Shown one piece after another: positions 1 to 64,000 of a DNA stretch of 64,000 bases. This DNA is from Anaerolineales bacterium (GTDB taxonomy: Bacteria > Chloroflexota > Anaerolineae > Anaerolineales > DRMV01): assembly GCA_027053355.1 (NCBI GenBank), contig JALUDX010000195.1, positions 846 through 64,845 of the forward strand, given 5' to 3'. The number at the start of each line of letters is the position of its first letter. Position 1 is the first letter of the stretch. A program made the position numbers and the translations under genes. The notes below the pieces were generated by a model. That model worked only from the letters and a program-made list of their open reading frames with translations. It did no database searches and was not told the origin of the DNA.

Positions 1-473
1 GCGGCGGCGACATGATCAAACGCGTGACGTTGGACGGTTTTGCGGCCAACGACGTGCCGCACAAATTCGAAGCCGGTACGCCGCCCATCGCGGAGGCCGT
101 GGCCTTGGGTGCGGCGGTGGATTATTTGCAAGGCGTCGGGATGGACAAAATCCATGCTTACGAACAGGCGCTTACGGCTTATTTGCTGCCGCGGCTGCAA
201 GAAGTGCCGGGGTTGCACCTGCTGGGCACGGTGGTTGCGCCGCGCGGCGCGGTGTTTTCTTTCTGGATGGACGACATCCACGCCCACGACATCGCCCAAA
301 TTTTGGATCACTATGGCATTGCCGTGCGCGCCGGGCACCATTGCGCCCAGCCCCTCCATCTCAAATTCGGCGTTCCGGCCACGGCACGCGCCAGTTTCTA
401 CTTTTACAACACCCCAGAAGAAGGCGACCACCTGATCGCCGCGCTCTACAAAGCCAAAGAAGTGTTTGCCTGA
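1..473 (+). CDS. sufS: cysteine desulfurase SufS/CsdA type, C-terminal part (5' end outside window)
   Basis: ORF 12..473 stays open in the same frame to the window edge. It has the class-V aminotransferase C-terminal region with the catalytic-Cys loop RAGHHCAQPL, and SufU follows 18 nt later. Confidence 0.85.
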   Translation, partial: GGDMIKRVTLDGFAANDVPHKFEAGTPPIAEAVALGAAVDYLQGVGMDKIHAYEQALTAYLLPRLQEVPGLHLLGTVVAPRGAVFSFWMDDIHAHDIAQILDHYGIAVRAGHHCAQPLHLKFGVPATARASFYFYNTPEEGDHLIAALYKAKEVFA

Positions 474-491
474 CCCCCTGCGAGGAGCCCC

Positions 492-887
492 ATGGAAGAC
501 CTTTACCGGGAATACATCTTAGACCATTACAAAAGCCCCCGCTTCCGCGGGCACTTAGACAACGCCACCCTCACCTACGAAGACGACAACCCCACCTGCG
601 GCGACCACCTGCACATGGAAATCAAGGTCGACGCAAGCGGGAAAATCGCCGACGCCCGCTTCGACGGCATGGGGTGCGCGCTTTCGCAGGCTTCGGCCGA
701 CATCCTGTTGGAACACATCATCGGCAAAACGGTCGCCGAGGCCAAGGCCTTTTCCAAAGACGACTTGCTCGACCTGCTGGGCATCAGCCTGGGGCCGGTG
801 CGTCTGAAGTGCGCCTTGCTTTCGCTCAAGGTGCTCAAGGGCGCGCTCTACGGCCTGGCCGAAGGGGGCGAGGGCGCCAATGGGTGA
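492..887 (+). CDS. sufU: SufU/IscU-like Fe-S cluster scaffold or sulfur acceptor
   Basis: 131 aa with conserved Cys-containing motifs NPTCGD, GMGCALSQAS and RLKCALL. Sits directly after sufS. Confidence 0.85.
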   Translation: MEDLYREYILDHYKSPRFRGHLDNATLTYEDDNPTCGDHLHMEIKVDASGKIADARFDGMGCALSQASADILLEHIIGKTVAEAKAFSKDDLLDLLGISLGPVRLKCALLSLKVLKGALYGLAEGGEGANG

Positions 888-1689
888 ACGCGTCTGGCGC
901 ACGGTCATTGCCGGGCTGCTGCTTACCTACGCCGGTCTCACGCTATTGCTTGTGCTGCACGTGCTGCCGGGGAAGGGGTATGTCTGGGCGCCGGTGGTGT
1001 TGAGCGGGCTGGCGGCCGCCGCAACGCTGCTCCACGCGGCAGGTCAAATGGGCTGGCGACGAACCTTGGCGTTCTTCCTGCTCACGTTTGGCATCAGCCT
1101 CGCCCTGGAAACCGTGGGCGTGGTCACCGGTTGGGTTTACGGCGGCTATCACTACACCCCCAAACTGGGCTGGCGCTTTTTGGGCGTGGTGCCCATCATC
1201 ATTCCCTTAGCCTGGTTCATGATGGTCTACCCAGGCTGGGTGATCGCCCGCGGCATCGTACAACCCCGTGCGAGCAGGGGCTCAACGCGGCTGAAAGACG
1301 CCCTGGCCATCGCGGCCTTGGGCGGGCTCATCCTCACCGCGTGGGACCTGCTGATGGACCCCCTGATGGTGCACTTAGGCTACTGGGTGTGGGAAGAGCC
1401 CGGCGCCTACTTCGGCATTCCGGTGCGCAATTTCATTGGGTGGTGGGTGACCGTCGCCCTCATCCATCTGCTCCACGAAATCGTCATCCGCTCGCCGAAA
1501 ATCACCCCCCGCGGCCCCGCGCCGGCCTGCTGGGCCGTGCTACTCTACGGCCTGGTGGGCTTGAGCAACCTGACGGCCGTGTTAGCCATCCAAAACGCGC
1601 ACCTGCAAGGCCCCGCCTTGGCCGGGCTCTTCGCCATGCTGCCCTGGGCGCTGTGGGGGTGGAAGGCGTGGCGCAGCATTTCCTCTTGA
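880..1689 (+). CDS. polytopic membrane protein, candidate carotenoid-biosynthesis-protein (DUF422/CruF-like) family
   Basis: 269 aa with multiple hydrophobic helices and a WDLLMDPLMV...GYWVWE segment, recalled from DUF422 members. Overlaps the sufU stop by 8 nt. Confidence 0.45.
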   Translation: MGERVWRTVIAGLLLTYAGLTLLLVLHVLPGKGYVWAPVVLSGLAAAATLLHAAGQMGWRRTLAFFLLTFGISLALETVGVVTGWVYGGYHYTPKLGWRFLGVVPIIIPLAWFMMVYPGWVIARGIVQPRASRGSTRLKDALAIAALGGLILTAWDLLMDPLMVHLGYWVWEEPGAYFGIPVRNFIGWWVTVALIHLLHEIVIRSPKITPRGPAPACWAVLLYGLVGLSNLTAVLAIQNAHLQGPALAGLFAMLPWALWGWKAWRSISS

Positions 1690-1764
1690 CCCTGGCGCCC
1701 CCGCGTTTTACTTTCGCGCAAAAGGTTGACAAAACCACGCTTTGGGGTAAAATTTCCCCCGCAA

Positions 1765-1849
1765 GCCGAAGTGGCGGAATTGGCAGACGCGCTGCGTTCA
1801 GGGCGCAGTGGGCCTTGCGCCCATGTGGGTTCGACTCCCACCTTCGGCA
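1765..1849 (+). tRNA. tRNA-Leu (anticodon CAG), class II with long variable arm, no encoded CCA
   Basis: Manual cloverleaf. Acceptor GCCGAAG/CTTCGGC with discriminator A. Anticodon stem CTGCG/CGCAG with loop TTCAGGG. Long variable arm TGGGCCTTGCGCCCA. T arm GTGGG-TTCGACT-CCCAC. Confidence 0.92.
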
Positions 1850-2142
1850 TCGCCCACCCCTTGCGGGTGGGCTTTTGCTTTTTCCCGCTGGTGCCGCTTT
1901 TCCTGACGGTACAGTTCTACGCCGTCCCAAAACAGGGTGACGGCAACCAGCCCGGCCAAGGCGGAGGCCAGGTCGTTGGCCGTGCGGCAGGCCGCGGCCA
2001 TGGTAAGCGCCGCGGCGAAGAAAAGCGCCCCCGCCGGTCGGGTACCCCAACGGGCGTGCAAGCGGCGCACCAACACATGACCAAAGCCGATGGCCGCGAC
2101 GGTCACCCCCGCGGCCAAGGGGCCAACCCAGTAGCCGCTCAT
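1798..2142 (-). CDS. small hydrophobic membrane protein (hypothetical)
   Basis: Internal start MSGYWVGPLAAG of ORF 1798..2226. Its ATG overlaps the stop of the upstream gene (ATGA coupling). The 3' tail runs across the tRNA terminator and tRNA 3' half, so the true stop or function of the tail is uncertain. Confidence 0.45.
   Translation of the reverse strand: MSGYWVGPLAAGVTVAAIGFGHVLVRRLHARWGTRPAGALFFAAALTMAAACRTANDLASALAGLVAVTLFWDGVELYRQEKRHQREKAKAHPQGVGDAEGGSRTHMGARPTAP
1852..1883 (+). terminator. intrinsic terminator after tRNA-Leu
   Basis: 8-bp GC stem GCCCACCC/GGGTGGGC with loop CTTGC, followed by TTTTGCTTTTT. Confidence 0.8.
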
Positions 2143-2432
2143 CGCCCCTCCTTGCGCCGCGGATTGGCCGGGAAAAGGCCCCGCCGTACCCGCTCGGCCT
2201 GGGCGGGCAATTCGGTGCTCCCCCAAATGACCGACCCGGCCAACACACCCACCGCGGCGGCAGCCTCAAAGGAAGGCACGAAATACGAAGCCACGGCCAG
2301 CGCCACGCCCAAGGCCAACACCCAAGGCCATACCTGCGCGCCTAAGTGATATTCCACCTTGATCACCCACCAAAAACCTACACCAATGGCGACTAACATC
2401 CACAGCCCTAAGGCCAAACCTGTCCAATTCAT
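2139..2432 (-). CDS. small membrane protein (hypothetical)
   Basis: 97 aa with two or three hydrophobic helices. Translationally coupled to the downstream small membrane protein. Confidence 0.5.
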   Translation of the reverse strand: MNWTGLALGLWMLVAIGVGFWWVIKVEYHLGAQVWPWVLALGVALAVASYFVPSFEAAAAVGVLAGSVIWGSTELPAQAERVRRGLFPANPRRKEGR

Positions 2433-2449
2433 GAGGCCTCCAGACTAAG

Positions 2450-2542
2450 GGAGGGGTTGAGGTACTGAGGTACTGAGGGGTTGAGGGCGGGTTGCTTGGG
2501 CGTCTCTCTTGGCAACCTGGGGCACTCGGCGACTCGCGTTAC
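2450..2542 (+). repeat. degenerate fragment of type-B intergenic element (microsatellite-like GGTTGAGGTACTGAGG module, ends ...CGCGTTAC)
   Basis: Resembles the module at 10235..10300 and 49593..49625 (..TTGCTTGGGCGTCTCTCTTGGC..) and ends in GTTAC like the family right end. Confidence 0.35.
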
Positions 2543-2611
2543 GCCCCCCAAGATAGCATACTCTGCTCGCCCCCACCACCCAATTTCGCGCAACAATGCC
2601 CTAAAAGCAGA

Positions 2612-3259
2612 TTAATCTTCGCCCCAGCCGTGTTCGCCGCGCAAAGGCACAAAGGCCACGGGCTCTAATACCTCACGCTCCCAGCCTTTTGGGGTGCGCA
2701 GCCAGCGTTCCAGGCGCTGGAAGCCGCGCGAGCCCACGGGCAGCACCAGTTTCCCGCCCACGGTCAACTGCTCCAGCAGGGGTTGCGGCACGGCTGGGGC
2801 GGCCGCAGCCACCAAAATGGCGTCGAAAGGAGCCAACGCGGGCAATCCTTGCGAGCCATCGCCGACGTGCACGGTCACGTTCCTCAGGCCCAAGTCGGCC
2901 AGGCGCTGCCGGGCCTGCTCGGCCAAGTGGGGGAGCCGCTCGATGGTGTGCACTTCGCGCGCCAGCCGCGCCAAAATCGCCGCCTGATAGCCTGAGCCGG
3001 TGCCCACCTCCAGCACCTTTTCGTCGCCGCGGAGGCCAAGCAGGGCGGTCATATAAGCCACGATGTAAGGCTGGGAAATGGTTTGCCCGCTGCCGATAGG
3101 CAAAGGAGCGTCCGCGTAGGCCCGGCCGCGCAGGGCGGGCGGCACGAAGCGGTGTCGCGGCACCTCACGCAGGGCCTGCAACACCCGCGCGTCGTGCACC
3201 CCGCGGGCGAGAATCTGCTCGCGCACCATTTGGTCGGCCAAACGTCGCCAGTCTTCCAT
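2612..3259 (-). CDS. pcm: protein-L-isoaspartate O-methyltransferase
   Basis: 215 aa with GQTISQPY and the SAM motif LEVGTGSGYQAAILA. Confidence 0.9.
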   Translation of the reverse strand: MEDWRRLADQMVREQILARGVHDARVLQALREVPRHRFVPPALRGRAYADAPLPIGSGQTISQPYIVAYMTALLGLRGDEKVLEVGTGSGYQAAILARLAREVHTIERLPHLAEQARQRLADLGLRNVTVHVGDGSQGLPALAPFDAILVAAAAPAVPQPLLEQLTVGGKLVLPVGSRGFQRLERWLRTPKGWEREVLEPVAFVPLRGEHGWGED

Positions 3260-3274
3260 GGTTCGGCTCCGGTT

Positions 3275-3790
3275 TCAGGCCTGTTCGTCGGCCCATTGCA
3301 GGACGCGCACCAAGGGGTCGGCGGGGGCAGGGGCGTGGTGCTCGCGGATCAAGGCGGCGGCGCGGGGGGCGCCAGCCGCGGCCACCAACGCCGCGCCCCA
3401 GCGAGGATGCTGCACGGCGATCACAAAAGGGCGTCGCCAACCCTGCGGCTTCCCCTTCCCCCAGCGGAGCCAGGCGCGAGGGCAGCACCACCCGGCCAAC
3501 ACCACGACTACCCGTTCCCACAGGTGCGGGCGGCAGCGGGCTTTGCCCACGTCGTGCAGCAGGGCCGCGGTCAGCAAGTCGGGGTCGGTATGGCCGGCCG
3601 CGCGCAAGATGCCGAACACCCGCAAGCCATGGGCTTGCTCTGCCAGGGGCATGGCCGAAAAAAGCCGCCACAGCGCGGGCGAAAGCAGAGATTGTGCCTC
3701 GGCCAAAGCCTGGGGGTCGGGCCGCGGGTGCCAGGCTTCCCAAAACTGGCGCAGGCGATATTTCAGCCTAAAAGCAGCGCGCTGAGCCAT
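3275..3790 (-). CDS. HD-domain phosphohydrolase-like protein
   Basis: LLHDVGK motif. Start chosen at MAQRAAF (M45 of ORF 3275..3922). The longer ORF would overlap the M50 gene extensively. Confidence 0.55.
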   Translation of the reverse strand: MAQRAAFRLKYRLRQFWEAWHPRPDPQALAEAQSLLSPALWRLFSAMPLAEQAHGLRVFGILRAAGHTDPDLLTAALLHDVGKARCRPHLWERVVVVLAGWCCPRAWLRWGKGKPQGWRRPFVIAVQHPRWGAALVAAAGAPRAAALIREHHAPAPADPLVRVLQWADEQA

Positions 3791-4392
3791 CGGGTAGGCC
3801 CCACCACCAACCACCCCAACACGTCGATGTGGAAGAAAGGCAGCACGAAGAGCACCACCAACAAAATCAGGAAGCCGTGCTGTTGCAGCGGTGCGAAGTA
3901 GGTCTCCCACAGCCGCGGCCAAAGCCCGGCCAGCACTTTGTCACCGTCCAGGGGTGGAAGGGGGATCAAGTTGAAGAAGAAGAGCAGCAGGTCGAAAAAG
4001 ACCACCGCGGCCAGGAATTGCCGCACCAGACTCCCCAACAAGGTGTGGGGTAAAAAGGGGCCGACGAGGCGATAAAGCAGCGCAGCGAGTAGGGCAAGGA
4101 GCAGGTTGCTCAGCGGCCCGGCAAAGGCCACCCAAAAATAAGCCCACCGCTGGCGCAGCGCCCACGGCGAGATGGGCACAGGCTTGGCCCAACCAAAGCC
4201 GCTGAGCAAGAAAAGGAGCGTGCCCCACGGATCCAGGTGCCGCAAGGGGTTGATGGTGAGGCGGCCGGCGCGGCGCGGGGTCTCGTCGCCGAAATGCACG
4301 GCCACGCGCGCATGGGCGTATTCGTGCAGGGGGAAGGCGACCAGCAGCAAAGCCAGACGAAAAAGGGTATTGAGCAAATCCATGGTCAGCAT
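3763..4392 (-). CDS. site-2 protease family (M50) membrane metalloprotease
   Basis: HEYAHA (HExxH) inside a hydrophobic helix, with multiple TM segments. Start moved to MLTMDLL because the upstream part of the ORF lies inside a repeat element. An alternative ATG is at 4383. Confidence 0.7.
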
Positions 4393-4413
4393 GGCGGTTT
4401 CTCTATTTCGGAG

Positions 4414-4619
4414 GTAACTATTCAGCCACAAGGAAATAGATCACGGATAACACGGATTTTTAGGTCGCCAAGGTCGCCAAGATGACGCCAAGGCCGCCAA
4501 GAAGTGATGGCGAGCGTGGGCTTTTTAGTGTTTTTCGCCCAATCTGCGCTCATCTTTGGGTCTCTTTCGGCGTAATCTGCGAAATCTGTGGTTTCTTCTT
4601 GCCAAGGCTGAACAGTTAC
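4414..4619 (+). mobile_element. type-A MITE-like element (206 bp), complete
   Basis: TIRs GTAACTATTCAGCC / GGCTGAACAGTTAC. Flanking 8-mers are TTTCGGAG (4406..4413) and TTTTGGAG (4620..4627), matching 7/8. About 90% identical by eye to the copy at 54005..54210. No ORF. Confidence 0.8.
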
Positions 4620-4689
4620 TTTTGGAGATAGGCGCCCCACAAGGCCTGATGGGGACGAAAAGGGGCGCCTGAGCCCAGGCAACGCCCAA

Positions 4690-4698
4690 TGGTATAAT
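4690..4698 (+). promoter_or_regulatory. candidate extended -10 promoter TGGTATAAT
   Basis: Exact TGnTATAAT. The same 9-mer class recurs upstream of four other genes in the window. It would transcribe through the repeat fragment toward the DUF951 gene. Confidence 0.4.
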
Positions 4699-4737
4699 TC
4701 AAAAGGAACGCAAAGATGTTGCCTTCCGCTGCCCGCA

Positions 4738-4926
4738 CTACGGATAGCCACGGATGCTCACAGATTTTCAGGTCGCCAAGTCACGCAAAGGGACACAAAG
4801 ACACAGAGAGGGATACGCTAAAATGACGCCAAGCGCCAAGGCGTTGCTAGTATTTTTCGCCCAATCTGTGCCAATCTGTGAAATCTGTGGACGTTTTTCT
4901 GCGAAATCGGCGTAATCTGCGGTTTA
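4738..4926 (+). repeat. type-A-like repeat fragment lacking both TIRs
   Basis: Shares CGGATAGCCACGGAT, GACGCCAAG/GCGCCAAG words, TTTTTCGCCCAATCTGTG and AATCTGCGGTTT with type A but has no GTAAC..GTTAC ends. Confidence 0.55.
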
Positions 4927-4956
4927 GCGCCGCCACCCCAAACGTCAGGGTCGAAG

Positions 4957-5163
4957 ATGCTCTCGGATTTGCGCTTAGGCGATCACGTGCGGCTCAAGAA
5001 GCCCCACCCTTGCGGCGGCAACGAATGGCAAGTGGTGCGTTTGGGCGCGGATATCGGCCTGGAATGTCTGACCTGCGGACGACGCATGTTGCTTACCCGC
5101 CGAGAGTTAGCCCGCCGGCTCAAGGCTATTTTGCCGCGCGCGGAAGCGAAGGAAGCCGAATGA
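4957..5163 (+). CDS. DUF951-family small protein
   Basis: 68 aa, LGDHVRLKKPHPCGGNEWQVVRLGADIGLECLTCGRRM, matching the recalled DUF951 pattern with two Cys pairs. Confidence 0.65.
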   Translation: MLSDLRLGDHVRLKKPHPCGGNEWQVVRLGADIGLECLTCGRRMLLTRRELARRLKAILPRAEAKEAE

Positions 5164-5182
5164 ACCCGCCTGCGCCAAGGGT

Positions 5183-5755
5183 TTAGCCTTCGTCCTCGGC
5201 AGGCGCCGCTTCCGCAGGCGGCGGGGCCTCTTCGGCCGCGGCGACTTCTTCGGTTTCGGGCAAAGGCGTGGCCGCGGTGCGCAAGGCGTCGTCCAACGTT
5301 TGCCCTTCTTTGTGCATCCCCGGTGCGGGGGTGCCGCAATAGGGGCAGATGTTCCACGACAAATCCATCAACTTGCCACAATGGTGGCAGGCTTTTTTGA
5401 GCCGGGTATGGCAGTGTGGGCAGAGGATCCAATCTTCTTTGACCCGGCGACCGCAACCCGGGCAGCGGGTGGTTTCCTCCACGGCTTGCAGCAGCGCCTC
5501 TTCTTCCAACGTGCGCTGATATTCCTCGTCCAAGGTGCGCGCGGGGCGCAAGATGAGGTAAACCAGCAGGCCGGGCAACGAAAGCACGGCCACCAACAAA
5601 GCCGCCAAAATCGGCGCCAACGGGTCGCGGCCGCGAGAACGCATATCGCGATACGCCCAAAACACCAAACTGACCCACAGCGCGGCCAAAAAAGCGCCGC
5701 CCCAGCCGGTCACCAACAAAAGCAATCTGCGTGCCAACGTCGGGTCGAGCCCCAT
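5183..5755 (-). CDS. membrane-anchored double zinc-ribbon protein
   Basis: Start at MGLDPT. Two TM helices, then CPGCG...CPHCH...CHHCG...CPYCG and an acidic Ala/Pro/Glu tail. The upstream 238 codons of ORF 5183..6469 are antisense to radC and were rejected. Confidence 0.6.
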   Translation of the reverse strand: MGLDPTLARRLLLLVTGWGGAFLAALWVSLVFWAYRDMRSRGRDPLAPILAALLVAVLSLPGLLVYLILRPARTLDEEYQRTLEEEALLQAVEETTRCPGCGRRVKEDWILCPHCHTRLKKACHHCGKLMDLSWNICPYCGTPAPGMHKEGQTLDDALRTAATPLPETEEVAAAEEAPPPAEAAPAEDEG

Positions 5756-5884
5756 AGCCAACTCCTTGACTGCGATGAGCAGATTATAGCATAGCCTCCG
5801 GCCAATCCAAGGGCTGCCCATGCGTTGGCCTGGCCGGACAGCACAGAGAGCAAAGCATGACCCACCACACCCAGGAGAGGGGAA

Positions 5885-6562
5885 ATGTACACCATCCGAG
5901 AATGGGCTAAAGACGAACGGCCGCGCGAGCGGCTGGAGCGGTTGGGCGCGCAAAGCCTGAGCACCGCCGAACTGCTGGCGATTTTGTTGCGGGTGGGCAT
6001 CCGCGGCGAAAATGCGGTGCAGGTGGCGCGTCGCTTGCTGCAACAATTCGGCGGGCTGCCCGGCCTGCAACGGGTGGCCTTCAGCGAACTGAAAGCCCAG
6101 CGCGGGCTGGGCACGGCCAAGGCTGCGCAGATCAAAGCCGCGCTGGAATTGGGGCGGCGGTTGCAATTGGCGCAGCGCGGAGAACGACCGCGCATCAGCA
6201 GCCCCGAGGACGCAGCCGCGCTGCTCCTTTACGAAATGAGCGCCTTGGAACAAGAACACCTGCGCGCCTTGCTGCTCGATACCCGCAATCAGGTGCTCAA
6301 AATTCACGAAATCGTGCGCGGGTCGGTCAACAGCGCGCAGGTGCGCATTGCCGAAATTTTCCGCGAGGCCGTGCGCCTCAACGCCACGGCCATCATCTTG
6401 GCGCACAACCACCCCAGCGGCGACCCCACCCCCAGCCCCGACGACGTCGCCCTCACCCGCCAGGCGCAAGAGGCCGGTCGCCTGCTGGATATCGCGGTGT
6501 TAGACCACCTCATCATCGCAGACAACCGCTTCGTTTCCCTCAAGGCGCAAGGGCTGCTCTGA
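5885..6562 (+). CDS. radC: RadC-family JAB-domain protein
   Basis: 225 aa with an N-terminal HhH-like LSTAELLAILLRVG and the JAMM motif HNHPSGDPTPSPDD. Confidence 0.9.
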   Translation: MYTIREWAKDERPRERLERLGAQSLSTAELLAILLRVGIRGENAVQVARRLLQQFGGLPGLQRVAFSELKAQRGLGTAKAAQIKAALELGRRLQLAQRGERPRISSPEDAAALLLYEMSALEQEHLRALLLDTRNQVLKIHEIVRGSVNSAQVRIAEIFREAVRLNATAIILAHNHPSGDPTPSPDDVALTRQAQEAGRLLDIAVLDHLIIADNRFVSLKAQGLL

Positions 6563-6599
6563 ACGCGCCCAAAGCCAACACATCTCCAGGAGGTCAGCC

Positions 6600-7112
6600 A
6601 TGATCGAGGTCAACGGCAAGACCTACGCCAGCGTCGACGACATGCCGCCCGACGTGCGGCAAACCTACGAAAAAATGATGAAACTCCTCGCAGACCAGGA
6701 CCGCGACGGTGTGCCCGATCTGGTTCAAAAGGCCGGTCAATCCCAGGTCAGTGTGGAAGTTTCACGCACCTTCACGGTGGACGGGCAGACCTACCACAGC
6801 CTGGAGGAAATGCCCCCCGAGGTGCGGCAGAAATACGAAGAGATCATGACCCGCTTTGCCCAGAAGTTGGGCCCGGCAGCGGCCGCGCTGCAAGATGCAG
6901 ATGCCATGGAAGCCGCCGCGACCCAGCCCACCGCACCGGCCGCCAACGCCCCCGTAAGGCAGGTCGAAGGCTCGGTCACCGTCATCCAGAAAGCGCCGCC
7001 GACCGTGATGCAGGAAGAGCGCACCAGCCCGGCCTTCGTGCTGGCTTTGGCCGCGGGCCTGCTGCTGGTGCTGCTGGTGGTCGCCGCGGCGCTGCTTTGG
7101 GCCATCCACTAA
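6600..7112 (+). CDS. hypothetical C-terminally membrane-anchored protein with internal duplication
   Basis: GKTYASVDDMPPDVRQTYEKMM and GQTYHSLEEMPPEVRQKYEEIM repeat about 55 aa apart. C-terminal hydrophobic helix. RBS GGAGG 6 nt upstream. Confidence 0.55.
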   Translation: MIEVNGKTYASVDDMPPDVRQTYEKMMKLLADQDRDGVPDLVQKAGQSQVSVEVSRTFTVDGQTYHSLEEMPPEVRQKYEEIMTRFAQKLGPAAAALQDADAMEAAATQPTAPAANAPVRQVEGSVTVIQKAPPTVMQEERTSPAFVLALAAGLLLVLLVVAAALLWAIH

Positions 7113-7136
7113 AAGAACCCGCCCGGTTCCCCAGGC

Positions 7137-7316
7137 GTCACCATTCAGCCGTCGAAAAACTGCCCGCGGCTGAACACGGATAATGACGGATAGCCGCGGA
7201 TTTCGGGGCGCCGAGGGCATCAAGAGAAGCACCGGAGTAACCAAGCACCATTTACCTCAACACCTCCCGCCTTCTGTGGTTTACGGTCTGCGTCATCCGG
7301 AGGGCTGAACAGTCAC
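7137..7316 (-). mobile_element. type-B MITE-like element (180 bp), inverted orientation, internally shortened
   Basis: Ends GTCACCATTCAGCC / GGCTGAACAGTCAC. The interior is the reverse complement of the 19226..19458 copy (GGATAATGACGGATAGCCGCGGATTTCGGGGCGCCGAGGG). Flanking 8-mers CCCCAGGC / CCGCAGGT match 6/8. Confidence 0.7.
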
Positions 7317-7353
7317 CCGCAGGTACGCCCCTTCCCCATTCAGGAGGGAACCC

Positions 7354-8289
7354 ATGCACATCGCCATTACCGGTGGCACCGGCCTGATCGGGCGGGCGCT
7401 GGCCGACCATCTGCTGCGCCACGGCCATCAGGTCACCATTTTCACCCGGCGGCCTGAGCAAGCCAGGCCGAAAGTGCCCGCGCCGGCAACCATTGCCCGC
7501 TGGACGCCCGAGGACCCGCGCACCTTGGCCCAACACCTGCGGCCTGTGCAAGCGGTGGTGCACCTGTTGGGCGAAAACATCGCCGCAGGCCGCTGGACAG
7601 CCCAACGCCGCCGCGCGATTTACGACAGCCGCATCCAGGGCGGCCGTACCCTGATGACCGCCCTCCGCCTCGCGCAGCCCCGCCCCGCGGTGCTCATCCA
7701 GGCCTCGGCGGTGGGCTACTACGGCGACCGGGGCGACGAAATTTTGGACGAATCCGCGCCCCCGGGCGACGACTTCCTCGCCCGCCTGTGCGTGGACTGG
7801 GAAAACAGCACCGCTGCCGCGGAAAACTTGGGGATGCGCCGGGCAATCATCCGCACCGGGGTGGTGCTCAGCCGCGACGGCGGCGCGTTGCCGCGGCTGC
7901 TCCTGCCCATCCGCTTGGGCGTGGGCGGCGCGTTGGGCTCCGGCCGCCAATGGATGCCTTGGATTCACCTCGCGGACGAGGTCGCGGCGATCGCCTTCCT
8001 GATAACCCACGAGCAAGCCCGCGGAGCGTTCAACCTCACCGCGCCCGAACCCGTCACCAACCTGGAACTCACCCGCGCCATCGCCCGCCGGTTGCACCGC
8101 CCGGCCTTCTTCCGCGTGCCCGCGGTCGCCCTGCGCCTGCTCTTCGGCGAGATGAGCATGGTGTTGCTTTCCAGCCAGCGCGCCGTGCCCCGCCGCCTGC
8201 AGCAGGCCGGGTTCACCTTCCGCTACCCCACCCTCGATACCGCGCTGGAGCACCTGCTCAGCCCCGCCCAACCCACCGAGGCCCCATGA
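7354..8289 (+). CDS. TIGR01777/YfcH-type NAD-dependent epimerase-like protein (DUF1731 C-terminus)
   Basis: Rossmann ITGGTGLIGRAL at the N-terminus and a C-terminal GFTFRYPTLDTAL. Confidence 0.8.
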   Translation: MHIAITGGTGLIGRALADHLLRHGHQVTIFTRRPEQARPKVPAPATIARWTPEDPRTLAQHLRPVQAVVHLLGENIAAGRWTAQRRRAIYDSRIQGGRTLMTALRLAQPRPAVLIQASAVGYYGDRGDEILDESAPPGDDFLARLCVDWENSTAAAENLGMRRAIIRTGVVLSRDGGALPRLLLPIRLGVGGALGSGRQWMPWIHLADEVAAIAFLITHEQARGAFNLTAPEPVTNLELTRAIARRLHRPAFFRVPAVALRLLFGEMSMVLLSSQRAVPRRLQQAGFTFRYPTLDTALEHLLSPAQPTEAP

Positions 8290-9668
8290 CCCAACCTTAC
8301 TGGCTCCCCGACGCCGTTTTCTACCAAATCTTCCCCGACCGTTTCGCCAACGGCGACCCTACCAACGACCCGCCCCGCGTGGCCCCCTGGGGCAGCCCGC
8401 CAACCCTCTGGGACTTCATGGGCGGCGATTTGCGGGGCATCTTGCAAAAACTGGACTACCTGCTGGATTTGGGCGTCAACGCGCTGTACCTGAACCCCAT
8501 CTTCCAGGCCACCAGCAACCACCGCTACAACATTAGCGACTATTACCGCATCGACCCCAAACTGGGCACCATGGCCGATTTCCGCGCCCTGCTGGCGGCC
8601 TGCCACGCCAACGGCGTGCGCCTGATTTTGGACGGCGTGTTCAACCACACGGGGCGGGGCTTTTTTGCCTTCAACGACATTCTGGAAAACGGTAAACATT
8701 CCCCCTACCGCGATTGGTATCACATCCGCCGGTGGCCGGTGCGGGCTTATGGCGAAGGCCCGGCCGAAGACTACGACGCATGGTGGGGCTTCCGCAGCCT
8801 GCCCAAACTCAACACCGCCAACCCCGCGGTGCGGGAATTCATCTTCGGCGTGGCGCGCTATTGGGTGGAGCAAGGGGCCGACGGCTGGCGGCTGGATGTG
8901 CCCAACGAAATCGACGACGACGGCTTTTGGCAAGAATTCCGCGCCGTGGTCAAGACCGCCAACCCCGACGCCTACCTGGTGGGGGAAATTTGGACTGCCG
9001 AGCCCCGTTGGCTGCAGCATTTCGACGGGCTGATGCACTACCCCCTGCGCGAAGCCCTCTTGGCCCTGCTGCGGGGCGAACTTTCGGCCTCGGCCTTTGC
9101 CGCCCGCGCGGAGGAACTATACCGCCTGGCCGGCGCACAAGCGCTGAGCATGTACGTGCCCTTGGGCAGCCACGACACCGAGCGCGTGCACACCCTTTTG
9201 GGCGGAGCCGAGAAAACCAAACTGGCCTTCGCGCTGCAAATGGCCTTCCCCGGCGCGCCGGCCATCTATTACGGCGACGAAATCGGCCTGGAAGGCGGCA
9301 AGGATCCCGACAACCGCCGCGCCTTCCCCTGGGCACGCGCGGCCTGGAACCATGACCTGCGCGCTTGGGTGCAGCGGCTCATTGCCCTGCGGAAGCGCAC
9401 CCCCGCGCTCAAACGCGGCGCCTTCCGCATCGTGGCAGCCAAAGACAAGCAAAACTGCCTGGCCTTTGCCCGCAGCCTGGGGGCCGAGGCGGTGCTGGTG
9501 GTGCTCAACACTTCACAAGTCCAACGCCACTGCCACCTGCCCGTGGCCGACTTAGGGTGGGAAGATGGCCGCATCGTACGCGACCTGCTCGGCGGCGCGG
9601 AGGGCATCGTCGCCGGCGACATCCTGCACTGGGATCTGCCGGGGCAGCACGTCGCCTGGCTGGCCTGA
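8286..9668 (+). CDS. GH13 alpha-amylase-family glycoside hydrolase (neopullulanase/alpha-glucosidase-like)
   Basis: Start at [24 protein letters not shown] (ATGA overlap with the previous stop). GH13 conserved regions [18 protein letters not shown], GEIW and LGSHDTER. Confidence 0.85.
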   Translation: [460 protein letters not shown]

Positions 9669-9706
9669 GTTCGGCGGCAACAAGCCGCAGATTACCCAGC
9701 CCCCCT

Positions 9707-10231
9707 TTATTTGCTCACCCGCAACTCGTCCTTCACCCGCCAACGCCGCGACCAGCGCACCAACACCAACCCCACGATGAGCACGAAAACCAGGCCGCCG
9801 TGGGTCATCATTTCCCGCAATTGCAGGCTCACCGTGTCGGGCGAAGTGTGCTCGATGGACATCTGCGCGCCGATGAGTAACAACTTCCGCACGCTGGAGA
9901 TGATGCCCACGAACAAAAACGGCTCCAAAGGCACGGTGTGTTCGCGCAAATACGTCAACACCGTCCAGAGCAACTCCAGCACGATCATCACCAGCAAAAT
10001 ATCGTGCACCGCGGCCAACACCGCGTTCTGGTAATGGTCAGGTGAAAACATGGGCGGGAAAATCTGCGCCGCGTGGTACAACAACACCATCGCGATGCCC
10101 AGCAGCAAAATACCCGCCGCGCACTGCAACAGGTCGTCCGCGTTGGAAAGCCAGCCCAGCAGCCGCCGCCGGGTGGCGAGAAAACCGCTGGCTGGCTTAT
10201 CCGCAGGGGGAAAATCCGAAGGCACGCTCAT
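9707..10231 (-). CDS. PsiE-like (phosphate-starvation-inducible E family) membrane protein
   Basis: 174 aa with four helices. The segment LVMIVLELLWTVLTYL...LEPFLFVGIISSVRKLLLIG parallels the core of E. coli PsiE as recalled. Confidence 0.5.
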   Translation of the reverse strand: MSVPSDFPPADKPASGFLATRRRLLGWLSNADDLLQCAAGILLLGIAMVLLYHAAQIFPPMFSPDHYQNAVLAAVHDILLVMIVLELLWTVLTYLREHTVPLEPFLFVGIISSVRKLLLIGAQMSIEHTSPDTVSLQLREMMTHGGLVFVLIVGLVLVRWSRRWRVKDELRVSK

Positions 10232-10380
10232 GGCTCCTCCTCGGTGCTTGGGTGCTTGGGTGTTTGGGAACTCGGGTACTTGGGCGCCTCTCTTGGCGGC
10301 TGGCGTTTCTGTGCGCCTCCGCGCCTATCCGCCATCATCCGCGCTTGTCCACGGGCCATTTCCCAAAGGCCGCACCGTTA
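10232..10380 (+). repeat. type-B element right half (left end missing)
   Basis: GGTGCTTGGGTGCTTGGGTGTTTGGG microsatellite-like module, then CCGCGCCTATCCGCCATCATCCGCGCTTGTCCACGGGCC, ending in a degenerate right TIR GGCCGCACCGTTAC (10367..10380). Confidence 0.6.
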
Positions 10381-10436
10381 CGATTATAATAGAAACTGCG
10401 CCCAAACGACCGATTCCCGTCCCCAAAGAGAACACC

Positions 10437-11363
10437 ATGCCCACTCGCCACGCGGTAAGCATCAGCCTGGGTAGCGCCAAGCGCGACAAAAAGGTGCGCG
10501 TGCAGTTCGGCGACACCACCGTGATCATCGAACGCATCGGCACCGACGGCGACGTCGAGGCCGCCAAGCGCCTCTACCGCTCATTGGATGGCAAAGTCGA
10601 CGCCTTCGGCATGGGCGGAGTAGATCTGTACATCCGGGTGGACGACCACAAATACCCGCTGCGCGCCGCGCACCGGCTCATCGAAGGGGTGAGCAAAACC
10701 CCGGTGGTGGACGGGCAAGGCCTCAAACACACGTTAGAGCGTCGCGTCTTCTCCCTGGTGCGGCCGCAACTGCGCGCGCCGTTGCACTTTCGCCGCGCCT
10801 TTATGCCCTTAGCGCTCGACCGGGTAGGGCTGGCGCGCGCGGTCGACGAAATCGCAGACGACGTCGTGTTCGGCGACTTCATGGTCGGGTTGGGGCTGCC
10901 CATTCCGGTGCGCGGGCTGACCACGTACATCCGCTTACTCAAACGCTTCTTGCCGCTGGTGGGTTTCTTCCCCCTCAGTATGCTGTTCTACGGCAGCGAC
11001 GGCGTCGAATTCCAGCCCAAATACGAAAAATACTGGGCGCAAGCGGACTTGATTGCTTGCGATTTCATGTTCATGAAAAAATACATGCCGCCGCACCTGC
11101 TCGAAGGCAAGACCTTGGTCACCAACACCACCACCGAGAGCAACGCCGCCTTTTTGCGCGCCCACGGCGTGCACCTGCTCATCACCACCACCCCCCGCTA
11201 CGACGGTCGTTCGTTCGGCACCAACATGATGGAAGCCGCGCTCACCGCGTACGCGGGCAAAGGCCGTCCCCTGACCCTCGAGGAACTCAACGCGCTGATC
11301 GACGAACTGGATCTTCGCCCCACGGCCACTTACCTGCAAGAGGAATCCGCACCGTCCGTCTAA
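10437..11363 (+). CDS. conserved protein of the family often annotated quinate 5-dehydrogenase (function unverified)
   Basis: Start at MPTRHAVSISLGSAKRD. The pattern SISLGS.KRD...IERIGTDGD...LDGKVDAFGMGG.DL matches that family as recalled. No Rossmann motif seen. Confidence 0.45.
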   Translation: MPTRHAVSISLGSAKRDKKVRVQFGDTTVIIERIGTDGDVEAAKRLYRSLDGKVDAFGMGGVDLYIRVDDHKYPLRAAHRLIEGVSKTPVVDGQGLKHTLERRVFSLVRPQLRAPLHFRRAFMPLALDRVGLARAVDEIADDVVFGDFMVGLGLPIPVRGLTTYIRLLKRFLPLVGFFPLSMLFYGSDGVEFQPKYEKYWAQADLIACDFMFMKKYMPPHLLEGKTLVTNTTTESNAAFLRAHGVHLLITTTPRYDGRSFGTNMMEAALTAYAGKGRPLTLEELNALIDELDLRPTATYLQEESAPSV

Positions 11364-11371
11364 GGATAGGC

Positions 11372-14300
11372 TCATTCGGGCAGGCGATAGCCAAAATAGC
11401 GCACCAACAGCGCGGCCATCTCCGCGCGGGTAAGGGAAGCATCGGGGTGGTAAGTGCCGTCGGGGTATCCTGAAGCCGCGCCTTCCCAATGCAGTTGCTC
11501 GATCCAATCGGCTGCCCAATGGCCGGCAATATCCGAAAAACTGTACGCGGCAGCCGCGGGCGGGGTGTAATCAGGGCCGTGCAAAGAACGCAAGAGCAGC
11601 ACAGCCACCTCAGCCCGGGAGACCGGCGCTTCGGGGCGATACGTGCCGTCGGGATAGCCGTGCACCAACCCTTCGTCTGCCGCCTCCTCGATCCAATCGG
11701 CTGCCCAGTGCCCCACCACATCGGGGAAGGTGTTTCCTGCAGCCGGGGGCGGCGCGTAATCGCCGCCATGGATCGCCCGCAAAAGGAAGACCGCACTTTG
11801 CGCCCGGGTCACCTGGTCTTGGGGATGATACAACCCATCCGGGTAGCCAGAGGTCACCCCTTCGGCGACCAGGCTTTCCACATACGGCCATGCCCAATCG
11901 TCGGTGGGCACATCAGGGAACGTGGGGTAGGGCGAAGGGCCCTCGCTTTCCCCCGCGGCAGAAAGACAATCGGGGTCATAGGGAAAATCCACCCAGCCGT
12001 CGTGGTCGTTATCCTGGCCGTCGAAACAGGCAGCCAGCGTGACGCCCGCGGTGCTGTGGACGTCGGTGAGGGGGGTATCGAAAATATCGGGTGCGGCCAC
12101 CAGCAAGGGAGTGTAGCCCCAATGCACCATTTGCTGCAATTCTTCGGCGGTGGGCGTGTAGCCGTTACGATAGGCGATGACCGCCGCGCCGGGGTTGAGG
12201 TACTGCATCAGCAGAGGCGGCGCGGTCAACGGCGTGCCTGTCCAGCGGCCTGAAGACCAGGGGTTGTCGGGCTGGAGGAAGAGCGCGGCGCGGGTGTGCA
12301 GATAATCGCTCATCGCGCCTTCGACCCACAACGCCACGTCGGGCGCCTGGGCTTTCAGGTGCGCCAGCCAGGGCAGTTGTTGGAGCGGCGCCATGTTGGG
12401 GAAGGCGTCCAGCCCCAGGGCGTGAGCGCCGCGCGCCACGGCCAAGGCGAGTTCCTGGTCGGCAAAGGCCGTGTCGTCGGCATCGTTGGGGTCGAGGGGC
12501 GGCACCGCGTCGGGGTTCCACTGTCGCGGCTGGGGAACCTGGCCTGCCCGCCCCCACCAGAAGCCCAAATCAATGCCCTGCTCGCCGAACTGGGCGAGCG
12601 CGTCCAACGAATTGGCGACAGGCGAAAGCAAATCGCTCATGAACTGGGGCGGCAGGTTGGTGTCGCAATACGGATGTTCGCCGGGCACCACGGCCTCGGG
12701 CGGGCACTTCCAAAACTGCCCCGAAAACCCCCACAGCATGGCCCGCGAATACCCCGCCTCGCGCAGGCGCTGCACATAGGTGGAAACAAAACCCCGGTTG
12801 TCATGGTCGGGGTTGGGGCCGTCGAGGCCGTATTTGTCGGTGCGCAAGGCCCAGTTGTGGCCGCGCAAATTCCACGCCAGCACGGTTTGTTCGTCAGGCT
12901 CGCTGCCTTCCTCGCAATCGCCCGCGTTCAGGCAGGCCTGGTACTGTTCGTAAGCCACCGTGCTATACGAAAGATTGAGACCGCTGATCGGGCGCAGATC
13001 CCGAGGAGTAATCTGCCGCTGACCGCCGTACAGACCGTCGAAGAAAGCCCGATAGGGGTAAAGGGTCAGCAACCAGGCCCGCGGGGGCGCAAAGCGCAGC
13101 GTCAGGGTGAGGGTCAAGGTAGCGCCGGGCGGCAGGGTTTGGTTCCCCACCCCAAAGTCGTAAACATGGCTCCAGTGCCCCTGCCAATACCACACCCGCA
13201 TTCGCGGCTGCAGGCCGGTGTGGGGATAATCGACCAGCAGGGCCGACCCGGCGGCAAAATGGCCGTCGTGCGCCACGATCACCGGCGCGTACGCGCTGGG
13301 GTAAGGGAAGTCGTCTTCGCCATTGACCTCGAAATACCCCCAGCCGCGGAAATTGCCCTGCCCGTCCTGGAAGGTATCTTCGGAAAGGCTGCGAAGGTGC
13401 AAGTAGGGGTAAGAGCCGGTGGCCAAAATCTGCAGGGTGTCTTGCTCATCGTGGGCGGCATAAGTCAAGCCGTCCACATACAAGTCGGGGAGGGGTTGCG
13501 GCGCGTCGGAGGGGTTGGTGATGGTGTAGACCACGTTCACTCCGGCAGGCGCTTCTTCCAGGCTATACGAAAGCGAGAGCGCACCGTCGCTGTGGTCTTC
13601 CCAAAAGCGTTCGCCCTGAAAAGCCTCGCGCAACACCTGGCCGTCGCTGCGGGTGGCGGTGAACGAAGGGTCGCCCGCCTGGTTGGTGAAAATGTCGATG
13701 GTGACGTCGTCGTACAACCGCTGTGCGTCGGAAGCCGATGCTTCGAAATCGTAGACCACATCAGCATCCGCGGCAGCGCCGAAATCGCTCTTGAACATCA
13801 CCCGCCGGCCGTCGGGCGAGGGCACGGGCATGGGCGATTTGAGGTAATTGGCCGCGCTGCTAAAGTGATGGCCGAAATACTCCACGGTCTGGCTGCCGTC
13901 TAACTTCACCGCTAAAATCAGGCCCCCGCGGTCGGGGTCGGTGCTCACGTAAGCCCACCCGGGGCGCAAAATGTTGCGGCAAGAGAGGTGCGCGTCGCCC
14001 ACACCGAAATCATCCGCGGTGTGAATCACGTCGGCCTGGTCGCGGTCCAGATGATAGGCGTTGATGGTGCCGTTTTCACCCCAAAACTGCACGTACACCT
14101 CGCCCCCCGCGGGGGTAAAACACAAATCGCCGTGGTTGCCGTAGCGCACCAGGCGACGGAGGAAGGCCATGTCGGTGGTGCGGTAAGCCTCTACGCCGTA
14201 ATGGCCGTCGAAGGGCTGCACGTTCCACGGGGGGCCGCTGTTCCAATTGATGACCACATACCGCCCCGATTGCGACACCGAAACCCAGTCCACGTGTTCG

Positions 14301-15013
14301 GGCATACTGCCGCCATCGCCCCACGCGCCGGGGAAGGTGCGCACCGTGATCACCTGACGGTGTTGCAAATCGAAGACCACCACGTCCAGATCCGCGCCCT
14401 TTTTCCCCACCAAGGCGACGAAATGGTCATGGATGTCTATGTTGCCTTCGCCGGGCCCCAACGCCACCCGGTCATAGCCGGTCAGGCGCCCCAAGACGTC
14501 GTAAGCGCCGGTGACGACGTCGTAGGTCTGAATGGTGCCATCGTCACGGAAACTGTAAAGCAGGTGCGGGTCGGTATTCGCCCAAACCGTGGGGTAGACA
14601 TCGCCCGGCAGCCAGCGCACCCGTTGGTGGGTCTGAGCATCGTAAATGGCCACCGAATAAAAGCGATACAGCGTGCCGTCTGCGTTCCAGGGCTGAATTT
14701 TGGCGTATTCGTGGTGGGGATACCATTCCGCCTCTGCATCGTAAGCGGTGATGCGCTGGAGGATAGTTTGGGTGGAAGGGTCTTCCACAAAGCCGCGCAA
14801 GGACGGCAAGGCCGGGGCAGAGGCTACGATGCGTTGGTAAGTGGTGTCTTTGGGATAACCGGGGAACGCGCCCTGCCCCCAACGGGGGGCGGGCGGGGGC
14901 ACCGCGGCCCGCGCTCGCGGCGCAGCCGCGCCCCAGGCCGCGGCCAGCACCACCCCCGCGAGCAGCAAACTCAGCCCCTGATGAAGCAGACGTCGCCAAC
15001 GCACAAGGCACAC
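11372..15013 (-). CDS. very large secreted SLH-domain surface protein
   Basis: 1213 aa with a signal peptide (LLLAGVVLAAAWGAAAPRARA). N-terminal beta-propeller-like region, an unassigned roughly 550-aa middle region, a DNDHDGWVDFPYDPDC Ca-binding-like motif, and three C-terminal SLH repeats (FPDV..W...YV/WIE....G...GYPDGTY.P...VTRAE.A..L.R). Confidence 0.8.
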   Translation of the reverse strand: MCLVRWRRLLHQGLSLLLAGVVLAAAWGAAAPRARAAVPPPAPRWGQGAFPGYPKDTTYQRIVASAPALPSLRGFVEDPSTQTILQRITAYDAEAEWYPHHEYAKIQPWNADGTLYRFYSVAIYDAQTHQRVRWLPGDVYPTVWANTDPHLLYSFRDDGTIQTYDVVTGAYDVLGRLTGYDRVALGPGEGNIDIHDHFVALVGKKGADLDVVVFDLQHRQVITVRTFPGAWGDGGSMPEHVDWVSVSQSGRYVVINWNSGPPWNVQPFDGHYGVEAYRTTDMAFLRRLVRYGNHGDLCFTPAGGEVYVQFWGENGTINAYHLDRDQADVIHTADDFGVGDAHLSCRNILRPGWAYVSTDPDRGGLILAVKLDGSQTVEYFGHHFSSAANYLKSPMPVPSPDGRRVMFKSDFGAAADADVVYDFEASASDAQRLYDDVTIDIFTNQAGDPSFTATRSDGQVLREAFQGERFWEDHSDGALSLSYSLEEAPAGVNVVYTITNPSDAPQPLPDLYVDGLTYAAHDEQDTLQILATGSYPYLHLRSLSEDTFQDGQGNFRGWGYFEVNGEDDFPYPSAYAPVIVAHDGHFAAGSALLVDYPHTGLQPRMRVWYWQGHWSHVYDFGVGNQTLPPGATLTLTLTLRFAPPRAWLLTLYPYRAFFDGLYGGQRQITPRDLRPISGLNLSYSTVAYEQYQACLNAGDCEEGSEPDEQTVLAWNLRGHNWALRTDKYGLDGPNPDHDNRGFVSTYVQRLREAGYSRAMLWGFSGQFWKCPPEAVVPGEHPYCDTNLPPQFMSDLLSPVANSLDALAQFGEQGIDLGFWWGRAGQVPQPRQWNPDAVPPLDPNDADDTAFADQELALAVARGAHALGLDAFPNMAPLQQLPWLAHLKAQAPDVALWVEGAMSDYLHTRAALFLQPDNPWSSGRWTGTPLTAPPLLMQYLNPGAAVIAYRNGYTPTAEELQQMVHWGYTPLLVAAPDIFDTPLTDVHSTAGVTLAACFDGQDNDHDGWVDFPYDPDCLSAAGESEGPSPYPTFPDVPTDDWAWPYVESLVAEGVTSGYPDGLYHPQDQVTRAQSAVFLLRAIHGGDYAPPPAAGNTFPDVVGHWAADWIEEAADEGLVHGYPDGTYRPEAPVSRAEVAVLLLRSLHGPDYTPPAAAAYSFSDIAGHWAADWIEQLHWEGAASGYPDGTYHPDASLTRAEMAALLVRYFGYRLPE

Positions 15014-15020
15014 TCCTTTT

Positions 15021-17435
15021 TCACGGCAAACCCAGCACCCGAACCAGCAGCGCCGACATTTCGGCGCGCGTCACGGCCTGGTAGGGGCGGAAGGTGCCGT
15101 CCCCGTAGCCGGTGACAAAGCCTTCCTGGTGCAGGGCTTCGATCCAGTCCGCACCCCAGTAGTTCGCGATGTCCGAGAAACTGTACGCACTCACGTGGGG
15201 CGGCGTATAGTCTGCGCCGTGCTCTGCCCGCAGCAGGAACACCGCCAGTTCACCGCGGCTCAGGCTCGCGTCGGGGCGATAGGTGCCGTCGGGGTAGCCC
15301 AAGGTGATGCCGTCGTTGCGCAGCGCGGCGATCCAATCTTCAGCCCAGTGGCCGGCCGTATCGGGGAACGCGGGCTCCACATCAGGTGGTGTGAAGGATT
15401 GGGGATAGTGCATGGCCCGTTCCAAAATGGCTGCGGCCTCGCCGCGCTTGATGCCCTGGTCGGGGTGGAAGGTGCCGTCGGGATAGCCTTCTACCACGCC
15501 GTCGGCCCACACGCTGCCAATCCAGGGGAAGGCCCAGTGTTCCACCGGCACGTCGGAGAAGGGCAAAAAGACCACGGTCTGCAGGCCGTCTTCTTCCACC
15601 CCCACGAAGAGATAGCCGGCGCGGCGGGCAATGGCCACAGCCCGCCCCGCGGTGGGGAAATAGCCAACTTCGACGGGCGCGGCGGGGTCTGAAATATCCA
15701 TCGCCCACACGCCGCCCTCGCCCGCGGCCAGGTAGGCATAATGCCCCGCCACGGTGAGCGCCCGCGCCTCGCCCAAGGTGGCCGCGGAGCCCGCAAAACC
15801 CGGGTGTTGCGGGTCGCTGACGTTCAGCACCTGCAGGCCGTCGCTGCCATCGGCTACAAAGGCATAATCGCCCACCACCACCGTTTGCCAGGCCCAGCCG
15901 TCGGTGTCGTAGGCGCCGATTTCCTGGGGGTGGGCAGGGTCGGAGACGTCGACGATGTGCACCCCGGCCTCTCCGGCGCTCAGGTACACCAAGTTCCCCA
16001 CCACGGTGACGCCCACCACGTCGCCAGGGGCCTCCAAGGCACCCACTTCGATGGGGGAAGCGGGGTTGCTGAAGTCTACCACCCGCAGACCGCCGCCCGC
16101 GCCCGCGGCCACGTAGACCAAAGCATCCTGAACGGCCACTGCCCGTACCCACCCCGGCGCGTCGTAGAACCCCAATGCCTGGGGCGCATCGGGGTGGCTG
16201 ACGTCCACGGCCCATACGCCCTTGCCGTCGGCCACGTAAACCCGGCCCTCGCCGGCCGCGGTCACGCCCAGCCCCCGCCATGGCTGCGTGACACTGCCTT
16301 CGGCCACGAAGCGGTTGGGCGGGTGGAACGAAAGCACCCGCAGGCCGGGCGAATTGTCGGTCAGGTAAAGGTAATTGCCCGCCACGGCCAGGCCCATCCC
16401 CGCGCCCAGGCTGGGCAGCACGCCCACCCGTTGCGGCGCGGTGGGGTTGGTCGCATCGACGATCTGCAGGCCCTCGTCCCATTCCGCCAGGTAAACCGTG
16501 TGCCCTTGTGCGGCCACGGCTGCCGCGAAGTCGGGCAGGTCGAGGGTGCTGCGCAGGGAGGGGCGGGCGGGGTCGTGGACGTCGAAAATGCGCAGGCCGT
16601 CGAAAGAATCGGCCACGTAGGCGTAGCCATCGACCAAAACCACCCGCTGCGCCCAAGCCGTACCGCCGGTGGAGGCCACGGCCTGAGGGTGAGCGGGGTC
16701 GCTGATGTCGATCACTCGGAAGACGTCCGCATCCAAAACAAAAGCATAGGGCGACGCCAAGGCCAAATCTTCCACCCAGCCGGGGGTGTCGTAAATGGCC
16801 AAAAGGCGCGGGGCCGTGGGATTGCTCACGTCGACCACCACCACGCCGACGTCGCCCGCGGCGACGTAAACCGTCTGTCCGTCCACCGCCACGTGGGCCG
16901 CGTTGGGGATGCCCATGGTCGCCAGCCGCTGCGGCTGGCTGGGGTTGCTGACATCGACCACGCCCAGGCCAAAGTTGGGGCCGACCACGTAGGCTTTGTC
17001 GCCGGCCACGGCCACGCCGGTGGTCAGGCCCGTGGTGGTGTCGCGGCCCAAGGGGGTCAGCGTATCGCCCTGCCGCAGGAGCACTTGCAGCCCGGCTGCG
17101 CCCAGCGCGGCGTAGACGTGGTCGCCGCTAATGGCCAGGTCTTTGACCACTCCGGCCAGCCGCGGGGAACGCCCCACCACCTGGGGTGCGGCAGGGTCGG
17201 CAGCGTCGACTACCAAAATTTGCGCGCCCATGCCCAAAAGAATGCGGCCGTCGGCCCACACGATGGCTTCAGAATCTCCGCCCGTGTGCGCCACCGACTG
17301 GATGTGTTCGCCGCCGCTTGCTTCGGCCTGGGCACGGGGCGCCTGCGATGCCCGCGCGGCGGTCCCCCGACTGCCCCAAACCAAAGCCAACATGAGAAGA
17401 AGAAAACACCAAGGGAGATGTTTGCGCTGCATCAT
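15021..17435 (-). CDS. secreted LVIVD-repeat beta-propeller protein with three C-terminal SLH domains
   Basis: Signal peptide, then more than 10 repeats of the type AYVA....GL.V.DVS.P..P, and three SLH repeats at the C-terminus. ATG at 17435 or 17432 preferred over the TTG at 17444 (GGAGG just upstream). Confidence 0.8.
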   Translation of the reverse strand: MMQRKHLPWCFLLLMLALVWGSRGTAARASQAPRAQAEASGGEHIQSVAHTGGDSEAIVWADGRILLGMGAQILVVDAADPAAPQVVGRSPRLAGVVKDLAISGDHVYAALGAAGLQVLLRQGDTLTPLGRDTTTGLTTGVAVAGDKAYVVGPNFGLGVVDVSNPSQPQRLATMGIPNAAHVAVDGQTVYVAAGDVGVVVVDVSNPTAPRLLAIYDTPGWVEDLALASPYAFVLDADVFRVIDISDPAHPQAVASTGGTAWAQRVVLVDGYAYVADSFDGLRIFDVHDPARPSLRSTLDLPDFAAAVAAQGHTVYLAEWDEGLQIVDATNPTAPQRVGVLPSLGAGMGLAVAGNYLYLTDNSPGLRVLSFHPPNRFVAEGSVTQPWRGLGVTAAGEGRVYVADGKGVWAVDVSHPDAPQALGFYDAPGWVRAVAVQDALVYVAAGAGGGLRVVDFSNPASPIEVGALEAPGDVVGVTVVGNLVYLSAGEAGVHIVDVSDPAHPQEIGAYDTDGWAWQTVVVGDYAFVADGSDGLQVLNVSDPQHPGFAGSAATLGEARALTVAGHYAYLAAGEGGVWAMDISDPAAPVEVGYFPTAGRAVAIARRAGYLFVGVEEDGLQTVVFLPFSDVPVEHWAFPWIGSVWADGVVEGYPDGTFHPDQGIKRGEAAAILERAMHYPQSFTPPDVEPAFPDTAGHWAEDWIAALRNDGITLGYPDGTYRPDASLSRGELAVFLLRAEHGADYTPPHVSAYSFSDIANYWGADWIEALHQEGFVTGYGDGTFRPYQAVTRAEMSALLVRVLGLP

Positions 17436-17500
17436 GGCCTCCAAACAGAAAAGTGCCTACTGCAGGGGCGAGTTGCGAATTGCGAGTTGCGAATTAGGAG

Positions 17501-17750
17501 GTAATTGTTCAGCCTTGGGAAAATAGGCCGCGGATGAACGCGGATCATTCCGGATAGCCGCGGATTCAAGCGCGGCGTAGGGCAGGGCGTCATCCCGCCC
17601 AGCCCAAGGGAGGCGAGACAGTGTGCCGCCAACACAGGCGCGCAAAGCAAAGAGAGATTCTGTGTTTTCTGTGCCTTCTCTGTGGCTTCTGTGTTTTTCT
17701 GTCTGCGGCATCGAGATTTCTCTTTTGTTTGCACTGAACGTTACATTTAC
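17501..17750 (-). mobile_element. type-B MITE-like element, inverted orientation
   Basis: Left end GTAATTGTTCAGCC. Canonical-like right end GCACTGAACGTTAC at 17731..17744. If the element extends to 17750, the flanks ATTAGGAG (17493..17500) and ATTAGGGG (17751..17758) match 7/8. Confidence 0.65.
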
Positions 17751-17804
17751 ATTAGGGGACAAATTTTGGGGCACCGGGCACACCACGACATGGCAACGTG
17801 TCGC

Positions 17805-17894
17805 CGGCCTGTGCCAATCTGTGAAATCGGTAGATGTTTTTCTGCGAAATCTGCGAAATCTGTGGTTTCTCCTCAGTCAAGGCCGAATCGTTAC
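17805..17894 (+). repeat. type-A right-half fragment
   Basis: GTGCCAATCTGTGAAATCGG...CTGCGAAATCTGCGAAATCTGTGGTTTCTCCTC...GGCCGAATCGTTAC parallels the right third of type A. Confidence 0.55.
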
Positions 17895-17990
17895 AACGCT
17901 AGGACAAGGAGAGTGCAAGAAGTGTACCGCGTGGGCTTCAACACATCAGGCGGCCGCAGCCCGCTTGCTCTCAGTATACCGCGCCACGCG

Positions 17991-18027
17991 AAAAAACGCC
18001 CGCCGAAAACCCAATTTCCGGCGGGCG
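17991..18027 (-). terminator. intrinsic terminator of the triple-repeat protein gene
   Basis: On the minus strand, a 9-bp GC stem CGCCCGCCG/CGGCGGGCG with a 13-nt loop is followed by TTTTTT. It lies about 80 nt after the stop at 18110. Confidence 0.75.
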
Positions 18028-18109
18028 TAGGGGGCAAAATCAGGGCATAAAGCCCCCGGGCTGGGGCGTCTGCTTCCCCACCCGGCATTTGAACAGCGGG
18101 CGCTGCGCC

Positions 18110-19168
18110 TTACGGCACCGGCACCACCGCGTCGTAATTGTAAAACCAGTTGTACGCGTAATACGGCGTCACCAGGCTCTGCAAACGAATGGCAATGCGC
18201 TGTTGATTGGCCAACGCCGGCGGGATGGAGAACTTGGTCTCTTTCAGGTGCCCCTGGTCATCGGTCTCGACCGTGGCCACCTGCCAACCGCCCACGCCGT
18301 AAGTGCCGTAATAATTCATCAGCACCGCGTATTTGTCGTTGGGCGGGAAGTTGTGCCCCTTGATGACCACGAAATCGTTGCGCTCCACCTGGGCGATGAA
18401 GAAATAAGGATACCCCGGCGGGCCTACGACCGGCGTTGCGCCACCGCTTCCGCCGCTGCCGGTGGTGTTGTTGTAAAACCAGTTATAGGCGTAATAATGG
18501 GTGGTGGGGCTTTCCAAACGGATGGCAATCCGATACTGCCCTGCCAACGCCGAAGGAATGGAAAACGTGGTCTGACTCAAAGCGCCGTTAGCGTCGGTGG
18601 TCACCGTCGCCACCTCCCAACCGCCAATGCCATAGGTGCCGTAGTAATTCATCCGCACCACGTAAGTGTCGTTGGGCGGGAAATTGTGCGGCGCGATGGT
18701 TACCTCCTGATCCTGCTTTACCGAGGCGATCGAAAAAGTGGGATAGCCCACGTATCCGCTCCCTCCGCTGCCGCCAGCGGCCACGTTGTAAAACCAGTTG
18801 TAGGCATAGTAACCGCTGGTGGGGCTTTCGAGGCGGATGGCGACGCGCGACAAATGCGCCCAAATCGGGGGGATGTTGAAGGTCGTGCTGCTCAAATGAC
18901 CTTGCGCGTCCGTGGTCACCGTGGTGACGTAACAGCCGCCAATGCCATAAGTGCCGTAAGGCCCCATGTAGACGTTGAACGTGTCGTTAGGGGGGAAGTT
19001 ATACGGCTGAATGGACACCGTATTGCCCGGATCAACGGACGTGATGGTGAAACACGGGTAACCGCAATAGGCGGCAACAGCCGAATGGATGAAAAAGCCG
19101 CTGCTCAACACCAGGGCCAACACCAGCATCACCACCCACAGTTTGGAAAAACGAACCGAGCGTTGCAT
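18110..19168 (-). CDS. secreted protein made of three tandem ~105-110-aa repeats (unknown family)
   Basis: Signal peptide and strong RBS AGGAGG. Each repeat carries YP.F.I..V......I....NFPPND.....M..YGTYG.GG..V.TV.TD..G.L....F.IP......RIAIRL.S.....YAYNWFYN, separated by G/S linkers. Confidence 0.75.
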   Translation of the reverse strand: MQRSVRFSKLWVVMLVLALVLSSGFFIHSAVAAYCGYPCFTITSVDPGNTVSIQPYNFPPNDTFNVYMGPYGTYGIGGCYVTTVTTDAQGHLSSTTFNIPPIWAHLSRVAIRLESPTSGYYAYNWFYNVAAGGSGGSGYVGYPTFSIASVKQDQEVTIAPHNFPPNDTYVVRMNYYGTYGIGGWEVATVTTDANGALSQTTFSIPSALAGQYRIAIRLESPTTHYYAYNWFYNNTTGSGGSGGATPVVGPPGYPYFFIAQVERNDFVVIKGHNFPPNDKYAVLMNYYGTYGVGGWQVATVETDDQGHLKETKFSIPPALANQQRIAIRLQSLVTPYYAYNWFYNYDAVVPVP

Positions 19169-19225
19169 TGCACCCTCCTTTGAAAATCAAAGAGAATCGC
19201 GAAGGCTGGTTGCAGCCAATCTATG

Positions 19226-19458
19226 GTGACTGTTCAGCCTCTACGGATGACGCAGGCAGAAAACCACAGAGAACACAGAAAGCGGGAAGTCAAGGCGTGA
19301 TGCGGGATGCGGGAAGAGGTGAGGTGCTAAAGGGTTGGTTGGTTGGTTGGTTGGTTACTCAGGCACCTCTCCTGACGCCCTCGGCGCCCCAAAATCCGCG
19401 TCTATCTGCCATCATCCGCGTTCATCCGTGGGCTGTTTTCCAAAGGCTGAACAGTTAC
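19226..19458 (+). mobile_element. type-B MITE-like element (233 bp), complete reference copy
   Basis: TIRs GTGACTGTTCAGCC / GGCTGAACAGTTAC. Perfect 8-bp direct repeat AATCTATG at 19218..19225 and 19459..19466. Contains (GGTT)6 at 19333..19356. No ORF. Confidence 0.88.
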
Positions 19459-19517
19459 AATCTATGTACAGATTACATCAAAAAGCCCAAAAATGCAAGG
19501 GGGATAACTGAGATCCG

Positions 19518-20701
19518 GACATGAGTTAGGACAAAAAAGGGAACCTCCTGTAAATTGTTTTATAGAAAAAACACCACACACAAGGAGGTTCCCTATGTAC
19601 AAGTATAAACGAATTTCCTTGGAACGCTTCGCCCATTACTTGTTTGATAACACTCATGAGGCACAACACGCCGCTGAGATTCTCGCCGCTATCTTGCACG
19701 CTCGCTCAGCACGCTTGACTGAGATCGCTGCCAAAATGCACGGCTCTATGGATGCCGCCTATAAACGCTTGCAACGCTTTCTGCAGCGCCACGACCCACG
19801 CACTGCCTTGTGGCGTCTTTTACCCGATGATGCTCCCTTTGTGTTGGCCGATGTGACCGAGATCCCCCGCCCTCAAGCCTATAAAACCAACTATGTCGGC
19901 ACCTTGAAAGACGGCCACACCAAAGGGTTTTGGGTAATGACATTCGCCACCCCTTATCGGGGGCGGGCCATACCCTGCGGTTTGCTCACCTTTTCCTCCG
20001 CCACCATCGCCCAAAAAGACGGTTCCCGCAACTTGGTGCATCAACGGGCTTTTGAGAGTTTGAAAGACCTGTTGGGTGAGCGGCCGGTGGTTTTAGATCG
20101 GGAATTCAGTTATTCGGGCCTGCTCCAATTTTTGACAGCAGCGGGCGTCCATTTCGTTATCCGTCTGCGACTGGGCTCCCGCCCGCCCAAGTTCTTTGAT
20201 GACGAAGGGAGCGAGGTCAAACTGAACATTGCCCGAGGGCAACGGGTGGTGTACCGCAACCTGTGGTACAAAGGCGAAGTGCAGGTGCAGGTCATTGGCG
20301 AATGGAGAGCGGGCCAACCCGAGCCGCTATGGGTGATCACAGACTTGGCGCCGGAGCAAAGCTTGGCCTACTACAAACAACGGATGAAGATAGAGGAAAG
20401 CTATCGTGATCTGAAAAGTCTCTTGGGGATGGAGCGGGTGATGAACAAACGGCAGGAATACATGGAGAAGGCACTTGCATTGGTAATGTTGGCGTATGCA
20501 ATTGCGCTGATGGTAGGCGAGAAACTTCGCGATGCAATGTTTGGCAATGCTAAAAGGACGAGCAAGTGGCGGCGCTATTCGGGAGCCTTTATTTTGTTGA
20601 AGGATTATTGGTCAATACCAACCCGCCTTTACAAAGAGGCGTCTAAACAAGCCTTGAGCGCCTTTGCTGATTTGGTTCTACCTCATGTCCTAACTCATGT
20701 C
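19518..20701 (+). mobile_element. IS4-superfamily-like insertion sequence (~1.18 kb)
   Basis: 16-bp perfect terminal inverted repeats GACATGAGTTAGGACA (19518..19533) / TGTCCTAACTCATGTC (20686..20701) bracket a single DDE transposase gene. Visibly lower G+C than the flanks. No clear target duplication found. Confidence 0.8.
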
Positions 20702-20704
20702 TGA
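19595..20704 (+). CDS. DDE transposase (IS4/PF01609-like)
   Basis: 369 aa with candidate catalytic D in LADVTEI, D in VLDREF and E in RMKIEESYRDLKSLLG (the R..IEE.F/Y..LK signature of DDE_Tnp_1). RBS AAGGAGG. Confidence 0.8.
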   Translation: MYKYKRISLERFAHYLFDNTHEAQHAAEILAAILHARSARLTEIAAKMHGSMDAAYKRLQRFLQRHDPRTALWRLLPDDAPFVLADVTEIPRPQAYKTNYVGTLKDGHTKGFWVMTFATPYRGRAIPCGLLTFSSATIAQKDGSRNLVHQRAFESLKDLLGERPVVLDREFSYSGLLQFLTAAGVHFVIRLRLGSRPPKFFDDEGSEVKLNIARGQRVVYRNLWYKGEVQVQVIGEWRAGQPEPLWVITDLAPEQSLAYYKQRMKIEESYRDLKSLLGMERVMNKRQEYMEKALALVMLAYAIALMVGEKLRDAMFGNAKRTSKWRRYSGAFILLKDYWSIPTRLYKEASKQALSAFADLVLPHVLTHV

Positions 20705-20756
20705 ACTTCAGGCGCAACATCGCTAAAACGTACCCCCAATCCTATTCGCGGCCTAT

Positions 20757-20785
20757 TTGACGCAGCCGACCGATACAAGTATAAT
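20757..20785 (+). promoter_or_regulatory. sigma-70-type promoter TTGACG-17 nt-TATAAT
   Basis: -35 at 20757..20762 and -10 at 20780..20785 with an exact 17-nt spacer, 62 nt upstream of the DUF4388 gene ATG. Confidence 0.6.
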
Positions 20786-20847
20786 CTCCTCATCACATCC
20801 CTGCCGCAGAGAGGCTGCGGATTAGTGTTCTTTTTTAAGGAAGCCTC

Positions 20848-21666
20848 ATGGCGCTCAAAGGCAATCTCCGCGATTTCTCGATCACCCAGTTGCTCAACCT
20901 CATCAACCTGGCCCACAAAACTGGCCTACTCCGCATTCGCGGCCCCAAAAGCGAAGCAGCGGCTTATTTTCGGCAAGGCAAACTGGCTTACGCCGCTCTG
21001 AGCGATCAACCTAACGACCTGGCTTCGCTGCTTTATCGGGAGAAAAAACTGACCGCCGGACAATACCGCGCCATCCGCGCTCACCACCAGCGGCTTTCCG
21101 ATACGGCGCTGGGCTTGTTGCTGGTCAACGCCGGCTACTTCACCCAAGGGGAAATTTTAGCCGTGGTGCAGAGCGCCTATGTAGACGTCATCAAGCGCCT
21201 GTTCACATGGGTCGATGGTCACTTTGAATTTCATAGCAATGCACCGTTCCCCAAGGGGCGTATCCCCACTCGCGTGAGCCTGGAAAATCTAATCATTGAG
21301 GGCAGCCGCCAAATGCGGGAATGGGAACTGCTGCAAAACGAAATTCCCGATTTGGACATGGCCCTCAAATTCGCCGACCGCCCTGACGTCAACCTCAAAC
21401 ACCTCAACCTGAGCGTGGAAGAGTGGCGGGTAGTCTCTTACATCAACCCCAAAAACACCATCCGCCAAATTGCCCGCGCCACTAAGATGAACGACTTAGA
21501 AATCCGGCGCATTGTTTACGGCCTGCTGCAAGCGGGCCTGGTAGAACTGGTGCGACCAGCCAACAAATCGATGCCCAAGCCCATCCACACGGCATTAGAA
21601 GGCAAAACTAAAGAAGACCAACGCTCCCTGGTCAATCGGCTGATTGCCCGCATCCGCGGCTTGTGA
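20848..21666 (+). CDS. DUF4388 (PATAN-like) domain protein
   Basis: N-terminus MALKGNLRDFSITQLLNLINLAHKTGLLRI...AAYFRQGKLAYA matches the recalled DUF4388 signature. The C-terminal region looks winged-helix-like. Confidence 0.7.
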   Translation: MALKGNLRDFSITQLLNLINLAHKTGLLRIRGPKSEAAAYFRQGKLAYAALSDQPNDLASLLYREKKLTAGQYRAIRAHHQRLSDTALGLLLVNAGYFTQGEILAVVQSAYVDVIKRLFTWVDGHFEFHSNAPFPKGRIPTRVSLENLIIEGSRQMREWELLQNEIPDLDMALKFADRPDVNLKHLNLSVEEWRVVSYINPKNTIRQIARATKMNDLEIRRIVYGLLQAGLVELVRPANKSMPKPIHTALEGKTKEDQRSLVNRLIARIRGL

Positions 21667-21677
21667 TCATTCCCTAC

Positions 21678-21816
21678 GTAACTGTTCGACCTCAAAGAGA
21701 AACTACGAATAACGCAGACAGAAAACCATGTTAACTCCTTAGCGCCCTAAACTCCGCGTCTATCCGTCATCATCCGCGCTCATCCGCGGGCTGTGTTCCA
21801 AAGTTTGAACATTTAC
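21678..21816 (+). mobile_element. short type-B MITE-like element (139 bp)
   Basis: Ends GTAACTGTTCGACC / GTTTGAACATTTAC. The interior matches both arms of type B with the central part missing. No TSD detectable. Confidence 0.65.
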
Positions 21817-21850
21817 CCCCATTCGCGCTTTTATCGAGAAGGAAGGCTCC

Positions 21851-22384
21851 ATGCAAACCGTCAAAATCGTGGTCACTGGCCCCTTCAGCGCCGGAAAAAC
21901 AGCATTCATTCAGACCGTGAGTGAAATCGACGTGGTCGAAACCGAACGCAAAATCACCAACGAGTCGGAAAAAATCAAAGAGACGACCACGGTGGCCATG
22001 GATTTTGGCCGCATTACCATTGATGAAGACCTGGTGCTCTACCTTTTCGGCACACCCGGCCAGCGCCGCTTTGACTTCATGTGGGAAATCCTTTCCGAGG
22101 GAATGTTAGGGTTCATCGTACTGGTAGACAGCACCCGCCCGGAGACTTTCCGCGAAGCGCGGCGAATTTTAGAAACCTTCCGCGCCTACGCCCCCACCCC
22201 TTATGTGGTTGCAGCCAACAAACAAGACCTGCCCGAAGCATGGGAACCGGAAGACATGCGTATCGCTCTGCGGCTTTCGCCGCGGGTCAAACTGCTCCCC
22301 TGCGTGGCCACCGACAAAGAATCGGTCAAAAAAGTGCTGCTGGAACTGCTGTACAGCATTTTGGAAGAAATCAACCACGATTGA
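21851..22384 (+). CDS. small Ras-like GTPase (COG2229 / MglA-CvnD-like ATP/GTP-binding protein)
   Basis: 177 aa with G1 GPFSAGKT, G3 FGTPGQ and G4 NKQD. Confidence 0.8.
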   Translation: MQTVKIVVTGPFSAGKTAFIQTVSEIDVVETERKITNESEKIKETTTVAMDFGRITIDEDLVLYLFGTPGQRRFDFMWEILSEGMLGFIVLVDSTRPETFREARRILETFRAYAPTPYVVAANKQDLPEAWEPEDMRIALRLSPRVKLLPCVATDKESVKKVLLELLYSILEEINHD

Positions 22385-22509
22385 AGTAAAAACTAGCCGG
22401 GGGCACGCACGCATCAAAGTAATGCAATCTCCCCAGCAGCAGTGCTCCCGTGGCGCCTGTGCGCCATCTTTTGCGTCTTTGTGCTAACTTTGAAGTTTGA
22501 GGCATCATT

Positions 22510-23343
22510 GTGTCGTCTATCACCACAGACCAAGGCGTTGTCCATTATGAAGTCTTCGGCCATGGCCAGCCCGTGATTTTGCTCCATGGGTGGTTAGGCT
22601 CATGGGGTGTGTGGCAAGAGACCATGGCTCAATTGGGGAAATACTACCGAACCTACGCTTTGGATTTCTGGGGGTTCGGCGAATCAGGCAAAAAGCGCGA
22701 TTCTTACGACGTTGCCGATTTTGTGGGACTGGTTGAGCAATTTATGGAGCAATTGGGCATCGTGCGCGCGCCGCTGGTTGGGCATAGCATGGGCGGCACA
22801 GTCGCCCTAAGTGTAGCCATTCAATATCCCCAACGGGTAAGCAAAGTGGTGGTCATCGGCTCGCCCATTGTGGGCTCTTCACTCTCATGGCCGTTGAAAC
22901 TGGCCGGTTACCGACCGATTGCCTTTTTGGTATATCATCAGATGACGCTGCTGCGTTTAGGGATCCGCTTGTTTTCTTCTTTAGTGACCAGTGACCCTCG
23001 CTGGCCTGAAATGATGGATCGCGACCTCTCGCAGGTTACCCTGGAATCATTTCTCCACAGCATTGCTTCATTACGGCGCACTGATCTGCGCCCCTTTTTG
23101 CCGGAAATTCAAGTGCCCGTGTTGGGAATGTATGGCGAGAAAGACGTCATCGTCCACCCCGACCAATGGATGTATCTCAAACAAGGCGTGCCCCACGCGC
23201 AGATCAGCCGTTATGCTGCAGCCGGGCATTTCATCATGTTAGACCAGCCTAAAGCGTTCATCCAGCGGCTGCACACTTTTCTGGCCACAACGCCCACCTT
23301 ACCCCTGACGGGTTTAGGTCAAACGACAACACAGGGAGCATGA
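22510..23343 (+). CDS. alpha/beta hydrolase (H1, intact catalytic triad)
   Basis: 277 aa, GTG start. LLHGW oxyanion region, nucleophile elbow GHSMGG (Ser93), and later GEKD and AAGHF. Confidence 0.8.
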   Translation: MSSITTDQGVVHYEVFGHGQPVILLHGWLGSWGVWQETMAQLGKYYRTYALDFWGFGESGKKRDSYDVADFVGLVEQFMEQLGIVRAPLVGHSMGGTVALSVAIQYPQRVSKVVVIGSPIVGSSLSWPLKLAGYRPIAFLVYHQMTLLRLGIRLFSSLVTSDPRWPEMMDRDLSQVTLESFLHSIASLRRTDLRPFLPEIQVPVLGMYGEKDVIVHPDQWMYLKQGVPHAQISRYAAAGHFIMLDQPKAFIQRLHTFLATTPTLPLTGLGQTTTQGA

Positions 23344-23918
23344 AACCACCCACGGAGCACGAAGCACCCCCTGAGGTAGCGCTGTTCATGCCGCCGCTGC
23401 AGCCCCAAGATGCGCTACCTCAGGCCTGGGCGGCGGCATGGCGAGAACTCTTCGGTGCGCGCACCGCTCCCCTGGCCGCGCAAGGCGAAGCATTGCAACC
23501 GTGGCTGTGCGCGAACTACGGCCCCCGCGGGGGCCAAGGCCTGGCCTGGCGTTTCGGCCGGGCCTTGGCCCGGCACTGGTGGCCTTCGTTAGCCACGTCT
23601 GCCAGTTTGCACACCCCCACCTTTGGGCTACAACCGCGCGGGCAACGGGTGATAGAAGGACTACGCCGCCTGGCAAGGCAGGCCGCGCCGGCGTTACAAA
23701 GCCCGGTATGGGTCGATACCGACGCCACAGCAGTGTATTGGCGCTGGCGGCGCTGCGCCTTTGGCCTTGGTTGCCCCTTCAACCCAGACCACTCCCCCCC
23801 CTGCGCACCCTGGTTCGGCTTCCTGCAAGAAAGCGTCTATCGCCTGAGCGGCGGGCGATGGATCACACCCCAACCTGTGCCGGGCCAGCAGGCCATTACC
23901 CTGCCCCTGCAGTGGTAA
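23340..23918 (+). CDS. hypothetical Trp/Arg/Pro-rich protein (weak V4R-like C-terminus?)
   Basis: 192 aa, with ATGA coupling to H1. The C-terminal CAPWFGFLQESVYRLSGG faintly recalls V4R small-molecule-binding domains. No firm family. Confidence 0.4.
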   Translation: MKPPTEHEAPPEVALFMPPLQPQDALPQAWAAAWRELFGARTAPLAAQGEALQPWLCANYGPRGGQGLAWRFGRALARHWWPSLATSASLHTPTFGLQPRGQRVIEGLRRLARQAAPALQSPVWVDTDATAVYWRWRRCAFGLGCPFNPDHSPPCAPWFGFLQESVYRLSGGRWITPQPVPGQQAITLPLQW

Positions 23919-23939
23919 CTTCCCCCAGTAAATAAGGTC

Positions 23940-25223
23940 ATGCTCAAAATTATTTTGCATGACGACCGGCATATCTTGCCATTCAATGAGCCAGCCCGCG
24001 ACCTGCGCATCCAAAACAAACCCCTTTGGCTGGCGCAGCGCGACGTGCTGAGCCCTTACGTCAGCCGCGAGATGGAAATCCCCTGGGGGCAACCTCTCCC
24101 GCCGGTGCAAGAGGAGACCGTCGTCTATCGCGATAACCTCTTTTTCGACCAACACTACATCGAGGCATTTTTGCAAGCCGCGCGGCAACGGGGGCGACCG
24201 GTACAGGCTGCTTTCTCCGCGCACGACCCGGCTTTTCGCGAACACGCGCTGCCGCTCTCCATTTCTTATACCCCTTACGATGACCTCTACCTGGCCGACT
24301 TGTGGTATTACCCCCACGGCACGGCTACCGATACACCGCCTGAACCCCTGGTGCTCGACTTGCAAGCGCGAGAAATCGGATACTACCACGTGCCAACTTA
24401 CATGGCCACTCAACAGGGCGATTTGGTCTTCCAAGTGCCGTTGCGGGCGCTGATTGCCATCGATAGTTGGGTGCACATTTTCGTGGCCGACGTCATTTTT
24501 GGCCTCTTTGCCCGCGGTGCGCGTTTCGAAGAGCGACTAAACCGCGACCCCTGGTTCAAACTGCGCATTTTGGGGCGCGCAATGTACGAAGGCCGACAAG
24601 TGCTCGCTGCTTCCCCCTTAGTGCGGGTCGGGCGCAACGTGGTCATCGACCCCACCGCAGTCATCCACGGCCCCACGGTCATCGGCGACAACGTGACCAT
24701 TGGGGCCGGCGCGGTGATCGACAATGCCATCATCGGCGACAACGTCAACATCTCGCAAGGTGTGCAGGTTTTGCTTTCGGTAGTTGGCGATGGCGCGTTC
24801 CTGCCTTTCCGTGCGGCGTTGTTTATGACCACCCTGATGGACAACAGCATGGTGGCACAAAACACGTGTTTGCAAATGTGCGTCGTGGGCCGCAACACGT
24901 TCATCGGCGCGGGTACTACTTTCACCGACTTCAACCTGATTTCTGCCCCCATCAAGGCGCGCGATGGCCGCGGCATTTTACGCGACGCCAACCGGCCCGT
25001 GTTGGGCGGCTGTGTGGGGCACAATTGTCGCTTAGGGTCAGGGCTGATCATCTACCCCGCCCGAACCATCGAATCAGACGTGGTGCTGGCCGCTTCGCCC
25101 GAACGGCGGGTGATCATGAAAGACGTGCGCTACGAAGATAGCGACCACCATCACCTGCGCGGCGGGCATCGCCACCCTCGCTTATACCCCCGCCCCGGCG
25201 AACGCAACAACCTTTCGTGGTAG
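23940..25223 (+). CDS. GlmU-like putative sugar nucleotidyltransferase/acyltransferase with left-handed beta-helix
   Basis: 427 aa. N-terminus MLKIILHDDRHILPF...RDLRI resembles the putative sugar nucleotidyl transferase family as recalled. The C-terminal half has hexapeptide repeats (VIHGPTVIGDNVTIGAGAVIDNAIIGDNVNISQGV). Confidence 0.5.
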   Translation: MLKIILHDDRHILPFNEPARDLRIQNKPLWLAQRDVLSPYVSREMEIPWGQPLPPVQEETVVYRDNLFFDQHYIEAFLQAARQRGRPVQAAFSAHDPAFREHALPLSISYTPYDDLYLADLWYYPHGTATDTPPEPLVLDLQAREIGYYHVPTYMATQQGDLVFQVPLRALIAIDSWVHIFVADVIFGLFARGARFEERLNRDPWFKLRILGRAMYEGRQVLAASPLVRVGRNVVIDPTAVIHGPTVIGDNVTIGAGAVIDNAIIGDNVNISQGVQVLLSVVGDGAFLPFRAALFMTTLMDNSMVAQNTCLQMCVVGRNTFIGAGTTFTDFNLISAPIKARDGRGILRDANRPVLGGCVGHNCRLGSGLIIYPARTIESDVVLAASPERRVIMKDVRYEDSDHHHLRGGHRHPRLYPRPGERNNLSW

Positions 25224-25293
25224 CACGCCTCTAAAGCGGTACCCCCAACTCCCGCGGGCACCTGCCACCGTTCGGTGACCAACGCAGCAGCCC

Positions 25294-26391
25294 ATGGACA
25301 CGTTTGCCTTTATCATTCACCCCATCCATCCCAAACGCGACGTCAGCCGCAAGTTTCCGCTGCTGGGGCGCATTCTCAGCGAGCGGCAGATCGATTTCTT
25401 TTCCGCCTTTTTCCCGCCAGTGTACATTTCTGAAATTACCGGCATCGTCTCCGCGGCCAGCGGCAAAGAAATCAAAGGCTGGTTCGTGGCCTGCCCCCTG
25501 ACCCCGCGGCGGATGCTGGAACTGCCCGAATGGTGGGTCTACCGCAAAATCATCCAAACGGGGCGGCTGGCCGAGCGTCTGGGGGCGCAAATGCTCGGGT
25601 TGGGGGCGTTCACTTCGGTGGTCGGCGACGGCGGGGTGACGGTGGCGCGGGCGTTGGATGTGCCGGTCACCACCGGCGACGCGTACACCGTGGCCGTAGC
25701 CGTAGAGGCGCTGGAAGAAGCCGCCCGCCAGATGGGCTTGACGCCCTCTCAGACTACGGCGGCGGTGTTAGGCGCGACGGGCGCGATTGGACGGGCTGCG
25801 GCTGCGCTCCTCGCGCGGCGGGTAGGTGAGGTATACTTAATTGGTCGGCAACGCCAGGCTTTAGAAGCCCTACAGCCGGAAATTCGCCAGCGCGGCGGGC
25901 AGGCTCGGCTGCGTATCAGCACCGACCCCGCCGACCTGCGCCACGCGCAACTCATCCTCACGGTCACCAGCGCGTTAGATGCCGTGGTCGAACCGCAACA
26001 CCTGCAGCCGGGCAGCGTGGTGTGCGATGTGGCCCGACCGCGCGACGTCTCGGCCCAGGTGGCTGCCGTGCGCGACGACGTGCTGGTCATCGATGGCGGC
26101 ATGGTGGAAGTGCCAGGGCCGGTAGATTTTCATTTTGATTTCGGCTTTCCCCCTGGCAAGGCCTACGCGTGCATGGCCGAAACCATGGTGCTGGCCTTAG
26201 AAGGACGTTTCGAGGACTATACCGTGGGCAAGCAGTTCCCTTTAGCCAAAGTCGAAGAAATCGCCCGCCTGGCCCAAAAACACGGTTTTCGGCTTAGCGG
26301 TTTTCGCTCGTTCGAAAAACCGGTCAGCGCGGCGCACATTGCCCGGGTGCGCGAGCGGGCACAACAACGCACCACCGGGAGAAGGAGGTAA
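25294..26391 (+). CDS. acyl-ACP reductase-like (AAR / COG5322) NAD(P)-dependent enzyme
   Basis: 365 aa, colinear by eye with cyanobacterial AAR as recalled. Matches are GLGAFTSV vs GGFTSI, TTGDAYTV vs TTGNTHTA, VLGATGAIG vs VVGATGDIG, and YACMAETMVLALEG vs FACFAEAMLLEFEG (catalytic Cys position kept). Confidence 0.6.
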   Translation: MDTFAFIIHPIHPKRDVSRKFPLLGRILSERQIDFFSAFFPPVYISEITGIVSAASGKEIKGWFVACPLTPRRMLELPEWWVYRKIIQTGRLAERLGAQMLGLGAFTSVVGDGGVTVARALDVPVTTGDAYTVAVAVEALEEAARQMGLTPSQTTAAVLGATGAIGRAAAALLARRVGEVYLIGRQRQALEALQPEIRQRGGQARLRISTDPADLRHAQLILTVTSALDAVVEPQHLQPGSVVCDVARPRDVSAQVAAVRDDVLVIDGGMVEVPGPVDFHFDFGFPPGKAYACMAETMVLALEGRFEDYTVGKQFPLAKVEEIARLAQKHGFRLSGFRSFEKPVSAAHIARVRERAQQRTTGRRR

Positions 26392-26394
26392 CCC

Positions 26395-27285
26395 ATGAGC
26401 CAAGCCCGTATCTTGGTAGTCGAGGACGACATCGACATCGCCAACATGCTCAAAATTTATTTCAGCAGCCAAGGCTATGATGTGGATGTAGCCACCCGGG
26501 GCGCCGAGGCCTTAGACAAAACCCGTCAACGCATGCCCCACCTCATCGTGTTAGACATCATGCTCCCCGACATCGATGGCTACGAAGTCTGCCGCCGTCT
26601 GCGCACAAGCACCCGCACCAGCCACATTCCGGTAATCTTTTTGACCCAAAAAGACGAACGCAGCGACCGCTTGCAAGGGCTGGAACTGGGCGCAGACGAT
26701 TACATCACCAAACCCTTCGACATCGAAGAACTACGGCTGCGGGTGCAAAACGCCATTCGCCGGGCAGAACGGGAAAGCCTCACCGACCCGCGCTCTGGCC
26801 TGCCGGCCGGCCGACTGATCGAAGAGCAACTGCGCCGCATCATCCGAGAGCGCGACTGGGCTTTGATGGATATCCGCATCAACCACTACGACGCGTTCCG
26901 CGAAGTGTATGGCTTCGTCGCAGCCAACGACGTCCTTCGCTTCACCGCCATGCTGCTCAACGAAATCATCGACGAAGTCGGCAACCCTGACGATTTCCTC
27001 GGCCACCCCGGCGACGAAAACTTTGTGGTGATCACCACCGAAAAAGCCGCACCGGCCATCCGTGCCCGCCTAAAAGAACGCTTTTCCCAAGAGGTCAAAA
27101 GCCATTACAACTTTCTGGATCGAGAGCAAGGTTACATCCTTTTAGAAGAAGACGGCGTAACCTACAGCGTACCTTTGATGACCGTGTCGGTGGGCATTGT
27201 GTCACCCTCACAGTACCAATTCGCAGACATTCGAGAAATTACCGAACTGGCTGCGGAAGCCCGCCGCAAGGACGCGGGCGAGTAA
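26395..27285 (+). CDS. response regulator: REC domain plus degenerate GGDEF domain
   Basis: REC with DD..., phospho-acceptor D in LIVLDIMLPD, and K in YITKPF. The C-terminal GGDEF-like fold starts TDPRSGLPAGR, with the signature GGDEF replaced by PGDEN. Confidence 0.75.
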   Translation: MSQARILVVEDDIDIANMLKIYFSSQGYDVDVATRGAEALDKTRQRMPHLIVLDIMLPDIDGYEVCRRLRTSTRTSHIPVIFLTQKDERSDRLQGLELGADDYITKPFDIEELRLRVQNAIRRAERESLTDPRSGLPAGRLIEEQLRRIIRERDWALMDIRINHYDAFREVYGFVAANDVLRFTAMLLNEIIDEVGNPDDFLGHPGDENFVVITTEKAAPAIRARLKERFSQEVKSHYNFLDREQGYILLEEDGVTYSVPLMTVSVGIVSPSQYQFADIREITELAAEARRKDAGE

Positions 27286-27450
27286 CACCTCCCCTGCTTG
27301 TTGTGTTGGCTTTCTGAAAGCACCAAGGCGCCGCCGTCAAGGGCGGGGCCGACACCTTGCTTTTCAGCGCTGTGAGTAACGCCCCCCCCTGCATCCATCG
27401 ACGCGACCAAACCTTGCCCTTCTCTATCCTCCTCTTGTTGTTTATAACCC

Positions 27451-30400
27451 ATGTTCGGCGCTGAAATATTGACCTTGGGCATCGCCCTGGCACTGATCGG
27501 CGTGAGCCTGTTGCTCATTGCCGGGGGATTGACGCGCGTGCAGCAGACCGCGACCGCCGCTTTGGCCTCGCCCCTCACCGCGCCGCAGCCGGAGGGAGGG
27601 GAATCTTCCACCACTGAAGAAGGGGTTATCGTGGTGTTGCAAGGTGGGCGGGTGCACTATCTCAACGCCCGAGCCCGCCAATGGTTTGGGCTTTACCCCA
27701 ACGACCAACCTTCGTTGGAACTCCTGGCGCGGCGTGTCCGCCCGCAAGACGATTTCTTCCGCCTTTGCACCCAGCCGAGCAAAGCCCGCCTCACCTTAGC
27801 CACCCAGACCTTAGAAGCCGCCTCTTACGCAGTGCCCTACCAACAACAAAAAGCCATCGTGTTGACCTTGCGCCCTCTGCACCTGCTGGTGTCTAAAAAA
27901 TCGCCCGAACTGCGGGCTTCGACTACCGAGGCGCTGGAAGTTTTCTCTGAACTCAGCCAGCAAGTCGGCGCCCACCTGCACCTGCCCAGCGCCCTCCAGG
28001 CCGCAGTGGCAGCGGTCGACCGTCTACTTCCCTCGGATGTTCTGGAAATCACCCTTTGGGATGAGACCCACACCTTCCTCATCCCTTATCGTTACACCAG
28101 CGCTGGAGCAGAAATCTTCCCCGAAAATGTTAGCGAGCGCTACGAACCAAACCAAGGCTTGACCGGTTACCTCGTTCAAAATCGGCAACCTTTGCTCATC
28201 CGTGATCTGGAACAAGAAATGCCCGTGCCCCCTGCAGTCGACCGCCGCCGTTACCCAGTGCGCGGCTACCTGGGTGTGCCCTTGCTGTTCAACGATGAAG
28301 TGATCGGCACATTGGAAGTCGCCTCCTTCGCCCCCAACGCCTACCACACTGCCGACCTGGAACTGCTCACCTTGCTGGCCGGCCCCATCGCGGTAGCCCT
28401 ACGCAACGCGCAGGTGTTTAGCCAAACCCAGCGCCAGTTGCAAGAACTACGCAGCCTGGCCGAGATCGCCGCCGCCACCGGCGAAGCCAAAGACCCGCAA
28501 CGGCTCATCGAACGCCTGGTGCACACCGTGGCGCCGCTGCTCGCCGCGGAAATCGTCGGCTTTCTGCTCTACGATGAGGCCCACCGGCTGCTGCAGGCTC
28601 AAAAACCTTTTGTTGGCCTCCCCGAAGGGTTTGTCAGCGTGTATCGGGCCTTCATCCCCGCGGGGAGCCCCGCCGACCGGCTGCTGCAGCGCGGCGAACC
28701 CCTGCGCACCGACGACGCCAGCGAAGACCCCCAATGGCAAGCCCTGGGCCTGGCCGACCTGAGCCGCACCGCCGGCATCCGCAGCAGTGTGCTCTACCCC
28801 CTGTGGACCGGTAGCCGCTTTTTAGGCTTTTTGCAGGTCGCCAACAAACCTCGCCAAGCGCCCTTCACCAACGCCGACATCCTGGCCTTGGCCCACGTGG
28901 CCGCGCAGGTCACACCGGTGTTAGAAAACGCCCTCCTCTTCCGTGAAACCCGGCACCGCGCCCAACGGGCTGAAGCCCTGCGGCGGATTGCCAGCCTGGC
29001 CGCCTCGCACGCCACCCTCGACGAAGCCTTCAAATTTTCGGTTTTGGAATTGGCCCACCTGGTCGACGCGCGCTACGCCGCGGTGCTCCTGTTCGACGAG
29101 GAACAAAATCGCCTGCTGCCTCACTTACCTTCCGTGTATGGCATTCCTCCCGCAGTAGCAAGGCGCATCGGCGCCATCCCCGGCCATCGCCCCGACTTTC
29201 ACTTTACGGTAACCCGCAGCGGGCGACCCTTCCTTTCTAATGACATTTCGCAAGACAAACGGGTAATTTCAGCCTACGAAACCATTTTGAACGCCCTGCC
29301 CAACATCCGCTCAGCCATGGTGGTGCCGCTACGCGTGGGGCAAGAAAGCGTAGGCGAAATTCTATTAGGGCATCCCGAAGCCGACCATTTCGACCGCAAC
29401 GACCTGCAAATGGCCCTCACCACCGCTGCCCAAATGGCCTTAGTGGTGGAACGGGAGCACCTGCTAGCCCAAAGCGATGCCAGCCTACGACAACAGGTTG
29501 AAGAACTACGGACAATGGCGCGGATAGGCCGTGAACTTTCACTGCTTTCTTCGCAACAACAGTTGTTGGCCTACGCCTACCAACAAATGGCTGAACTCAC
29601 CCAGGCCGATTGTGGGTACGCCTTTTTGCTCACCGCAGAAGGGCAACCTGGCCTGCGCGTCGGTGACACCGGTGCTGTCGGGCTGCACCCCTTAGAGCGT
29701 TCGGCCATTCAAGCGCAAACCGCGCAGCGCGTCGACGATTTTCAGAACGAGACCGCCTTCCCTCAGCCGCACGAAGAAGTACGCGCCGCATTGGTGCTCC
29801 CTTTGGTGTTCCACAACCGCGTGCTGGGTGTGGCCCATCTCCACGCCAAAAAAGCCTACCACTTTGATGCCTCTCGGCAGCGTCTGGCCAGCCTGCTGGC
29901 ACAGCACGTGGCAGCAGCCTTAGGCGCAGCGCAGCAAACCGAAACCCTGCGGCAAGAAAACCAACGCCTGCAACGCCAAATCCACGCGCTGCAACGCCTG
30001 CGCCAGTTTCTGGCCCAACACGCGCCCCTCGAACACCCTTTCGCCGCGCTCGACGACCTGGTAACCGAAATGCAACATGCTACGGGCTTCGACGCTGTGC
30101 TCCTGGCCCGATACGAACCCACGACCGGTATGCTGCAACCGGTAACCGCACCGGGCTTTGCCCAGGCTGACCCTCTGCCTCTCGATAGTCTCAACCTGCT
30201 GCTGGAAGACCGCTTCCACCATGATGGCGTGTACTTCATCCCCGCGGAGGCTCGCCCCCCTCTGCCACACAACCTGACCCTGCCCGTGCCCGAACGCCCA
30301 TTGCCGCGACTCGACACCCCCCGCGGCTGGCAGGCCGAAGACATCCTCCTCGCGCCCCTACGCACTGACCAAGGCGAGCCCTTGGGCGTACTGCTGTTGC

Positions 30401-33400
30401 AGGCCCCGCGCGATGGCAACCGCCCCGACGACGACCTGTTCGCGGTGCTCCGCCTGTTTGCGGCCCAAGCCGCCTGGCTGCTTCAAGTGCAAGCCGTGCA
30501 ACAAGCCTGGGAAACCGAGCGCCAACGCCTCGCAGCCCAGGCCACCGAAGCCCAAGAGGCTGCACACATCGCCCAACGCGACCTGCCCCGCTGGCTGCGG
30601 AAAGACCTCCAGCAAGCCCTCGACCGCTACACCCTCGCCCGCCGCGCTGAACGCCTGCAAGTGGGGCTGGAAATCACCACCCTGCTCAACCGTCAGCCCA
30701 GCCGCGACGCGGTGCTCAATACCTTGGGGCAGCAACTCTTAGAGCGCATGGGCTTCAACCATGTGCTCATCGGCGAACCCGCTACCGGCGAAAACGGCCA
30801 AACCGTGGTACGGTTAGTGCGCACCTTTGGCGAAGTGCCCTCCAACCTCAAACTTGACCTTTACTTGGGGCAACGCAACCCCCTCGACGAGACCATGCGC
30901 CAGCGCAGCGTGCTCATCGTCAACGACATGAGCCGAGACCAAAACTGGGAACGCTCACCACTGCTACAACACCTACACGCCCAAAGTTTCATTGCCTTCC
31001 CCATCACCGTAGAACAGCACATCCAGGCCATGGTGTTGGCCGTCTCGCAAGCCACGCTGCCCACCCTTTCAGCCAGCGACGGGCAAATTTTCGACCTTTT
31101 AGGCCATCAGGTCGGTATCGTGTTGCAAAACCTTTCGCTGTTAGCGCGCACGTCACGGCGGCTACGCGAAGCCGACCTACTGCTCACCTTCAGCCGCCAA
31201 CTGGGCGTGCTCGACCCCGAACGCATCCTCAACACCCTGATGGAAAGCACTTTAGGCGCGCTGTCCTCAGCCCACGCGGGCTTCATCGCCATGTGGGACG
31301 AAACCCAAAGGGTGCTGCTGCCCCGCTCCGTGGGCGGTTACGCCCAGCCCGAGGCCATTTTCCAAATCACCTTGGGGGAAGACAGCCTGCCCGCGCAAGT
31401 CATGCTGCAAGGCCAACCCCGACGCATCGCGGAACTGGACTTTGCCACCGCCTACCCCTTAGACACCGACGCCCTCCTGGCCTACCACCGCCTGACCGCG
31501 GAGCGAATGCCGGTTTCGAGCATGATGGTGCCCATCCGCACCGGAGAACGCGCCTTGGGGGTCATCGTGCTCGACAATTTCAACGCCCCCAACGCCTTTT
31601 CCATGGAAGACCAAATGCTGGTGGCCTCGTTGGCCCAGCAAACAGCCCTCACGTTAGAAAACGCCTACCTACTGCACACCGCGGAACAACGCGCCGCCCA
31701 ACTGCAAGCCCTGGCCCAGGCTTCCTCCGAATTTCTTGCTCACAGCCGCTCCGAAGAAGAGGTAGTGGCCTCGCTGCTGGAGCGGCTGGCCGAAGTGCTG
31801 CCCTACGATGGCGGCACCCTGTGGCTGCGCGAAGGCGAGCGGCTCACCGTGCGTGACGCCCGCGGCCTCCCCAACGTGGAAGAACTGCTTGGGGTTAGCG
31901 TGGCGGTGGAAGACAGCCGCCTCTTCCAGGATATGTTAGCCTCCCGCCAACCCCTGGTCGTGCCCGACACCCACCAAGACGAACGCTTCCCCGCGGCCGA
32001 GGCCATGCCCAACCGCTCGTGGCTGGGGGTGCCGCTGCGCTTCGAAGACCGGGTGTTGGGCGTGATTGCCTTAGAAAAGCGGGAACCCCGCTTCTACACC
32101 GCCGACTGGGTGCAAACCGCGGCCACCTTCGCCAGCCAGGCCGCGGCCGCGCTGATCAACGCCCAACTGCTGGCCGAAAGCCTGCGCCGCGCCGAAGAAC
32201 TCGACCGCCGCACCCAGCGGCTGGGGCTGGTCTACCAGGCCATGGCTGCCCTTTCGGCCTCTTTGGATCCGCAACACATCGCCAACTACACCGCCGAGCA
32301 CCTGCAGCGGGCTTTGGGCGGCATCCCCACCTCTGTGGTGCTGTGGGAAGACGAAGTCGCCACCGTGGTGGCCGAAAGCCCACCCGCCGAAGACCAGGCG
32401 CTCCCCCAAGCGTTGCCTGCCGCACCGATTTTCGCACACCTGGCCGAAACGCGGGGGCTCTTCCGCAGCGAGCATTACGCGGAAGAGCCGCTGCTGGCCC
32501 CCCTCACCGACTTTTTTACCGCTCACCATGCCCAGGCCGTGGTCGCCCTGCCTCTGGTGGCGGGGCAAACCCTACTGGGCGCTTTGTTCTTCCACTTGCC
32601 CGACCCCGACGCGCTCACCGGCGACGAAGTCGCCTTAGCCCAAACCATTGCCCATCAGGCCGCGATCGCCCTCCACAACGCACGCCTCTACGAAACCACC
32701 CGCCGCTTCAGCGAAGAACTGGAAGCCCGCGTGGCTGAGCGCACCCAAGAACTGCAACAAGAACACCACCGCGCCCAAACCCTGCTGCGCATCATCACCG
32801 AACTTTCGGCCAGCCTGGACCTCGACCAGGTGCTCAACCGCACCTTGGGGCTGCTCAACGAAGCCCTGAGCGCGGAGCAAAGCACCGTGCTGCTGCGGAA
32901 AGAAGGGCAACCCACCCTCTTCTACCGGGCTGGCCACGGCTACACCGACCCGCCTCCGCTGGGCGGTCGCCCCACCCAAATTTCGGCCACCGATTCATTA
33001 GCCGGCTGGGTAATTCAACACGGTGAGGCCGTGCTGATCCCCGACGTGCGCAAAGACCCGCGCTGGCAAAACACCTCGAGCACAGACCACGAACAACACC
33101 GCAGCGCGCTGGCCGTGCCGCTGATTGTGGCCCAAGAGGTGTTGGGCGTGCTGCTCCTCTTCCACCGAGAACCCAATCACTTCACCCCTTACCACCTGGA
33201 TCTGGCCCAGGCCACAGCCAAACAAATCGCAGTAGCCATCACCAACGCCGAACTCTTCGACCTGATTCGCGACCAGGCCGAACACTTGGGCAAACTGCTC
33301 CGCCAGCAAGAAGTAGAAGCCAGCCGTGCCAAAGCCATCCTCGAAGCCATCGCCGATGGGGTGCTGGTCACCGACCCCGAAGGCAAAATCACCTTGTTCA

Positions 33401-34407
33401 ACCCTTCCGCGGAACGCATTTTGGGCGTAGCCGCAGCCCAGGCAGTAGGCCAACCTTTGAACCACTTTGCCGGCCTCTTTGGTGCAGCAGGTCACGAATG
33501 GCTCAAAGCCATCAGCCACTGGCGTGAGAAACCCCAACCTGCAACCCGGCCCACTTCGTTCGCCGCCCAAGTCGAACTGGAAGACAGCCGGGTCATCTCG
33601 GTGCACTTAGCGCCTGTTTTCTTCCGCCATGAGTTTTTAGGCTCGGTCGCGGTGTTCCGAGACATCACCCACCAGGTCGAAGTGGACCGCATGAAGAGCG
33701 AGTTCGTGGCCAACGTCTCTCACGAACTGCGCACCCCACTGACCGCCATCAAAGGGTATGTGGACTTGCTGCTCATGGGGGCTACCGGCAGCCTTACCCA
33801 GCAACAGCAACACTTTTTGGAAACCGTACGCGCCAACACCCAACGCCTGAACCTGTTAGTGGGCGACTTGTTAGACATCTCGCGCATCGAAACAGGGCAA
33901 GTGGCGCTGCACATGCAAACGGTCGACCTGGCCGCCTTGCTGCGCGAGGTGGTCGCAGAACAAGCCCGCCTGGCCAAAGAAAAAGGCCGGAAAGTACACA
34001 TCGAACACCGCCTGCCCCAAGGACTGCCGCCAGTATGGGGCGACCCAGAACGGCTGCGGCAGGTCATTGAAAACCTGGTCGAAAACGCGTATCGCTACAC
34101 CCCCGACGGTGGTCGGGTGCTGGTCACCGCCCGGCCAGTGGGGCGGGCGGTGCAAGTCGACGTCAGCGACACAGGTATCGGCATTCCCCCCGAAGAACAA
34201 GAGCGGGTATTCGAGCGATTTTACCGCATCGAAAGCCCCATGGTCATGGCCACGCCCGGCACCGGCCTGGGGCTGGCCATCGTCAAAACGTTAGTCGAAC
34301 GACACGGCGGCCGCATTTGGCTGAAAAGCACGGGTGTGCCAGGCGAAGGTAGCACGTTCTCCTTCACCATCCCCCTGGCCGCTGAAAATTCCCCTCGCGA
34401 GGCATAG
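27451..34407 (+). CDS. giant sensor histidine kinase: TM, ten GAF-like modules, PAS, HisKA, HATPase_c
   Basis: 2318 aa with an N-terminal hydrophobic helix. There are ten recurrences of the GAF-terminal helix motif (L..LA.Q.A.A..NA.L) spaced about 160-200 aa. PAS-like AILEAIADGVLVTDPEGKITLFNPSAERILG. H-box SHELRTPLTAIKGY. N/G boxes ENLVENAYRYTP, DTGIGIP and GTGLGLAIV. Confidence 0.9.
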   Translation: MFGAEILTLGIALALIGVSLLLIAGGLTRVQQTATAALASPLTAPQPEGGESSTTEEGVIVVLQGGRVHYLNARARQWFGLYPNDQPSLELLARRVRPQDDFFRLCTQPSKARLTLATQTLEAASYAVPYQQQKAIVLTLRPLHLLVSKKSPELRASTTEALEVFSELSQQVGAHLHLPSALQAAVAAVDRLLPSDVLEITLWDETHTFLIPYRYTSAGAEIFPENVSERYEPNQGLTGYLVQNRQPLLIRDLEQEMPVPPAVDRRRYPVRGYLGVPLLFNDEVIGTLEVASFAPNAYHTADLELLTLLAGPIAVALRNAQVFSQTQRQLQELRSLAEIAAATGEAKDPQRLIERLVHTVAPLLAAEIVGFLLYDEAHRLLQAQKPFVGLPEGFVSVYRAFIPAGSPADRLLQRGEPLRTDDASEDPQWQALGLADLSRTAGIRSSVLYPLWTGSRFLGFLQVANKPRQAPFTNADILALAHVAAQVTPVLENALLFRETRHRAQRAEALRRIASLAASHATLDEAFKFSVLELAHLVDARYAAVLLFDEEQNRLLPHLPSVYGIPPAVARRIGAIPGHRPDFHFTVTRSGRPFLSNDISQDKRVISAYETILNALPNIRSAMVVPLRVGQESVGEILLGHPEADHFDRNDLQMALTTAAQMALVVEREHLLAQSDASLRQQVEELRTMARIGRELSLLSSQQQLLAYAYQQMAELTQADCGYAFLLTAEGQPGLRVGDTGAVGLHPLERSAIQAQTAQRVDDFQNETAFPQPHEEVRAALVLPLVFHNRVLGVAHLHAKKAYHFDASRQRLASLLAQHVAAALGAAQQTETLRQENQRLQRQIHALQRLRQFLAQHAPLEHPFAALDDLVTEMQHATGFDAVLLARYEPTTGMLQPVTAPGFAQADPLPLDSLNLLLEDRFHHDGVYFIPAEARPPLPHNLTLPVPERPLPRLDTPRGWQAEDILLAPLRTDQGEPLGVLLLQAPRDGNRPDDDLFAVLRLFAAQAAWLLQVQAVQQAWETERQRLAAQATEAQEAAHIAQRDLPRWLRKDLQQALDRYTLARRAERLQVGLEITTLLNRQPSRDAVLNTLGQQLLERMGFNHVLIGEPATGENGQTVVRLVRTFGEVPSNLKLDLYLGQRNPLDETMRQRSVLIVNDMSRDQNWERSPLLQHLHAQSFIAFPITVEQHIQAMVLAVSQATLPTLSASDGQIFDLLGHQVGIVLQNLSLLARTSRRLREADLLLTFSRQLGVLDPERILNTLMESTLGALSSAHAGFIAMWDETQRVLLPRSVGGYAQPEAIFQITLGEDSLPAQVMLQGQPRRIAELDFATAYPLDTDALLAYHRLTAERMPVSSMMVPIRTGERALGVIVLDNFNAPNAFSMEDQMLVASLAQQTALTLENAYLLHTAEQRAAQLQALAQASSEFLAHSRSEEEVVASLLERLAEVLPYDGGTLWLREGERLTVRDARGLPNVEELLGVSVAVEDSRLFQDMLASRQPLVVPDTHQDERFPAAEAMPNRSWLGVPLRFEDRVLGVIALEKREPRFYTADWVQTAATFASQAAAALINAQLLAESLRRAEELDRRTQRLGLVYQAMAALSASLDPQHIANYTAEHLQRALGGIPTSVVLWEDEVATVVAESPPAEDQALPQALPAAPIFAHLAETRGLFRSEHYAEEPLLAPLTDFFTAHHAQAVVALPLVAGQTLLGALFFHLPDPDALTGDEVALAQTIAHQAAIALHNARLYETTRRFSEELEARVAERTQELQQEHHRAQTLLRIITELSASLDLDQVLNRTLGLLNEALSAEQSTVLLRKEGQPTLFYRAGHGYTDPPPLGGRPTQISATDSLAGWVIQHGEAVLIPDVRKDPRWQNTSSTDHEQHRSALAVPLIVAQEVLGVLLLFHREPNHFTPYHLDLAQATAKQIAVAITNAELFDLIRDQAEHLGKLLRQQEVEASRAKAILEAIADGVLVTDPEGKITLFNPSAERILGVAAAQAVGQPLNHFAGLFGAAGHEWLKAISHWREKPQPATRPTSFAAQVELEDSRVISVHLAPVFFRHEFLGSVAVFRDITHQVEVDRMKSEFVANVSHELRTPLTAIKGYVDLLLMGATGSLTQQQQHFLETVRANTQRLNLLVGDLLDISRIETGQVALHMQTVDLAALLREVVAEQARLAKEKGRKVHIEHRLPQGLPPVWGDPERLRQVIENLVENAYRYTPDGGRVLVTARPVGRAVQVDVSDTGIGIPPEEQERVFERFYRIESPMVMATPGTGLGLAIVKTLVERHGGRIWLKSTGVPGEGSTFSFTIPLAAENSPREA

Positions 34408-34410
34408 GTT

Positions 34411-34779
34411 ATGGCTAAAATCGTGATTGCAGAGGATGAACGGGACATCCGTGAACTCATCACTTTCACCCTGCAGTTCGCCGGGCATCAGGTAATCGCC
34501 ACAGCCAATGGCGCAGAAGCCGTGGCTGCTGTGGAACGGGAACGCCCTGATATCGTGCTGTTAGACGTTCGGATGCCCAAAATGAGCGGCTACGAAGCCT
34601 GCCGCGCCCTGAAAAGTAACGAGAAAACCCACGACATCCCGGTAGTTTTTCTCTCAGCCAAAGGCCAAGAGGCCGAAGTGCAAGAAGGGCTGAAAGCCGG
34701 GGCTAAAGCGTATATTCTGAAACCCTTTGCCCCCGACGAATTGATCGCTCAAGTGGAAGCCATTTTGCACGCCGACTGA
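34411..34779 (+). CDS. single-domain CheY-like response regulator
   Basis: 122 aa with EDE, LLDVRMPKMSG and ILKPF. Starts 3 nt after the kinase stop. Confidence 0.9.
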   Translation: MAKIVIAEDERDIRELITFTLQFAGHQVIATANGAEAVAAVERERPDIVLLDVRMPKMSGYEACRALKSNEKTHDIPVVFLSAKGQEAEVQEGLKAGAKAYILKPFAPDELIAQVEAILHAD

Positions 34780-34870
34780 TGAACGCGCTACATCGCGTCC
34801 CCTCGTCGGCAGGGCAGGCTTGCGTTTCCCTTCAGGCAGCGTCACGGCAAGCCGGAGGACGATCAATATC

Positions 34871-35659
34871 ATGAGCGCGATCATTCTGCGAGATCACATC
34901 GTTCACTACGAAGTTTTGGGCCGCGGCCGACCGGTGCTCTTTCTGCACGGCTGGGTCGGCTCTTGGCGCTATTGGGTGCCGGCAATGCAACAAGTGTCGC
35001 AACAACACCGCGCTTACGCTCTGGATCTGTGGGGCTTTGGCGATAGCGACAAGCACCCACCGCTCTATACTTTAGAAGCCCAGGTGCAGTTGCTGACGTC
35101 CTTTTTAGACCGCATGGGCATCGGCCGGGTAGCGCTGGTAGGCCACGGCCTGGGCGCGGTGGTTGGGCTGCATTTTAGTCTCCAATACCCTCTGATCGTC
35201 GATCGGATGTTGTTGGTAGCCATGCCCAGTGAGGCCGACGCGCTGCACCCCCGCCTGCGCGCCGACTCGCCCGAAAAACTGGCCGCCTGGCTGCTCAAAC
35301 CGACCATCTCCACCGAACCGGCCCGCGCCGAAGCCCCCAAAGCCGACCCTCTGGCCTTGCGCAGCACGGTAGAGCCTTTGCAAAGCCTAGATTTGATGTC
35401 CCAAGTCGCCAAGGTGGAAATGGCCTGCCTGCTGGTCCATGGCCGCAACGACCCCCTGGTACGCTTACCGTCGGATCTCGCGCTGGCCCAATGGCCAGAA
35501 AACATCCATCAGATTATTTTCGAGCAGTCGGGACACTTCCCCATGTTGGATGAACCCAGCAAATTCAACCGGCTGTTGGCCGACTTTCTTCACCTGCCTT
35601 CAGGAACCGGCCCCCAACAACTGCAACTCAAAGAAGAATGGAAACGCCGCGTCCGCTAA
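34871..35659 (+). CDS. alpha/beta-hydrolase-fold protein (H2), paralog of H1 with Ser-to-Gly at the nucleophile
   Basis: Start at MSAIILRD. Colinear with H1 (HYEV.G.G.PV..LHGW.GSW..W...M.Q....YALD.WGFG.S.K), but the nucleophile elbow reads GHGLGA, with codon GGC at 35147..35149. Asp (GRND) and His (SGHF) are retained. Confidence 0.75.
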   Translation: MSAIILRDHIVHYEVLGRGRPVLFLHGWVGSWRYWVPAMQQVSQQHRAYALDLWGFGDSDKHPPLYTLEAQVQLLTSFLDRMGIGRVALVGHGLGAVVGLHFSLQYPLIVDRMLLVAMPSEADALHPRLRADSPEKLAAWLLKPTISTEPARAEAPKADPLALRSTVEPLQSLDLMSQVAKVEMACLLVHGRNDPLVRLPSDLALAQWPENIHQIIFEQSGHFPMLDEPSKFNRLLADFLHLPSGTGPQQLQLKEEWKRRVR

Positions 35660-36519
35660 ACCCTGCCCAGCGCGCGCTCGCCCTGCTGCCTCGCGGGCTT
35701 GGCCTGGGGGTCGCGGTGTTGTGGGGGGTACTGTTTGCCCCTCGCGCGGCGCAGGCCGCGCGCCTGCCCGCGGAAAACACCCCCACCCCACCGGCCAAAA
35801 CGTGTATGCAGCAGGGCGGGCAAATTCGCTCCGCACAACTGCCCGCGCCTACGCTCTCGCGGCCGATGCCCGTGTTTGTCTACCTGCCGCCATGTTACGA
35901 CCAGCGCGCACCCGAACGCTACCCCGTGCTCTACCTGATCCACGGCCAAAACTTCAATGCCCGCCAGTGGATCAGGTTGGGCGCGCCCCAAGTTGCCGAC
36001 CGGCTGATCGCCCACGGCGAAGCCCCACCCTTCATCATCGTGATGCCTGGCGAGTGGCGCTGGGCGCCCCCTGCAGAAACCGGCTGGGATGAGGCTTTTC
36101 TACAAGTGCTCATGCCTTGGGTAGACCGAACCTTCCGCACTCGCGCCGAGCGGCGCTACCGCGCGGTGGGCGGCCTTTCTCGCGGCGCGTCCTGGGCCAT
36201 TCACTTTGGCCTCTCACGCTGGGATCTGTTCGGCAGCGTGGGCGGCCACAGCCCGCCAGTGTTTTGGGGCGACGCCCCCTACGTGCGCCACTGGCTGGCA
36301 GACATCCCCCAAGGCCGCTGGCCGCGCATCTACTTGGACATCGGAGACATGGATCAACACAGCATCATGGAATCCGCCCAATGGTTCGAAAACCTGCTCA
36401 CCCAGCGCGACATCCCCCACGAGTGGCACCTCAACGTAGGCTTACACAACGAAGCCTACTGGCATGCCCATGTCGAAGCCTACCTGCGCTGGTACACCGC
36501 AGCCTGGCAAACACCCTGA
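35638..36519 (+). CDS. secreted esterase-family (PF00756-like) alpha/beta hydrolase
   Basis: Signal-like N-terminus, YPVLYLIHGQ, and nucleophile GLSRGA. The start is uncertain; it overlaps the H2 end by 22 nt. Confidence 0.65.
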   Translation: METPRPLNPAQRALALLPRGLGLGVAVLWGVLFAPRAAQAARLPAENTPTPPAKTCMQQGGQIRSAQLPAPTLSRPMPVFVYLPPCYDQRAPERYPVLYLIHGQNFNARQWIRLGAPQVADRLIAHGEAPPFIIVMPGEWRWAPPAETGWDEAFLQVLMPWVDRTFRTRAERRYRAVGGLSRGASWAIHFGLSRWDLFGSVGGHSPPVFWGDAPYVRHWLADIPQGRWPRIYLDIGDMDQHSIMESAQWFENLLTQRDIPHEWHLNVGLHNEAYWHAHVEAYLRWYTAAWQTP

Positions 36520-36601
36520 AGTCTGCCCCTCAGGCGCCCCCTTCCTCTTATCTAAGAAACTTGTAGGAAAAAGCCCACGCCCCGCGCGTGGGCTAAAACT
36601 T

Positions 36602-36610
36602 TGGTAGAAT
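36602..36610 (+). promoter_or_regulatory. candidate extended -10 promoter TGGTAGAAT for clpC
   Basis: TGnTAGAAT about 90 nt upstream of the clpC start. Same motif class as 4690, 46933, 53893(-) and 60685. Confidence 0.45.
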
Positions 36611-36699
36611 GAGAATGGTACCCGTATCTCAGGAGGGGGAAGCGCAGGCTTCCCCCGGCAAGGGCATTAACCAAGCGACCTCGCGAAGGAGGCAAGACC

Positions 36700-39201
36700 T
36701 TGGGCATGGAACGTTTTACCCAACGGGCACGCCGGGCGCTCAGCCTGGCGCATCAAGAAGCCGAGCGCATGCGGCATACCCAAATTGGCACCCACCACCT
36801 GCTCTTGGGCCTGGTGCGCGAAGAAGGCGGCATTGCCGGCCGCGTGCTGCGCGAGTTGGGTCTGGACCCCCAGCGGGTGGAAGAAATCACAGCCCGACAC
36901 TTCCCACCGGGGCAATACAGCGGCGGGCAAATTGACCTCGCGGCCGAAACGCAACAAGTGCTCACACTGGCGGTGGAAGAAGCCAGCCGCTTAGGCCATC
37001 AATACATCGGCACCGAGCACCTGCTTTTGGGGCTAATTCGCCTGCCCCACAGCGCGGCCATGGAGGTGCTACGCCGCTTGGGCATCACACCCGACCAAAT
37101 CCGCGCCCAAACGCGACAGGTGCTCCGCCAGGCCAGCAACACCTCAGCCGGCTCGGCTGCAGCCGGCCCTAAACGGCGACGCAAAGAGCAGAAAAAACCC
37201 TCGCTGCTGGAACAATTGGCCACCGACCTGACCGCGCTGGCCGAAGCCAACAAACTCGACCCGGTGATCGGCCGCGAAACCGAAATCGAACGGGTCATTC
37301 AAATCCTGGCGCGGCGCACCAAAAACAACCCCGCCCTCATCGGCGAGCCCGGGGTGGGCAAAACCGCTATCGTCGAGGGGCTGGCGCAGCGCATCGTAGA
37401 AGGCAACGTGCCCGTGCCCCTGCTGGGCAAGCGGGTGCTCCAACTGGATGTGGGCTCGCTGGTGGCCGGCACCATGTACCGCGGGCAATTCGAAGAACGG
37501 CTCAAACGGGTAATCGAAGAACTGAAAAACTCCGACGCCATCCTGTTCATCGACGAATTCCACATGCTGGTGGGCGCGGGCGCGGCCGGCTCCGCAGTAG
37601 ACGCGGCCAACATCCTCAAACCCGCGCTCTCACGCGGCGAACTGCAGGTCATTGGCGCTACCACCTTAGACGAATACCGCCAATACATCGAAAGCGACGC
37701 CGCGCTGGAACGCCGCTTCCAGCCGGTGATGGTCGACGAACCCTCGCTGGAAGAAACCGTCGCCATCTTGCGCGGGGTGCGGCCCGTGTACGAAGAGCAC
37801 CACCACCTGAGCATCTCCGACGAAGCCCTGGAAAGCGCTGCCAAACTCTCAGCCCGCTACGTAACCGACCGCTTTTTGCCCGACAAGGCCATCGACCTGA
37901 TCGACGAGGCCGCGTCGCGGGTGCGGATGTACAAAAGCCCCACCGCCCATCAAAGCCGCGCCCTGATCGAAGAACTCAGCCGCCTGCGCGAAAACCTGGC
38001 CCTGGCCCTGGAAAACAACCAAACCGACGAAGCCCAAGCCCTGCAAGAGCAAATCCGCCGCGTCGAAACCGACCTGGAAAGCCTGCGCACCGGCTGGAAC
38101 CGGGCCACCAGCCCCACCGTGACCGCCGACGACATCGCGGAAGTGGTCTCCATGTGGACGGGCGTGCCGGTCATGCAATTGGCGCAAGAGGAATCGGAAC
38201 GCCTGCTGCACATGGAAGAGGAACTCAAAAAACACATCATCGGCCAAGACGAAGCCGTCGAAGCCATCGCCAAAGCGGTGCGGCGGGCGCGCGCGGGCCT
38301 CAAAGACCCGCGCCGGCCCATCGGCTCCTTCCTCTTCCTTGGCCCTACGGGCGTGGGCAAAACCGAACTGACCAAGGCGTTGGCGCGGTTCCTCTTTGGC
38401 AGCGAAGACGCGCTCATCCAACTGGATATGTCGGAATTCATGGAACGCCACACCACCAGCCGCCTGGTAGGCGCGCCGCCGGGGTACGTGGGCTACGAAG
38501 AGGCCGGGCAACTCACCGAGGCTATCCGACGCCGGCCTTACTCGGTGGTGGTGTTCGACGAAATCGAAAAAGCCCACCCCGAAGTCCACAACATGCTGCT
38601 GCAAATCATGGAAGAAGGCCACCTGACCGACGCCAAAGGCCGCAAGGTGGACTTCCGCAACAGCCTGATCATCATGACTTCTAACGTCGGCGCGGACATG
38701 ATCAAACGCCAAAGCGCATTGGGCTTCCACCTGCAACGCGACCAGGCGTTAGAAGAGCGGCTTTCGTACAACGAAATGCGCAAGAAACTGCTGGACGCGC
38801 TGAAACGGGTGTTCCGCCCCGAGTTCATCAACCGGGTCGACGCGGTCATCGTGTTCCGCGCGCTCACCGCCGACGACCTGCTGCGCATCGTCGGCCTGGA
38901 ACTGGACAAAGTGCGGCAGCGCCTGACCGAACACGGCCACAACATCCAGGCCACCCCCGCGGCGCTGGAACGCCTGGCCAAACTGGGCTACGACCCCGAA
39001 ATGGGCGCCCGCCCCCTGCGGCGGGTCATCCAACAAAAGGTGGAAGACCCGATCTCCGAGGCGCTGCTGGGCGGCCGGTTTGCCGAGGGTGCGACCATCG
39101 TAATCGACGTGGACGAACAGGGCGAGATCGTGCTGCGCGCCGGCGAAGCCGACAAAGAAGAAACCGCCGCGCCGCCAGCCATGCCCTTGCCCACGGCCTG
39201 A
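36700..39201 (+). CDS. clpC: ATP-dependent Clp protease ATP-binding subunit ClpC
   Basis: Two Clp_N repeats, Walker A GEPGVGKT and GPTGVGKT, a UVR-like linker, 833 aa. TTG at 36700 (RBS AGGAGG 7 nt upstream) or ATG at 36706. Confidence 0.9.
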
Positions 39202-39726
39202 AGCCGCCGAACACCGGGTAACAAGCCCACGAACCCATAAAAACCCGCGCCTGCCCACCTATACCACCCTATGGGCGGGGCCTCAACGCCTTCGCGTGGC
39301 TTGGGCAGAAGTCCGCACAAGGGCTTGGCCCCGTGAGCCTGCGGGGACTATCCTCGCGCGCAAGTTAAAAAAACCCAAATACGAGAGAGCCGGGGGAAAA
39401 CCGCCTACTTCTACACTCAGCAGCCGGGGGAAAGAAACAGCGAACGAACAAAGCAAGCCAACGGCTCACCTTTGTCTATTTGACCTTACCGCTTCCCCCA
39501 GGGCTCCCCGGCAGCAACTTTCCAAAAAGGCACGTCGTGCTTCTTTGGCGAAAAAACAAGGACCCCAGTAATTACGATGAAAATTTACAAACCCTTCGGG
39601 TTTATGCGCCGTCTCCTCAGATCGGTAGAGGGGAGATGACACAAAAAGAAAACGGAGTTGAGGGCACAGAGCAACACGGCGTCCTCTTCCATCAATAACC
39701 TATGGCCTTCTCCTGAAGCAGGCATA

Positions 39727-39755
39727 TTGCGTTCTTCCTAAAATTTCCGTATAAT
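39727..39755 (+). promoter_or_regulatory. sigma-70-type promoter TTGCGT-17 nt-TATAAT
   Basis: -35 at 39727..39732 and -10 at 39750..39755 with a 17-nt spacer. Implies a roughly 150-nt leader before the ATG at 39912. Confidence 0.5.
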
Positions 39756-39911
39756 AACATTGCAACCCTGCTTCACCGCCTGAAAATTCGACTGGACGAC
39801 TTCGGTTTGCCTGCTTCTGAAAGCACGTTGCGCCATCACAAGGGGAAACCACCGAGCACACCGAAGACGACATCGGCAGGCGACACTTACCTATTCCAAG
39901 GAGGTTTCCTC

Positions 39912-41162
39912 ATGCTTCTCTCGCGTCCATACAAGGCTTTTGTGCTCGGCTTAGGCCTGTTAGTCATTCTGATGGCCTGCAATCTGTTTACCCGCCCAGC
40001 AGCGGGCCCCGATGCGCAAACGCTGCAAACCTTGGCCGCCCAAACCGTTCAGGCTGCGCTGACCGCACAATCTTCGACCGCTGCTCCCCCCGCTGCCACA
40101 GCCGGTGCACACCCTACCACCGCCGCGCCCACACCAACCACGGCCGCAGCGACCTCAGCCCCGCAACCTACACCCACCACAGCCTCTCCCTCACCCACGC
40201 CGCAGCCTCCCACGCCGACCCCCATCGTGCCCACGGCTACCCCCACACCCAAACCGTGCAATCTGGCCACGTTCATCGCCGACGTTACCGTGCCCGACAA
40301 CACCGAATTTCAGCCAGGCGAGGCGTTCACTAAAACCTGGCGGCTGAAAAACGTGGGCACGTGCACTTGGCAGAATTACAGCGTGGTGTTCGACCACGGC
40401 GACGCGATGGGCGGCGCGCCGGTCGTGCCCTTGCCCGCGGTGGTGGCCCCAGGCCAAGAGGTCGACGTGTCGGTCAACCTGACCGCACCCGCCAACGAAG
40501 GCACCTATCAGGGCTTCTGGCGGCTCCGCGATGCCCACGGCGTGGTTTTTGGCTTGACCACGGGCAACCCCTTCTGGGTCAAAATCAAAGTAGTTGCCCC
40601 GACGGCAACACCCGTTCCTACGCCCACCCCCACGGCTACCCTGCCGCCGCCGGCTTTACTGGTGTTCGACTTCTACCAACAAGCCCCCAACGCGACCTGG
40701 TATAACGGCCACAGCCAGACACTCCCCTTCCCCGGCAGCACCAGCGATGCTCGCGGCTTTGCCCGTTACGCCGATAACGCCTTGTTAGAAGACGGCCACC
40801 GTTATCGCCACGTGCTCCAAACCCACCCCGAATGGGTCAACAACGGCTTGATTACGGGGCACTTCCCGCCGTTTACTTTGAGCCAAGACGGGCGCTTCCA
40901 GGCCAAAATCGGCTTCATCGCCCTCAGCGATGGTACTTGCGGCCTTGGCGACGTGGAATTCCGCTTGTACATTCACCGCCCTCCTGCGCCGCCCCATCGC
41001 ATTGCCCAATGGCACGCCACGTGCGACGGCACCCTCCAAAATGTGGAAGTGCCTCTTTCCGCTTCCTCCCAACCGATTCGCTTGATCCTCCAGGTGGCTG
41101 CTGGCAGCAGTTCTGCCCAGGATTGGGCAGTGTGGGTCAACCCGGTGGTGTCTTCGCCCTAA
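39912..41162 (+). CDS. membrane-anchored/secreted protein with NBR1-type Ig-like domain
   Basis: Start at MLLSRPYK after the strong RBS AAGGAGG. TM/lipobox-like LVILMACN, Pro/Thr/Ala linkers, and the segment VPDNTEFQPGEAFTKTWRLKNVGTCTW...GQEVDVSVNLTAPANEGTYQGFWRL typical of the N_BRCA1_IG domain as recalled. Confidence 0.6.
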   Translation: MLLSRPYKAFVLGLGLLVILMACNLFTRPAAGPDAQTLQTLAAQTVQAALTAQSSTAAPPAATAGAHPTTAAPTPTTAAATSAPQPTPTTASPSPTPQPPTPTPIVPTATPTPKPCNLATFIADVTVPDNTEFQPGEAFTKTWRLKNVGTCTWQNYSVVFDHGDAMGGAPVVPLPAVVAPGQEVDVSVNLTAPANEGTYQGFWRLRDAHGVVFGLTTGNPFWVKIKVVAPTATPVPTPTPTATLPPPALLVFDFYQQAPNATWYNGHSQTLPFPGSTSDARGFARYADNALLEDGHRYRHVLQTHPEWVNNGLITGHFPPFTLSQDGRFQAKIGFIALSDGTCGLGDVEFRLYIHRPPAPPHRIAQWHATCDGTLQNVEVPLSASSQPIRLILQVAAGSSSAQDWAVWVNPVVSSP

Positions 41163-41195
41163 TTCGGGTGCGAGGCAGCCACGCTCGTGCAAAAA

Positions 41196-41223
41196 GGCGT
41201 AGCCGGGCGGCTACGCCTTTTCT
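41196..41223 (+). terminator. intrinsic terminator
   Basis: 9-bp stem GGCGTAGCC/GGCTACGCC with loop GGGC, then TTTTCT. It lies 34 nt after the stop. Confidence 0.8.
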
Positions 41224-41290
41224 ACCTGTTTGTAACCGTTCAGCCTCGAAGAGACGCTACGGATAACGCAGGCAGAAAACCACAGAAGAC

Positions 41291-41682
41291 GTAATGCATA
41301 ATCAACCATGATAGTTGGTTTAGGCCTTTTGCAACTTGGCGCCCAAATTTTTGATCTCTCCCTACCCCGCTCCGGCGAGGCCTCGCCTTCGCTCAGCCTG
41401 CCGGAGCCGCCCCCTTTCCTCCCTTACTTGCACTTTGACAAATTGTTACGACAATCCGAGGCTATGGCCTGGGCCGGTCTCCCCTCTCCCTCTGGGAGAG
41501 GGGCCGGGGGTGAGGGCGTAAAAAGCCCATTGGCTTAGCGCCCTCACCACTCCCCCGGACGCCGCCCAGCGGCGTCCGGGGGAGTGGTGAGGGCGAGCAA
41601 GGTGTAATGCTGTTTCATGGCATGGCAGAGTTATTGGAATATTGCTTGTCAACCTCGTTTTCGGAGCAGGGCAGGTAGTTAC
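41291..41682 (+). mobile_element. nested non-coding element (392 bp) with GTAA...TTAC ends and perfect 8-bp TSD
   Basis: Flanked by CAGAAGAC at 41283..41290 and 41683..41690. Starts GTAATGCAT and ends GGTAGTTAC. Carries G/C-rich hairpin modules. Confidence 0.8.
41539..41595. repeat. perfect 27-bp-arm inverted repeat (hairpin/cruciform)
   Basis: CGCCCTCACCACTCCCCCGGACGCCGC - CCA - GCGGCGTCCGGGGGAGTGGTGAGGGCG. Every arm position is complementary. Confidence 0.9.
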
Positions 41683-41840
41683 CAGAAGACACAGAAAGCG
41701 GGATGTGGGGAACGGGAAGTGGAATGCGGCCGTTGGCGTCATTTTGGGGCCTCGGCGCCCAAAAATCCGCGTCTATCCGCCATCATCCGCGTTCATCCGT
41801 GGGCTGTTTTCCAACCCAACAAGGAATGGCCTGACGACCC

Positions 41841-42830
41841 TCAGCCTTTGCCCCGAGTTTCAGGGCTGCCGCTCATCCTGGGCCAGGCCAACCAGGGCAT
41901 CCCACGCCAGAGGCAACGAAGATACACCACCAAAGGCAAGAGCACAATCCACCGTAAAATCCCCCAACGGAAGTAGAAGAACAAGAACCCCACATTGCTC
42001 CACCACGAAATCCAGCCAATGGGGAACACCTGCAACATCACCAGGCTGTGCTGCTGGTAGTAAGGCATGGTCAGCGCGCTGACGGTCAAAACCAAGAGGA
42101 GTTTTTTAGCGCGCGGCAGCCGCACAAAGAACACGGGCAGCCAGAGAAGCAAGGCCCACGGGCCGACGACTTCCCACAGGGTGATGCTCCCATGACGATA
42201 AAGGGGGCCATGGAAAAGATGATGCCACCAGCCGGGGAACCACCAACCGTAGCGCAGCACCGAAGCCAACACCACCCCCACAGGTACGGCCAGGCTTTTG
42301 AGCCGCGCTGGAGGCGACAACCACCACCACAACAAAATCAACGCGGCCAATGAAATTTGCGGTTTCAACGCAGCCAGGGCAAAACCCACACCCATCCACC
42401 ACGGCCGGTTGCGCTCCAAAGCCCACCAACTAAGCGCCAACCCTAAAACCACCAAGGCGTCAATCTGCCCATAAAACAGCAAAAAGAAGAAGGGATAGGT
42501 CAGCAACACATGGATCAGCCGCCCTTGAAAGACTCGCGTGGCCGCCACAAGGGCAACCAACGAACCCAAAGAAAGCAAGCCGTAAGCCAACGAAAAAGGC
42601 AACCACGCCAAAGCCTCGAACAAAGGACGCAACCAATAAGGGTTGTAAAAGTCCTCCAAGTCTCCATGGGCTACAGGCAAATAAGAAAAGCGCAAATCGA
42701 CCCCTGCGCTGGGCAAAAAAGCGAAAACCACGATCACACCCAAAGCAACGCCGATAGCCAAGGCGTCTTCCGTCTTCTTTCGGTCGTATCTGCGTTGGGG
42801 AGAGAACAAAGAGGGCATCGTAAGTACCAA
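41841..42830 (-). CDS. polytopic membrane protein (possible GT-C/DUF2029-like glycosyltransferase)
   Basis: 329 aa with about 9 hydrophobic helices. TTG at 42830 or ATG at 42818. The family assignment is tentative. Confidence 0.4.
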   Translation of the reverse strand: MVLTMPSLFSPQRRYDRKKTEDALAIGVALGVIVVFAFLPSAGVDLRFSYLPVAHGDLEDFYNPYWLRPLFEALAWLPFSLAYGLLSLGSLVALVAATRVFQGRLIHVLLTYPFFFLLFYGQIDALVVLGLALSWWALERNRPWWMGVGFALAALKPQISLAALILLWWWLSPPARLKSLAVPVGVVLASVLRYGWWFPGWWHHLFHGPLYRHGSITLWEVVGPWALLLWLPVFFVRLPRAKKLLLVLTVSALTMPYYQQHSLVMLQVFPIGWISWWSNVGFLFFYFRWGILRWIVLLPLVVYLRCLWRGMPWLAWPRMSGSPETRGKG

Positions 42831-42965
42831 AACTCTGACCGCGTGGCGCGGTTAAAGTCTGGTGGAACGCCCTTTGGGGCGCTGCGTTCCACCTTATTTG
42901 CTCCCTGGGCCACGTCTTGCGTGGCGCCCTAAAGCGGGGCGCCACGCAAGGCGCGCAAGGGTGTC

Positions 42966-43877
42966 TTATGGTTTGGGTGTCGGCGTAGGCGTGGGGGTAG
43001 CTGTCTCGCCGGCCGCGGGGATCGCGGTTTCCGAGGCCGAAGACGACGGCTCGGTAGCCGAAGGCGTGGCTGTGGCCGCGGCCTGGGGAAGCAATTCGAC
43101 CAGCAGTTGCCAAGCGGCCTCCACGTCTTGCACGCTGACCTGGGGCTTGTCGGGCAGGGCGTCGTGCGCTAAGGCGATTTGCCGCGCAGCCTGGCCCAAG
43201 GTCTCTTGATGTTCGTCCGTGTGGGCTTGCAACCAGGCCACCGCGGCGGCTGCGCGCTGCAGTTCACTCGCGGCCAGGCCGTAATTCTCCTGGCTGAGGA
43301 GCAGGCGGGCGCGGGTCAACGACTCCAGGGTCTGCAACACGCCCACCTGCAACTGCATGGCTTGCAGGCGGGTTTCCCATTGCGCCCACGCGCTTTGCAA
43401 CGCCTCGGCCGTGGCCTGCACGCTTTGCGCCGCGTCTTCTTGTTTGTCGAGGCGCGCTTCCAGGCTCTGGATCTGGCTGTCGAGCGCCTTGGCTTGCGTC
43501 TCCAAAGCGTCCAGGCGGGTGGCGATCTGCGCTTCGTTGCCCTGCAGGTCTTCCATTTGTTGGCTGAGCGCCTGCTGGTTGGCCTGCAGGTCGGCCAGAT
43601 CTTGCTGGAGCACGCCCAACCGCTGGTTGACCTGTTGGGCGCGATCCACGGTTTGTTGCTGCAACGTGTCGACCTGGGCCTGCAAATCTTCCAACGGCTG
43701 CACGTAGTGCCGATAAAAGTAAGGCACCGCCAGGTAAATCGCGCCGGCGATCAAGCCTAACACCAGCAGAACGAGCACCAGGCGCACAATAAAGCGCCAA
43801 AACGCCTTGAAAGCCCGCCCTAAGCGCTCGCCAAAGGAGGGGCGCGGCGCGTCAGGCGTCTGTTTTTCGTCGGTCAT
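42966..43877 (-). CDS. membrane-anchored Gln-rich coiled-coil protein with TPTPTP tail
   Basis: 303 aa with an N-terminal TM (LVLVLLVLGLIAGAIYLAV) and a long heptad-like Q/L/A region. The C-terminus ends TATPTPTPTPKP. Confidence 0.6.
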   Translation of the reverse strand: MTDEKQTPDAPRPSFGERLGRAFKAFWRFIVRLVLVLLVLGLIAGAIYLAVPYFYRHYVQPLEDLQAQVDTLQQQTVDRAQQVNQRLGVLQQDLADLQANQQALSQQMEDLQGNEAQIATRLDALETQAKALDSQIQSLEARLDKQEDAAQSVQATAEALQSAWAQWETRLQAMQLQVGVLQTLESLTRARLLLSQENYGLAASELQRAAAAVAWLQAHTDEHQETLGQAARQIALAHDALPDKPQVSVQDVEAAWQLLVELLPQAAATATPSATEPSSSASETAIPAAGETATPTPTPTPKP

Positions 43878-43965
43878 GGTTCACCTCTCCTATAACCTCA
43901 AGAACCCGAAGGGGCTATAAATTACTCACCGTAATTGTTGGGAGCCCCTACGGGATGGTTGGTCG

Positions 43966-43988
43966 AAAAAGGCATTTCGTGCCTTTTC
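43966..43988 (-). terminator. hairpin terminator (A/T-flanked, potentially bidirectional)
   Basis: AAAAGGCA-TTTCG-TGCCTTTT, 13 nt downstream of the stop at 44001. Confidence 0.5.
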
Positions 43989-44000
43989 TAAGCACCCTCA

Positions 44001-45074
44001 TCAAGGGGTGGGGGTAGGCGTCGGGGTGGAAGTGGGCGTCGCCGTAGGCAGCGCGCTGGTGGCCGAGGGCGTGGCCGTGGGCAGCAGACCGTTGAGCAGG
44101 TCTTGCAAGCCGGTCAAAAAGGTCTGGAACCGGGCGGTCTGCTGCGCCAACGCGTTCAGGTTGGCGTCGAGGTCTGCCAATTGCTGGGCCATGTCTTGTT
44201 GCTCGTCGGCCAAGGTTTGCTGCTGGTCGGCGAGTTGCTGCACCTGGCTGGCGACGCCCTTCAGGTCGGAAATCTGGCGCTGCAGCGCGTCGGTGGTCAT
44301 TTCTAAGCGGTTGAGCCGCTCTTGCATGGCCAGCACCTGCCGTTCGGTGCCCTGATAGCGGGCCTCCCCCGCGTAGTGCAAGGTGCCGTTGAGGGCGTGC
44401 AGCACGCCCAGGCTCAAGACAAAAGCGAGGAGGAAGCCCAACAGCCCGGTGGTCAGCGCCAGGAGCCAAGCCTCGCGGCGGGTGACGTAGTGGGGCTGCG
44501 ACGCCGCGGGGGAGCCCGCCGCCGCGGCCGCGGGCGCGGCCTCTTCCACCGCCGCGGCTTCGGGGGCGGGCGTTTCTTCGGCTGCGGGTGCGGCCTCTTC
44601 CGCCGCCGCGGCTTCGGGGGCAGGCGCTTCTTCGGCTGCGGGTGCTGCTTCTTCCACTGCCGCGGCTTCGGGGGCAGGCGCTTCTTCGGCCGCGGGCGCG
44701 GCCTCTTCCGCCGCCGCGGCTTCGGGGGCGGGCGTTTCTTCGGCCGCGGGCGCAGCCTCTTCCACTGCCGCGGCTTCGGGGGCAGGCGCTTCTTCGGCCG
44801 CGGGCGCGGCCTCTTCCGCCGCCGCGGCTTCGGGGGCGGGCGCTTCTTCGGCTGCGGGTGCGGCCTCTTCCGCCGCCGCGGCTTCGCCCACGGTCAGCCG
44901 CGGGGCCAGCGCCTCGACCAGGCTGGGGCGGATGCCGGGCACGCGGGTCAGGTCTTCCACCCGCTCGAAGGGACGCGCCGCAAGGATGCGCTCGGCCAGC
45001 ACTTCACCGATGCCGGGCAGCGCAACCAGTTCCTCTTTGGTCGCCTGGTTGAGGTCAATACGGTTTTCGCTCAT
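44001..45074 (-). CDS. ComEA-like helix-hairpin-helix protein with acidic tandem repeats, TM and coiled coil
   Basis: Start at MSENRIDLNQATKEELVALPGIGEVLAERI (HhH) after the RBS AGGAGGTGG. About 7 repeats of EAAAAEEAAPAAEEAPAP, a TM helix, a Q-rich coiled coil, and a C-terminal TPTSTPTPTPTP. Confidence 0.65.
   Translation of the reverse strand: MSENRIDLNQATKEELVALPGIGEVLAERILAARPFERVEDLTRVPGIRPSLVEALAPRLTVGEAAAAEEAAPAAEEAPAPEAAAAEEAAPAAEEAPAPEAAAVEEAAPAAEETPAPEAAAAEEAAPAAEEAPAPEAAAVEEAAPAAEEAPAPEAAAAEEAAPAAEETPAPEAAAVEEAAPAAAAAGSPAASQPHYVTRREAWLLALTTGLLGFLLAFVLSLGVLHALNGTLHYAGEARYQGTERQVLAMQERLNRLEMTTDALQRQISDLKGVASQVQQLADQQQTLADEQQDMAQQLADLDANLNALAQQTARFQTFLTGLQDLLNGLLPTATPSATSALPTATPTSTPTPTPTP
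44520..44888. repeat. 54-bp tandem repeat, about 6.8 copies, inside the ComEA-like gene
   Basis: Unit GCCTCTTCC(A/G)CCGCCGCGGCTTCGGGGGC(G/A)GGCG(T/C)TTCTTCGGC(T/C)GCGGG(T/C)GC(G/T) repeats head to tail. In frame, 18 aa per unit. Confidence 0.85.
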
Positions 45075-45109
45075 TGTCCACCTCCTTCGCTGGGGACGCA
45101 CTTTCGTGC

Positions 45110-46819
45110 TCAGGTCGAGAGCAAAAGTTGTCGTGCCGATTGGAGCATCTCTTCGTCCTCGCCGCCCAACATTTGGGCGAGTTCCTGCACTCGCGCTTCT
45201 CCCTCCAGCGGCTCCACCACGGTGACGGTGCGCCCCTGGCGCACCTGCTTGGCAACCCGAAAGTGATGGTCGCCATAGGCTGCCAGTTGGGGCAGATGGG
45301 TGATGACCAATACCTGATGGTGGCGGGCTAAGGCGCGCAATTTACGGCCTACCACCGCACCCAGCCGGCCGCCAATGCCCTGGTCGATTTCGTCGAAAAT
45401 CAAGGTCAGGGTGGGGTCGGCCAGCACCAAAACCCGTTTCAACGCCAACATCAGGCGGGCGCTTTCGCCGCCGGAGGCAATTTTGGCCAAGGGCTTGAAG
45501 CCTTCGCCAGGGTTGGGCGCCAGGAGGAATTCCACCTGATCTACCCCCCGGTCGTGGAAGGCCAGCCGCTGCCCGTCGGGCATGGGCAGGCCGTCGTCCG
45601 CGGGTTGCTGGCGGATTTGCACGCGGAAACGCGCCGCGGCCATGCGTAGGTCTTGCAATTCCGCTTCGATTTTTTGGGCTAAGCGGGTGGCCGCCTCTTG
45701 CCGTTGGGTGGAAAGGTGCTCGGCCTGCCGGGCCAGGTCGGCTTCCAGGGCTGTGGCTTCTTTTTCCAGCGCGGCCAGTTGTTCTTCCGCGTGGGTGAGG
45801 GTATCCAGTTCGGCCTGGGCGCGGCGGGCGTAGGCCAAAATTTCGTCGATCGTCGCACCGTATTTGCGCTTGAGGTCGTTGATGAGGGAAAGGCGCTCCT
45901 CGATTTCGTCGAGGCGTTGGGGGTCGAATTCGATGTTTTCCGCGTAGTCGCGCAACCGCCGCGCCAAGTCGGCCAGTTGGTCAGCCAGGTCGGTGGCCTC
46001 TTCGACCAGCGCGGCCTGGGAGGCGTCGATCTGGGCGATGGTTTGCAGGGCTTCGCTCACCTGGCCGAAGAGGTCGGTCAGGGCAGGGGCTTCCATGTTC
46101 CCCTCGTCGAGCAAAAACACAGCCTGCCGCGCCTGCTCAGCCAAGGTTTCGGCGTGCGCCAGCCGTTCCCGCTCCTGACGCAGGCGCTCTTCTTCCCCCG
46201 GCTGCAGGTCGGCGTTGTGAATTTCTTCGATCTGAAAAGCGAGAAAATCTGCCCGCCGGGCGGCTTCGGCCTCTTGCTGGCGGAGGGCTGCCCATTGTTT
46301 GCGCACGCTTTGCAAACGCCGGTAGGTCTGCCGGTAGGCGGCGACTTTTTCTTCCAGATGGGCGAAACGGTCGAGCAGGCGCAGGTGTTCGGGCACCCGA
46401 AAGAGGGAAAGGTGCTCGGCCTGACCGTGGATGTCGACCAGGCGTTGCCCTACGCGGCGCAGCAGGTTCAGGCTCACGGCCCGGCCGTTGATGCGGGCTA
46501 TGTGGCGCCCTTGGCGGCGGATTTCACGCCCCAAGGTCAGGTAGCGGGGGTCATCCCACAGACCTTCGGGCTCGAGCAGGGCCTGCAACGCGGGGCGCAC
46601 GGCCTCGTTGAGGCGGAAGGTGGCCTCCAGCAGGGCATGGGACGCCGCGGCGCGCACCATCACGCTTTCGGCGCGGCCGCCCAGCAGCAGGCTCACCGCG
46701 TCTACGATGATCGACTTGCCCGCGCCGGTCTCACCGGTAAACACGGTCAACCCAGGGCGCAGAGGCAGTTCCAGGCGTTCGATAATGGCAAAATTCTGGA
46801 TGCGAAGTTCTTCAATCAT
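45110..46819 (-). CDS. recN: DNA repair protein RecN
   Basis: Start at MIEELRIQNFAII. Walker A GETGAGKS, a long coiled coil, signature SGGESARLMLAL, and Walker B LIFDEID. Confidence 0.9.
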   Translation of the reverse strand: MIEELRIQNFAIIERLELPLRPGLTVFTGETGAGKSIIVDAVSLLLGGRAESVMVRAAASHALLEATFRLNEAVRPALQALLEPEGLWDDPRYLTLGREIRRQGRHIARINGRAVSLNLLRRVGQRLVDIHGQAEHLSLFRVPEHLRLLDRFAHLEEKVAAYRQTYRRLQSVRKQWAALRQQEAEAARRADFLAFQIEEIHNADLQPGEEERLRQERERLAHAETLAEQARQAVFLLDEGNMEAPALTDLFGQVSEALQTIAQIDASQAALVEEATDLADQLADLARRLRDYAENIEFDPQRLDEIEERLSLINDLKRKYGATIDEILAYARRAQAELDTLTHAEEQLAALEKEATALEADLARQAEHLSTQRQEAATRLAQKIEAELQDLRMAAARFRVQIRQQPADDGLPMPDGQRLAFHDRGVDQVEFLLAPNPGEGFKPLAKIASGGESARLMLALKRVLVLADPTLTLIFDEIDQGIGGRLGAVVGRKLRALARHHQVLVITHLPQLAAYGDHHFRVAKQVRQGRTVTVVEPLEGEARVQELAQMLGGEDEEMLQSARQLLLST

Positions 46820-46896
46820 GGCCTTTGAACCCATGGAGGGGCTTGCATTGCAGAAGCAAGCCATAACCCGCGTGGCCACCTCGGCTTCCATCATTC

Positions 46897-46905
46897 ATTC
46901 TACCG
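46897..46905 (-). promoter_or_regulatory. candidate -10 element CGGTAGAAT for recN
   Basis: The reverse complement reads CGGTAGAAT, about 75 nt upstream of the recN ATG. Divergent from the plus-strand motif at 46933. Confidence 0.3.
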
Positions 46906-46932
46906 CACTTTTCGGCCGAAATCGTGCCGGTG

Positions 46933-46941
46933 TGGTATAAT
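46933..46941 (+). promoter_or_regulatory. candidate extended -10 promoter TGGTATAAT
   Basis: Exact TGnTATAAT about 100 nt upstream of the small ORF at 47039. Confidence 0.4.
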
Positions 46942-47038
46942 GCCTTCGCGTCAGCCCGGCGAAAAGCGCAACAGCGTGTACCTTGACAGACGCCGAGGCT
47001 GCAGCGCCACAAGTCATCTCAGTTCGGAGGCATGCTCC

Positions 47039-47218
47039 ATGGCTAAGGCTCGCACCCGCCGACGCACCACCATTGGCCGCCGCCCCGCACGGGCTGCGGC
47101 AGCAGCGCCGACGTTCGACCCCGATTACACTTACATCAAACGCGATCTGCGCCGGATTGCCATTTTGGCCACCAGTTACGTGGTCATTTTGGTGGCGCTT
47201 TCCTTTGTCATCAAATAG
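47039..47218 (+). CDS. small Arg-rich, C-terminally membrane-anchored protein (hypothetical)
   Basis: 59 aa, MAKARTRRRTT...DYTYIKRDLRRIAILATSYVVILVALSFVIK. RBS GGAGG 8 nt upstream. Confidence 0.45.
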   Translation: MAKARTRRRTTIGRRPARAAAAAPTFDPDYTYIKRDLRRIAILATSYVVILVALSFVIK

Positions 47219-47224
47219 CGGCAC

Positions 47225-47391
47225 GGCTAACGCAAAGGCGCGCAACAAGCAAAGCACGCAAAGAAGTCAACGCAAGGACGCGAAAGAAGCACAGAAGCAC
47301 AGAGGATGCCGCCAAGCGGACGAAAGAAAAACGCATCTCGCCTCCCGCATCCTGTTTTCTGTGTTTCCCTCTCCGCAATCCGCACAGTTAC
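47225..47391 (+). repeat. degenerate intergenic repeat fragment ending in a family right end
   Basis: CACGCAAAG / CGCAAGGACGCGAAAG / CACAGAAGCACAGAGG words as in 4775..4830. Ends ATCCGCACAGTTAC (47378..47391). Confidence 0.45.
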
Positions 47392-47595
47392 GCCCTTTTA
47401 TCCTTTTCGTAAAGCCCGCATACCGTGGAAGGCACCGCCAGGCCAACACCCGGTGGTGCTTTTTAGCGAGCACAAAGCAACCCCGCCGCCCTGGTTGGGC
47501 AAAGCGAAAGGGCTTGTCAGGTGCAGGCGTAGGGCACCTGCACAACAGAGAGCCGGTGGTAACACAGGGAGGGTTTACCACCGGCTCCTCCTTAT

Positions 47596-48729
47596 TTAAA
47601 AAACATGCACCCCCGAAGCCTTGAACCCCAAAAACACTTGCTCGCCCGGCTGCAACACCAGGTCGTCTAAGGCGCGGGCCGTGACCGCGGCCACGAAGGG
47701 CAAGGCCGCGGCCTGAGGCGTGGGCACCGCGACGGTGACGTAAGTCAGCGCGCCGCGAGGCTCCAGCGCGATGACCTGCCCGGCAAAGGTGTTGCGCAGG
47801 CTGGAAGCCAGGGCCACCCGGGAAAGCACAATGTCTTCGGGCCGCACAGCCACATGCACAGGCCCCCGCAAGGGGGTGGGGGCGACCACGGTCAGCCCCT
47901 GCAGCCGCAATACCGCCAGGCCGTCCTCTCGGGGTTCTGCCCAGGCAGGGAAGATGTTGCGCGTGCCCACGAATTCGGCCACAAAGGGGGTGGCCGGGTG
48001 GCGGAAGACGGCTTCGGGCGTGCCGACCTGCTCGATCTGCCCCTGGCGGAGCACGGCAATGCGCTGCCCCAACGCCACGGCCTCTTCGAAATCGTGGGTC
48101 ACGTGGATCACTGTGGTGCCCAGTTGCTGGTGCAGGCGCCGAAGTTCTTGGCGCAGGTCTTCGCGGCGCTGAGGGTCGAGGGCGCTGAGGGGCTCGTCGA
48201 GCAGCAACACCCTGGGGCGTACCACCAGGGCTCGCGCCAGGGCCACGCGCTGCTGCTCGCCGCCGCTGAGATGCGCGGGGGTGCGGTGAGCCAAATGCTC
48301 GATGCGGAGCAGGCGTAGCATCTCGCGCACGGCCTCGCCCCGCGCGGCAGCCCGCCGCGCCCGCCCCCCCAGCCAGGGGAAGGCACGTTGCCAGGGGGAA
48401 CGCGCCTGCATCGCCAGCCCAAAAGCCACGTTTTCGGCCACCGTCCACTGGGGGAAGAGCGCGTCGTCCTGATAAACCACCCCGATGCCCCGCCGTTCGG
48501 GAGGCCAACGGGTAATTTCTTCCTCGTCGAGCCAAATGCGGCCGCTTTCTGGCCGGTGCAACCCCGCGATGGTCTCCAACAACACGGTCTTGCCCGCGCC
48601 GGTAGGGCCTAAAAGGACAAAATACTCGCCGCCGGCGACCTCTAGGCTCAGGCTCTGCACCTGAAACGCGCCCAACCGCAGGCGTACTTCTTCCAACCGC
48701 AGGGCGCCGGCATTAGTGGCGTGTGGCAT
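47596..48729 (-). CDS. ABC transporter ATP-binding protein with C-terminal TOBE-like domain (ModC/CysA/WtpC type)
   Basis: Walker A GPTGAGKT, signature LSGGEQQRVALARAL, Walker B LLLDEP, and a C-terminal beta-rich TOBE-like segment. Confidence 0.85.
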   Translation of the reverse strand: MPHATNAGALRLEEVRLRLGAFQVQSLSLEVAGGEYFVLLGPTGAGKTVLLETIAGLHRPESGRIWLDEEEITRWPPERRGIGVVYQDDALFPQWTVAENVAFGLAMQARSPWQRAFPWLGGRARRAAARGEAVREMLRLLRIEHLAHRTPAHLSGGEQQRVALARALVVRPRVLLLDEPLSALDPQRREDLRQELRRLHQQLGTTVIHVTHDFEEAVALGQRIAVLRQGQIEQVGTPEAVFRHPATPFVAEFVGTRNIFPAWAEPREDGLAVLRLQGLTVVAPTPLRGPVHVAVRPEDIVLSRVALASSLRNTFAGQVIALEPRGALTYVTVAVPTPQAAALPFVAAVTARALDDLVLQPGEQVFLGFKASGVHVF

Positions 48730-49489
48730 CGCGACTCACCCAACGAAGGAGAAAAAACACGAACAGCGAAATCAGAATGACCAGCGTGGCCACAGGCCGC
48801 GCATAGGCCAGGCCGTAAGATTCGAAACGCTCGAAAATGAGCACCGGCGCCACCATGGGATGATAGGCCAAGATGACCACCGCGCCAAACTCGCTCAGCC
48901 CGCGCGCCCACATCATGATCACGCCCGAAAGGATGTTCCGCCAGGCCAAGGGCAGCGCCACCTGCCAAAACGCCTCCCACGGGGTGGCGCCCAAAGTGCG
49001 GGCTACGGCCTCCAGCCGCGGATCCACGCTGCGGAAGCCGTCGCGGGCCGCGTTGACCAGAAAGGCCAGGCTGACGAAGAGCATGGCAATGACAATGCCC
49101 GGCAGGGCGGAGACAAAACGCACCCCCAGCGCGGCAAAAGCCCGCCCCACCGCGCCGCTGCGGCCAAAGACCATGAGCAAGGCAATGCCCGCGGCAGAAT
49201 GGGGCACCACCACCGGCAGGTCGATCACGGCCTCGATCAACGCCTTGCCGGGGAAGTCGGCGCGCGCCAACACGTAGGCCAAAGGCACGCCCAGTACCAA
49301 AGCGACTACGGTGGCCGCTGCCGACGCGGCAAAGGTGAGCAAAATGGCATCCCCCACCTGCGGCTCGGCCAGCGTTTGCCAGAGCAGCCGGGGGCTGCTG
49401 GCGCCCACGGTGCGCAGCAAGGGCCAGCCCACGAACCAGATCAGGGCTGCGCCCACCACAGCAAAGGGCACGTAGAGACGGTTGGACAT
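48713..49489 (-). CDS. ABC transporter permease (ModB/CysT/WtpB type)
   Basis: 258 aa with 5-6 TM helices and an EAA-like loop (EAVARTLGATPWEAFWQVALP). Overlaps the ATPase gene by 17 nt. Confidence 0.8.
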   Translation of the reverse strand: MSNRLYVPFAVVGAALIWFVGWPLLRTVGASSPRLLWQTLAEPQVGDAILLTFAASAAATVVALVLGVPLAYVLARADFPGKALIEAVIDLPVVVPHSAAGIALLMVFGRSGAVGRAFAALGVRFVSALPGIVIAMLFVSLAFLVNAARDGFRSVDPRLEAVARTLGATPWEAFWQVALPLAWRNILSGVIMMWARGLSEFGAVVILAYHPMVAPVLIFERFESYGLAYARPVATLVILISLFVFFLLRWVSRDATRH

Positions 49490-49526
49490 GCTGAAGAGTA
49501 CTCCTCGTCTTTGGTAGCCTCGACCC

Positions 49527-49666
49527 GGAGAAACCGCAGATTGCGCGGCTAAAAAGCGGAAAGCGAGGTGCGGAGGGATTGGGGGGTAGTTACTGGTTGC
49601 TTGGTTGGCTGGTTGCTTGGTTATCCGGGTCAGCCGCGGCCGATTTTCTCAAGGTTGAACAGTGGC
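49527..49666 (+). repeat. mosaic of repeat fragments (type-A end word, ..GGTAGTTAC end, type-B right half)
   Basis: GGAGAAACCGCAGATTGCGC, GGGGTAGTTAC, the TGGTTGCTTGGTTGGCTGGTTGCTTGGTT microsatellite-like module, and a degenerate right TIR GGTTGAACAGTGGC (49653..49666). Confidence 0.5.
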
Positions 49667-49804
49667 CGCGCCTCTGATTACCCGACACAAAAGCAATCGT
49701 GCCCCGGCCGTTGTTTCATTGACCGGCAGATCTCATCTCGTCATGCCAAATCTTTACAAAAGTCTTGTTTTTCACGCCCTCTCCTCTCCCCCCAAGCCGC
49801 CCCC

Positions 49805-49936
49805 CTTCGACTTCGCTCAGGGCAGCCTTCGACTTCGCTCAGGGCAGCCTTCGTCTTCGCTCAGGGCAGCCTTCGTCTTCGCTCAGGGCAGCCTTCGTCT
49901 TCGCTCAGGGCAGCCTTCGTCTTCGCTCAGGGCGGC
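49805..49936. repeat. 22-bp tandem repeat, 6 copies
   Basis: CTTCG(A/T)CTTCGCTCAGGGCAGC repeated head to tail with no spacers. The last unit ends GGCGGC. Confidence 0.9.
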
Positions 49937-49942
49937 GGCTTT

Positions 49943-49984
49943 CCCCCCTCCCCTCTCCCGCAGCAGCGGGAGAGGGGAGGGGGG
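49943..49984. repeat. perfect 19-bp-arm G/C-rich hairpin
   Basis: CCCCCCTCCCCTCTCCCGC - AGCA - GCGGGAGAGGGGAGGGGGG. Confidence 0.9.
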
Positions 49985-50075
49985 ATAAAAGGGGGGCGGG
50001 GTGAGGGTAAATGCAAAAGTTAGAAGTCTGCTCAAGTTTGTGTCGGGTAACCAGACCCCTTTCTCTGGAGCCGCC

Positions 50076-50846
50076 ATGCGCTGGATCCGTTACCGCACCC
50101 CCGAAGGCCAGCCCCGCTACGGCTGGGTGGACGGCCAACAAATCGGGCCCGTAGAAGGCACGCCCTTTGGCGAATACCGCCGCGGGGAAGCCACCCTGCC
50201 CCTGGAAAGCGTCCACCTGCTGCCGCCCGTACAGCCCTCGAAAATCATCTGCGTAGGGCGCAACTACGTGGCGCACGCGGCCGAGCATCAAGCCGAGGTG
50301 CCCCAGGTGCCGCTGATTTTCCTCAAGCCTCCCTCGGCCGTCATCGGGCCGGGGGAAACCATCCTCCTGCCACCCCAATCGCAACAGGTGGAACACGAAG
50401 CCGAACTGGCGGTGGTCATCGGCCGGCGGGGGCGGTGGATTCCGCCAGAAGAGGCGGGTGACTACATCTTGGGCTACACAGCCGCCAACGACGTCACCGC
50501 GCGCGACCTGCAGCGCCGCGATGGGCAGTGGACGCGCGGCAAAGGGTTCGACACCTTCTGCCCCCTTGGGCCGTGGATCGACACCGACTTCGACCCCGCG
50601 GACGCACTCATCACCTGCCGGGTCAACGGCGACCTGCGCCAGATGGGCAGCACGCGCGATATGGTCTTTGGGGTGCCGCAACTCATCGCCTTCATTTCGT
50701 CGGTGATGACCCTGGAGCCGGGCGATGTCATCCTCACCGGCACACCCGCGGGCGTCGGCCCCCTCCGCGCCGGCGACACCGTGGAAGTGAACATCGAGCA
50801 CCTGGGGGTGCTGACCAACCGGGTGCAAGCAGAAGCCCCACGCTAA
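50076..50846 (+). CDS. fumarylacetoacetate hydrolase (FAH) family protein
   Basis: Start at MRWIRYRTPEG. Motifs KIICVGRNY, EAELAVVIG, GYTAANDVTARD and KGFDTFCPLGPW. Confidence 0.88.
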   Translation: MRWIRYRTPEGQPRYGWVDGQQIGPVEGTPFGEYRRGEATLPLESVHLLPPVQPSKIICVGRNYVAHAAEHQAEVPQVPLIFLKPPSAVIGPGETILLPPQSQQVEHEAELAVVIGRRGRWIPPEEAGDYILGYTAANDVTARDLQRRDGQWTRGKGFDTFCPLGPWIDTDFDPADALITCRVNGDLRQMGSTRDMVFGVPQLIAFISSVMTLEPGDVILTGTPAGVGPLRAGDTVEVNIEHLGVLTNRVQAEAPR

Positions 50847-50849
50847 AAA

Positions 50850-50898
50850 ACCACAGATCACACAGATTTCGCAGAAGGAAATCTGTGCAATCTGTGGT
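50850..50898. terminator. long hairpin between convergent genes, built from repeat-family words
   Basis: ACCACAGATCACACAGATTTC - 7-nt loop - GAAATCTGTGCAATCTGTGGT, with 19/21 positions pairing. Preceded by AAAAAA. Lies between the FAH stop (50846) and the M20 stop (50910). Confidence 0.45.
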
Positions 50899-50909
50899 CG
50901 TCAGGACCC

Positions 50910-52094
50910 TTAAGCAGGCGGGTTCGCGGCCAGAGCCATTGCTGCCGCGGCCATGATGGCCGTGCCCCGGGGGAGGACATTTTCGTCAATGTTGAACCGG
51001 GGGTGGTGGTGTCCCGCGTCCAGCCCTTTGGCCGGGTTGGCCGAGCCGACGAAGAAATAGCAGCCCGGAATGTCGTACATCATCAACGACATATCTTCCG
51101 CGCCCATGGTGCGCGCCGCGGGGTCGATGGTCGCCTCGGGGTAAAGCGCGGCGGCCGCCTCGCGTACCACCTGCGCCACCGCTGGCGCGTTCACCACCGC
51201 GGGGTTCATTTCCACAATCTCCACCTCCGCGCGGCAACCCAGCCCTTGCGCCACCCCGTGCGCGGTGCGCGTCACACGCATCCGCACCTCGCTGGCCACC
51301 TCGGCCTCGAACGTGCGGATAGTGCCTTCCAACACGGCTTCAGGAGGGATGATGTTGAACGCGGTGCCCGCGTGAAACGACGCCACGCTCACCACCGCGG
51401 CATCCAGGGGGTCCACATGCCGCGAAACCACACTTTGCAGCGCGGTGACCACCGAAGAAGCCGCGAGCACCGGGTCTTCGGTCACGTTGGGGTGGGCGGC
51501 GTGCCCGCCTTTGCCCAACACCCGAATGCGGAACATATCTGCCGCGGCCATGGTCGGGCCATCGGCAATGCCCAGCCATCCCAAGGGCTGCTCGTTCCAC
51601 ACGTGCATGGCCAACGCGTAATCCACGCCTTCTAACACGCCGTCGGCAATCATCTTTGCCGCACCGCCCAGGCCCTCTTCCGCGGGCTGGAACACGAACT
51701 TCACCGTGCCGTGCAGCGCGTCGCGATGGGCGCTCAGCAAACGCGCCACGGTCAACGCCATGGCCATGTGCGCGTCGTGGCCGCAGGCGTGCATCACCCC
51801 CGGCACTTCAGAAGCGTAGGGCACGTCGTTCTCCTCTTGAATGGGCAGGGCGTCCATATCCGCGCGCACCAAAATCGTGGGCCCCGGGTGCGCCCCCGTC
51901 AGCACCCCCACCACGCCGGTCTCGCCCACGCCTTCGGTCACCTGCAGGCCAAATTCCCGCAACAATTTGGCCACAATGCCAGCGGAACGGTGCTCCTGAA
52001 AGCCCAGTTCGGGGTGACGGTGAAAATCGCGGCGCAGGTCGCGCGTAAACGCGAAAAGCGCCTCTGCCTCAGCACGGAAATCAATCTCTGCCAT
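50910..52094 (-). CDS. M20-family amidohydrolase (N-acyl-amino-acid/hippurate hydrolase type)
   Basis: Start at MAEIDF (RBS AGGAGG 5-6 nt upstream). MHACGHDAH metal-binding motif, about 394 aa. Confidence 0.85.
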   Translation of the reverse strand: MAEIDFRAEAEALFAFTRDLRRDFHRHPELGFQEHRSAGIVAKLLREFGLQVTEGVGETGVVGVLTGAHPGPTILVRADMDALPIQEENDVPYASEVPGVMHACGHDAHMAMALTVARLLSAHRDALHGTVKFVFQPAEEGLGGAAKMIADGVLEGVDYALAMHVWNEQPLGWLGIADGPTMAAADMFRIRVLGKGGHAAHPNVTEDPVLAASSVVTALQSVVSRHVDPLDAAVVSVASFHAGTAFNIIPPEAVLEGTIRTFEAEVASEVRMRVTRTAHGVAQGLGCRAEVEIVEMNPAVVNAPAVAQVVREAAAALYPEATIDPAARTMGAEDMSLMMYDIPGCYFFVGSANPAKGLDAGHHHPRFNIDENVLPRGTAIMAAAAMALAANPPA

Positions 52095-52160
52095 TTCGAC
52101 CTCCTGGGAAGCCAAACGCCCGCCGCCAGGCGGGCGTAAGGTTGACTTTGAGGGAAGGCT

Positions 52161-53009
52161 TTACGCCCTCCGAGGAGCAGCGGCCTGCCCTTCAGGCCGT
52201 TGCAATTCGTCTTTGTGAAATTCGTGAATGCCGCCCTCGGCCAAGGCCACCAACACGGTCTGCTTGAGGGGGAAGACGTCGACCACCTTGCCTTCGCCTT
52301 GGGGCGTTTGCACCCGCTTTTTGCGCCGGGGCAGCCCTTTGGCGGCCTCTGCGTATTGCTCGTATTCGTACACCAGGCAGCAGCGCAGGCGGCCGCACAT
52401 GCCCGTGATTTCCGAAGGCGTGAGCGAAATGCCCTGCACTTTCGCCATTTTGATGGAAACCGGGCTAAAATCGGTGAGGAATTCCGCGCAACAGCGCACC
52501 TCGCGGCCGCACGCGCCCATGCCGGGCAACAGTTTGGCCACGTCGCGCGGCCCCACCCGGCGGAATTCCACCTGCCGCCGCGGGAACTTGCGGGCTAACT
52601 GGCCATGCAGTTTGCGGATGTCGGGCTTGGCGCCACCCACCACGCCATACAAAAAGGTGAGATACCGCTCATCGAAGGAAATCTCGGCCTCGACGATTTT
52701 GATCTCGGCGCATCCGAGGTCGCGGGCTTTTTGTTGGGCAGTGAGCAGGGCCTGGAGTTCCCGCTGGCGCAACAAACGGCGCAGGGTGAGGTCGCGGCCG
52801 GTGGCCTTGCGCAAGAGAGGCCGCCAGCCCTCTTCGGGCGGCTCGGTCGGCTCGGTGAGCACCCGCACTACCTCGCCAATCTGCAGGCCGCGGCGGCTGG
52901 GCACGATGACAAACTCGCCCGGCTGCACGTCGGGGCAGCAAGACGCCTCGTAATCATAAACCTTGCCCACCGGCCGGAAGCGCACACCCACGATATGCGG
53001 CATGGTCAT
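52161..53009 (-). CDS. PSP1-domain protein (YaaT/RicT-like)
   Basis: N-terminus IVGVRFRPVGKVYDYE, with Cys clusters CGREVRCCAEFL and CGRLRCCLVYE typical of the PSP1 C-terminal domain. Confidence 0.8.
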   Translation of the reverse strand: MTMPHIVGVRFRPVGKVYDYEASCCPDVQPGEFVIVPSRRGLQIGEVVRVLTEPTEPPEEGWRPLLRKATGRDLTLRRLLRQRELQALLTAQQKARDLGCAEIKIVEAEISFDERYLTFLYGVVGGAKPDIRKLHGQLARKFPRRQVEFRRVGPRDVAKLLPGMGACGREVRCCAEFLTDFSPVSIKMAKVQGISLTPSEITGMCGRLRCCLVYEYEQYAEAAKGLPRRKKRVQTPQGEGKVVDVFPLKQTVLVALAEGGIHEFHKDELQRPEGQAAAPRRA

Positions 53010-53021
53010 CGGCGTGTCCTG

Positions 53022-53849
53022 TCAGACCACCTGAATATCAACGGGAGAAGCGCCGCCAATTTCCGACAGGCGCGCGGCCACCTGTTGAGCGAGGGAAACG
53101 AACGTCTGCGCCACGGGCGATTCGGGCGCGCTGACCACGATGGGGCGCCCCTGGTCGCCGCCTTCTCGCACCGCGGGGTCGATGGGTATCGCCGCGAGGA
53201 AGGGCACGCCCGCGGCTTCGGCCAGCCGTTGGCCGCCGCCGCTGCCGAACAAGTCCATCCGGGTGCCGTCGGGCAGTTCCAGGTAACTCATGTTTTCCAC
53301 TACCCCTAAGACGGGCACTTTGAGTTGCTGGAACATCTGCAGGCTGCGGCTGGCATCTTCCAACGAAACCTGCTGCGGCAGGGTCACGATGAGCCCGCCG
53401 GCCAGGGGCAAGGTCTGCGTCAGGCTCAGCGGTGCGTCGCCGGTGCCCGGGGGCAGGTCGGCGATCAGGTAGTCCAGTTCCCCCCAATCGACATCGCCCA
53501 CAAACTGGCGGATGGCGGAATGGAGCATGGGCCCCCGCCAGATGAGCGCCTGACCAGGCCGCACCAAAAAGCCAATGGACACCAGTTTCACGCCAAAGGC
53601 TTCGGCAGGCTGGATGCGCCCTCCTTTGGCCGGGGGCAGGTGTTCCACACCCATCATGGTTGGGACGTTGGGGCCGTAAATGTCGGCATCGAGCAAGCCG
53701 ACCCGCGCGCCCTGTTGGGCCAGCGCCACGGCCAGGTTGACGGCAACGGTGCTTTTGCCTACACCGCCTTTGCCCGAAGCAACGGCAATCACATAACGAG
53801 CGGGTGATTTCATCAAACCACGACCGCCCGAAGGAGCAGCAGAAGCCAT
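53022..53849 (-). CDS. Mrp/NBP35/ApbC-family Fe-S cluster carrier ATPase
   Basis: Deviant Walker [11 protein letters not shown] and a C..C-free short form, 275 aa. An alternative start MKSPARY is at 53813. Confidence 0.85.
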
Positions 53850-53892
53850 ACTTCACCTCATGGAAAAGAGTTTGTGATGTTGTAGCGTGCTG

Positions 53893-53901
53893 ATTATACC
53901 A
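53893..53901 (-). promoter_or_regulatory. candidate extended -10 promoter TGGTATAAT (minus strand) for the mrp-PSP1 unit
   Basis: The reverse complement of ATTATACCA is TGGTATAAT, about 45 nt upstream of the 53849 start. Confidence 0.45.
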
Positions 53902-53946
53902 TCCGTCGCGGCGCCCCCCAACGTCTGGGCATTCTTTGGCAGGGCC

Positions 53947-54004
53947 GTCACCGTTGAGTCTCAAAGAGACTCTACGGATTGCGCAGGCGGAAAATCACAC
54001 AAGA
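53947..54004 (+). repeat. type-B left-arm fragment abutting a type-A element
   Basis: GTCACCGTTGAGTCTCAAAGAGACTCTACGGATTGCGCAGGCGGAAAATCACAC parallels 41232..41285 and 21678..21728. Confidence 0.6.
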
Positions 54005-54210
54005 GTAACTATTCAGCCACAAGGGAATAGACCACGGATAGCACGGATTTTTAGGTCGCCAAGGTCGCCAAGATGACGCCAAGACCGCCAAGAAGCGAGG
54101 ACGAGCGTGGGCTTTTTAGTATTTTTCGCCCAATCTGTGCTAATCTGTGAAATCTATGGTTGTCTTTCTGCATAATCTGTGGTTTCTTCTTGCCAAGGCT
54201 GAACAGTTAC
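54005..54210 (+). mobile_element. type-A MITE-like element (206 bp), complete
   Basis: TIRs GTAACTATTCAGCC / GGCTGAACAGTTAC. Same length as, and colinear with, 4414..4619. No TSD (flanks ACACAAGA vs GATAGGTC), possibly because it sits in a mosaic. Confidence 0.8.
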
Positions 54211-54306
54211 GATAGGTCTTTACAAGGCACAGCGTTCTCTGTGGAATGGCTCGGCAAGCCGCCCCCGTCAAGGGCTGCGAGGCGCGCCTCGGCGGCCTCA
54301 CCCCCG

Positions 54307-54639
54307 TCATCGTGCGGCGAGTTCGTGGCTCGACAAAAAAGTGCGGATCTCTTCGCAAGCCTGCTGATATTCGGCCAACAGGGCCTGGTCATCCCCCTTG
54401 AAGCGTTCGACCGCGCGGCGGGCGCACGCGGCGCAGCCGCGAATCGCCCGCTGGCTGTCGATGGTGCATGTGCCGCAGCGGGCGAGGCGGGTCATCATTA
54501 AAACAAAGCCCAGGCGTTCTACCGAGGCGGCAGGTTGCTGCCGCACCTCGTCGACCAGGGCTTGCCAGGTTTCACCCCGCAGATCACGCAACGTGCTGAT
54601 CAAACGGGCGGGGAAAAGCAGTTCCAGATGGTCGTACAA
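54307..54639 (-). CDS. hypothetical 110-aa protein with CxxC-x10-CxxC motif
   Basis: RCGTCTIDSQRAIRGCAACARR. Downstream of nuoI on the same strand. No family recognised. Confidence 0.45.
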   Translation of the reverse strand: MYDHLELLFPARLISTLRDLRGETWQALVDEVRQQPAASVERLGFVLMMTRLARCGTCTIDSQRAIRGCAACARRAVERFKGDDQALLAEYQQACEEIRTFLSSHELAAR

Positions 54640-54780
54640 TCGCCCTCCGGGGGAAGCAACGATTCAGCCTCAACCGAAGACACATCGGCGTCTCTCTGCG
54701 TTAAATCCGCCAGCCGCGGCTCGGAGCGGGTTGGCGGCCAAGCGGGGCTCAGCCGCCAACCCTTGGAAACAGCCCGCTTC

Positions 54781-55452
54781 CTACTCCTTCTTCGCTTGCT
54801 GTGCCTTAGCCTTGGCTTTGGCGGCCCGAGCCGCAGCGGCTTTTGCCCGCGCCTCTGCTGCTTTCCGCTTGGCCTCTTCGGCCTTGCGGCGGGCTTCTTC
54901 TTCCCGCTTGTAATTTTCGGGGCGAATCTGGGCGTAGTAAGACACCGGTTTCAGCAATTTCTGCAGGTCGAAGATGTTGTCGGCTTTGCGGTCATAGGTC
55001 GCCAACTCGTAATTGTGATCCATCTTGATGGAATCGAAGGGGCAGTATTCCGCACACAGGCCGCAGTTCATGCACATGTCGATATCGATGTAAAACTCGG
55101 CCGGTTTGGGGCGAGGCCGCCCGGTTTTCGGGTCTTTCGAGCGCACAATCCAGATACATTGCGCGGGGCACACCTTGGTGCAGATGCCGCAAGCCGTGCA
55201 GCGCGGATCCAGGGTGCCGTCTTCTTGCTCTTCGCCCACCAAAAAGGGCACAAAGCGAAATTCTTCGGGCACCGGCAGTTTTTCATCCGGGTATTGAATG
55301 GTGAAAATACCCTGCACCTCTGCACTGCTACGGTAGGCAATGCCCTCGTCGGTGCGGTAGCGCGCCTTGCCGCGCTTGAAATCGTCCACGTAGGTGGCAA
55401 TCAGGCGCTTAATGGTTACGCCCAAACCTTTGAGGATTCCGGAACCATCCAT
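54781..55452 (-). CDS. nuoI: NADH-quinone oxidoreductase subunit I with Lys/Ala-rich C-terminal extension
   Basis: Two 4Fe-4S motifs, CTACGICTKVCP and CMNCGLCAEYCP. The C-terminal tail of about 45 aa reads EEARRKAEEAKRKAAEARAKAAAARAAKAKAKAQQAKKE. Confidence 0.85.
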   Translation of the reverse strand: MDGSGILKGLGVTIKRLIATYVDDFKRGKARYRTDEGIAYRSSAEVQGIFTIQYPDEKLPVPEEFRFVPFLVGEEQEDGTLDPRCTACGICTKVCPAQCIWIVRSKDPKTGRPRPKPAEFYIDIDMCMNCGLCAEYCPFDSIKMDHNYELATYDRKADNIFDLQKLLKPVSYYAQIRPENYKREEEARRKAEEAKRKAAEARAKAAAARAAKAKAKAQQAKKE

Positions 55453-55464
55453 GGCACACTCCGT

Positions 55465-57213
55465 TTAGCGGTCGGTTTCGCCCAACACGATGTCGATCGA
55501 GCCGAGAATGATCACCGTGTCGGCCACTTTTTGGCCTTTGGTCATTTCAGCCAGCGCGGTCAGGTTGATGAACGATGGCGCCCGCACGTGATAGCGCCAC
55601 GGGTTGCCTTTGCCCGTCGAGACCACATAAAAGCCCAGTTCGCCTTTCGGCCCTTCCACCCGACCGTAGGACTCGCCCGCCGGGACCCGATGCTGATATT
55701 GCGGCTTGCCGCTCATAATCGGCCCTTCGGGAATCTGCTGCAAAGCCTGCTGAATGATGCGAATGCTCTGCCGCACCTCGTCCATGCGGATCAGGTAGCG
55801 GTCGTACACGTCGCCGTGGTAGCGCACGGCCACGTCGAAGTCGAACCGGTCGTAGATGCTGTAAGGCTCAGCCCGGCGCACGTCGTAAGGCACACCCGAA
55901 GCCCGCAACACCGGGCCCGCGGCCGAGTAAGCGATGGCCTGTTCGGGGGTCAGCACGCCTACGCCTTCACCGCGCACGCGTACGATTTCGCTGTTGGTCA
56001 GGTAGCGGTCGAGTTCGTCGATCCGCCGCGGCAGGCGCTCGAAGGCCAAGTCGTGGATTTTCTTCATCACGTCCTCGGGGATGTCGCGCGCCACCCCGCC
56101 AAAGCGGAAGTAATTGACCATCATCCGCGACCCGGCAACGGCCTCGAACACATCCAAAATCAGTTCCCGCTCTTCGATGGCATACAGCGAGGGCGTGAAA
56201 TACGCGCCCATGTCGTTCAAGAACATGCCGATGGCGAAAATGTGATTTTGGATACGGGTGAGTTCCGCCATGATGACGCGGATGTACTCCGCCCGCTCAG
56301 GGGGTTTCACCCCGAGGAGTTTTTCCACCGCTAAGGCGTAGCCAAAGTTGTTACTCATCGGCGAGAGGTAATCCAACCGGTCAGTGAACGGCATGTTCAT
56401 CAACCAGGTGTTGCGCTCGCCGATTTTTTCGTGATTGCGGTGCAGGTAGCCCATCACCGGTTCCAAATCCACCACGGTTTCGCCGTCCAAGGTCACCACC
56501 ATGCGAAACACGCCGTGGGTGGAAGGGTGCTGGGGCCCCAGGTTGACCACGATTTGCTCGGTGGGCAAGTCGTCCGAGGCTTTCTCTACCCGCCCCAAGC
56601 CTTCGTAAATCAAGGCGTTGGTGTTGTCGGGCGTCCACTGGGCAGGGTCGAAGCCCGCGGGGTAATCCACGTTTTTGCCGAAGGGGTTGCGCTCTTCGGC
56701 GCGGAAGACCTTGCCCTCGGGGAAACGGCTCTTGTAAGGCTTGTGTTCGGCCTCAAAATACGGTTCCCGCCAATCTTTGCGCAGCGGGTGGCCGTGGAAG
56801 CCTTCCCACAACAAAATCCGTTTCAAGTTGGGGTGGCCTTCGAACTTGATCCCCAGCAGGTCCCACGCCTCGCGCTCCTGGAAATCTGCGCCGGGGTAAA
56901 TGGGGACTAAAGAAGGCACCACCGGGTTGTCTCTGGGCACCTGCACTTTGAACACCAACGCGGGCCCGCCGGTGGTTTTGTACGCGTGGTACACCACCTC
57001 CATTTGGCCTTGGGGGAGGTAATCCACGCCGGTCACCGACGAGAGATAATCGTAGCCCAGTTCATCGCGCAGGGTGCGGGCAAAGTCGGTCAAAGCGTTG
57101 GCCTCGACCACATAGCCCTCGTAGCCTTTACGCTCGTCCTTCCGCACCACTTTGGGGAAACGAGAAAGCAGCGTATCTTCTTCGTTTTGAATCATCACCG
57201 TTTGTTCGCTCAT
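55465..57213 (-). CDS. nuoCD: fused NADH-quinone oxidoreductase subunits C and D
   Basis: 582 aa. The N-terminal 30-kDa NuoC part has [18 protein letters not shown]. The NuoD part has [22 protein letters not shown] and ends IVLGETDR. Confidence 0.9.
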
Positions 57214-57227
57214 GGAACCACTCCCAC

Positions 57228-57896
57228 TTAGGCTTGGGCGGCTTCGGGTTCAGCGGCCGCGGCGGCCTCTTGTTCGGCCTTTTGGCGGGTGTATTCGCGG
57301 ATCCGGTCATATTCCCGCGGGTCCATCACGTCGGGCCCCAACACCGGGATGGGAATCATCTCGGCCCGACGGCCGTAGACCTCTTTGATGGTCTGACGAT
57401 CCACTTTTTCTTGCAATTTCATCAGACCGTAAATCAGGGCTTGAGGGGTCGGCGGGCAGCCGGGGATGTACACATCCACCGGCAGGTATTGGTCGATGCC
57501 CGAGACCACGTTGTACCCTTCTTTGAAGGGGCCGCCGCCCGAAGCGCACGCGCCCATGGCCACCACGTATTTGGGCTCTGCCATCTGGTTATAAAGGCGC
57601 ACCACCTGGGGCAGCATCTTCTTGGTGACCGTCCCCGCGACGATCATCACGTCGGCCTGGCGGGGGCTAGCGCGCATCACTTCCATCCCAAAGCGGGCGA
57701 AATCGAAGCGGGCTGCTGCCGTACAGATCATCTCGATCGCGCAGCAGGCCAGGCCGAACATCATCGGCCAGAGGGAATTGCGCCGCCCCCAGTTGTAGAT
57801 ACGATCCAGCGTGGTGATCGTAACCACCCCTTGCAGGTCTTCGGGGATCGGGTATTGGGGGGAATTCAAACCCTCATCCTTTGGTTTTGTGCTCAT
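57228..57896 (-). CDS. nuoB: NADH-quinone oxidoreductase subunit B
   Basis: [19 protein letters not shown] and PGCPP motifs (cluster N2 ligands). Confidence 0.9.
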
Positions 57897-57926
57897 AGAC
57901 CTTCTCCTCGGGTAGGATGGGACCGT

Positions 57927-58148
57927 TCAGCCTTGCTCTTCTTCTAAGGTCATTTCCAACCATTCGCGATAAATCGCCAACAGAATGTCGTCGTTGGCCA
58001 AAGCGGGGTCGTCGTCGAAGTCGGGCTGCGCCACCACCCAGCGGTAAATCTGACGCAACGAAACTTCGCTCAAATCCTCTGCCGGGTGCTGCTTGCGCAG
58101 GCGCTCGGCCAACGCGTAGGTGGCTTCCCAGGTCAACGGTTCACACAT
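57927..58148 (-). CDS. iscX: IscX (YfhJ)-like Fe-S assembly accessory protein
   Basis: 73 aa, colinear with E. coli IscX as recalled (LTWE...DFDDDPALANDDILLAIYREWLE vs LKWT...[24 protein letters not shown]). Confidence 0.7.
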   Translation of the reverse strand: MCEPLTWEATYALAERLRKQHPAEDLSEVSLRQIYRWVVAQPDFDDDPALANDDILLAIYREWLEMTLEEEQG

Positions 58149-58335
58149 GCCAGCCTCTGCGCTTTGCTACAGTGACTCGCTTTGCAGCCAACGCCTCAAA
58201 TTATACCCCGCTTTGGCGACGAATTACGCGAATTTTCTTTTTCGTAATTCGGCATCGCACCGTATTTACGAAAAGACTTTTTCGCGAAAATCATAGGGTG
58301 CGGTGCACGGGCCGTGCACGCCACACCGGCCGGCC

Positions 58336-60177
58336 TCATTCCACAGTCACCGATTTGGCCAGGTTCCGCGGCTGGTCCACATCCAACCCGCGCATGGCCG
58401 CGATGTGATAGGCCAACATCTGCAAAGGCACCACCGTGACCACCGGGCTCAACAGCCAGGGCGTGGGCGGCACCCACAGCACTGCATCGGCCAAGGGCGG
58501 AATCAGGGTATCCCCTTCGGTCACCACGGCAACGACCGGCGCGCCCCGCGCCTTGGCCTGCTCTACCTGGCTCACCATTTTTTCGTACCAGGGGTCGCGG
58601 GGCGCGAGGGCGATGACCGGCGTTTCTTCGTCCAAGAGCGCGATGGGGCCGTGCTTCATCTCGCCCGCGGGGTAGCCCTCCGCGTGAATGTAGGAAATTT
58701 CTTTGAGTTTGAGCGCACCTTCGTAGGCGGTGGCCATGTTGATGCCGCGGCCGATGTACAGGCAACTGCGCACGTCTTTCAACTGCCGGGCGACCGCGAT
58801 CACCTCTTCCTCCCGTTCTAACACCTGGCTCACCAGATAGGGCACGAGGCGCAAATCGGCCACCAAGCGGCGGCGTTCCGCAGCGGGCAAGGTGCCCCGC
58901 AAATCGCCCAACAACACGGCCAGCATGTACAAATCCACCAAGGGCGCGGTGTAGGCTTTGGTCGAAGCCACGCCGATTTCGGGGCCCACTTGCATGGAAA
59001 TGTAGCCCTGGGCAATGCGCATGGCCTGGGAGCCAATGGCGTTGACGATCGACCACAGGGTCGCCCCTTTGCGCCGTCCCTCTTCCATCGCGGCCAAGGT
59101 ATCGGCCGTCTCGCCCGATTGGCTTATGGCTAACACCACATCGTCGGGCCCCACCAGGGGGTCGGCATAGCGAAACTCCGAGGCCACCATCACTTCCACA
59201 GGCACCCGCGCGATGCGTTCCAACAGGGTTTTGCCCACCAGCCCGGCGTGGTAAGCCGTGCCGCAGGCGGTGATGAAAATTTTGCGCACCCGGCGGGCAA
59301 GTTCCGGGGTCAGGTTGAGGGTGTCCAGATAAATTTTTCCGCCTTCGAAGTCGACACGGCCGGCAATGGTGTCGGTCAGGCCGCGCACCTGCTCGTGAAT
59401 TTCTTTTTGCATGAAATGGCGGTATTCGCCCTTTTCCGCCGCCACCGGATCCCACGGCACCACGGTCGGTTGCAGGGGCTGCGGGTTGCCGTCGAGATCC
59501 ATCAGGTGCACGGCATCCCGCTGCACCACCACCATTTGCCGCGGCTCTAAAAAGGCCACCCGCCGGGTATGCTCCAAAATCGCGGGCAGGTCAGAAGCCA
59601 CCAGCATTTCGTCCTCGCCCAGGCCCACCACAATGCCGCCCGCGTTGCCCAGCCGCGCGGCCACGATTTTGTCGGGCTCCAAAGCCGACATGACCACCAC
59701 CGCGTTGGAACCCTCCAACAATTGCAGGGTTTGGCGCACGGCCTCGACCAGGCCGGTCTCGCGGCTGAGGAAGCGTTCGATCAAATGGGCAATGACCTCG
59801 CTGTCGGTCTCGGAGCGGAAATGGGCGCCTTCTGCGGCCAGTTCGTCACGCAAGGCGAGGAAGTTTTCCACAATGCCGTTGTGCACCACCACCACTTGCC
59901 CGCGATCGCTCACGTGGGGGTGGGCATTGCGCTGCGAAGGCTCGCCGTGGGTCGCCCAGCGGGTATGGCCGATGCCCACATGGCCGCTCAGGGGTTGCGC
60001 TTCGACCAATGCCTGCAGGCGATGCAACTTCCCCACCGCGCGGCGCAATTGCACGCCCCGCTCGGTGAGCACGGCCAGCCCCGCCGAGTCGTAGCCGCGG
60101 TATTCCAACCGCTTCAAGCCGTTGAGGATGATTGGCGTCGCGTCTCGAGGCCCAATATAGCCCACAATGCCACACAT
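58336..60177 (-). CDS. glmS: glutamine--fructose-6-phosphate aminotransferase
   Basis: Start at MCGIVGY (Cys nucleophile must follow Met; RBS GGAGGTG 5 nt upstream). Two SIS domains, and the C-terminus ends AKSVTVE. Confidence 0.93.
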   Translation of the reverse strand: MCGIVGYIGPRDATPIILNGLKRLEYRGYDSAGLAVLTERGVQLRRAVGKLHRLQALVEAQPLSGHVGIGHTRWATHGEPSQRNAHPHVSDRGQVVVVHNGIVENFLALRDELAAEGAHFRSETDSEVIAHLIERFLSRETGLVEAVRQTLQLLEGSNAVVVMSALEPDKIVAARLGNAGGIVVGLGEDEMLVASDLPAILEHTRRVAFLEPRQMVVVQRDAVHLMDLDGNPQPLQPTVVPWDPVAAEKGEYRHFMQKEIHEQVRGLTDTIAGRVDFEGGKIYLDTLNLTPELARRVRKIFITACGTAYHAGLVGKTLLERIARVPVEVMVASEFRYADPLVGPDDVVLAISQSGETADTLAAMEEGRRKGATLWSIVNAIGSQAMRIAQGYISMQVGPEIGVASTKAYTAPLVDLYMLAVLLGDLRGTLPAAERRRLVADLRLVPYLVSQVLEREEEVIAVARQLKDVRSCLYIGRGINMATAYEGALKLKEISYIHAEGYPAGEMKHGPIALLDEETPVIALAPRDPWYEKMVSQVEQAKARGAPVVAVVTEGDTLIPPLADAVLWVPPTPWLLSPVVTVVPLQMLAYHIAAMRGLDVDQPRNLAKSVTVE

Positions 60178-60200
60178 GGTCACCTCCATGGCGTCTGATG

Positions 60201-60375
60201 GTATTCGGCAGCCTCAGGGAAGGGAAACCGCAGATTGCGCAGAAAAAATTTCACAGATTCGCCCCGATGAGGCGAAAACGTCACAAGGCACGGATCTCGC
60301 TCATGTCTTTCGGTGAAACAGTGTTCGAGAAATCCGTGTCGTCCGTGGTCTATTCCCTTGTGGCTGAACTGGGGT
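60201..60375 (-). mobile_element. diverged type-A-like element, inverted orientation
   Basis: GTATTCGGCAGCC...GGAAACCGCAGATTGCGCAGAAAAAATTTCACAGATTCGCC...CCGTGTCGTCCGTGGTCTATTCCCTTGTGGCTGAACTGG is colinear with the 62515..62719 copy but has a shorter centre and degenerate ends. Confidence 0.6.
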
Positions 60376-60684
60376 TCGCAAACGCCACGCCTGAGCGTTT
60401 TGTCCGCGGAATTACTTCCACGGCGTTGTGGCTCAGGTCGTCAATTCCCCCTGATGGTGGAGGGCCGGGGTGTGGCATCCCCGGGAGGGCATCCGCCGAT
60501 CCTTCGATTTTCCCGCCCGGTGGCTCCGAGCGGTTAGCCTTGCCTCGCGACAAGGAACCCTCATCCTCGTCACCCGCGCGCACGCGGGCCTGGCGCTCTT
60601 CCCTCCGATGGGTTGTCGTTTGAGATGGCACCTCCTGAAGGGTGGTTTGCGGGGTGATTGTATCACAATTCGCGGCGCTGGCCG

Positions 60685-60693
60685 TGGTAGAAT
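60685..60693 (+). promoter_or_regulatory. candidate extended -10 promoter TGGTAGAAT for transaldolase
   Basis: TGnTAGAAT 29 nt upstream of the ATG at 60722. Confidence 0.5.
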
Positions 60694-60721
60694 GACCCCA
60701 TCCTTTTCTCAGGAGCGCCCC

Positions 60722-61816
60722 ATGAACCCCCTCCGCCAATTGCAAACCTTCGGTCAGAGCGTCTGGCTGGATTTCATCCGCCGCAAAATTTTGCGTGACG
60801 GCACCCTGCAACGCTTCATCGACGCCGACGGTATCTCGGGGATGACCTCCAACCCCGCCATCTTCGAACAGGCCATCGCGCAAAGCGACGATTACACGGC
60901 TGCCATCGCCTTCTTAGCGCGGCAGGGCAAAAAGGCCGATGAAATTTACCACATCCTGACCGTGGAAGACGTCCAGGCCGCGGCCGACCTCTTCCGCCCG
61001 GTGTACGAAGCCACCCAAGGCCAAGACGGCTACGTGAGTTTGGAAGTGGATCCCCGCCTGGCCTACGACACCCCCGGCACCGTGGCAGACGCCCGCCGAC
61101 TGTGGGCGGCCGTGAACCGCCCCAACGTGATGATCAAAGTGCCGGCTACCAAAGAAGGGCTGCCCGCCATTCGGGAACTGCTGGCCGCGGGCATCAACGT
61201 CAACGTCACCTTGCTCTTCAGCGTGCCGCGCTACCGGGAAGTGGCCGAAATCTATCTGGAAGCCCTGGAAAGGCGCGCCGCGCAGGGCCTGCCCCTGGCC
61301 TCGGTGGCCTCGGTGGCCAGTTTCTTCGTCAGCCGCATCGACACCTTGATGGACGCCCTGCTGGAACACCACCCCTGCCAGGAAGCGCGTGCCCTGCGGG
61401 GGAAAATCGCCGTCGCCAGCGCCAAAGTCGCGTACGCCGCGTTCACCGAGTACACCCAAAGCCCGCGTTTCAAGGCTTTGGCCGCTCAAGGCGCGCGGCC
61501 GCAACGCCTCCTCTGGGCCAGCACCAGCACCAAAAACCCGGCTTATAGCGATGTCAAATACGTCGAAGCCCTCATCGGCCCGCAGACCGTGACTACCATC
61601 CCCCTGAAAACGTTGGAAGCCTACCGCGACCACGGCCGCCCCGCGCCGCGCCTCACCCAAAATCTGGACGCCGCACAGGCCGCCTTAGCCCAACTCGCCG
61701 AACTACAAATCGATCTGGACGCGGCCATGCAGCAACTGGAAGACGAAGGCGTGCAAAAATTCATCCGCGCCTTCGCCCAATTGATGGACACGCTGACGCG
61801 CGCCACCGCGGCTTGA
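60722..61816 (+). CDS. tal: transaldolase (long type)
   Basis: Start at MNPLRQLQTFGQSVWLDFIRR. Motifs TSNPAIFEQAI, VMIKVPATKEG (Schiff-base Lys) and LLWASTSTKNP. Confidence 0.9.
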   Translation: MNPLRQLQTFGQSVWLDFIRRKILRDGTLQRFIDADGISGMTSNPAIFEQAIAQSDDYTAAIAFLARQGKKADEIYHILTVEDVQAAADLFRPVYEATQGQDGYVSLEVDPRLAYDTPGTVADARRLWAAVNRPNVMIKVPATKEGLPAIRELLAAGINVNVTLLFSVPRYREVAEIYLEALERRAAQGLPLASVASVASFFVSRIDTLMDALLEHHPCQEARALRGKIAVASAKVAYAAFTEYTQSPRFKALAAQGARPQRLLWASTSTKNPAYSDVKYVEALIGPQTVTTIPLKTLEAYRDHGRPAPRLTQNLDAAQAALAQLAELQIDLDAAMQQLEDEGVQKFIRAFAQLMDTLTRATAA

Positions 61817-61825
61817 ACCCGCGGC

Positions 61826-62422
61826 TCAGCCCTCGCTGCCGCCCTGCCCAGCCGAGGCACCGCCGGGCGGCGGCTTGGGTTCCGCCCGCGTTTGGGGCGC
61901 ATCCGGCGGGATGAACAGCGTCGCGCCGCAATACGGGCACTTGACAATGCCCTTGCCCACGAATTCGCGCTGGCCGCCGCAATTGGGGCAGATATTGCTC
62001 ACCACCTTGGCCGCATCGCTGGCGTAAAAGGTCATCGAATCCCAATCGATGTAACCGGTAAACAGCCCCAGGCTCACCAAATCGTAAATCATCTGGGTGA
62101 TCTGCTGGCGATTCAGGTGCATTTCCACCATCACCTGAGCCAAAGAGACCTGACCGTGGCTTTGGATCATCCCCAAAAGACGCTGCATTTGCTCAGCCTG
62201 GGCTTGCGCTTTGGCCTCAGACTTCCCCTTGACCAGCAAAAACACGCCCAGCGCACCCAACACCATGGCCGGCAGCCCGCCAAAAAGGATGAACCCCAAC
62301 ACCGCGCCTGCAGCGTGCAGTTTATGGGAAGCAAGCCCGCTGGCCATGAAGGCACCGGCAAATACCAAGGCCGCTACGGCCAGCCCCAACGCAATCCATC
62401 CGCCTGTTTTCCCGATGTTCAT
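61826..62422 (-). CDS. membrane protein with C-terminal zinc ribbon (hypothetical)
   Basis: Start at MNIGKTGGW (RBS GGAGGTG). Three TM helices, a winged-helix-like middle, and CPNCGG...CPYCG. Confidence 0.55.
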   Translation of the reverse strand: MNIGKTGGWIALGLAVAALVFAGAFMASGLASHKLHAAGAVLGFILFGGLPAMVLGALGVFLLVKGKSEAKAQAQAEQMQRLLGMIQSHGQVSLAQVMVEMHLNRQQITQMIYDLVSLGLFTGYIDWDSMTFYASDAAKVVSNICPNCGGQREFVGKGIVKCPYCGATLFIPPDAPQTRAEPKPPPGGASAGQGGSEG

Positions 62423-62514
62423 AACACCTCCAAAGGGGAACCACGCCTGCCGCCGCTCGTCAGGCGCCAAAGCCCGAGGCGGGGCGCTTACTTTTCATCT
62501 ATTGTACCCCAAAA

Positions 62515-62719
62515 GTGGCCGTTCAGCCCCGGCAAGGAGAAACCACAGATTGCGCAGAAGAACATCCACAGATTTCACAGATGAACACAAATTGGGCGAA
62601 AAACACTAAAAAGCCCACGCTCGCCCTCGCTTCTTGGCGGTCCTGGCGTCATCTTGGCGACCTTGGCGACTTAAAGATCCGTGTTATCCGTGGTCTCTTC
62701 CTCGCGGCTGAAGGGTTAC
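62515..62719 (-). mobile_element. type-A MITE-like element (205 bp), inverted orientation, complete
   Basis: Ends GTGGCCGTTCAGCC / GGCTGAAGGGTTAC. Perfect 8-bp direct repeat CCCCAAAA at 62507..62514 and 62720..62727. The interior is the reverse complement of 4414..4619. Confidence 0.85.
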
Positions 62720-62788
62720 CCCCAAAAGCAATGGCTCACCCTGAGCCGAAAAACATCTACCGATTATCGAGCCCACCCAAAAGCCGTT

Positions 62789-63586
62789 ATGGACGCCATC
62801 CGCAGCCCCCAAAACCCCAAAATCAAACTGGCGCGCAGCCTGCACCAACGCAAAGGCCGCCGCAAACACCACGCCTTTTTGGTCGAGGGGCTTCGCCACG
62901 TGGCCGCCGCTTTAGAAGCCGAAGCCCCACTGCGCTATCTGCTCTGGGCACCCGAACGGCTGACCAGCCCCTTCGGGCAGGAACTCATCCGCCAGGCGCA
63001 GGCGCGGGGCATTCCCGTCGACGCGGTGACACCCCGGGTGTTGGATACCATCTCCACCAAAGAGCACACCCAGGGCTTGGTCGCGGTGGCCCAACCGCGA
63101 CCCACTGACCTTGCCGACCTCGACCCGGCCCGCGCCGCCTGGGTAGTGGCCGCGGTGGCCCCACAAAACCCCGGCAACGTGGGCACGCTGCTGCGCACCA
63201 TGGACGCGGTGGGCGCGGACGCGCTGGTGCTGTTAGACGGCGGCGCCGACCCCTACCACCCGGCCGCGGTGCGCGCCAGCATGGGCGCCCTCTTCTGGCT
63301 GCCCGTGGTGCAAACCTCGTGGTCGGCCTTCCGCCACTGGCAACAGGCGCACGGCTATCGGCTTTACGGCACCTCGGCCCACCAGGGCACCGCATACCGC
63401 GCCGCCACCTACCGCTGGCCCTTGGTGCTGCTTTTGGGGAACGAACGCCACGGCCTGACCGCAGCGCAACGCGCGGCCTGCGACGAAATGCTCACCCTCC
63501 CCATGCACGGCCACGGCACCTCCCTCAACCTGGCCGTCGCCGCGGGCGTGCTGCTGTACGCCCAAGAAGTACAACGGCCTGCCTGA
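62789..63586 (+). CDS. TrmH/SpoU-family RNA 2'-O-methyltransferase
   Basis: Start at MDAIRSPQNPKIK. SpoU motifs LLLGNERHGL and SLNLAVAAGVLLY. The upstream part of ORF 62681.. lies in the MITE. Confidence 0.8.
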   Translation: MDAIRSPQNPKIKLARSLHQRKGRRKHHAFLVEGLRHVAAALEAEAPLRYLLWAPERLTSPFGQELIRQAQARGIPVDAVTPRVLDTISTKEHTQGLVAVAQPRPTDLADLDPARAAWVVAAVAPQNPGNVGTLLRTMDAVGADALVLLDGGADPYHPAAVRASMGALFWLPVVQTSWSAFRHWQQAHGYRLYGTSAHQGTAYRAATYRWPLVLLLGNERHGLTAAQRAACDEMLTLPMHGHGTSLNLAVAAGVLLYAQEVQRPA

Positions 63587-63763
63587 AAAAACCGGGCCCG
63601 GCTCACCGCGACGCCAACGAAGGGGAAAAACAGCCCGCGTCGGCACATTCATCTCCCCAATCCACGGCTTATAGACCGGCCACGGATGTTACAATTGAAC
63701 CAGGCCACCGGCCCAACCCCGGGCGCGACGCCCACCGCCGCGCCCCTGCCCCCAACAGCCCCC

Positions 63764-64000
63764 ATGAGCACAGAAGCCCCCCTTTCCGAAGATTACGCCA
63801 CCCGCCGTTACCTGGCCGTAGGTGAGGCCGCGCGGGTGTTGGGCATTTCCGTGGCCGAGTTACAAGCCCTGGTGCGGGAAGGCAAAGTGCCCGCCTACCG
63901 GGCGGCCAGCGGCCAGCATCGCTTCGAGCGGGCTGCCCTGCAACGCCTGGTGCGGGAAGGCCGCTTCCCCGGGGCGGGGCAGCAACAAACCGACACCCCC
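63764..64000 (+). CDS. excisionase/MerR-type helix-turn-helix protein, N-terminal part (3' end outside window)
   Basis: Manual translation gives MSTEAPLSEDYATRRYLAVGEAARVLGISVAELQALVREGKVPAYRAASGQHRFERAAL, which fits the HTH_17 pattern. The frame is open to the window end. Confidence 0.55.
   Translation, partial: MSTEAPLSEDYATRRYLAVGEAARVLGISVAELQALVREGKVPAYRAASGQHRFERAALQRLVREGRFPGAGQQQTDTP

What the first reader, a model, noticed from the sequence alone, without database searches (positions are those of the whole stretch)
53022..58148. Isolated Q-module cluster iscX-nuoB-nuoCD-nuoI flanked by Fe-S biogenesis factors, without nuoA/H/J-N or nuoE-G
Only the hydrogenase-like core subunits of complex I are encoded here: B, fused C/D, and I with a unique Lys/Ala-rich tail. 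The gene in the usual nuoA position is an IscX-like protein, and glmS lies beyond it. Downstream of nuoI come a 110-aa CxxC-x10-CxxC protein, repeat elements, and an Mrp/NBP35-type Fe-S carrier. From memory, the eukaryotic Mrp homolog Ind1/NUBPL is a dedicated complex I Fe-S assembly factor. IscX next to a SUF-type organism (sufS-sufU at the window start) is itself unusual. The arrangement suggests either a dedicated assembly or regulatory unit for the Fe-S-bearing Q module, or a separate soluble/peripheral NuoBCDI-type complex.
Basis: partly seen in the sequence, partly recalled or inferred. Interest (0 to 1): 0.6.

Follow-up and report, generated by a model that had tools for sequence, protein, structure and literature searches.

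The report
Detached complex I Q-module operon
These genes encode the electron-transfer arm (NuoB, NuoCD, NuoI) of an ordinary membrane-bound respiratory complex I whose membrane-arm genes sit in a separate operon, a split already described for Anaerolineae; the only fresh points are three small conserved partner genes of untested function.

Summary
The genes are present as described, on the minus strand: glmS | iscX-like | nuoB | fused nuoCD | nuoI | 110-aa four-Cys ORF | repeat | mrp-like | ricT. No other nuo gene lies in the 64 kb. The cluster is not an orphan Q module. It is conserved across 80 Anaerolineales/Chloroflexota species.

Corrections:
- The IscX call holds, and the gene is coupled to nuoB in about 40% of relatives.
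- The Mrp-like ATPase has no cysteine and lacks the CxxC cluster-binding motif, as do 59 of 59 relatives. It is not a canonical Ind1/ApbC-type carrier.
- In this species its DUF59 domain is replaced by a dispersed repeat.
- The NuoI Lys/Ala tail is found across the clade.

The conserved operon link of iscX, cys110 and the CxxC-less ATPase to nuoBCDI appears undescribed. It is modestly interesting.

The parts
57927..58148 (-). iscX-like gene (73 aa), first gene of the unit, 30 nt upstream of nuoB
   Evidence: PF04384 E=1.6e-11; TIGR03412 46.6 bits against cut-off 40.4. 34% identical to E. coli IscX. Directly upstream of nuoB in 25/65 related loci. It overlaps the called nuoB start in 5 of the 6 distinct relative lineages sampled by gene calls and lies 36 nt upstream in the sixth.
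57228..57896 (-). nuoB (222 aa), cluster N2 subunit, with a charged C-terminal extension
   Evidence: PF01058; TIGR01957 237 bits. The CC...C...C N2 ligands align with E. coli NuoB.
55465..57213 (-). Fused nuoCD (582 aa)
   Evidence: PF00329 plus PF00346; TIGR01962 463.5 bits against cut-off 459.35; NF004739 462 bits against 360. His233 and Tyr282 align with E. coli H224 and Y273. No NiFe-ligand cysteines; C-terminus reads ...LGETDR.
54781..55452 (-). nuoI (223 aa), two [4Fe-4S] motifs plus an A/K/E/R-rich tail of about 40 aa
   Evidence: The best NCBIfam match is TIGR01971 NuoI (E=9.5e-27, 93 bits, below its 113-bit cut-off), so the nuoI assignment rests on operon context and the cluster motifs. 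Two CxxCxxCxxxCP motifs align with E. coli NuoI. Similar tails occur in nearly all 73 related NuoI proteins.
54307..54639 (-). cys110: orphan, all-helical 110-aa protein with invariant C55, C58, C69 and C72
   Evidence: Coding-type GC3. Present after nuoI in 38/71 loci, median gap 37 nt. Four invariant Cys. No Pfam, NCBIfam or PDB match by sequence or fold. 291 clusters in 1.84 billion representatives.
53967..54210 (.). Dispersed intergenic repeat, sitting where relatives encode the DUF59 domain of mrp
   Evidence: Copies at 4414-4619 (92-95% identical), 4848-4908 and 17791-17893.
53893..53901 (-). Promoter-like extended -10 box (TGgTATAAT), 44 nt upstream of the mrp ATG
   Evidence: Read directly from the sequence. 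The consensus scan did not report it because the -35 match is weak. Inference only.
53022..53849 (-). mrp-like P-loop ATPase (275 aa), with no cysteine, no CxxC and no DUF59 domain
   Evidence: PF10609 E=1e-95. Below the NCBIfam ApbC and MrpORP cut-offs. 46% identical to E. coli Mrp, but the CSNC motif is replaced by LELPDG. 0/59 relatives have CxxC. 64/68 relatives have an N-terminal DUF59 domain that this protein lacks.
52161..53009 (-). ricT/PSP1 (282 aa), 12 nt downstream of mrp
   Evidence: NF041131 176.5 bits against cut-off 70; PF04468. Follows mrp within 600 nt in 48/58 loci.
58200..58205 (-). TATAAT box, 52 nt upstream of the iscX ATG: a candidate promoter for iscX-nuoB-nuoCD-nuoI(-cys110)
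   Evidence: Read directly from the sequence. Inference only.

Best explanation
nuoB, nuoCD and nuoI encode the quinone-reducing peripheral arm (Q module; clusters N2, N6a and N6b) of a membrane-bound complex I of the Anaerolineae '2M' type. In this lineage the ancestral nuo operon is split. The membrane-arm genes form a separate operon elsewhere in the genome, outside this window: nuoA-H-J-K, a lengthened nuoL, two nuoM and nuoN. No nuoE/F/G genes accompany either part. The B, CD and I products are made from this locus, receive three [4Fe-4S] clusters, and dock onto NuoH/NuoA to complete the enzyme.

What is shown: the gene identities, the catalytic residues, and the split in relatives. What is inferred: that this genome carries the same membrane-arm operon, and that the two sets of products assemble into one enzyme.

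Three lineage-restricted genes travel with the Q-module genes. They are an IscX-like acidic protein ahead of nuoB, a four-Cys helical protein after nuoI, and a CxxC-less Mrp/MinD-family ATPase followed by ricT. They are most likely maturation or assembly helpers, or accessory subunits, for the Fe-S-bearing arm. This rests only on conserved operon linkage.
For: Subunit identity:
- NCBIfam and Pfam assign NuoB, NuoD/NuoC and NuoI. The NuoD equivalog cut-offs are passed.
- The quinone-site His and Tyr, the N2 cysteines and both NuoI cluster motifs are conserved. NiFe ligands are absent.

The split:
- The window has no other nuo gene.
- 80 species-level genomes (NuoCD 65-94% identical) share the order (iscX)-nuoB-nuoCD-nuoI-(cys110)-mrp-ricT.
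- GCA_964435005.1 contig CAYSXA010000030.1 carries that cluster and, about 3.6 kb downstream, nuoA-H-J-K-L(731 aa)-M(515)-M(490)-N(486), followed by the ATP synthase genes.
- At least 17 metagenome contigs whose NuoH matches this clade at roughly 50% identity or more have nuoA directly followed by nuoH with no B/CD/I; all ten that extend through nuoN carry two nuoM. Most lower-ranked NuoH matches (one at 53%, the rest ≤51%) sit in the canonical A-B-C-D-(EFG)-H-I... order.
- Three further NCBI assemblies show the same membrane operon.

Literature:
[quoted passage not shown] Linkage of the partner genes is documented.
Against: - The membrane-arm operon was not seen in this organism itself. Only 64 kb is available, and no NuoH contig from the 96.8%-identical public assembly (GCA_054009415.1) was identified among the four NuoH homologues looked up.
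- No expression or protein data exist.
- The electron donor is unknown, because no nuoEFG lies near either operon.
- The roles of iscX, cys110 and the mrp-like gene rest on gene order within one phylum-level lineage, which may partly reflect shared ancestry.
- In this genome the mrp linkage is loosened: a 457-nt gap, a repeat insertion, and probably its own promoter.
Confidence: 0.85

Rival explanations
1. The locus is a dedicated Fe-S maturation unit for the Q module. IscX-like (iron or desulfurase modulator), Cys110 (transient cluster or metal carrier) and the Mrp-like ATPase (an Ind1/NUBPL analogue) would deliver [4Fe-4S] clusters to NuoB and NuoI as they are made.
For: - iscX overlaps or abuts nuoB in every subfamily member sampled.
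- cys110 follows nuoI at a median of 37 nt, and mrp follows cys110 at a median of 14 nt, with some overlaps.
- nuoI-mrp adjacency holds in 63/65 loci, whereas upstream glmS is kept in only 16/42.
- Cys110 has four invariant Cys.
- Most relatives' Mrp carries a DUF59 domain with the conserved TTPACP Cys.
- Established knowledge: Ind1/NUBPL is needed for mitochondrial complex I Fe-S assembly.
Against: - The Mrp-like protein lacks the CxxC that binds the bridging cluster in ApbC, Nbp35 and Ind1, as do 59/59 relatives. In this genome it has no cysteine and no DUF59 domain.
- iscX is absent from about 60% of related loci and cys110 from about 45%, so neither can be essential.
- E. coli IscX acts on IscS, while the window shows only SufS/SufU.
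- There is no biochemical evidence.
Confidence: 0.3
2. NuoB, NuoCD and NuoI form an autonomous soluble or peripheral oxidoreductase that works without the antiporter-like membrane arm.
For: The three genes stand alone in this 64 kb without any membrane subunit. The long charged tails on NuoB and NuoI could in principle mediate other contacts.
Against: - In relatives, the partner operon nuoA-H-J-K-L-M-M-N lacks exactly these three subunits and would be non-functional without them.
- Only one B/CD/I set is seen near it.
- NuoD keeps the quinone-site His and Tyr, which lie at the interface with NuoH.
- The literature already treats the two gene sets as one enzyme (PMC7117926).
Confidence: 0.04
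3. The cluster is the core of an Ech/Mbh-like group 4 [NiFe] hydrogenase or a related energy-converting module, not complex I.
For: NuoB, NuoD and NuoI are homologous to the small, large and ferredoxin-like subunits of group 4 hydrogenases. Weak NCBIfam hits to hydrogenase subunits appear far down the lists.
Against: - NuoD passes the complex I equivalog cut-offs, and the hydrogenase models score negligibly.
- The N- and C-terminal NiFe cysteine pairs are absent.
- No hyp maturation genes or hydrogenase membrane subunits lie nearby.
Confidence: 0.01

Closest known systems
Chloroflexi-type '2M' complex I (Chadwick, Hemp, Fischer & Orphan 2018, ISME J; as summarised in PMC7117926 and PMC6606698)
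   Same: nuoCD is fused. nuoB-CD-I is detached from the rest of the operon. In relatives the membrane operon has a second nuoM and a lengthened NuoL (722-731 aa). The taxon is the same (Anaerolineae).
   Different: Nothing essential differs. The papers I could read do not mention iscX, the four-Cys ORF, or the mrp-like/ricT genes that travel with nuoBCDI. The primary paper was not available to me.
11-subunit complex I without an N-module (Moparthi & Hagerhall 2011, PMC3144371; cyanobacterial NDH-1, archaeal Fpo-like)
   Same: The subunit set is A, B, C, D, H, I, J, K, L, M, N, with no nuoEFG in or next to either operon. NiFe ligands are absent.
   Different: Here there is an extra NuoM, a C/D fusion, and a split into two transcription units. 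Whether nuoEFG exist elsewhere in the genome is unknown. One related contig (L115) has a separate 14-subunit operon beside the 2M one.
Ind1/NUBPL and bacterial ApbC/Mrp Fe-S carriers
   Same: Same P-loop (KGGVGKS) ParA/Mrp fold: 46% identical to E. coli Mrp, PF10609 E=1e-95. The gene sits beside complex I Fe-S subunit genes.
   Different: It lacks the CxxC motif that ligates the transferable [4Fe-4S] cluster and has no Cys at all here. It falls below the NCBIfam ApbC and MrpORP cut-offs. Its DUF59 domain is lost in this species.
E. coli IscX (YfhJ) of the isc operon
   Same: It passes the TIGR03412 and PF04384 thresholds. It is 34% identical with no gaps, including the DFDDDP...IL.AI..WL core.
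   Different: Its genomic context is nuoB, not iscS-iscU-hscBA-fdx. The only Fe-S biogenesis genes visible here are SufS and SufU.

Membership tests
Respiratory complex I Q module (NuoB/NuoC/NuoD/NuoI) | NuoB carries the four cysteines that bind cluster N2 (CCxxE...C...C-P) | tested here: met
   The alignment with E. coli NuoB shows [16 protein letters not shown] and IPGCPP. TIGR01957 scores 237 bits against a cut-off of 142.7.
Respiratory complex I Q module (NuoB/NuoC/NuoD/NuoI) | NuoD has the quinone-site His and Tyr and lacks the NiFe-ligand cysteine pairs | tested here: met
   H233 and Y282 align with E. coli NuoCD H224 and Y273. No Cys pairs at either terminus. TIGR01962 and NF004739 are above their cut-offs.
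Respiratory complex I Q module (NuoB/NuoC/NuoD/NuoI) | NuoI has two CxxCxxCxxxCP motifs (clusters N6a and N6b) | tested here: met
   CTACGICTKVCP and CMNCGLCAEYCP. The full-length NuoI models score below their cut-offs (best 93 bits against 113), probably because of insertions and the tail.
Respiratory complex I Q module (NuoB/NuoC/NuoD/NuoI) | Membrane partners NuoA/H/J/K/L/M/N are encoded in the same genome | not testable with these tools
   They are absent from the 64-kb window, and the rest of the genome is not available. The feature is met in a relative on a single contig and in other clade members.
2M complex I, Chloroflexi arrangement | nuoB-nuoCD-nuoI is detached from the other nuo genes, with nuoC and nuoD fused | tested here: met
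   The definition is taken from PMC7117926.
2M complex I, Chloroflexi arrangement | A second nuoM and a lengthened NuoL in the membrane operon | not testable with these tools
   It cannot be checked for this genome. In relatives, NuoL is 722-731 aa and there are two or more PF00361 NuoM genes before NuoN.
IscX (TIGR03412 / PF04384) | The profile score is above the curated cut-off | tested here: met
   46.6 bits against 40.4, and 45.1 bits against 25. BLASTP against E. coli IscX gives E=9e-12.
IscX (TIGR03412 / PF04384) | It sits in an isc operon and acts on IscS | tested here: not met
   The context is glmS and nuoB. All sampled homologues of this subfamily lie upstream of nuoB. Interaction with a desulfurase cannot be tested here.
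Mrp/NBP35/ApbC/Ind1 Fe-S cluster carriers | Deviant Walker A P-loop (KGGVGKS/T) and the ParA/NUBPL fold | tested here: met
   [10 protein letters not shown]; PF10609 at 320 bits.
Mrp/NBP35/ApbC/Ind1 Fe-S cluster carriers | A conserved CxxC motif that ligates the bridging, transferable [4Fe-4S] cluster | tested here: not met
   E. coli ENMSVHICSNCG aligns with [11 protein letters not shown]. The protein has no Cys, and 0/59 relatives have the motif. The NCBIfam ApbC score (282 against 348) and the MrpORP score (292 against 450) are both below cut-off.
Group 4 [NiFe] hydrogenase (Ech/Mbh/Hyc) | The large subunit has N-terminal RxCGxC and C-terminal DPCxxC NiFe ligands | tested here: not met
   The corresponding positions read GPQHPSTHG and ...LGETDR.
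RicT (YaaT/PSP1) | The NCBIfam subfamily score is above the cut-off | tested here: met
   NF041131 at 176.5 bits against 70; PF04468.

The most novel reading that the evidence does not exclude
The detached Q-module operon of Anaerolineae complex I has recruited its own lineage-specific helpers. These are an IscX-like protein translationally coupled to nuoB, a previously unclassified four-Cys helical protein (Cys110 family, about 290 clusters, no Pfam family), and a CxxC-less, DUF59-fused Mrp ATPase. Together they would form either a dedicated bacterial assembly line for clusters N2/N6a/N6b or new accessory subunits of the enzyme. The conserved charged NuoI tail might serve as the docking site for the unknown electron donor, since no NuoEFG genes accompany either operon.
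Probability: 0.25. Interest if true: 0.55.

Novelty: new member of a known kind. Interest (0 to 1): 0.25.

Why it matters
The headline feature, an 'isolated' Q module, is a known operon split and needs no new biology. This heads off a misreading as a novel soluble NuoBCDI complex or a bacterial Ind1 system.

What remains useful is a clean comparative data set. In one bacterial order, the Fe-S-bearing arm of complex I is genetically uncoupled from the membrane arm. It is consistently accompanied by an IscX homologue, an unclassified four-Cys protein and a cysteine-free Mrp-like ATPase.

Bacterial complex I assembly factors are almost unknown, so these are testable candidates. Anaerolinea thermophila, a cultured species whose MAG-derived locus shows the same layout, would be the place to test them. 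The CxxC-less Mrp also warns against transferring the 'Fe-S carrier' label by Pfam name alone.

Tried and rejected
- Exact-protein look-up of the window's NuoCD found nothing on record. I reached close relatives through IscX instead.
- The Chadwick 2018 primary paper is not held under its DOI or its PMC id. I rely on two papers that summarise it.
- An apparent NuoI-Cys110 fusion in L048 came from a tblastn alignment running across a TAG stop. It was rejected after I read the DNA.
- Longer Cys110-family proteins (P0218, P0239, P0256, P0257) gave no informative domain fusions.
- The idea that Cys110 replaces the DUF59 domain of Mrp was rejected. 35 loci have both.
- The sigma-70 and terminator scan gave background-level counts and missed the by-eye TATAAT boxes.
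- Four NuoH homologues were looked up in the hope of finding the membrane operon of the 96.8%-identical assembly GCA_054009415.1. All belonged to other assemblies.
- Literature searches for IscX with nuoB, or Ind1/ApbC with nuo, found no report of this linkage.

Full report
**1. What is in the sequence**

The minus strand of window 52161-60189 carries, in order:
- glmS, 58336-60189;
- a 73-aa IscX-like gene, 57927-58148;
- nuoB, 57228-57896;
- a fused nuoCD, 55465-57213;
- nuoI, 54781-55452;
- a 110-aa ORF with CxxC-x10-CxxC, 54307-54639;
- a 457-nt spacer;
- an Mrp/ParA-type ATPase gene, 53022-53849;
- ricT/PSP1, 52161-53009;
- an M20 amidohydrolase gene.

The IscX call is sound. PF04384 gives E=1.6e-11 and TIGR03412 gives 46.6 bits against a cut-off of 40.4. 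The protein is 34% identical to E. coli IscX over 61 ungapped residues.

NuoD passes the complex I equivalog cut-offs (TIGR01962, NF004739). Alignment with the E. coli subunits shows:
- the N2 cysteines in NuoB;
- both CxxCxxCxxxCP motifs in NuoI;
- the quinone-site His and Tyr in NuoCD (H233 and Y282, matching E. coli H224 and Y273);
- no NiFe-ligand cysteines.

tblastn with all thirteen E. coli Nuo proteins finds only B, CD and I in the 64 kb. Queries made from Anaerolineae NuoA/H/J and the ORFs of a relative's nuoK-to-nuoN region also find nothing. The start of the window does encode a partial SufS and a SufU (TIGR01994 above cut-off).

**2. Where the other nuo genes are**

A scan of one genome per species with the NuoCD protein returned 80 loci. 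All are Anaerolineales or other Chloroflexota MAGs, 65-94% identical. They share the order (iscX)-nuoB-nuoCD-nuoI-(cys110)-mrp-ricT.

In L002 (78% identical NuoCD), nuoA, nuoH and nuoJ lie downstream on the same strand, with nuoA directly followed by nuoH. This was seen by tblastn and confirmed with Pfam.

Gene calls for that contig (GCA_964435005.1, CAYSXA010000030.1) show the full picture:
- iscX, nuoB, nuoCD, nuoI, a 121-aa cys110 homologue, DUF59-mrp (358 aa), ricT;
- five unrelated genes on the other strand;
- nuoA, nuoH, nuoJ, nuoK, nuoL (731 aa), nuoM (515 aa), nuoM (490 aa), nuoN (486 aa), then the ATP synthase genes.

A metagenome scan with that NuoH gave the same result. At least 17 contigs, most with NuoH 52-68% identical to the query, have nuoA directly followed by nuoH without B/CD/I, and all ten that extend through nuoN carry two nuoM. 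Most lower-ranked NuoH matches (≤51% identity, plus one at 53%) sit in canonical A-B-C-D-(E-F-G)-H-I-J-K-L-M-N operons. Three more NCBI assemblies show the same membrane operon.

This is the layout reported for cultured Chloroflexi with '2M complex I'. PMC7117926, citing Chadwick et al. [quoted passage not shown] So the 'isolated Q module' is the detached half of a split operon for an ordinary membrane-bound enzyme. I could not show the membrane operon in this organism itself. The window is 96.8% identical to GCA_054009415.1 contig JBPNBH010000133.1, but none of the NuoH homologues I looked up belonged to that assembly.

**3. The partner genes**

*iscX.* A profile iterated on the loci finds it in 25 of 65 loci that have enough upstream sequence. 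It is always immediately upstream of nuoB and never elsewhere within 10 kb. In 5 of the 6 distinct relative lineages checked by gene calls it overlaps the called nuoB start by 4-14 nt; in the window's own species the gap is 30-36 nt. Databases already name these proteins IscX. I found no paper linking IscX to nuoB.

*cys110.* It has coding-type codon composition. It follows nuoI in 38 of 71 loci at a median of 37 nt. It has four invariant cysteines. It belongs to a small family of 291 clusters at E≤1e-3 among 1.84 billion representatives. It has no Pfam, NCBIfam or PDB relative. The AlphaFold model (pLDDT 79.6) is all-helical, with the cysteines in a low-confidence loop. It has no significant Foldseek match.

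*mrp-like gene.* nuoI is followed by this gene within 1.5 kb in 63 of 65 loci. Upstream glmS, by contrast, is retained in only 16 of 42 loci and at variable distance. In 64 of 68 relatives the protein starts with a DUF59 (FeS_assembly_P) domain. Once that domain is counted, mrp begins a median of 14 nt after cys110, or 95 nt after nuoI where cys110 is absent. In most relatives the whole set therefore looks like one operon.

**4. Two corrections that matter**

First, the Mrp-like protein is not a canonical Fe-S carrier. E. coli Mrp reads ENMSVHICSNCG where this protein reads [11 protein letters not shown]. The protein has no cysteine at all. None of 59 relatives has a CxxC at that position. It scores below the NCBIfam ApbC and MrpORP cut-offs. 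The defining feature of ApbC, Nbp35 and Ind1 is therefore tested and not met. The protein may still act as an ATPase chaperone. In relatives, the single conserved DUF59 cysteine (TTPACP) could still matter.

Second, in this species the DUF59-coding stretch is missing. In its place lies a dispersed intergenic repeat (53967-54210), with copies at 4414-4619 that are 92-95% identical. A TGgTATAAT box lies 44 nt upstream of the shortened mrp (read by eye, not detected by the scan). Here mrp-ricT is probably a separate transcription unit.

The NuoI A/K/E/R tail is not unique to this genome either. Nearly all 73 related NuoI proteins end in a similar 15-40-residue charged tail.

**5. How it most likely works**

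*Shown:* the identity and catalytic residues of B, CD and I; the split gene organisation in relatives; the conserved linkage of the partner genes.

*Inferred:* the three products assemble with the separately encoded membrane arm into a 2M-type complex I. With no nuoEFG at either locus, the electron donor is unknown. The literature speculates about ferredoxin for 2M enzymes (PMC6606698). iscX, cys110 and the mrp-like ATPase are candidates for maturation or accessory roles. I put that at about 0.25-0.3, because iscX and cys110 are each missing from roughly half the clade and the ATPase lacks cluster ligands.

*Rivals:* an autonomous soluble NuoBCDI complex is disfavoured by the complementary membrane operon. 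An Ech/Mbh-like hydrogenase core is disfavoured by the residue tests.

**6. Verdict**

The gene calls and the notion of linked helpers hold. The 'isolated complex' reading and the 'Ind1-like Fe-S carrier' reading do not.
- The core arrangement is already published for this group. This locus is another member of it, from an uncultured Anaerolineales species.
- The undescribed part is the conserved iscX/cys110/CxxC-less mrp linkage, which is of modest interest.

Noticed in passing
window 60380-60608 (-): A glmS ribozyme (Rfam RF00234, 39.7 bits against a gathering score of 37) lies in the leader of glmS. The 5' end of the + strand transaldolase ORF listed by the ORF listing (from a GTG at 60470) overlaps it; gene calls in the close relative start that gene much later (364 aa against 448), so the overlap is probably only an over-extended ORF.
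   Followed up: partly
window 53967-54210, 4414-4619, 4848-4908, 17791-17893; a second family at 10302, 19379, 21737 and 41750; a third at 49507, 60201 and 62516: Several families of dispersed intergenic repeats of about 50-250 nt (REP/MITE-like, containing CACAGATT and ATCCGTG motifs). One copy occupies the place of the lost DUF59-coding part of mrp. Copies also occur in the 96.8%-identical public contigs.
   Followed up: partly
window 49782-49957: A tandem array of about 8 copies of a 22-nt unit (CCTTCGTCTTCGCTCAGGGCAG) lies in the intergenic region between an ABC-type permease gene and the fumarylacetoacetase-family gene.
   Followed up: no
window 53022-53849 (-): A cysteine-free Mrp/ParA ATPase. 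The whole clade's Mrp neighbours of nuoI have ELPDG in place of CxxC. This looks like a distinct CxxC-less Mrp subfamily, usually fused to DUF59.
   Followed up: yes
L040 2409-2894: One relative has an extra, stand-alone 161-aa NuoB paralogue (PF01058, 55% identical) about 400 nt upstream of iscX-nuoB. It sits next to FGE-sulfatase and pterin dehydratase genes.
   Followed up: partly
L115 267-10933: A metagenome contig has a canonical nuoA-B-CD-E-F-G-H operon on one strand, placed divergently beside a 2M-type nuoA-nuoH. Some members of the clade therefore have two complex I enzymes.
   Followed up: no
window 27451-34407 (+): A 2318-aa histidine kinase with about nine GAF domains, plus PAS, HisKA and HATPase domains. 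Response-regulator-like ORFs flank it.
   Followed up: no
window 11372-15013 (-) and 15021-17444 (-): Two large adjacent S-layer-homology (SLH) proteins. The second has seven LVIVD repeats. They share internal 189-nt periodic repeats.
   Followed up: no
window 44453-44940: 54-nt (18-codon) tandem repeats lie within a GC-rich stretch. The coding strand was not settled: ORFs are listed on both strands, 44001-45101 (-) and 44322-45266 (+).
   Followed up: no
L172 18854-21170; L174 19309-21218: In relatives, the 2M membrane-arm operon (ending in nuoN) is immediately followed by the F-type ATP synthase operon (atpI-like, a, c, b/delta).
   Followed up: no

Follow-up and report, generated by a model that had tools for sequence, protein, structure and literature searches.

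The glmS gene of this Anaerolineales bacterium is preceded by a copy of a dispersed repeat whose near end lies only 23 nt from the start codon, and several other genes in the same 64,000-nt stretch of DNA (the window) have a copy at a similar position. This raises the question of whether the repeats are part of the promoters or 5' untranslated regions (UTRs) of these genes and, if so, whether this is a rule of the family or a property of individual loci. [quoted passage not shown]

Anatomy and identity of the repeat family

An alignment of 19 termini from the window gives a 14-nt terminal inverted repeat (TIR) with the consensus GTAACTGTTCAGCC, which is found at both ends of the copies. With nhmmer, 110 termini were located in the window and in related loci. 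Inside each TIR, a spacer of about 10 nt is followed by two to four CRCRGAT heptamers, which are presumed to be transposase-binding sites, and then by a variable core with CCAAG or GGTTGG micro-repeats. Every element is polar, as the heptamers read CRCGGAT at one end (the G-end) and CRCAGAT at the other (the A-end). The elements are mostly 135-430 bp in size, contain no transposase gene and number about 12 copies in the 64-kb window. The heptamer array also forms a stand-alone hairpin (50850-50898) between convergent genes.

Pairing of the termini resulted in 40 pairs, of which 35 complete copies were kept after the removal of two loci that duplicate the window and of pairs longer than 1 kb. 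An 8-bp target duplication matching in at least six of its eight positions flanks 21 of these 35 copies (8/8 in ten copies, 7/8 in seven and 6/8 in four), the chance rate being 0.6%. Clear duplications in the window are AATCTATG (19226-19458), CCCCAAAA (62515-62719) and TTTYGGAG (4414-4619). Some terminus pairs are 480-930 bp long, and those examined (e8 in the window and the related loci L033 and L068) hold nested elements of a second family. The TIRs, the target duplications, the small size without a transposase and the presence/absence polymorphism at orthologous sites identify the repeats as MITEs, i.e. non-autonomous DNA transposons, of an apparently undescribed family. The earlier assignment to this class is thus borne out, with the copy number as a further point in its favor. 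Signs of mobility are the perfect target duplications of many copies and a nested second-family insertion that is polymorphic between strains with 98% identity.

When an 18-mer taken from the element tip was used to scan one genome per species, at least 71 stretches were retrieved. About two thirds of those listed belong to Chloroflexota, mostly to two Anaerolineales metagenome-assembled genomes (MAGs), and about one third are chance matches in unrelated phyla. The MAGs JALVOR01 and JALUXH01 carry dozens of copies, and other copies occur in further Chloroflexota. The G+C content of the host lineage is 61-62%. No Rfam family matches the MITE copies, and a search of two elements at a permissive E-value also gave no meaningful match.

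We also looked for an autonomous parent by pairing termini up to 5 kb apart and by inspecting 5 kb inward from each solo terminus with up to three mismatches. No autonomous parent and no transposase with MITE ends, including one of the IS66 type, was found in the window or among the 71 related loci listed, and a Pfam search of the open reading frames (ORFs) beside solo MITE termini returned housekeeping genes only. The insertion sequence at 19510-20710 (DDE_Tnp_1) was examined as a possible parent but discarded, as its ends are unrelated. As a practical matter, the MITEs break metagenome assemblies, which have N-gaps inside them, and draw spurious ORF calls.

Copies in the window

Apart from the copy in front of glmS (e10), the window contains the following elements. 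Their distances to genes were verified with two sets of gene calls, those of ENA for a scaffold 100% identical to the window and our own, based on codon usage.

4414..4619: MITE e1, 206 bp, duplication TTTYGGAG (7/8), with the M50 protease start codon (4392, minus strand) at a distance of 21 nt
~4735..4925: e1b, a TIR-less MITE relative, 31 nt upstream of the DUF951 ATG (4957)
7137..7316: MITE e4, 180 bp, duplication 6/8, separated by 24 nt from a preceding stop codon and by 37 nt from the YfcH-like ATG
~10240..10381: MITE e5, left end lost, 55 nt from the gene ATG at 10437
17501..17894: MITE e3, 394 bp, 68 nt upstream of the annotated LVIVD-SLH start (17432) and, on its other side, 215 nt from the stop codon of the next gene
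19226..19458: MITE e6, 233 bp, perfect duplication AATCTATG, 57 nt from the triple-repeat protein ATG (19168, minus strand)
21678..21816: MITE e7, 139 bp, 11 nt past the DUF4388 stop codon (21666) and 34 nt before the GTPase ATG (21851)
41232..~41815: MITE e8, right tip lost, situated between convergent genes (3'-3' gap) directly behind a terminator-like hairpin (41186-41222) and interrupted by a nested second-family MITE (41287-41682) with duplication CAGAAGAC
49507..49666: MITE e9, 160 bp, 17 nt from the ABC-permease ATG (49489, minus strand), abutted by the ABC-permease Shine-Dalgarno sequence GAGGAG
54005..54210: MITE e2, 206 bp, 92% identical to e1
62515..62719: MITE e11, 205 bp, perfect duplication CCCCAAAA, right end 69 nt from the TrmH ATG

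The short distances to start codons reported earlier hold for glmS (23 nt), the M50 protease (21 nt), the YfcH-like gene (37 nt), the gene at 10437 (55 nt), the triple-repeat protein (57 nt), LVIVD-SLH (68 nt) and TrmH (69 nt), but not for FAH. The DNA for which a distance of 35 nt to FAH had been given is a segment of a different family (49673-50055, segment X), which ends 20 nt from the FAH ATG and consists of 19-nt inverted ends enclosing seven units of a 22-nt tandem repeat. We considered this segment as a member of the MITE family and rejected it because its inverted ends are different and no other copy exists in 164 loci; no target duplication is visible around it. Together with e9, it fills the divergent gap 49490-50075 completely. 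The earlier placement of the copy at 21678-21816 between the DUF4388 and GTPase genes is confirmed. Further cases that had not been listed are the ABC permease (17 nt), DUF951 (31 nt), the copy in the convergent gap (41232-41815) and the short distances of 24 nt and 11 nt that separate the copies at 7137 and 21678, respectively, from stop codons.

A MITE in the leader of glmS

The glmS ribozyme is a self-cleaving leader that depends on glucosamine-6-phosphate (GlcN6P). A sequence of this class, predicted to cleave in the same manner, is located upstream of the MITE in front of glmS, and the region is organized as follows.

58336..60177, minus strand: glmS, glutamine-fructose-6-phosphate transaminase, 613 aa, Pfam GATase_6/7 and SIS domains, homologues named GlmS
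60180..60187, minus strand: glmS Shine-Dalgarno sequence GGAGGTGA, 2 nt upstream of the ATG at 60177
60201..60375, minus strand: MITE e10, 175 bp, degenerate ends GTATTCGGCAGCC and GGCTGAACTGGGGT, no target duplication left
60380..60608, minus strand: glmS ribozyme, full-length match to Rfam RF00234 (positions 1-167 of the 167-position model) with 39.7 bits, the gathering score being 37
60657..60665, minus strand: putative promoter of glmS, consisting of an extended -10 box (TGaTACAAT) some 50 nt upstream of the ribozyme

The N-terminal sequence MCGIVG of GlmS is conserved in all homologues. The ribozyme contains the cleavage-site core AGCGCC, with core elements AGCGCC, GACGAGGA and GGCGGAUGCC; it lies on the glmS strand, 4 nt past the far end of e10. 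At the near end of e10, the Shine-Dalgarno sequence falls within the 23 nt that separate the MITE from the start codon. Hence, along the mRNA strand, the -10 box is followed in turn by the ribozyme, the MITE, the Shine-Dalgarno sequence and glmS, and e10 is oriented with its G-end towards the ribozyme and its A-end towards the gene. As e10 is positioned between the ribozyme, which has a -10 box upstream, and the ribosome-binding site of glmS, it would be transcribed by read-through as part of the glmS 5' UTR.

It had been argued previously that there is no room for a promoter between this element and the ATG, so that transcription must start inside the element or read through it. The ribozyme and the -10 box upstream point to read-through. 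The earlier interpretation is right for glmS because a ribozyme, which had been missed and played no part in that reasoning, is located upstream of e10. Scans with consensus -35/-10 models around glmS, M50 and the ABC permease/FAH gap gave nothing useful. Single -10 boxes were more informative, and the promoter positions proposed here were assigned from such boxes only.

The glmS leader in related strains

In a protein search, the nearest named relatives of GlmS are from Anaerolineae. The ribozyme is also found upstream of glmS in the related loci L154, L156, L158, L160, L080, L089 and L118. In the first four of these, GlmS is 91%, 89%, 88% and 84% identical to that of the window, respectively, and the gap between the ribozyme and the ATG is about 59-136 nt and contains no MITE. 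L158, which belongs to a MITE-rich MAG, has copies outside this gap, both upstream of the ribozyme and downstream of glmS. In L154, L156 and L158, the ribozyme core is preceded by similarly placed boxes resembling a -10 element (GGTATGAT, GGTAAGAT), and L080 has a TATAAT closer to the core. MITE termini were found in none of the leaders of 80 metagenomic glmS loci with at most 74% identity, in which the ribozyme is often present.

Two loci from other samples (L163 and L164) with a GlmS identity of about 98% have kept e10 at the same site. In both, a 232-bp MITE of the second family with the TIR GTAATTACCTACCC and the duplication GTGTAATC, which is absent from the window, is nested in e10. The insert between the ribozyme and the ribosome-binding site is therefore 175 nt long in the window and 415 nt long in these strains. 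Since e10 is present at 98% or more and absent at 84-91% GlmS identity, its insertion is specific to this lineage and old enough to have lost its own target duplication. The glmS leader seems to tolerate either 175 or 415 nt of foreign sequence, and a tolerated passenger fits these data better than a selected module.

Placement and orientation relative to genes

The gene context of the MITEs was analyzed in the window and in 41 Chloroflexota loci among those listed, a sample of 33-95 observations pooled from several MAGs. Genes were called with our own heuristic codon-usage model, which agrees with most ENA calls for the scaffold that they share, although not with all start codons.

In these 42 sequences, the median distance of a MITE end is 69 nt to 5' ends of genes and 57 nt to 3' ends. 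In tandem gaps, the MITE is nearer to the start codon than to the upstream stop codon in 9 of 21 cases (p=0.66). The gaps themselves are short: in the absence of a MITE, the median is 85 nt for tandem gaps, 93 nt for convergent gaps and 188 nt for divergent gaps. The closeness of MITEs to start codons is not beyond chance, and compact gaps impose it on any surviving insertion. The consistent nearness to start codons that had been considered special is matched by an equal nearness to stop codons. An enrichment of element-to-ATG distances had been suggested as a check; in the window and the 41 listed loci, with the heuristic caller, these distances are such as compact gaps impose, an outcome of the kind that had been named in advance as a refutation.

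A weak excess of MITE ends face 5' ends of genes (60/95 versus 52% expected from intergenic base pairs, p=0.04), the remaining 35 of 95 facing 3' ends, and divergent gaps contain more MITEs than expected (10/33 versus 15%, p=0.02). The end that faces the gene start is the G-end in 21 cases and the A-end in 19, and the strand that folds better (see below) is sense in 9 and antisense in 12 of the tandem-gap copies. With orientation and position within tandem gaps both random, unlike what a directional promoter or UTR module should show, a dispersed regulatory or 5'-UTR module is unsupported as a rule of the family. In all, the earlier interpretation is partly supported: correct for glmS and plausible at two or three further genes, it lacks support for the family.

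Target sites and promoters

The G+C content of the target duplications is 43%, which is lower than that of intergenic DNA (56%) and of the loci as a whole (61%). A -10-like box lies within 6 nt of the duplication in 8 of 21 reconstructed empty sites, but in only 6.5% of random intergenic 20-mers (p=3e-5). The window has nine occurrences of TATAAT, each of them between genes and directed towards a gene, and GGTAnAAT is a frequent form. One of them (10385-10390) starts 3 nt outside the right end of e5. At e11, a box GGGGTACAAT (62506-62501, minus strand) starts 8 nt, i.e. one duplication length, outside the left end, and a -10 box is found at exactly the same distance from the tip in L023 and L032. 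In L053, the target duplication itself is GATTATAC. The choice of target is non-random, being AT-rich and -10-like, and this preference accounts for the mild excess of 5'-facing ends and of divergent gaps described above.

The copies differ in their position relative to the putative promoters. Both e5 and e11 appear to lie just upstream of a strong -10 box, where they would have replaced the former -35 region and would be outside the transcript. Between e2 and the Mrp/ParA-like ATG (53849), there is a strong box GGTATAAT (53898-53893, minus strand) 107 nt downstream of the element, which would place e2 (54005) well upstream of the promoter and outside the transcript. The copy in the convergent gap (e8, 41232) is behind a putative terminator. 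These four copies do not support the notion that the MITEs generally belong to promoters or 5' UTRs. In contrast, the copies at 21678 (e7) and 7137 (e4) are probably intercistronic; a TATAAT is present at 20780, upstream of DUF4388. The TIR-less relative e1b probably belongs to the 5' UTR of DUF951, as it is positioned downstream of a TGGTATAAT box (4691-4698, plus strand) and upstream of the DUF951 ATG.

The earlier argument that there is no room for a promoter next to the M50 gene also holds: the 21-nt spacer to e1 contains no -10-like box, and the same logic applies to the ABC permease. Since no promoter is recognizable outside the elements at these two genes, their promoters may be borne by the elements, in which case these copies would be more than passengers.

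Folding of the elements

MITE copies form hairpins over their entire length (z = -6.4 for e1 and z = -4.8 for e6). In 27 of 31 copies, the strand that runs from the G-end to the A-end has the more stable fold of the two, by a mean of -12.3 kcal/mol (p=3e-5), and pure selfish-DNA neutrality does not explain this asymmetry. The fold of e10 has decayed (z = -2.2), and its two strands are nearly equal at -57.7 and -58.2 kcal/mol.

Interpretation

The likely explanation of these findings, in our judgment, is an ordinary new MITE family that comes to lie near gene starts mainly because the gaps are tiny and the targets AT-rich and promoter-like, and one copy of which resides in the glmS leader. The MITEs would insert into AT-rich 8-mers, which in a lineage with a G+C content of 61-62% are often -10 boxes or their close surroundings, and copies would survive only between genes. 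With MITE-free gaps of about 50-190 nt, a surviving copy would inevitably end up within tens of nucleotides of a start or a stop codon. Some copies would then be carried in transcripts as 5' UTR or intercistronic RNA able to fold into a long hairpin, others would abut a -10 box and replace the old -35 region, and yet others would sit upstream of the promoter or behind terminators. In the case of glmS, e10 would have landed in a spacer of 27-35 nt between the ribozyme and the Shine-Dalgarno sequence, where it would now be a tolerated, presumably neutral passenger of 175 nt. Transcription of glmS would start upstream of the ribozyme and read through the element.

A different role would be that of promoter donors resembling the Correia elements, in which -35-like hexamers near the ends create hybrid or complete outward promoters; at glmS, such a promoter would bypass control by the ribozyme. 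Hexamers of this kind (TTGCCA, TTTCCA and TTCCCA) are indeed present 15-16 nt from the MITE tips, and at a few junctions, though not at most of them, their spacing to a -10 box is usable (CTGCCA-N16-TATAAT in L053 and TTCCCA-N19-TATAAT in e5). In e11, L023 and L032, however, the -10 box located 8 nt outside the tip is 23-24 nt away from the hexamer, which is too long. M50 and the ABC permease, with neither room nor a -10 box outside the element and, for the latter, a gap made up entirely of the element and segment X, are in keeping with a donated promoter, and a weak TACCAT spans the junction of e10 and glmS. Nevertheless, a simple promoter scan found nothing in or at e1, e9 and e10, and either MITE end faces genes equally often. 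Moreover, the ribozyme is intact beside e10 in strains that have diverged enough to gain a second insertion, which argues that it is still part of a functional transcript. Correia elements do generate promoters at their own ends (PMC2649163), but for the family described here we regard this role as unlikely. A reading that we find still less probable is that the family, rather than settling passively in AT-rich DNA, targets promoters as such, perhaps by recognizing an open or bent complex at the -10 box or just upstream of it, and that the asymmetric hairpin, which is G.U-compatible on one strand in 27 of 31 copies, reflects a single-stranded intermediate or a functional RNA. If this were true, it would amount to promoter-directed transposition with systematic rewiring of -35 regions and 5' UTRs, to the point of splitting a ribozyme from its gene.

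The stable end-to-end hairpins could also be domesticated RNA modules that are transcribed and kept to control the stability, processing or translation of mRNA, e.g. as RNase III sites, 5' stabilizers or by occlusion of the ribosome-binding site. The better folding of one strand in 27 of 31 copies would be expected if a single strand mattered, and the glmS mRNA reads e10 in the better-folding, G-end to A-end, orientation; Correia and ERIC elements are cut by RNases or protect against them (PMC2649163, PMC2229807). However, the sense and antisense counts in tandem gaps (9 and 12) run against such a function, as do the decayed fold of e10, the orthologous leaders at 84-91% identity that lack the element, the tolerance of e10 to a second insertion of 232 bp and the existence of copies in 3' and convergent gaps. 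The asymmetry itself can arise from the left and right variants of the transposase site, which differ by one transition. We thus find domestication quite improbable. Finally, the repeats might not be transposons at all but host-encoded arrays of binding sites (REP/BIME-like elements or operator clusters) that organize the chromosome or transcription. This would account for the recurrence of the CRCRGAT heptamers, including the stand-alone hairpin at 50850-50898, and for the failure to find a transposase in the window and the 71 related loci listed. It is, however, hardly compatible with exact 8-bp duplications of unrelated sequence around many copies, with nested insertions that have duplications of their own and with differences in presence and absence at orthologous sites, and it has almost no probability in our estimate.

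Comparison with known systems

Neisseria, enterobacteria and pneumococci are well-known examples of bacteria with MITEs in promoters and leaders, and the general point is not new. What is added is an apparently undescribed MITE family, abundant in uncultured Anaerolineae and itself host to nested elements of a second family. As in other bacterial MITEs (reviewed in PMC10969869; census in PMC11602168), the elements are small and non-coding, have TIRs and duplications of a fixed length, are mostly intergenic, form hairpins and are in some cases co-transcribed. They are distinguished by the TIR GTAACTGTTCAGCC, the end-specific heptamer arrays and the uncultured Anaerolineae host. In the literature library searched, there was no paper that joins the term "miniature inverted-repeat transposable" with Anaerolineae and nothing specific on a MITE of Anaerolineae or Chloroflexi or on a MITE inside a riboswitch leader; the 2024 MITE census (PMC11602168) nowhere mentions "Chloroflex" in its main text.

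The closest functional analogue appears to be the Correia element (CREE/NEMIS) of Neisseria (PMC2649163). Both are dense intergenic MITEs near gene starts, in part co-transcribed, with AT-rich targets, and just as Correia ends can supply promoter elements at the junction with the flanking DNA (PMC2649163), -35-like hexamers are found near the tips here. However, Correia elements possess 26-bp TIRs and an IHF site, duplicate TA at the target, and have been shown to provide promoters and to be processed by RNase III (PMC2649163), whereas the MITEs described here, known from their sequence, have a 14-nt TIR, varied 8-bp duplications and random orientation.

According to PMC11946415 (citing Ross et al. 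2021), the inverted repeats of IS66 elements are 20-30 bp long, start with GTAAGCG and are accompanied by 8-bp direct repeats. A GTAA start and 8-bp repeats are shared with the present MITEs, whose TIR is 14 nt long and reads GTAACTG, not GTAAGCG. These sequence features make an IS66 ancestry a possible lead.

Segment X resembles a Porphyromonas gingivalis MITE with a minisatellite (PMC4596501) in having inverted ends around a tandem repeat. Unlike that MITE, it is single-copy (in 164 loci) and has no visible duplication, and it is best described as a putative mobile element.

The glmS leader of the window is similar to other leaders of its class (RF00234) in that the ribozyme is upstream of glmS on the same strand, has its core and is conserved in relatives. 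It differs from them in having a transposon relic of 175 nt (415 nt in the sister strains) in front of the Shine-Dalgarno sequence, where relatives have a unique spacer of about 24-190 nt. The association of insertion sites with -10-like boxes is a measurable link and, together with the strand-asymmetric folding, one of two leads that emerge from the family. The position of e10, sandwiched between the glmS ribozyme and the ribosome-binding site, argues from sequence alone that the element is transcribed, and the resulting natural series of leaders with 0, 175 or 415 nt of insert could be used to probe how much foreign structured RNA a ribozyme-controlled mRNA tolerates.

Strand asymmetry and nested insertions in the family-1 elements

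The two strands were compared in 31 complete family-1 copies, taken from the window and from the related loci L005-L073. In 27 of these, the strand that reads from the CRCGGAT end to the CRCAGAT end has the more stable fold of the two (mean -12.3 kcal/mol, p = 3e-5). This contrast stems from G.U pairs on one strand, whereas the other has A.C mismatches in their place. The direction of the neighbouring genes bears no relation to this asymmetry.

A second MITE family has terminal inverted repeats (TIRs) of about GTAATTACCTACCC, an 8-bp duplication and an internal G-rich GGGGAGTGGTGAGGGCG hairpin. It was found at the following places.

Second-family MITEs, each nested in a family-1 MITE
window 41287-41682
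L163/L164 (98%-identical strains) ~1207-1438
L068 4273-4752
L033 2218-3117

As a family-1 element is the host at 4/4 places, and the A-end (CRCAGAT) heptamer array is the insertion point at both junctions that were read (L163/L164 and e8, the family-1 copy at 41232-41815), these data suggest that family-1 elements are the target of the second family. In the JALVOR01 MAG, six family-1 copies (in L041, L052, L018, L009 (5471), L029 and L013) share a common sequence immediately outside the TIR, namely TGTTGTAGAAGC and variants. This subfamily either reaches past the canonical tip or sits within another repeat.

Neighbouring repeats and artefacts

Three further features of the window adjoin or resemble the family-1 copies.

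19510-20710, insertion sequence (IS) with inverted ends GACATGAGTTAGGAC and a DDE_Tnp_1 transposase (19595-20704)
49673-50055, segment X, with 19-nt inverted ends TCTGATTACCCGACACAAA
50850-50898, hairpin with 21-nt arms ACCACAGATCACACAGATTTC / GAAATCTGTGCAATCTGTGGT, made of CACAGAT heptamers as in family-1 MITEs

The IS is inserted beside the MITE at 19226-19458, and we rejected it as the parent of that element as its inverted ends (GACATGAGTTAGGAC) are its own. Segment X, which contains seven tandem repeats of 22 nt (CCTTCGTCTTCGCTCAGGGCAG) and a 20-nt perfect hairpin, occurs once across the window and all loci compared; it and the MITE at 49507-49666 jointly occupy the entire divergent gap that separates the ABC permease gene from FAH. 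The heptamer hairpin lacks TIRs and lies in a terminator-like position between FAH and the convergent next gene.

Family-1 repeats also disrupt assemblies and draw spurious gene calls, as is evident from a stretch of N whose flanks are duplicated, within the TIR-less repeat of the ENA scaffold L001 (7302-7401, window ~4755-4810) and from an 84-aa ORF annotated in that scaffold inside the MITE at 17501-17894.

The glmS leader and promoter-to-start spacing

A perfect Shine-Dalgarno-like box, AGGAGGTG, lies downstream of the -10 box and ahead of the cleavage site of the glmS ribozyme (window 60629-60636, minus strand). It is kept upstream of the ribozymes of the glmS relatives L154, L156, L158 and L160, 20-40 nt upstream of AGCGCC, and it has no start codon after it. 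The box could be a 5' stabiliser that is removed by ribozyme cleavage. In the glmS leader of L087 (a 71% relative), the ribozyme and glmS are separated by a palindromic CAGTRAT heptamer array (~2890-2975), a heptamer-array hairpin of a different kind at the equivalent place.

Elsewhere, TATAAT or TACAAT is followed by ATG after only 6-7 nt (L023 ~4407-4422, L050 ~5395-5412 and L009 ~1100-1113), which suggests frequent leaderless mRNAs in the clade of these loci. A promoter would then need less room ahead of the start codon.
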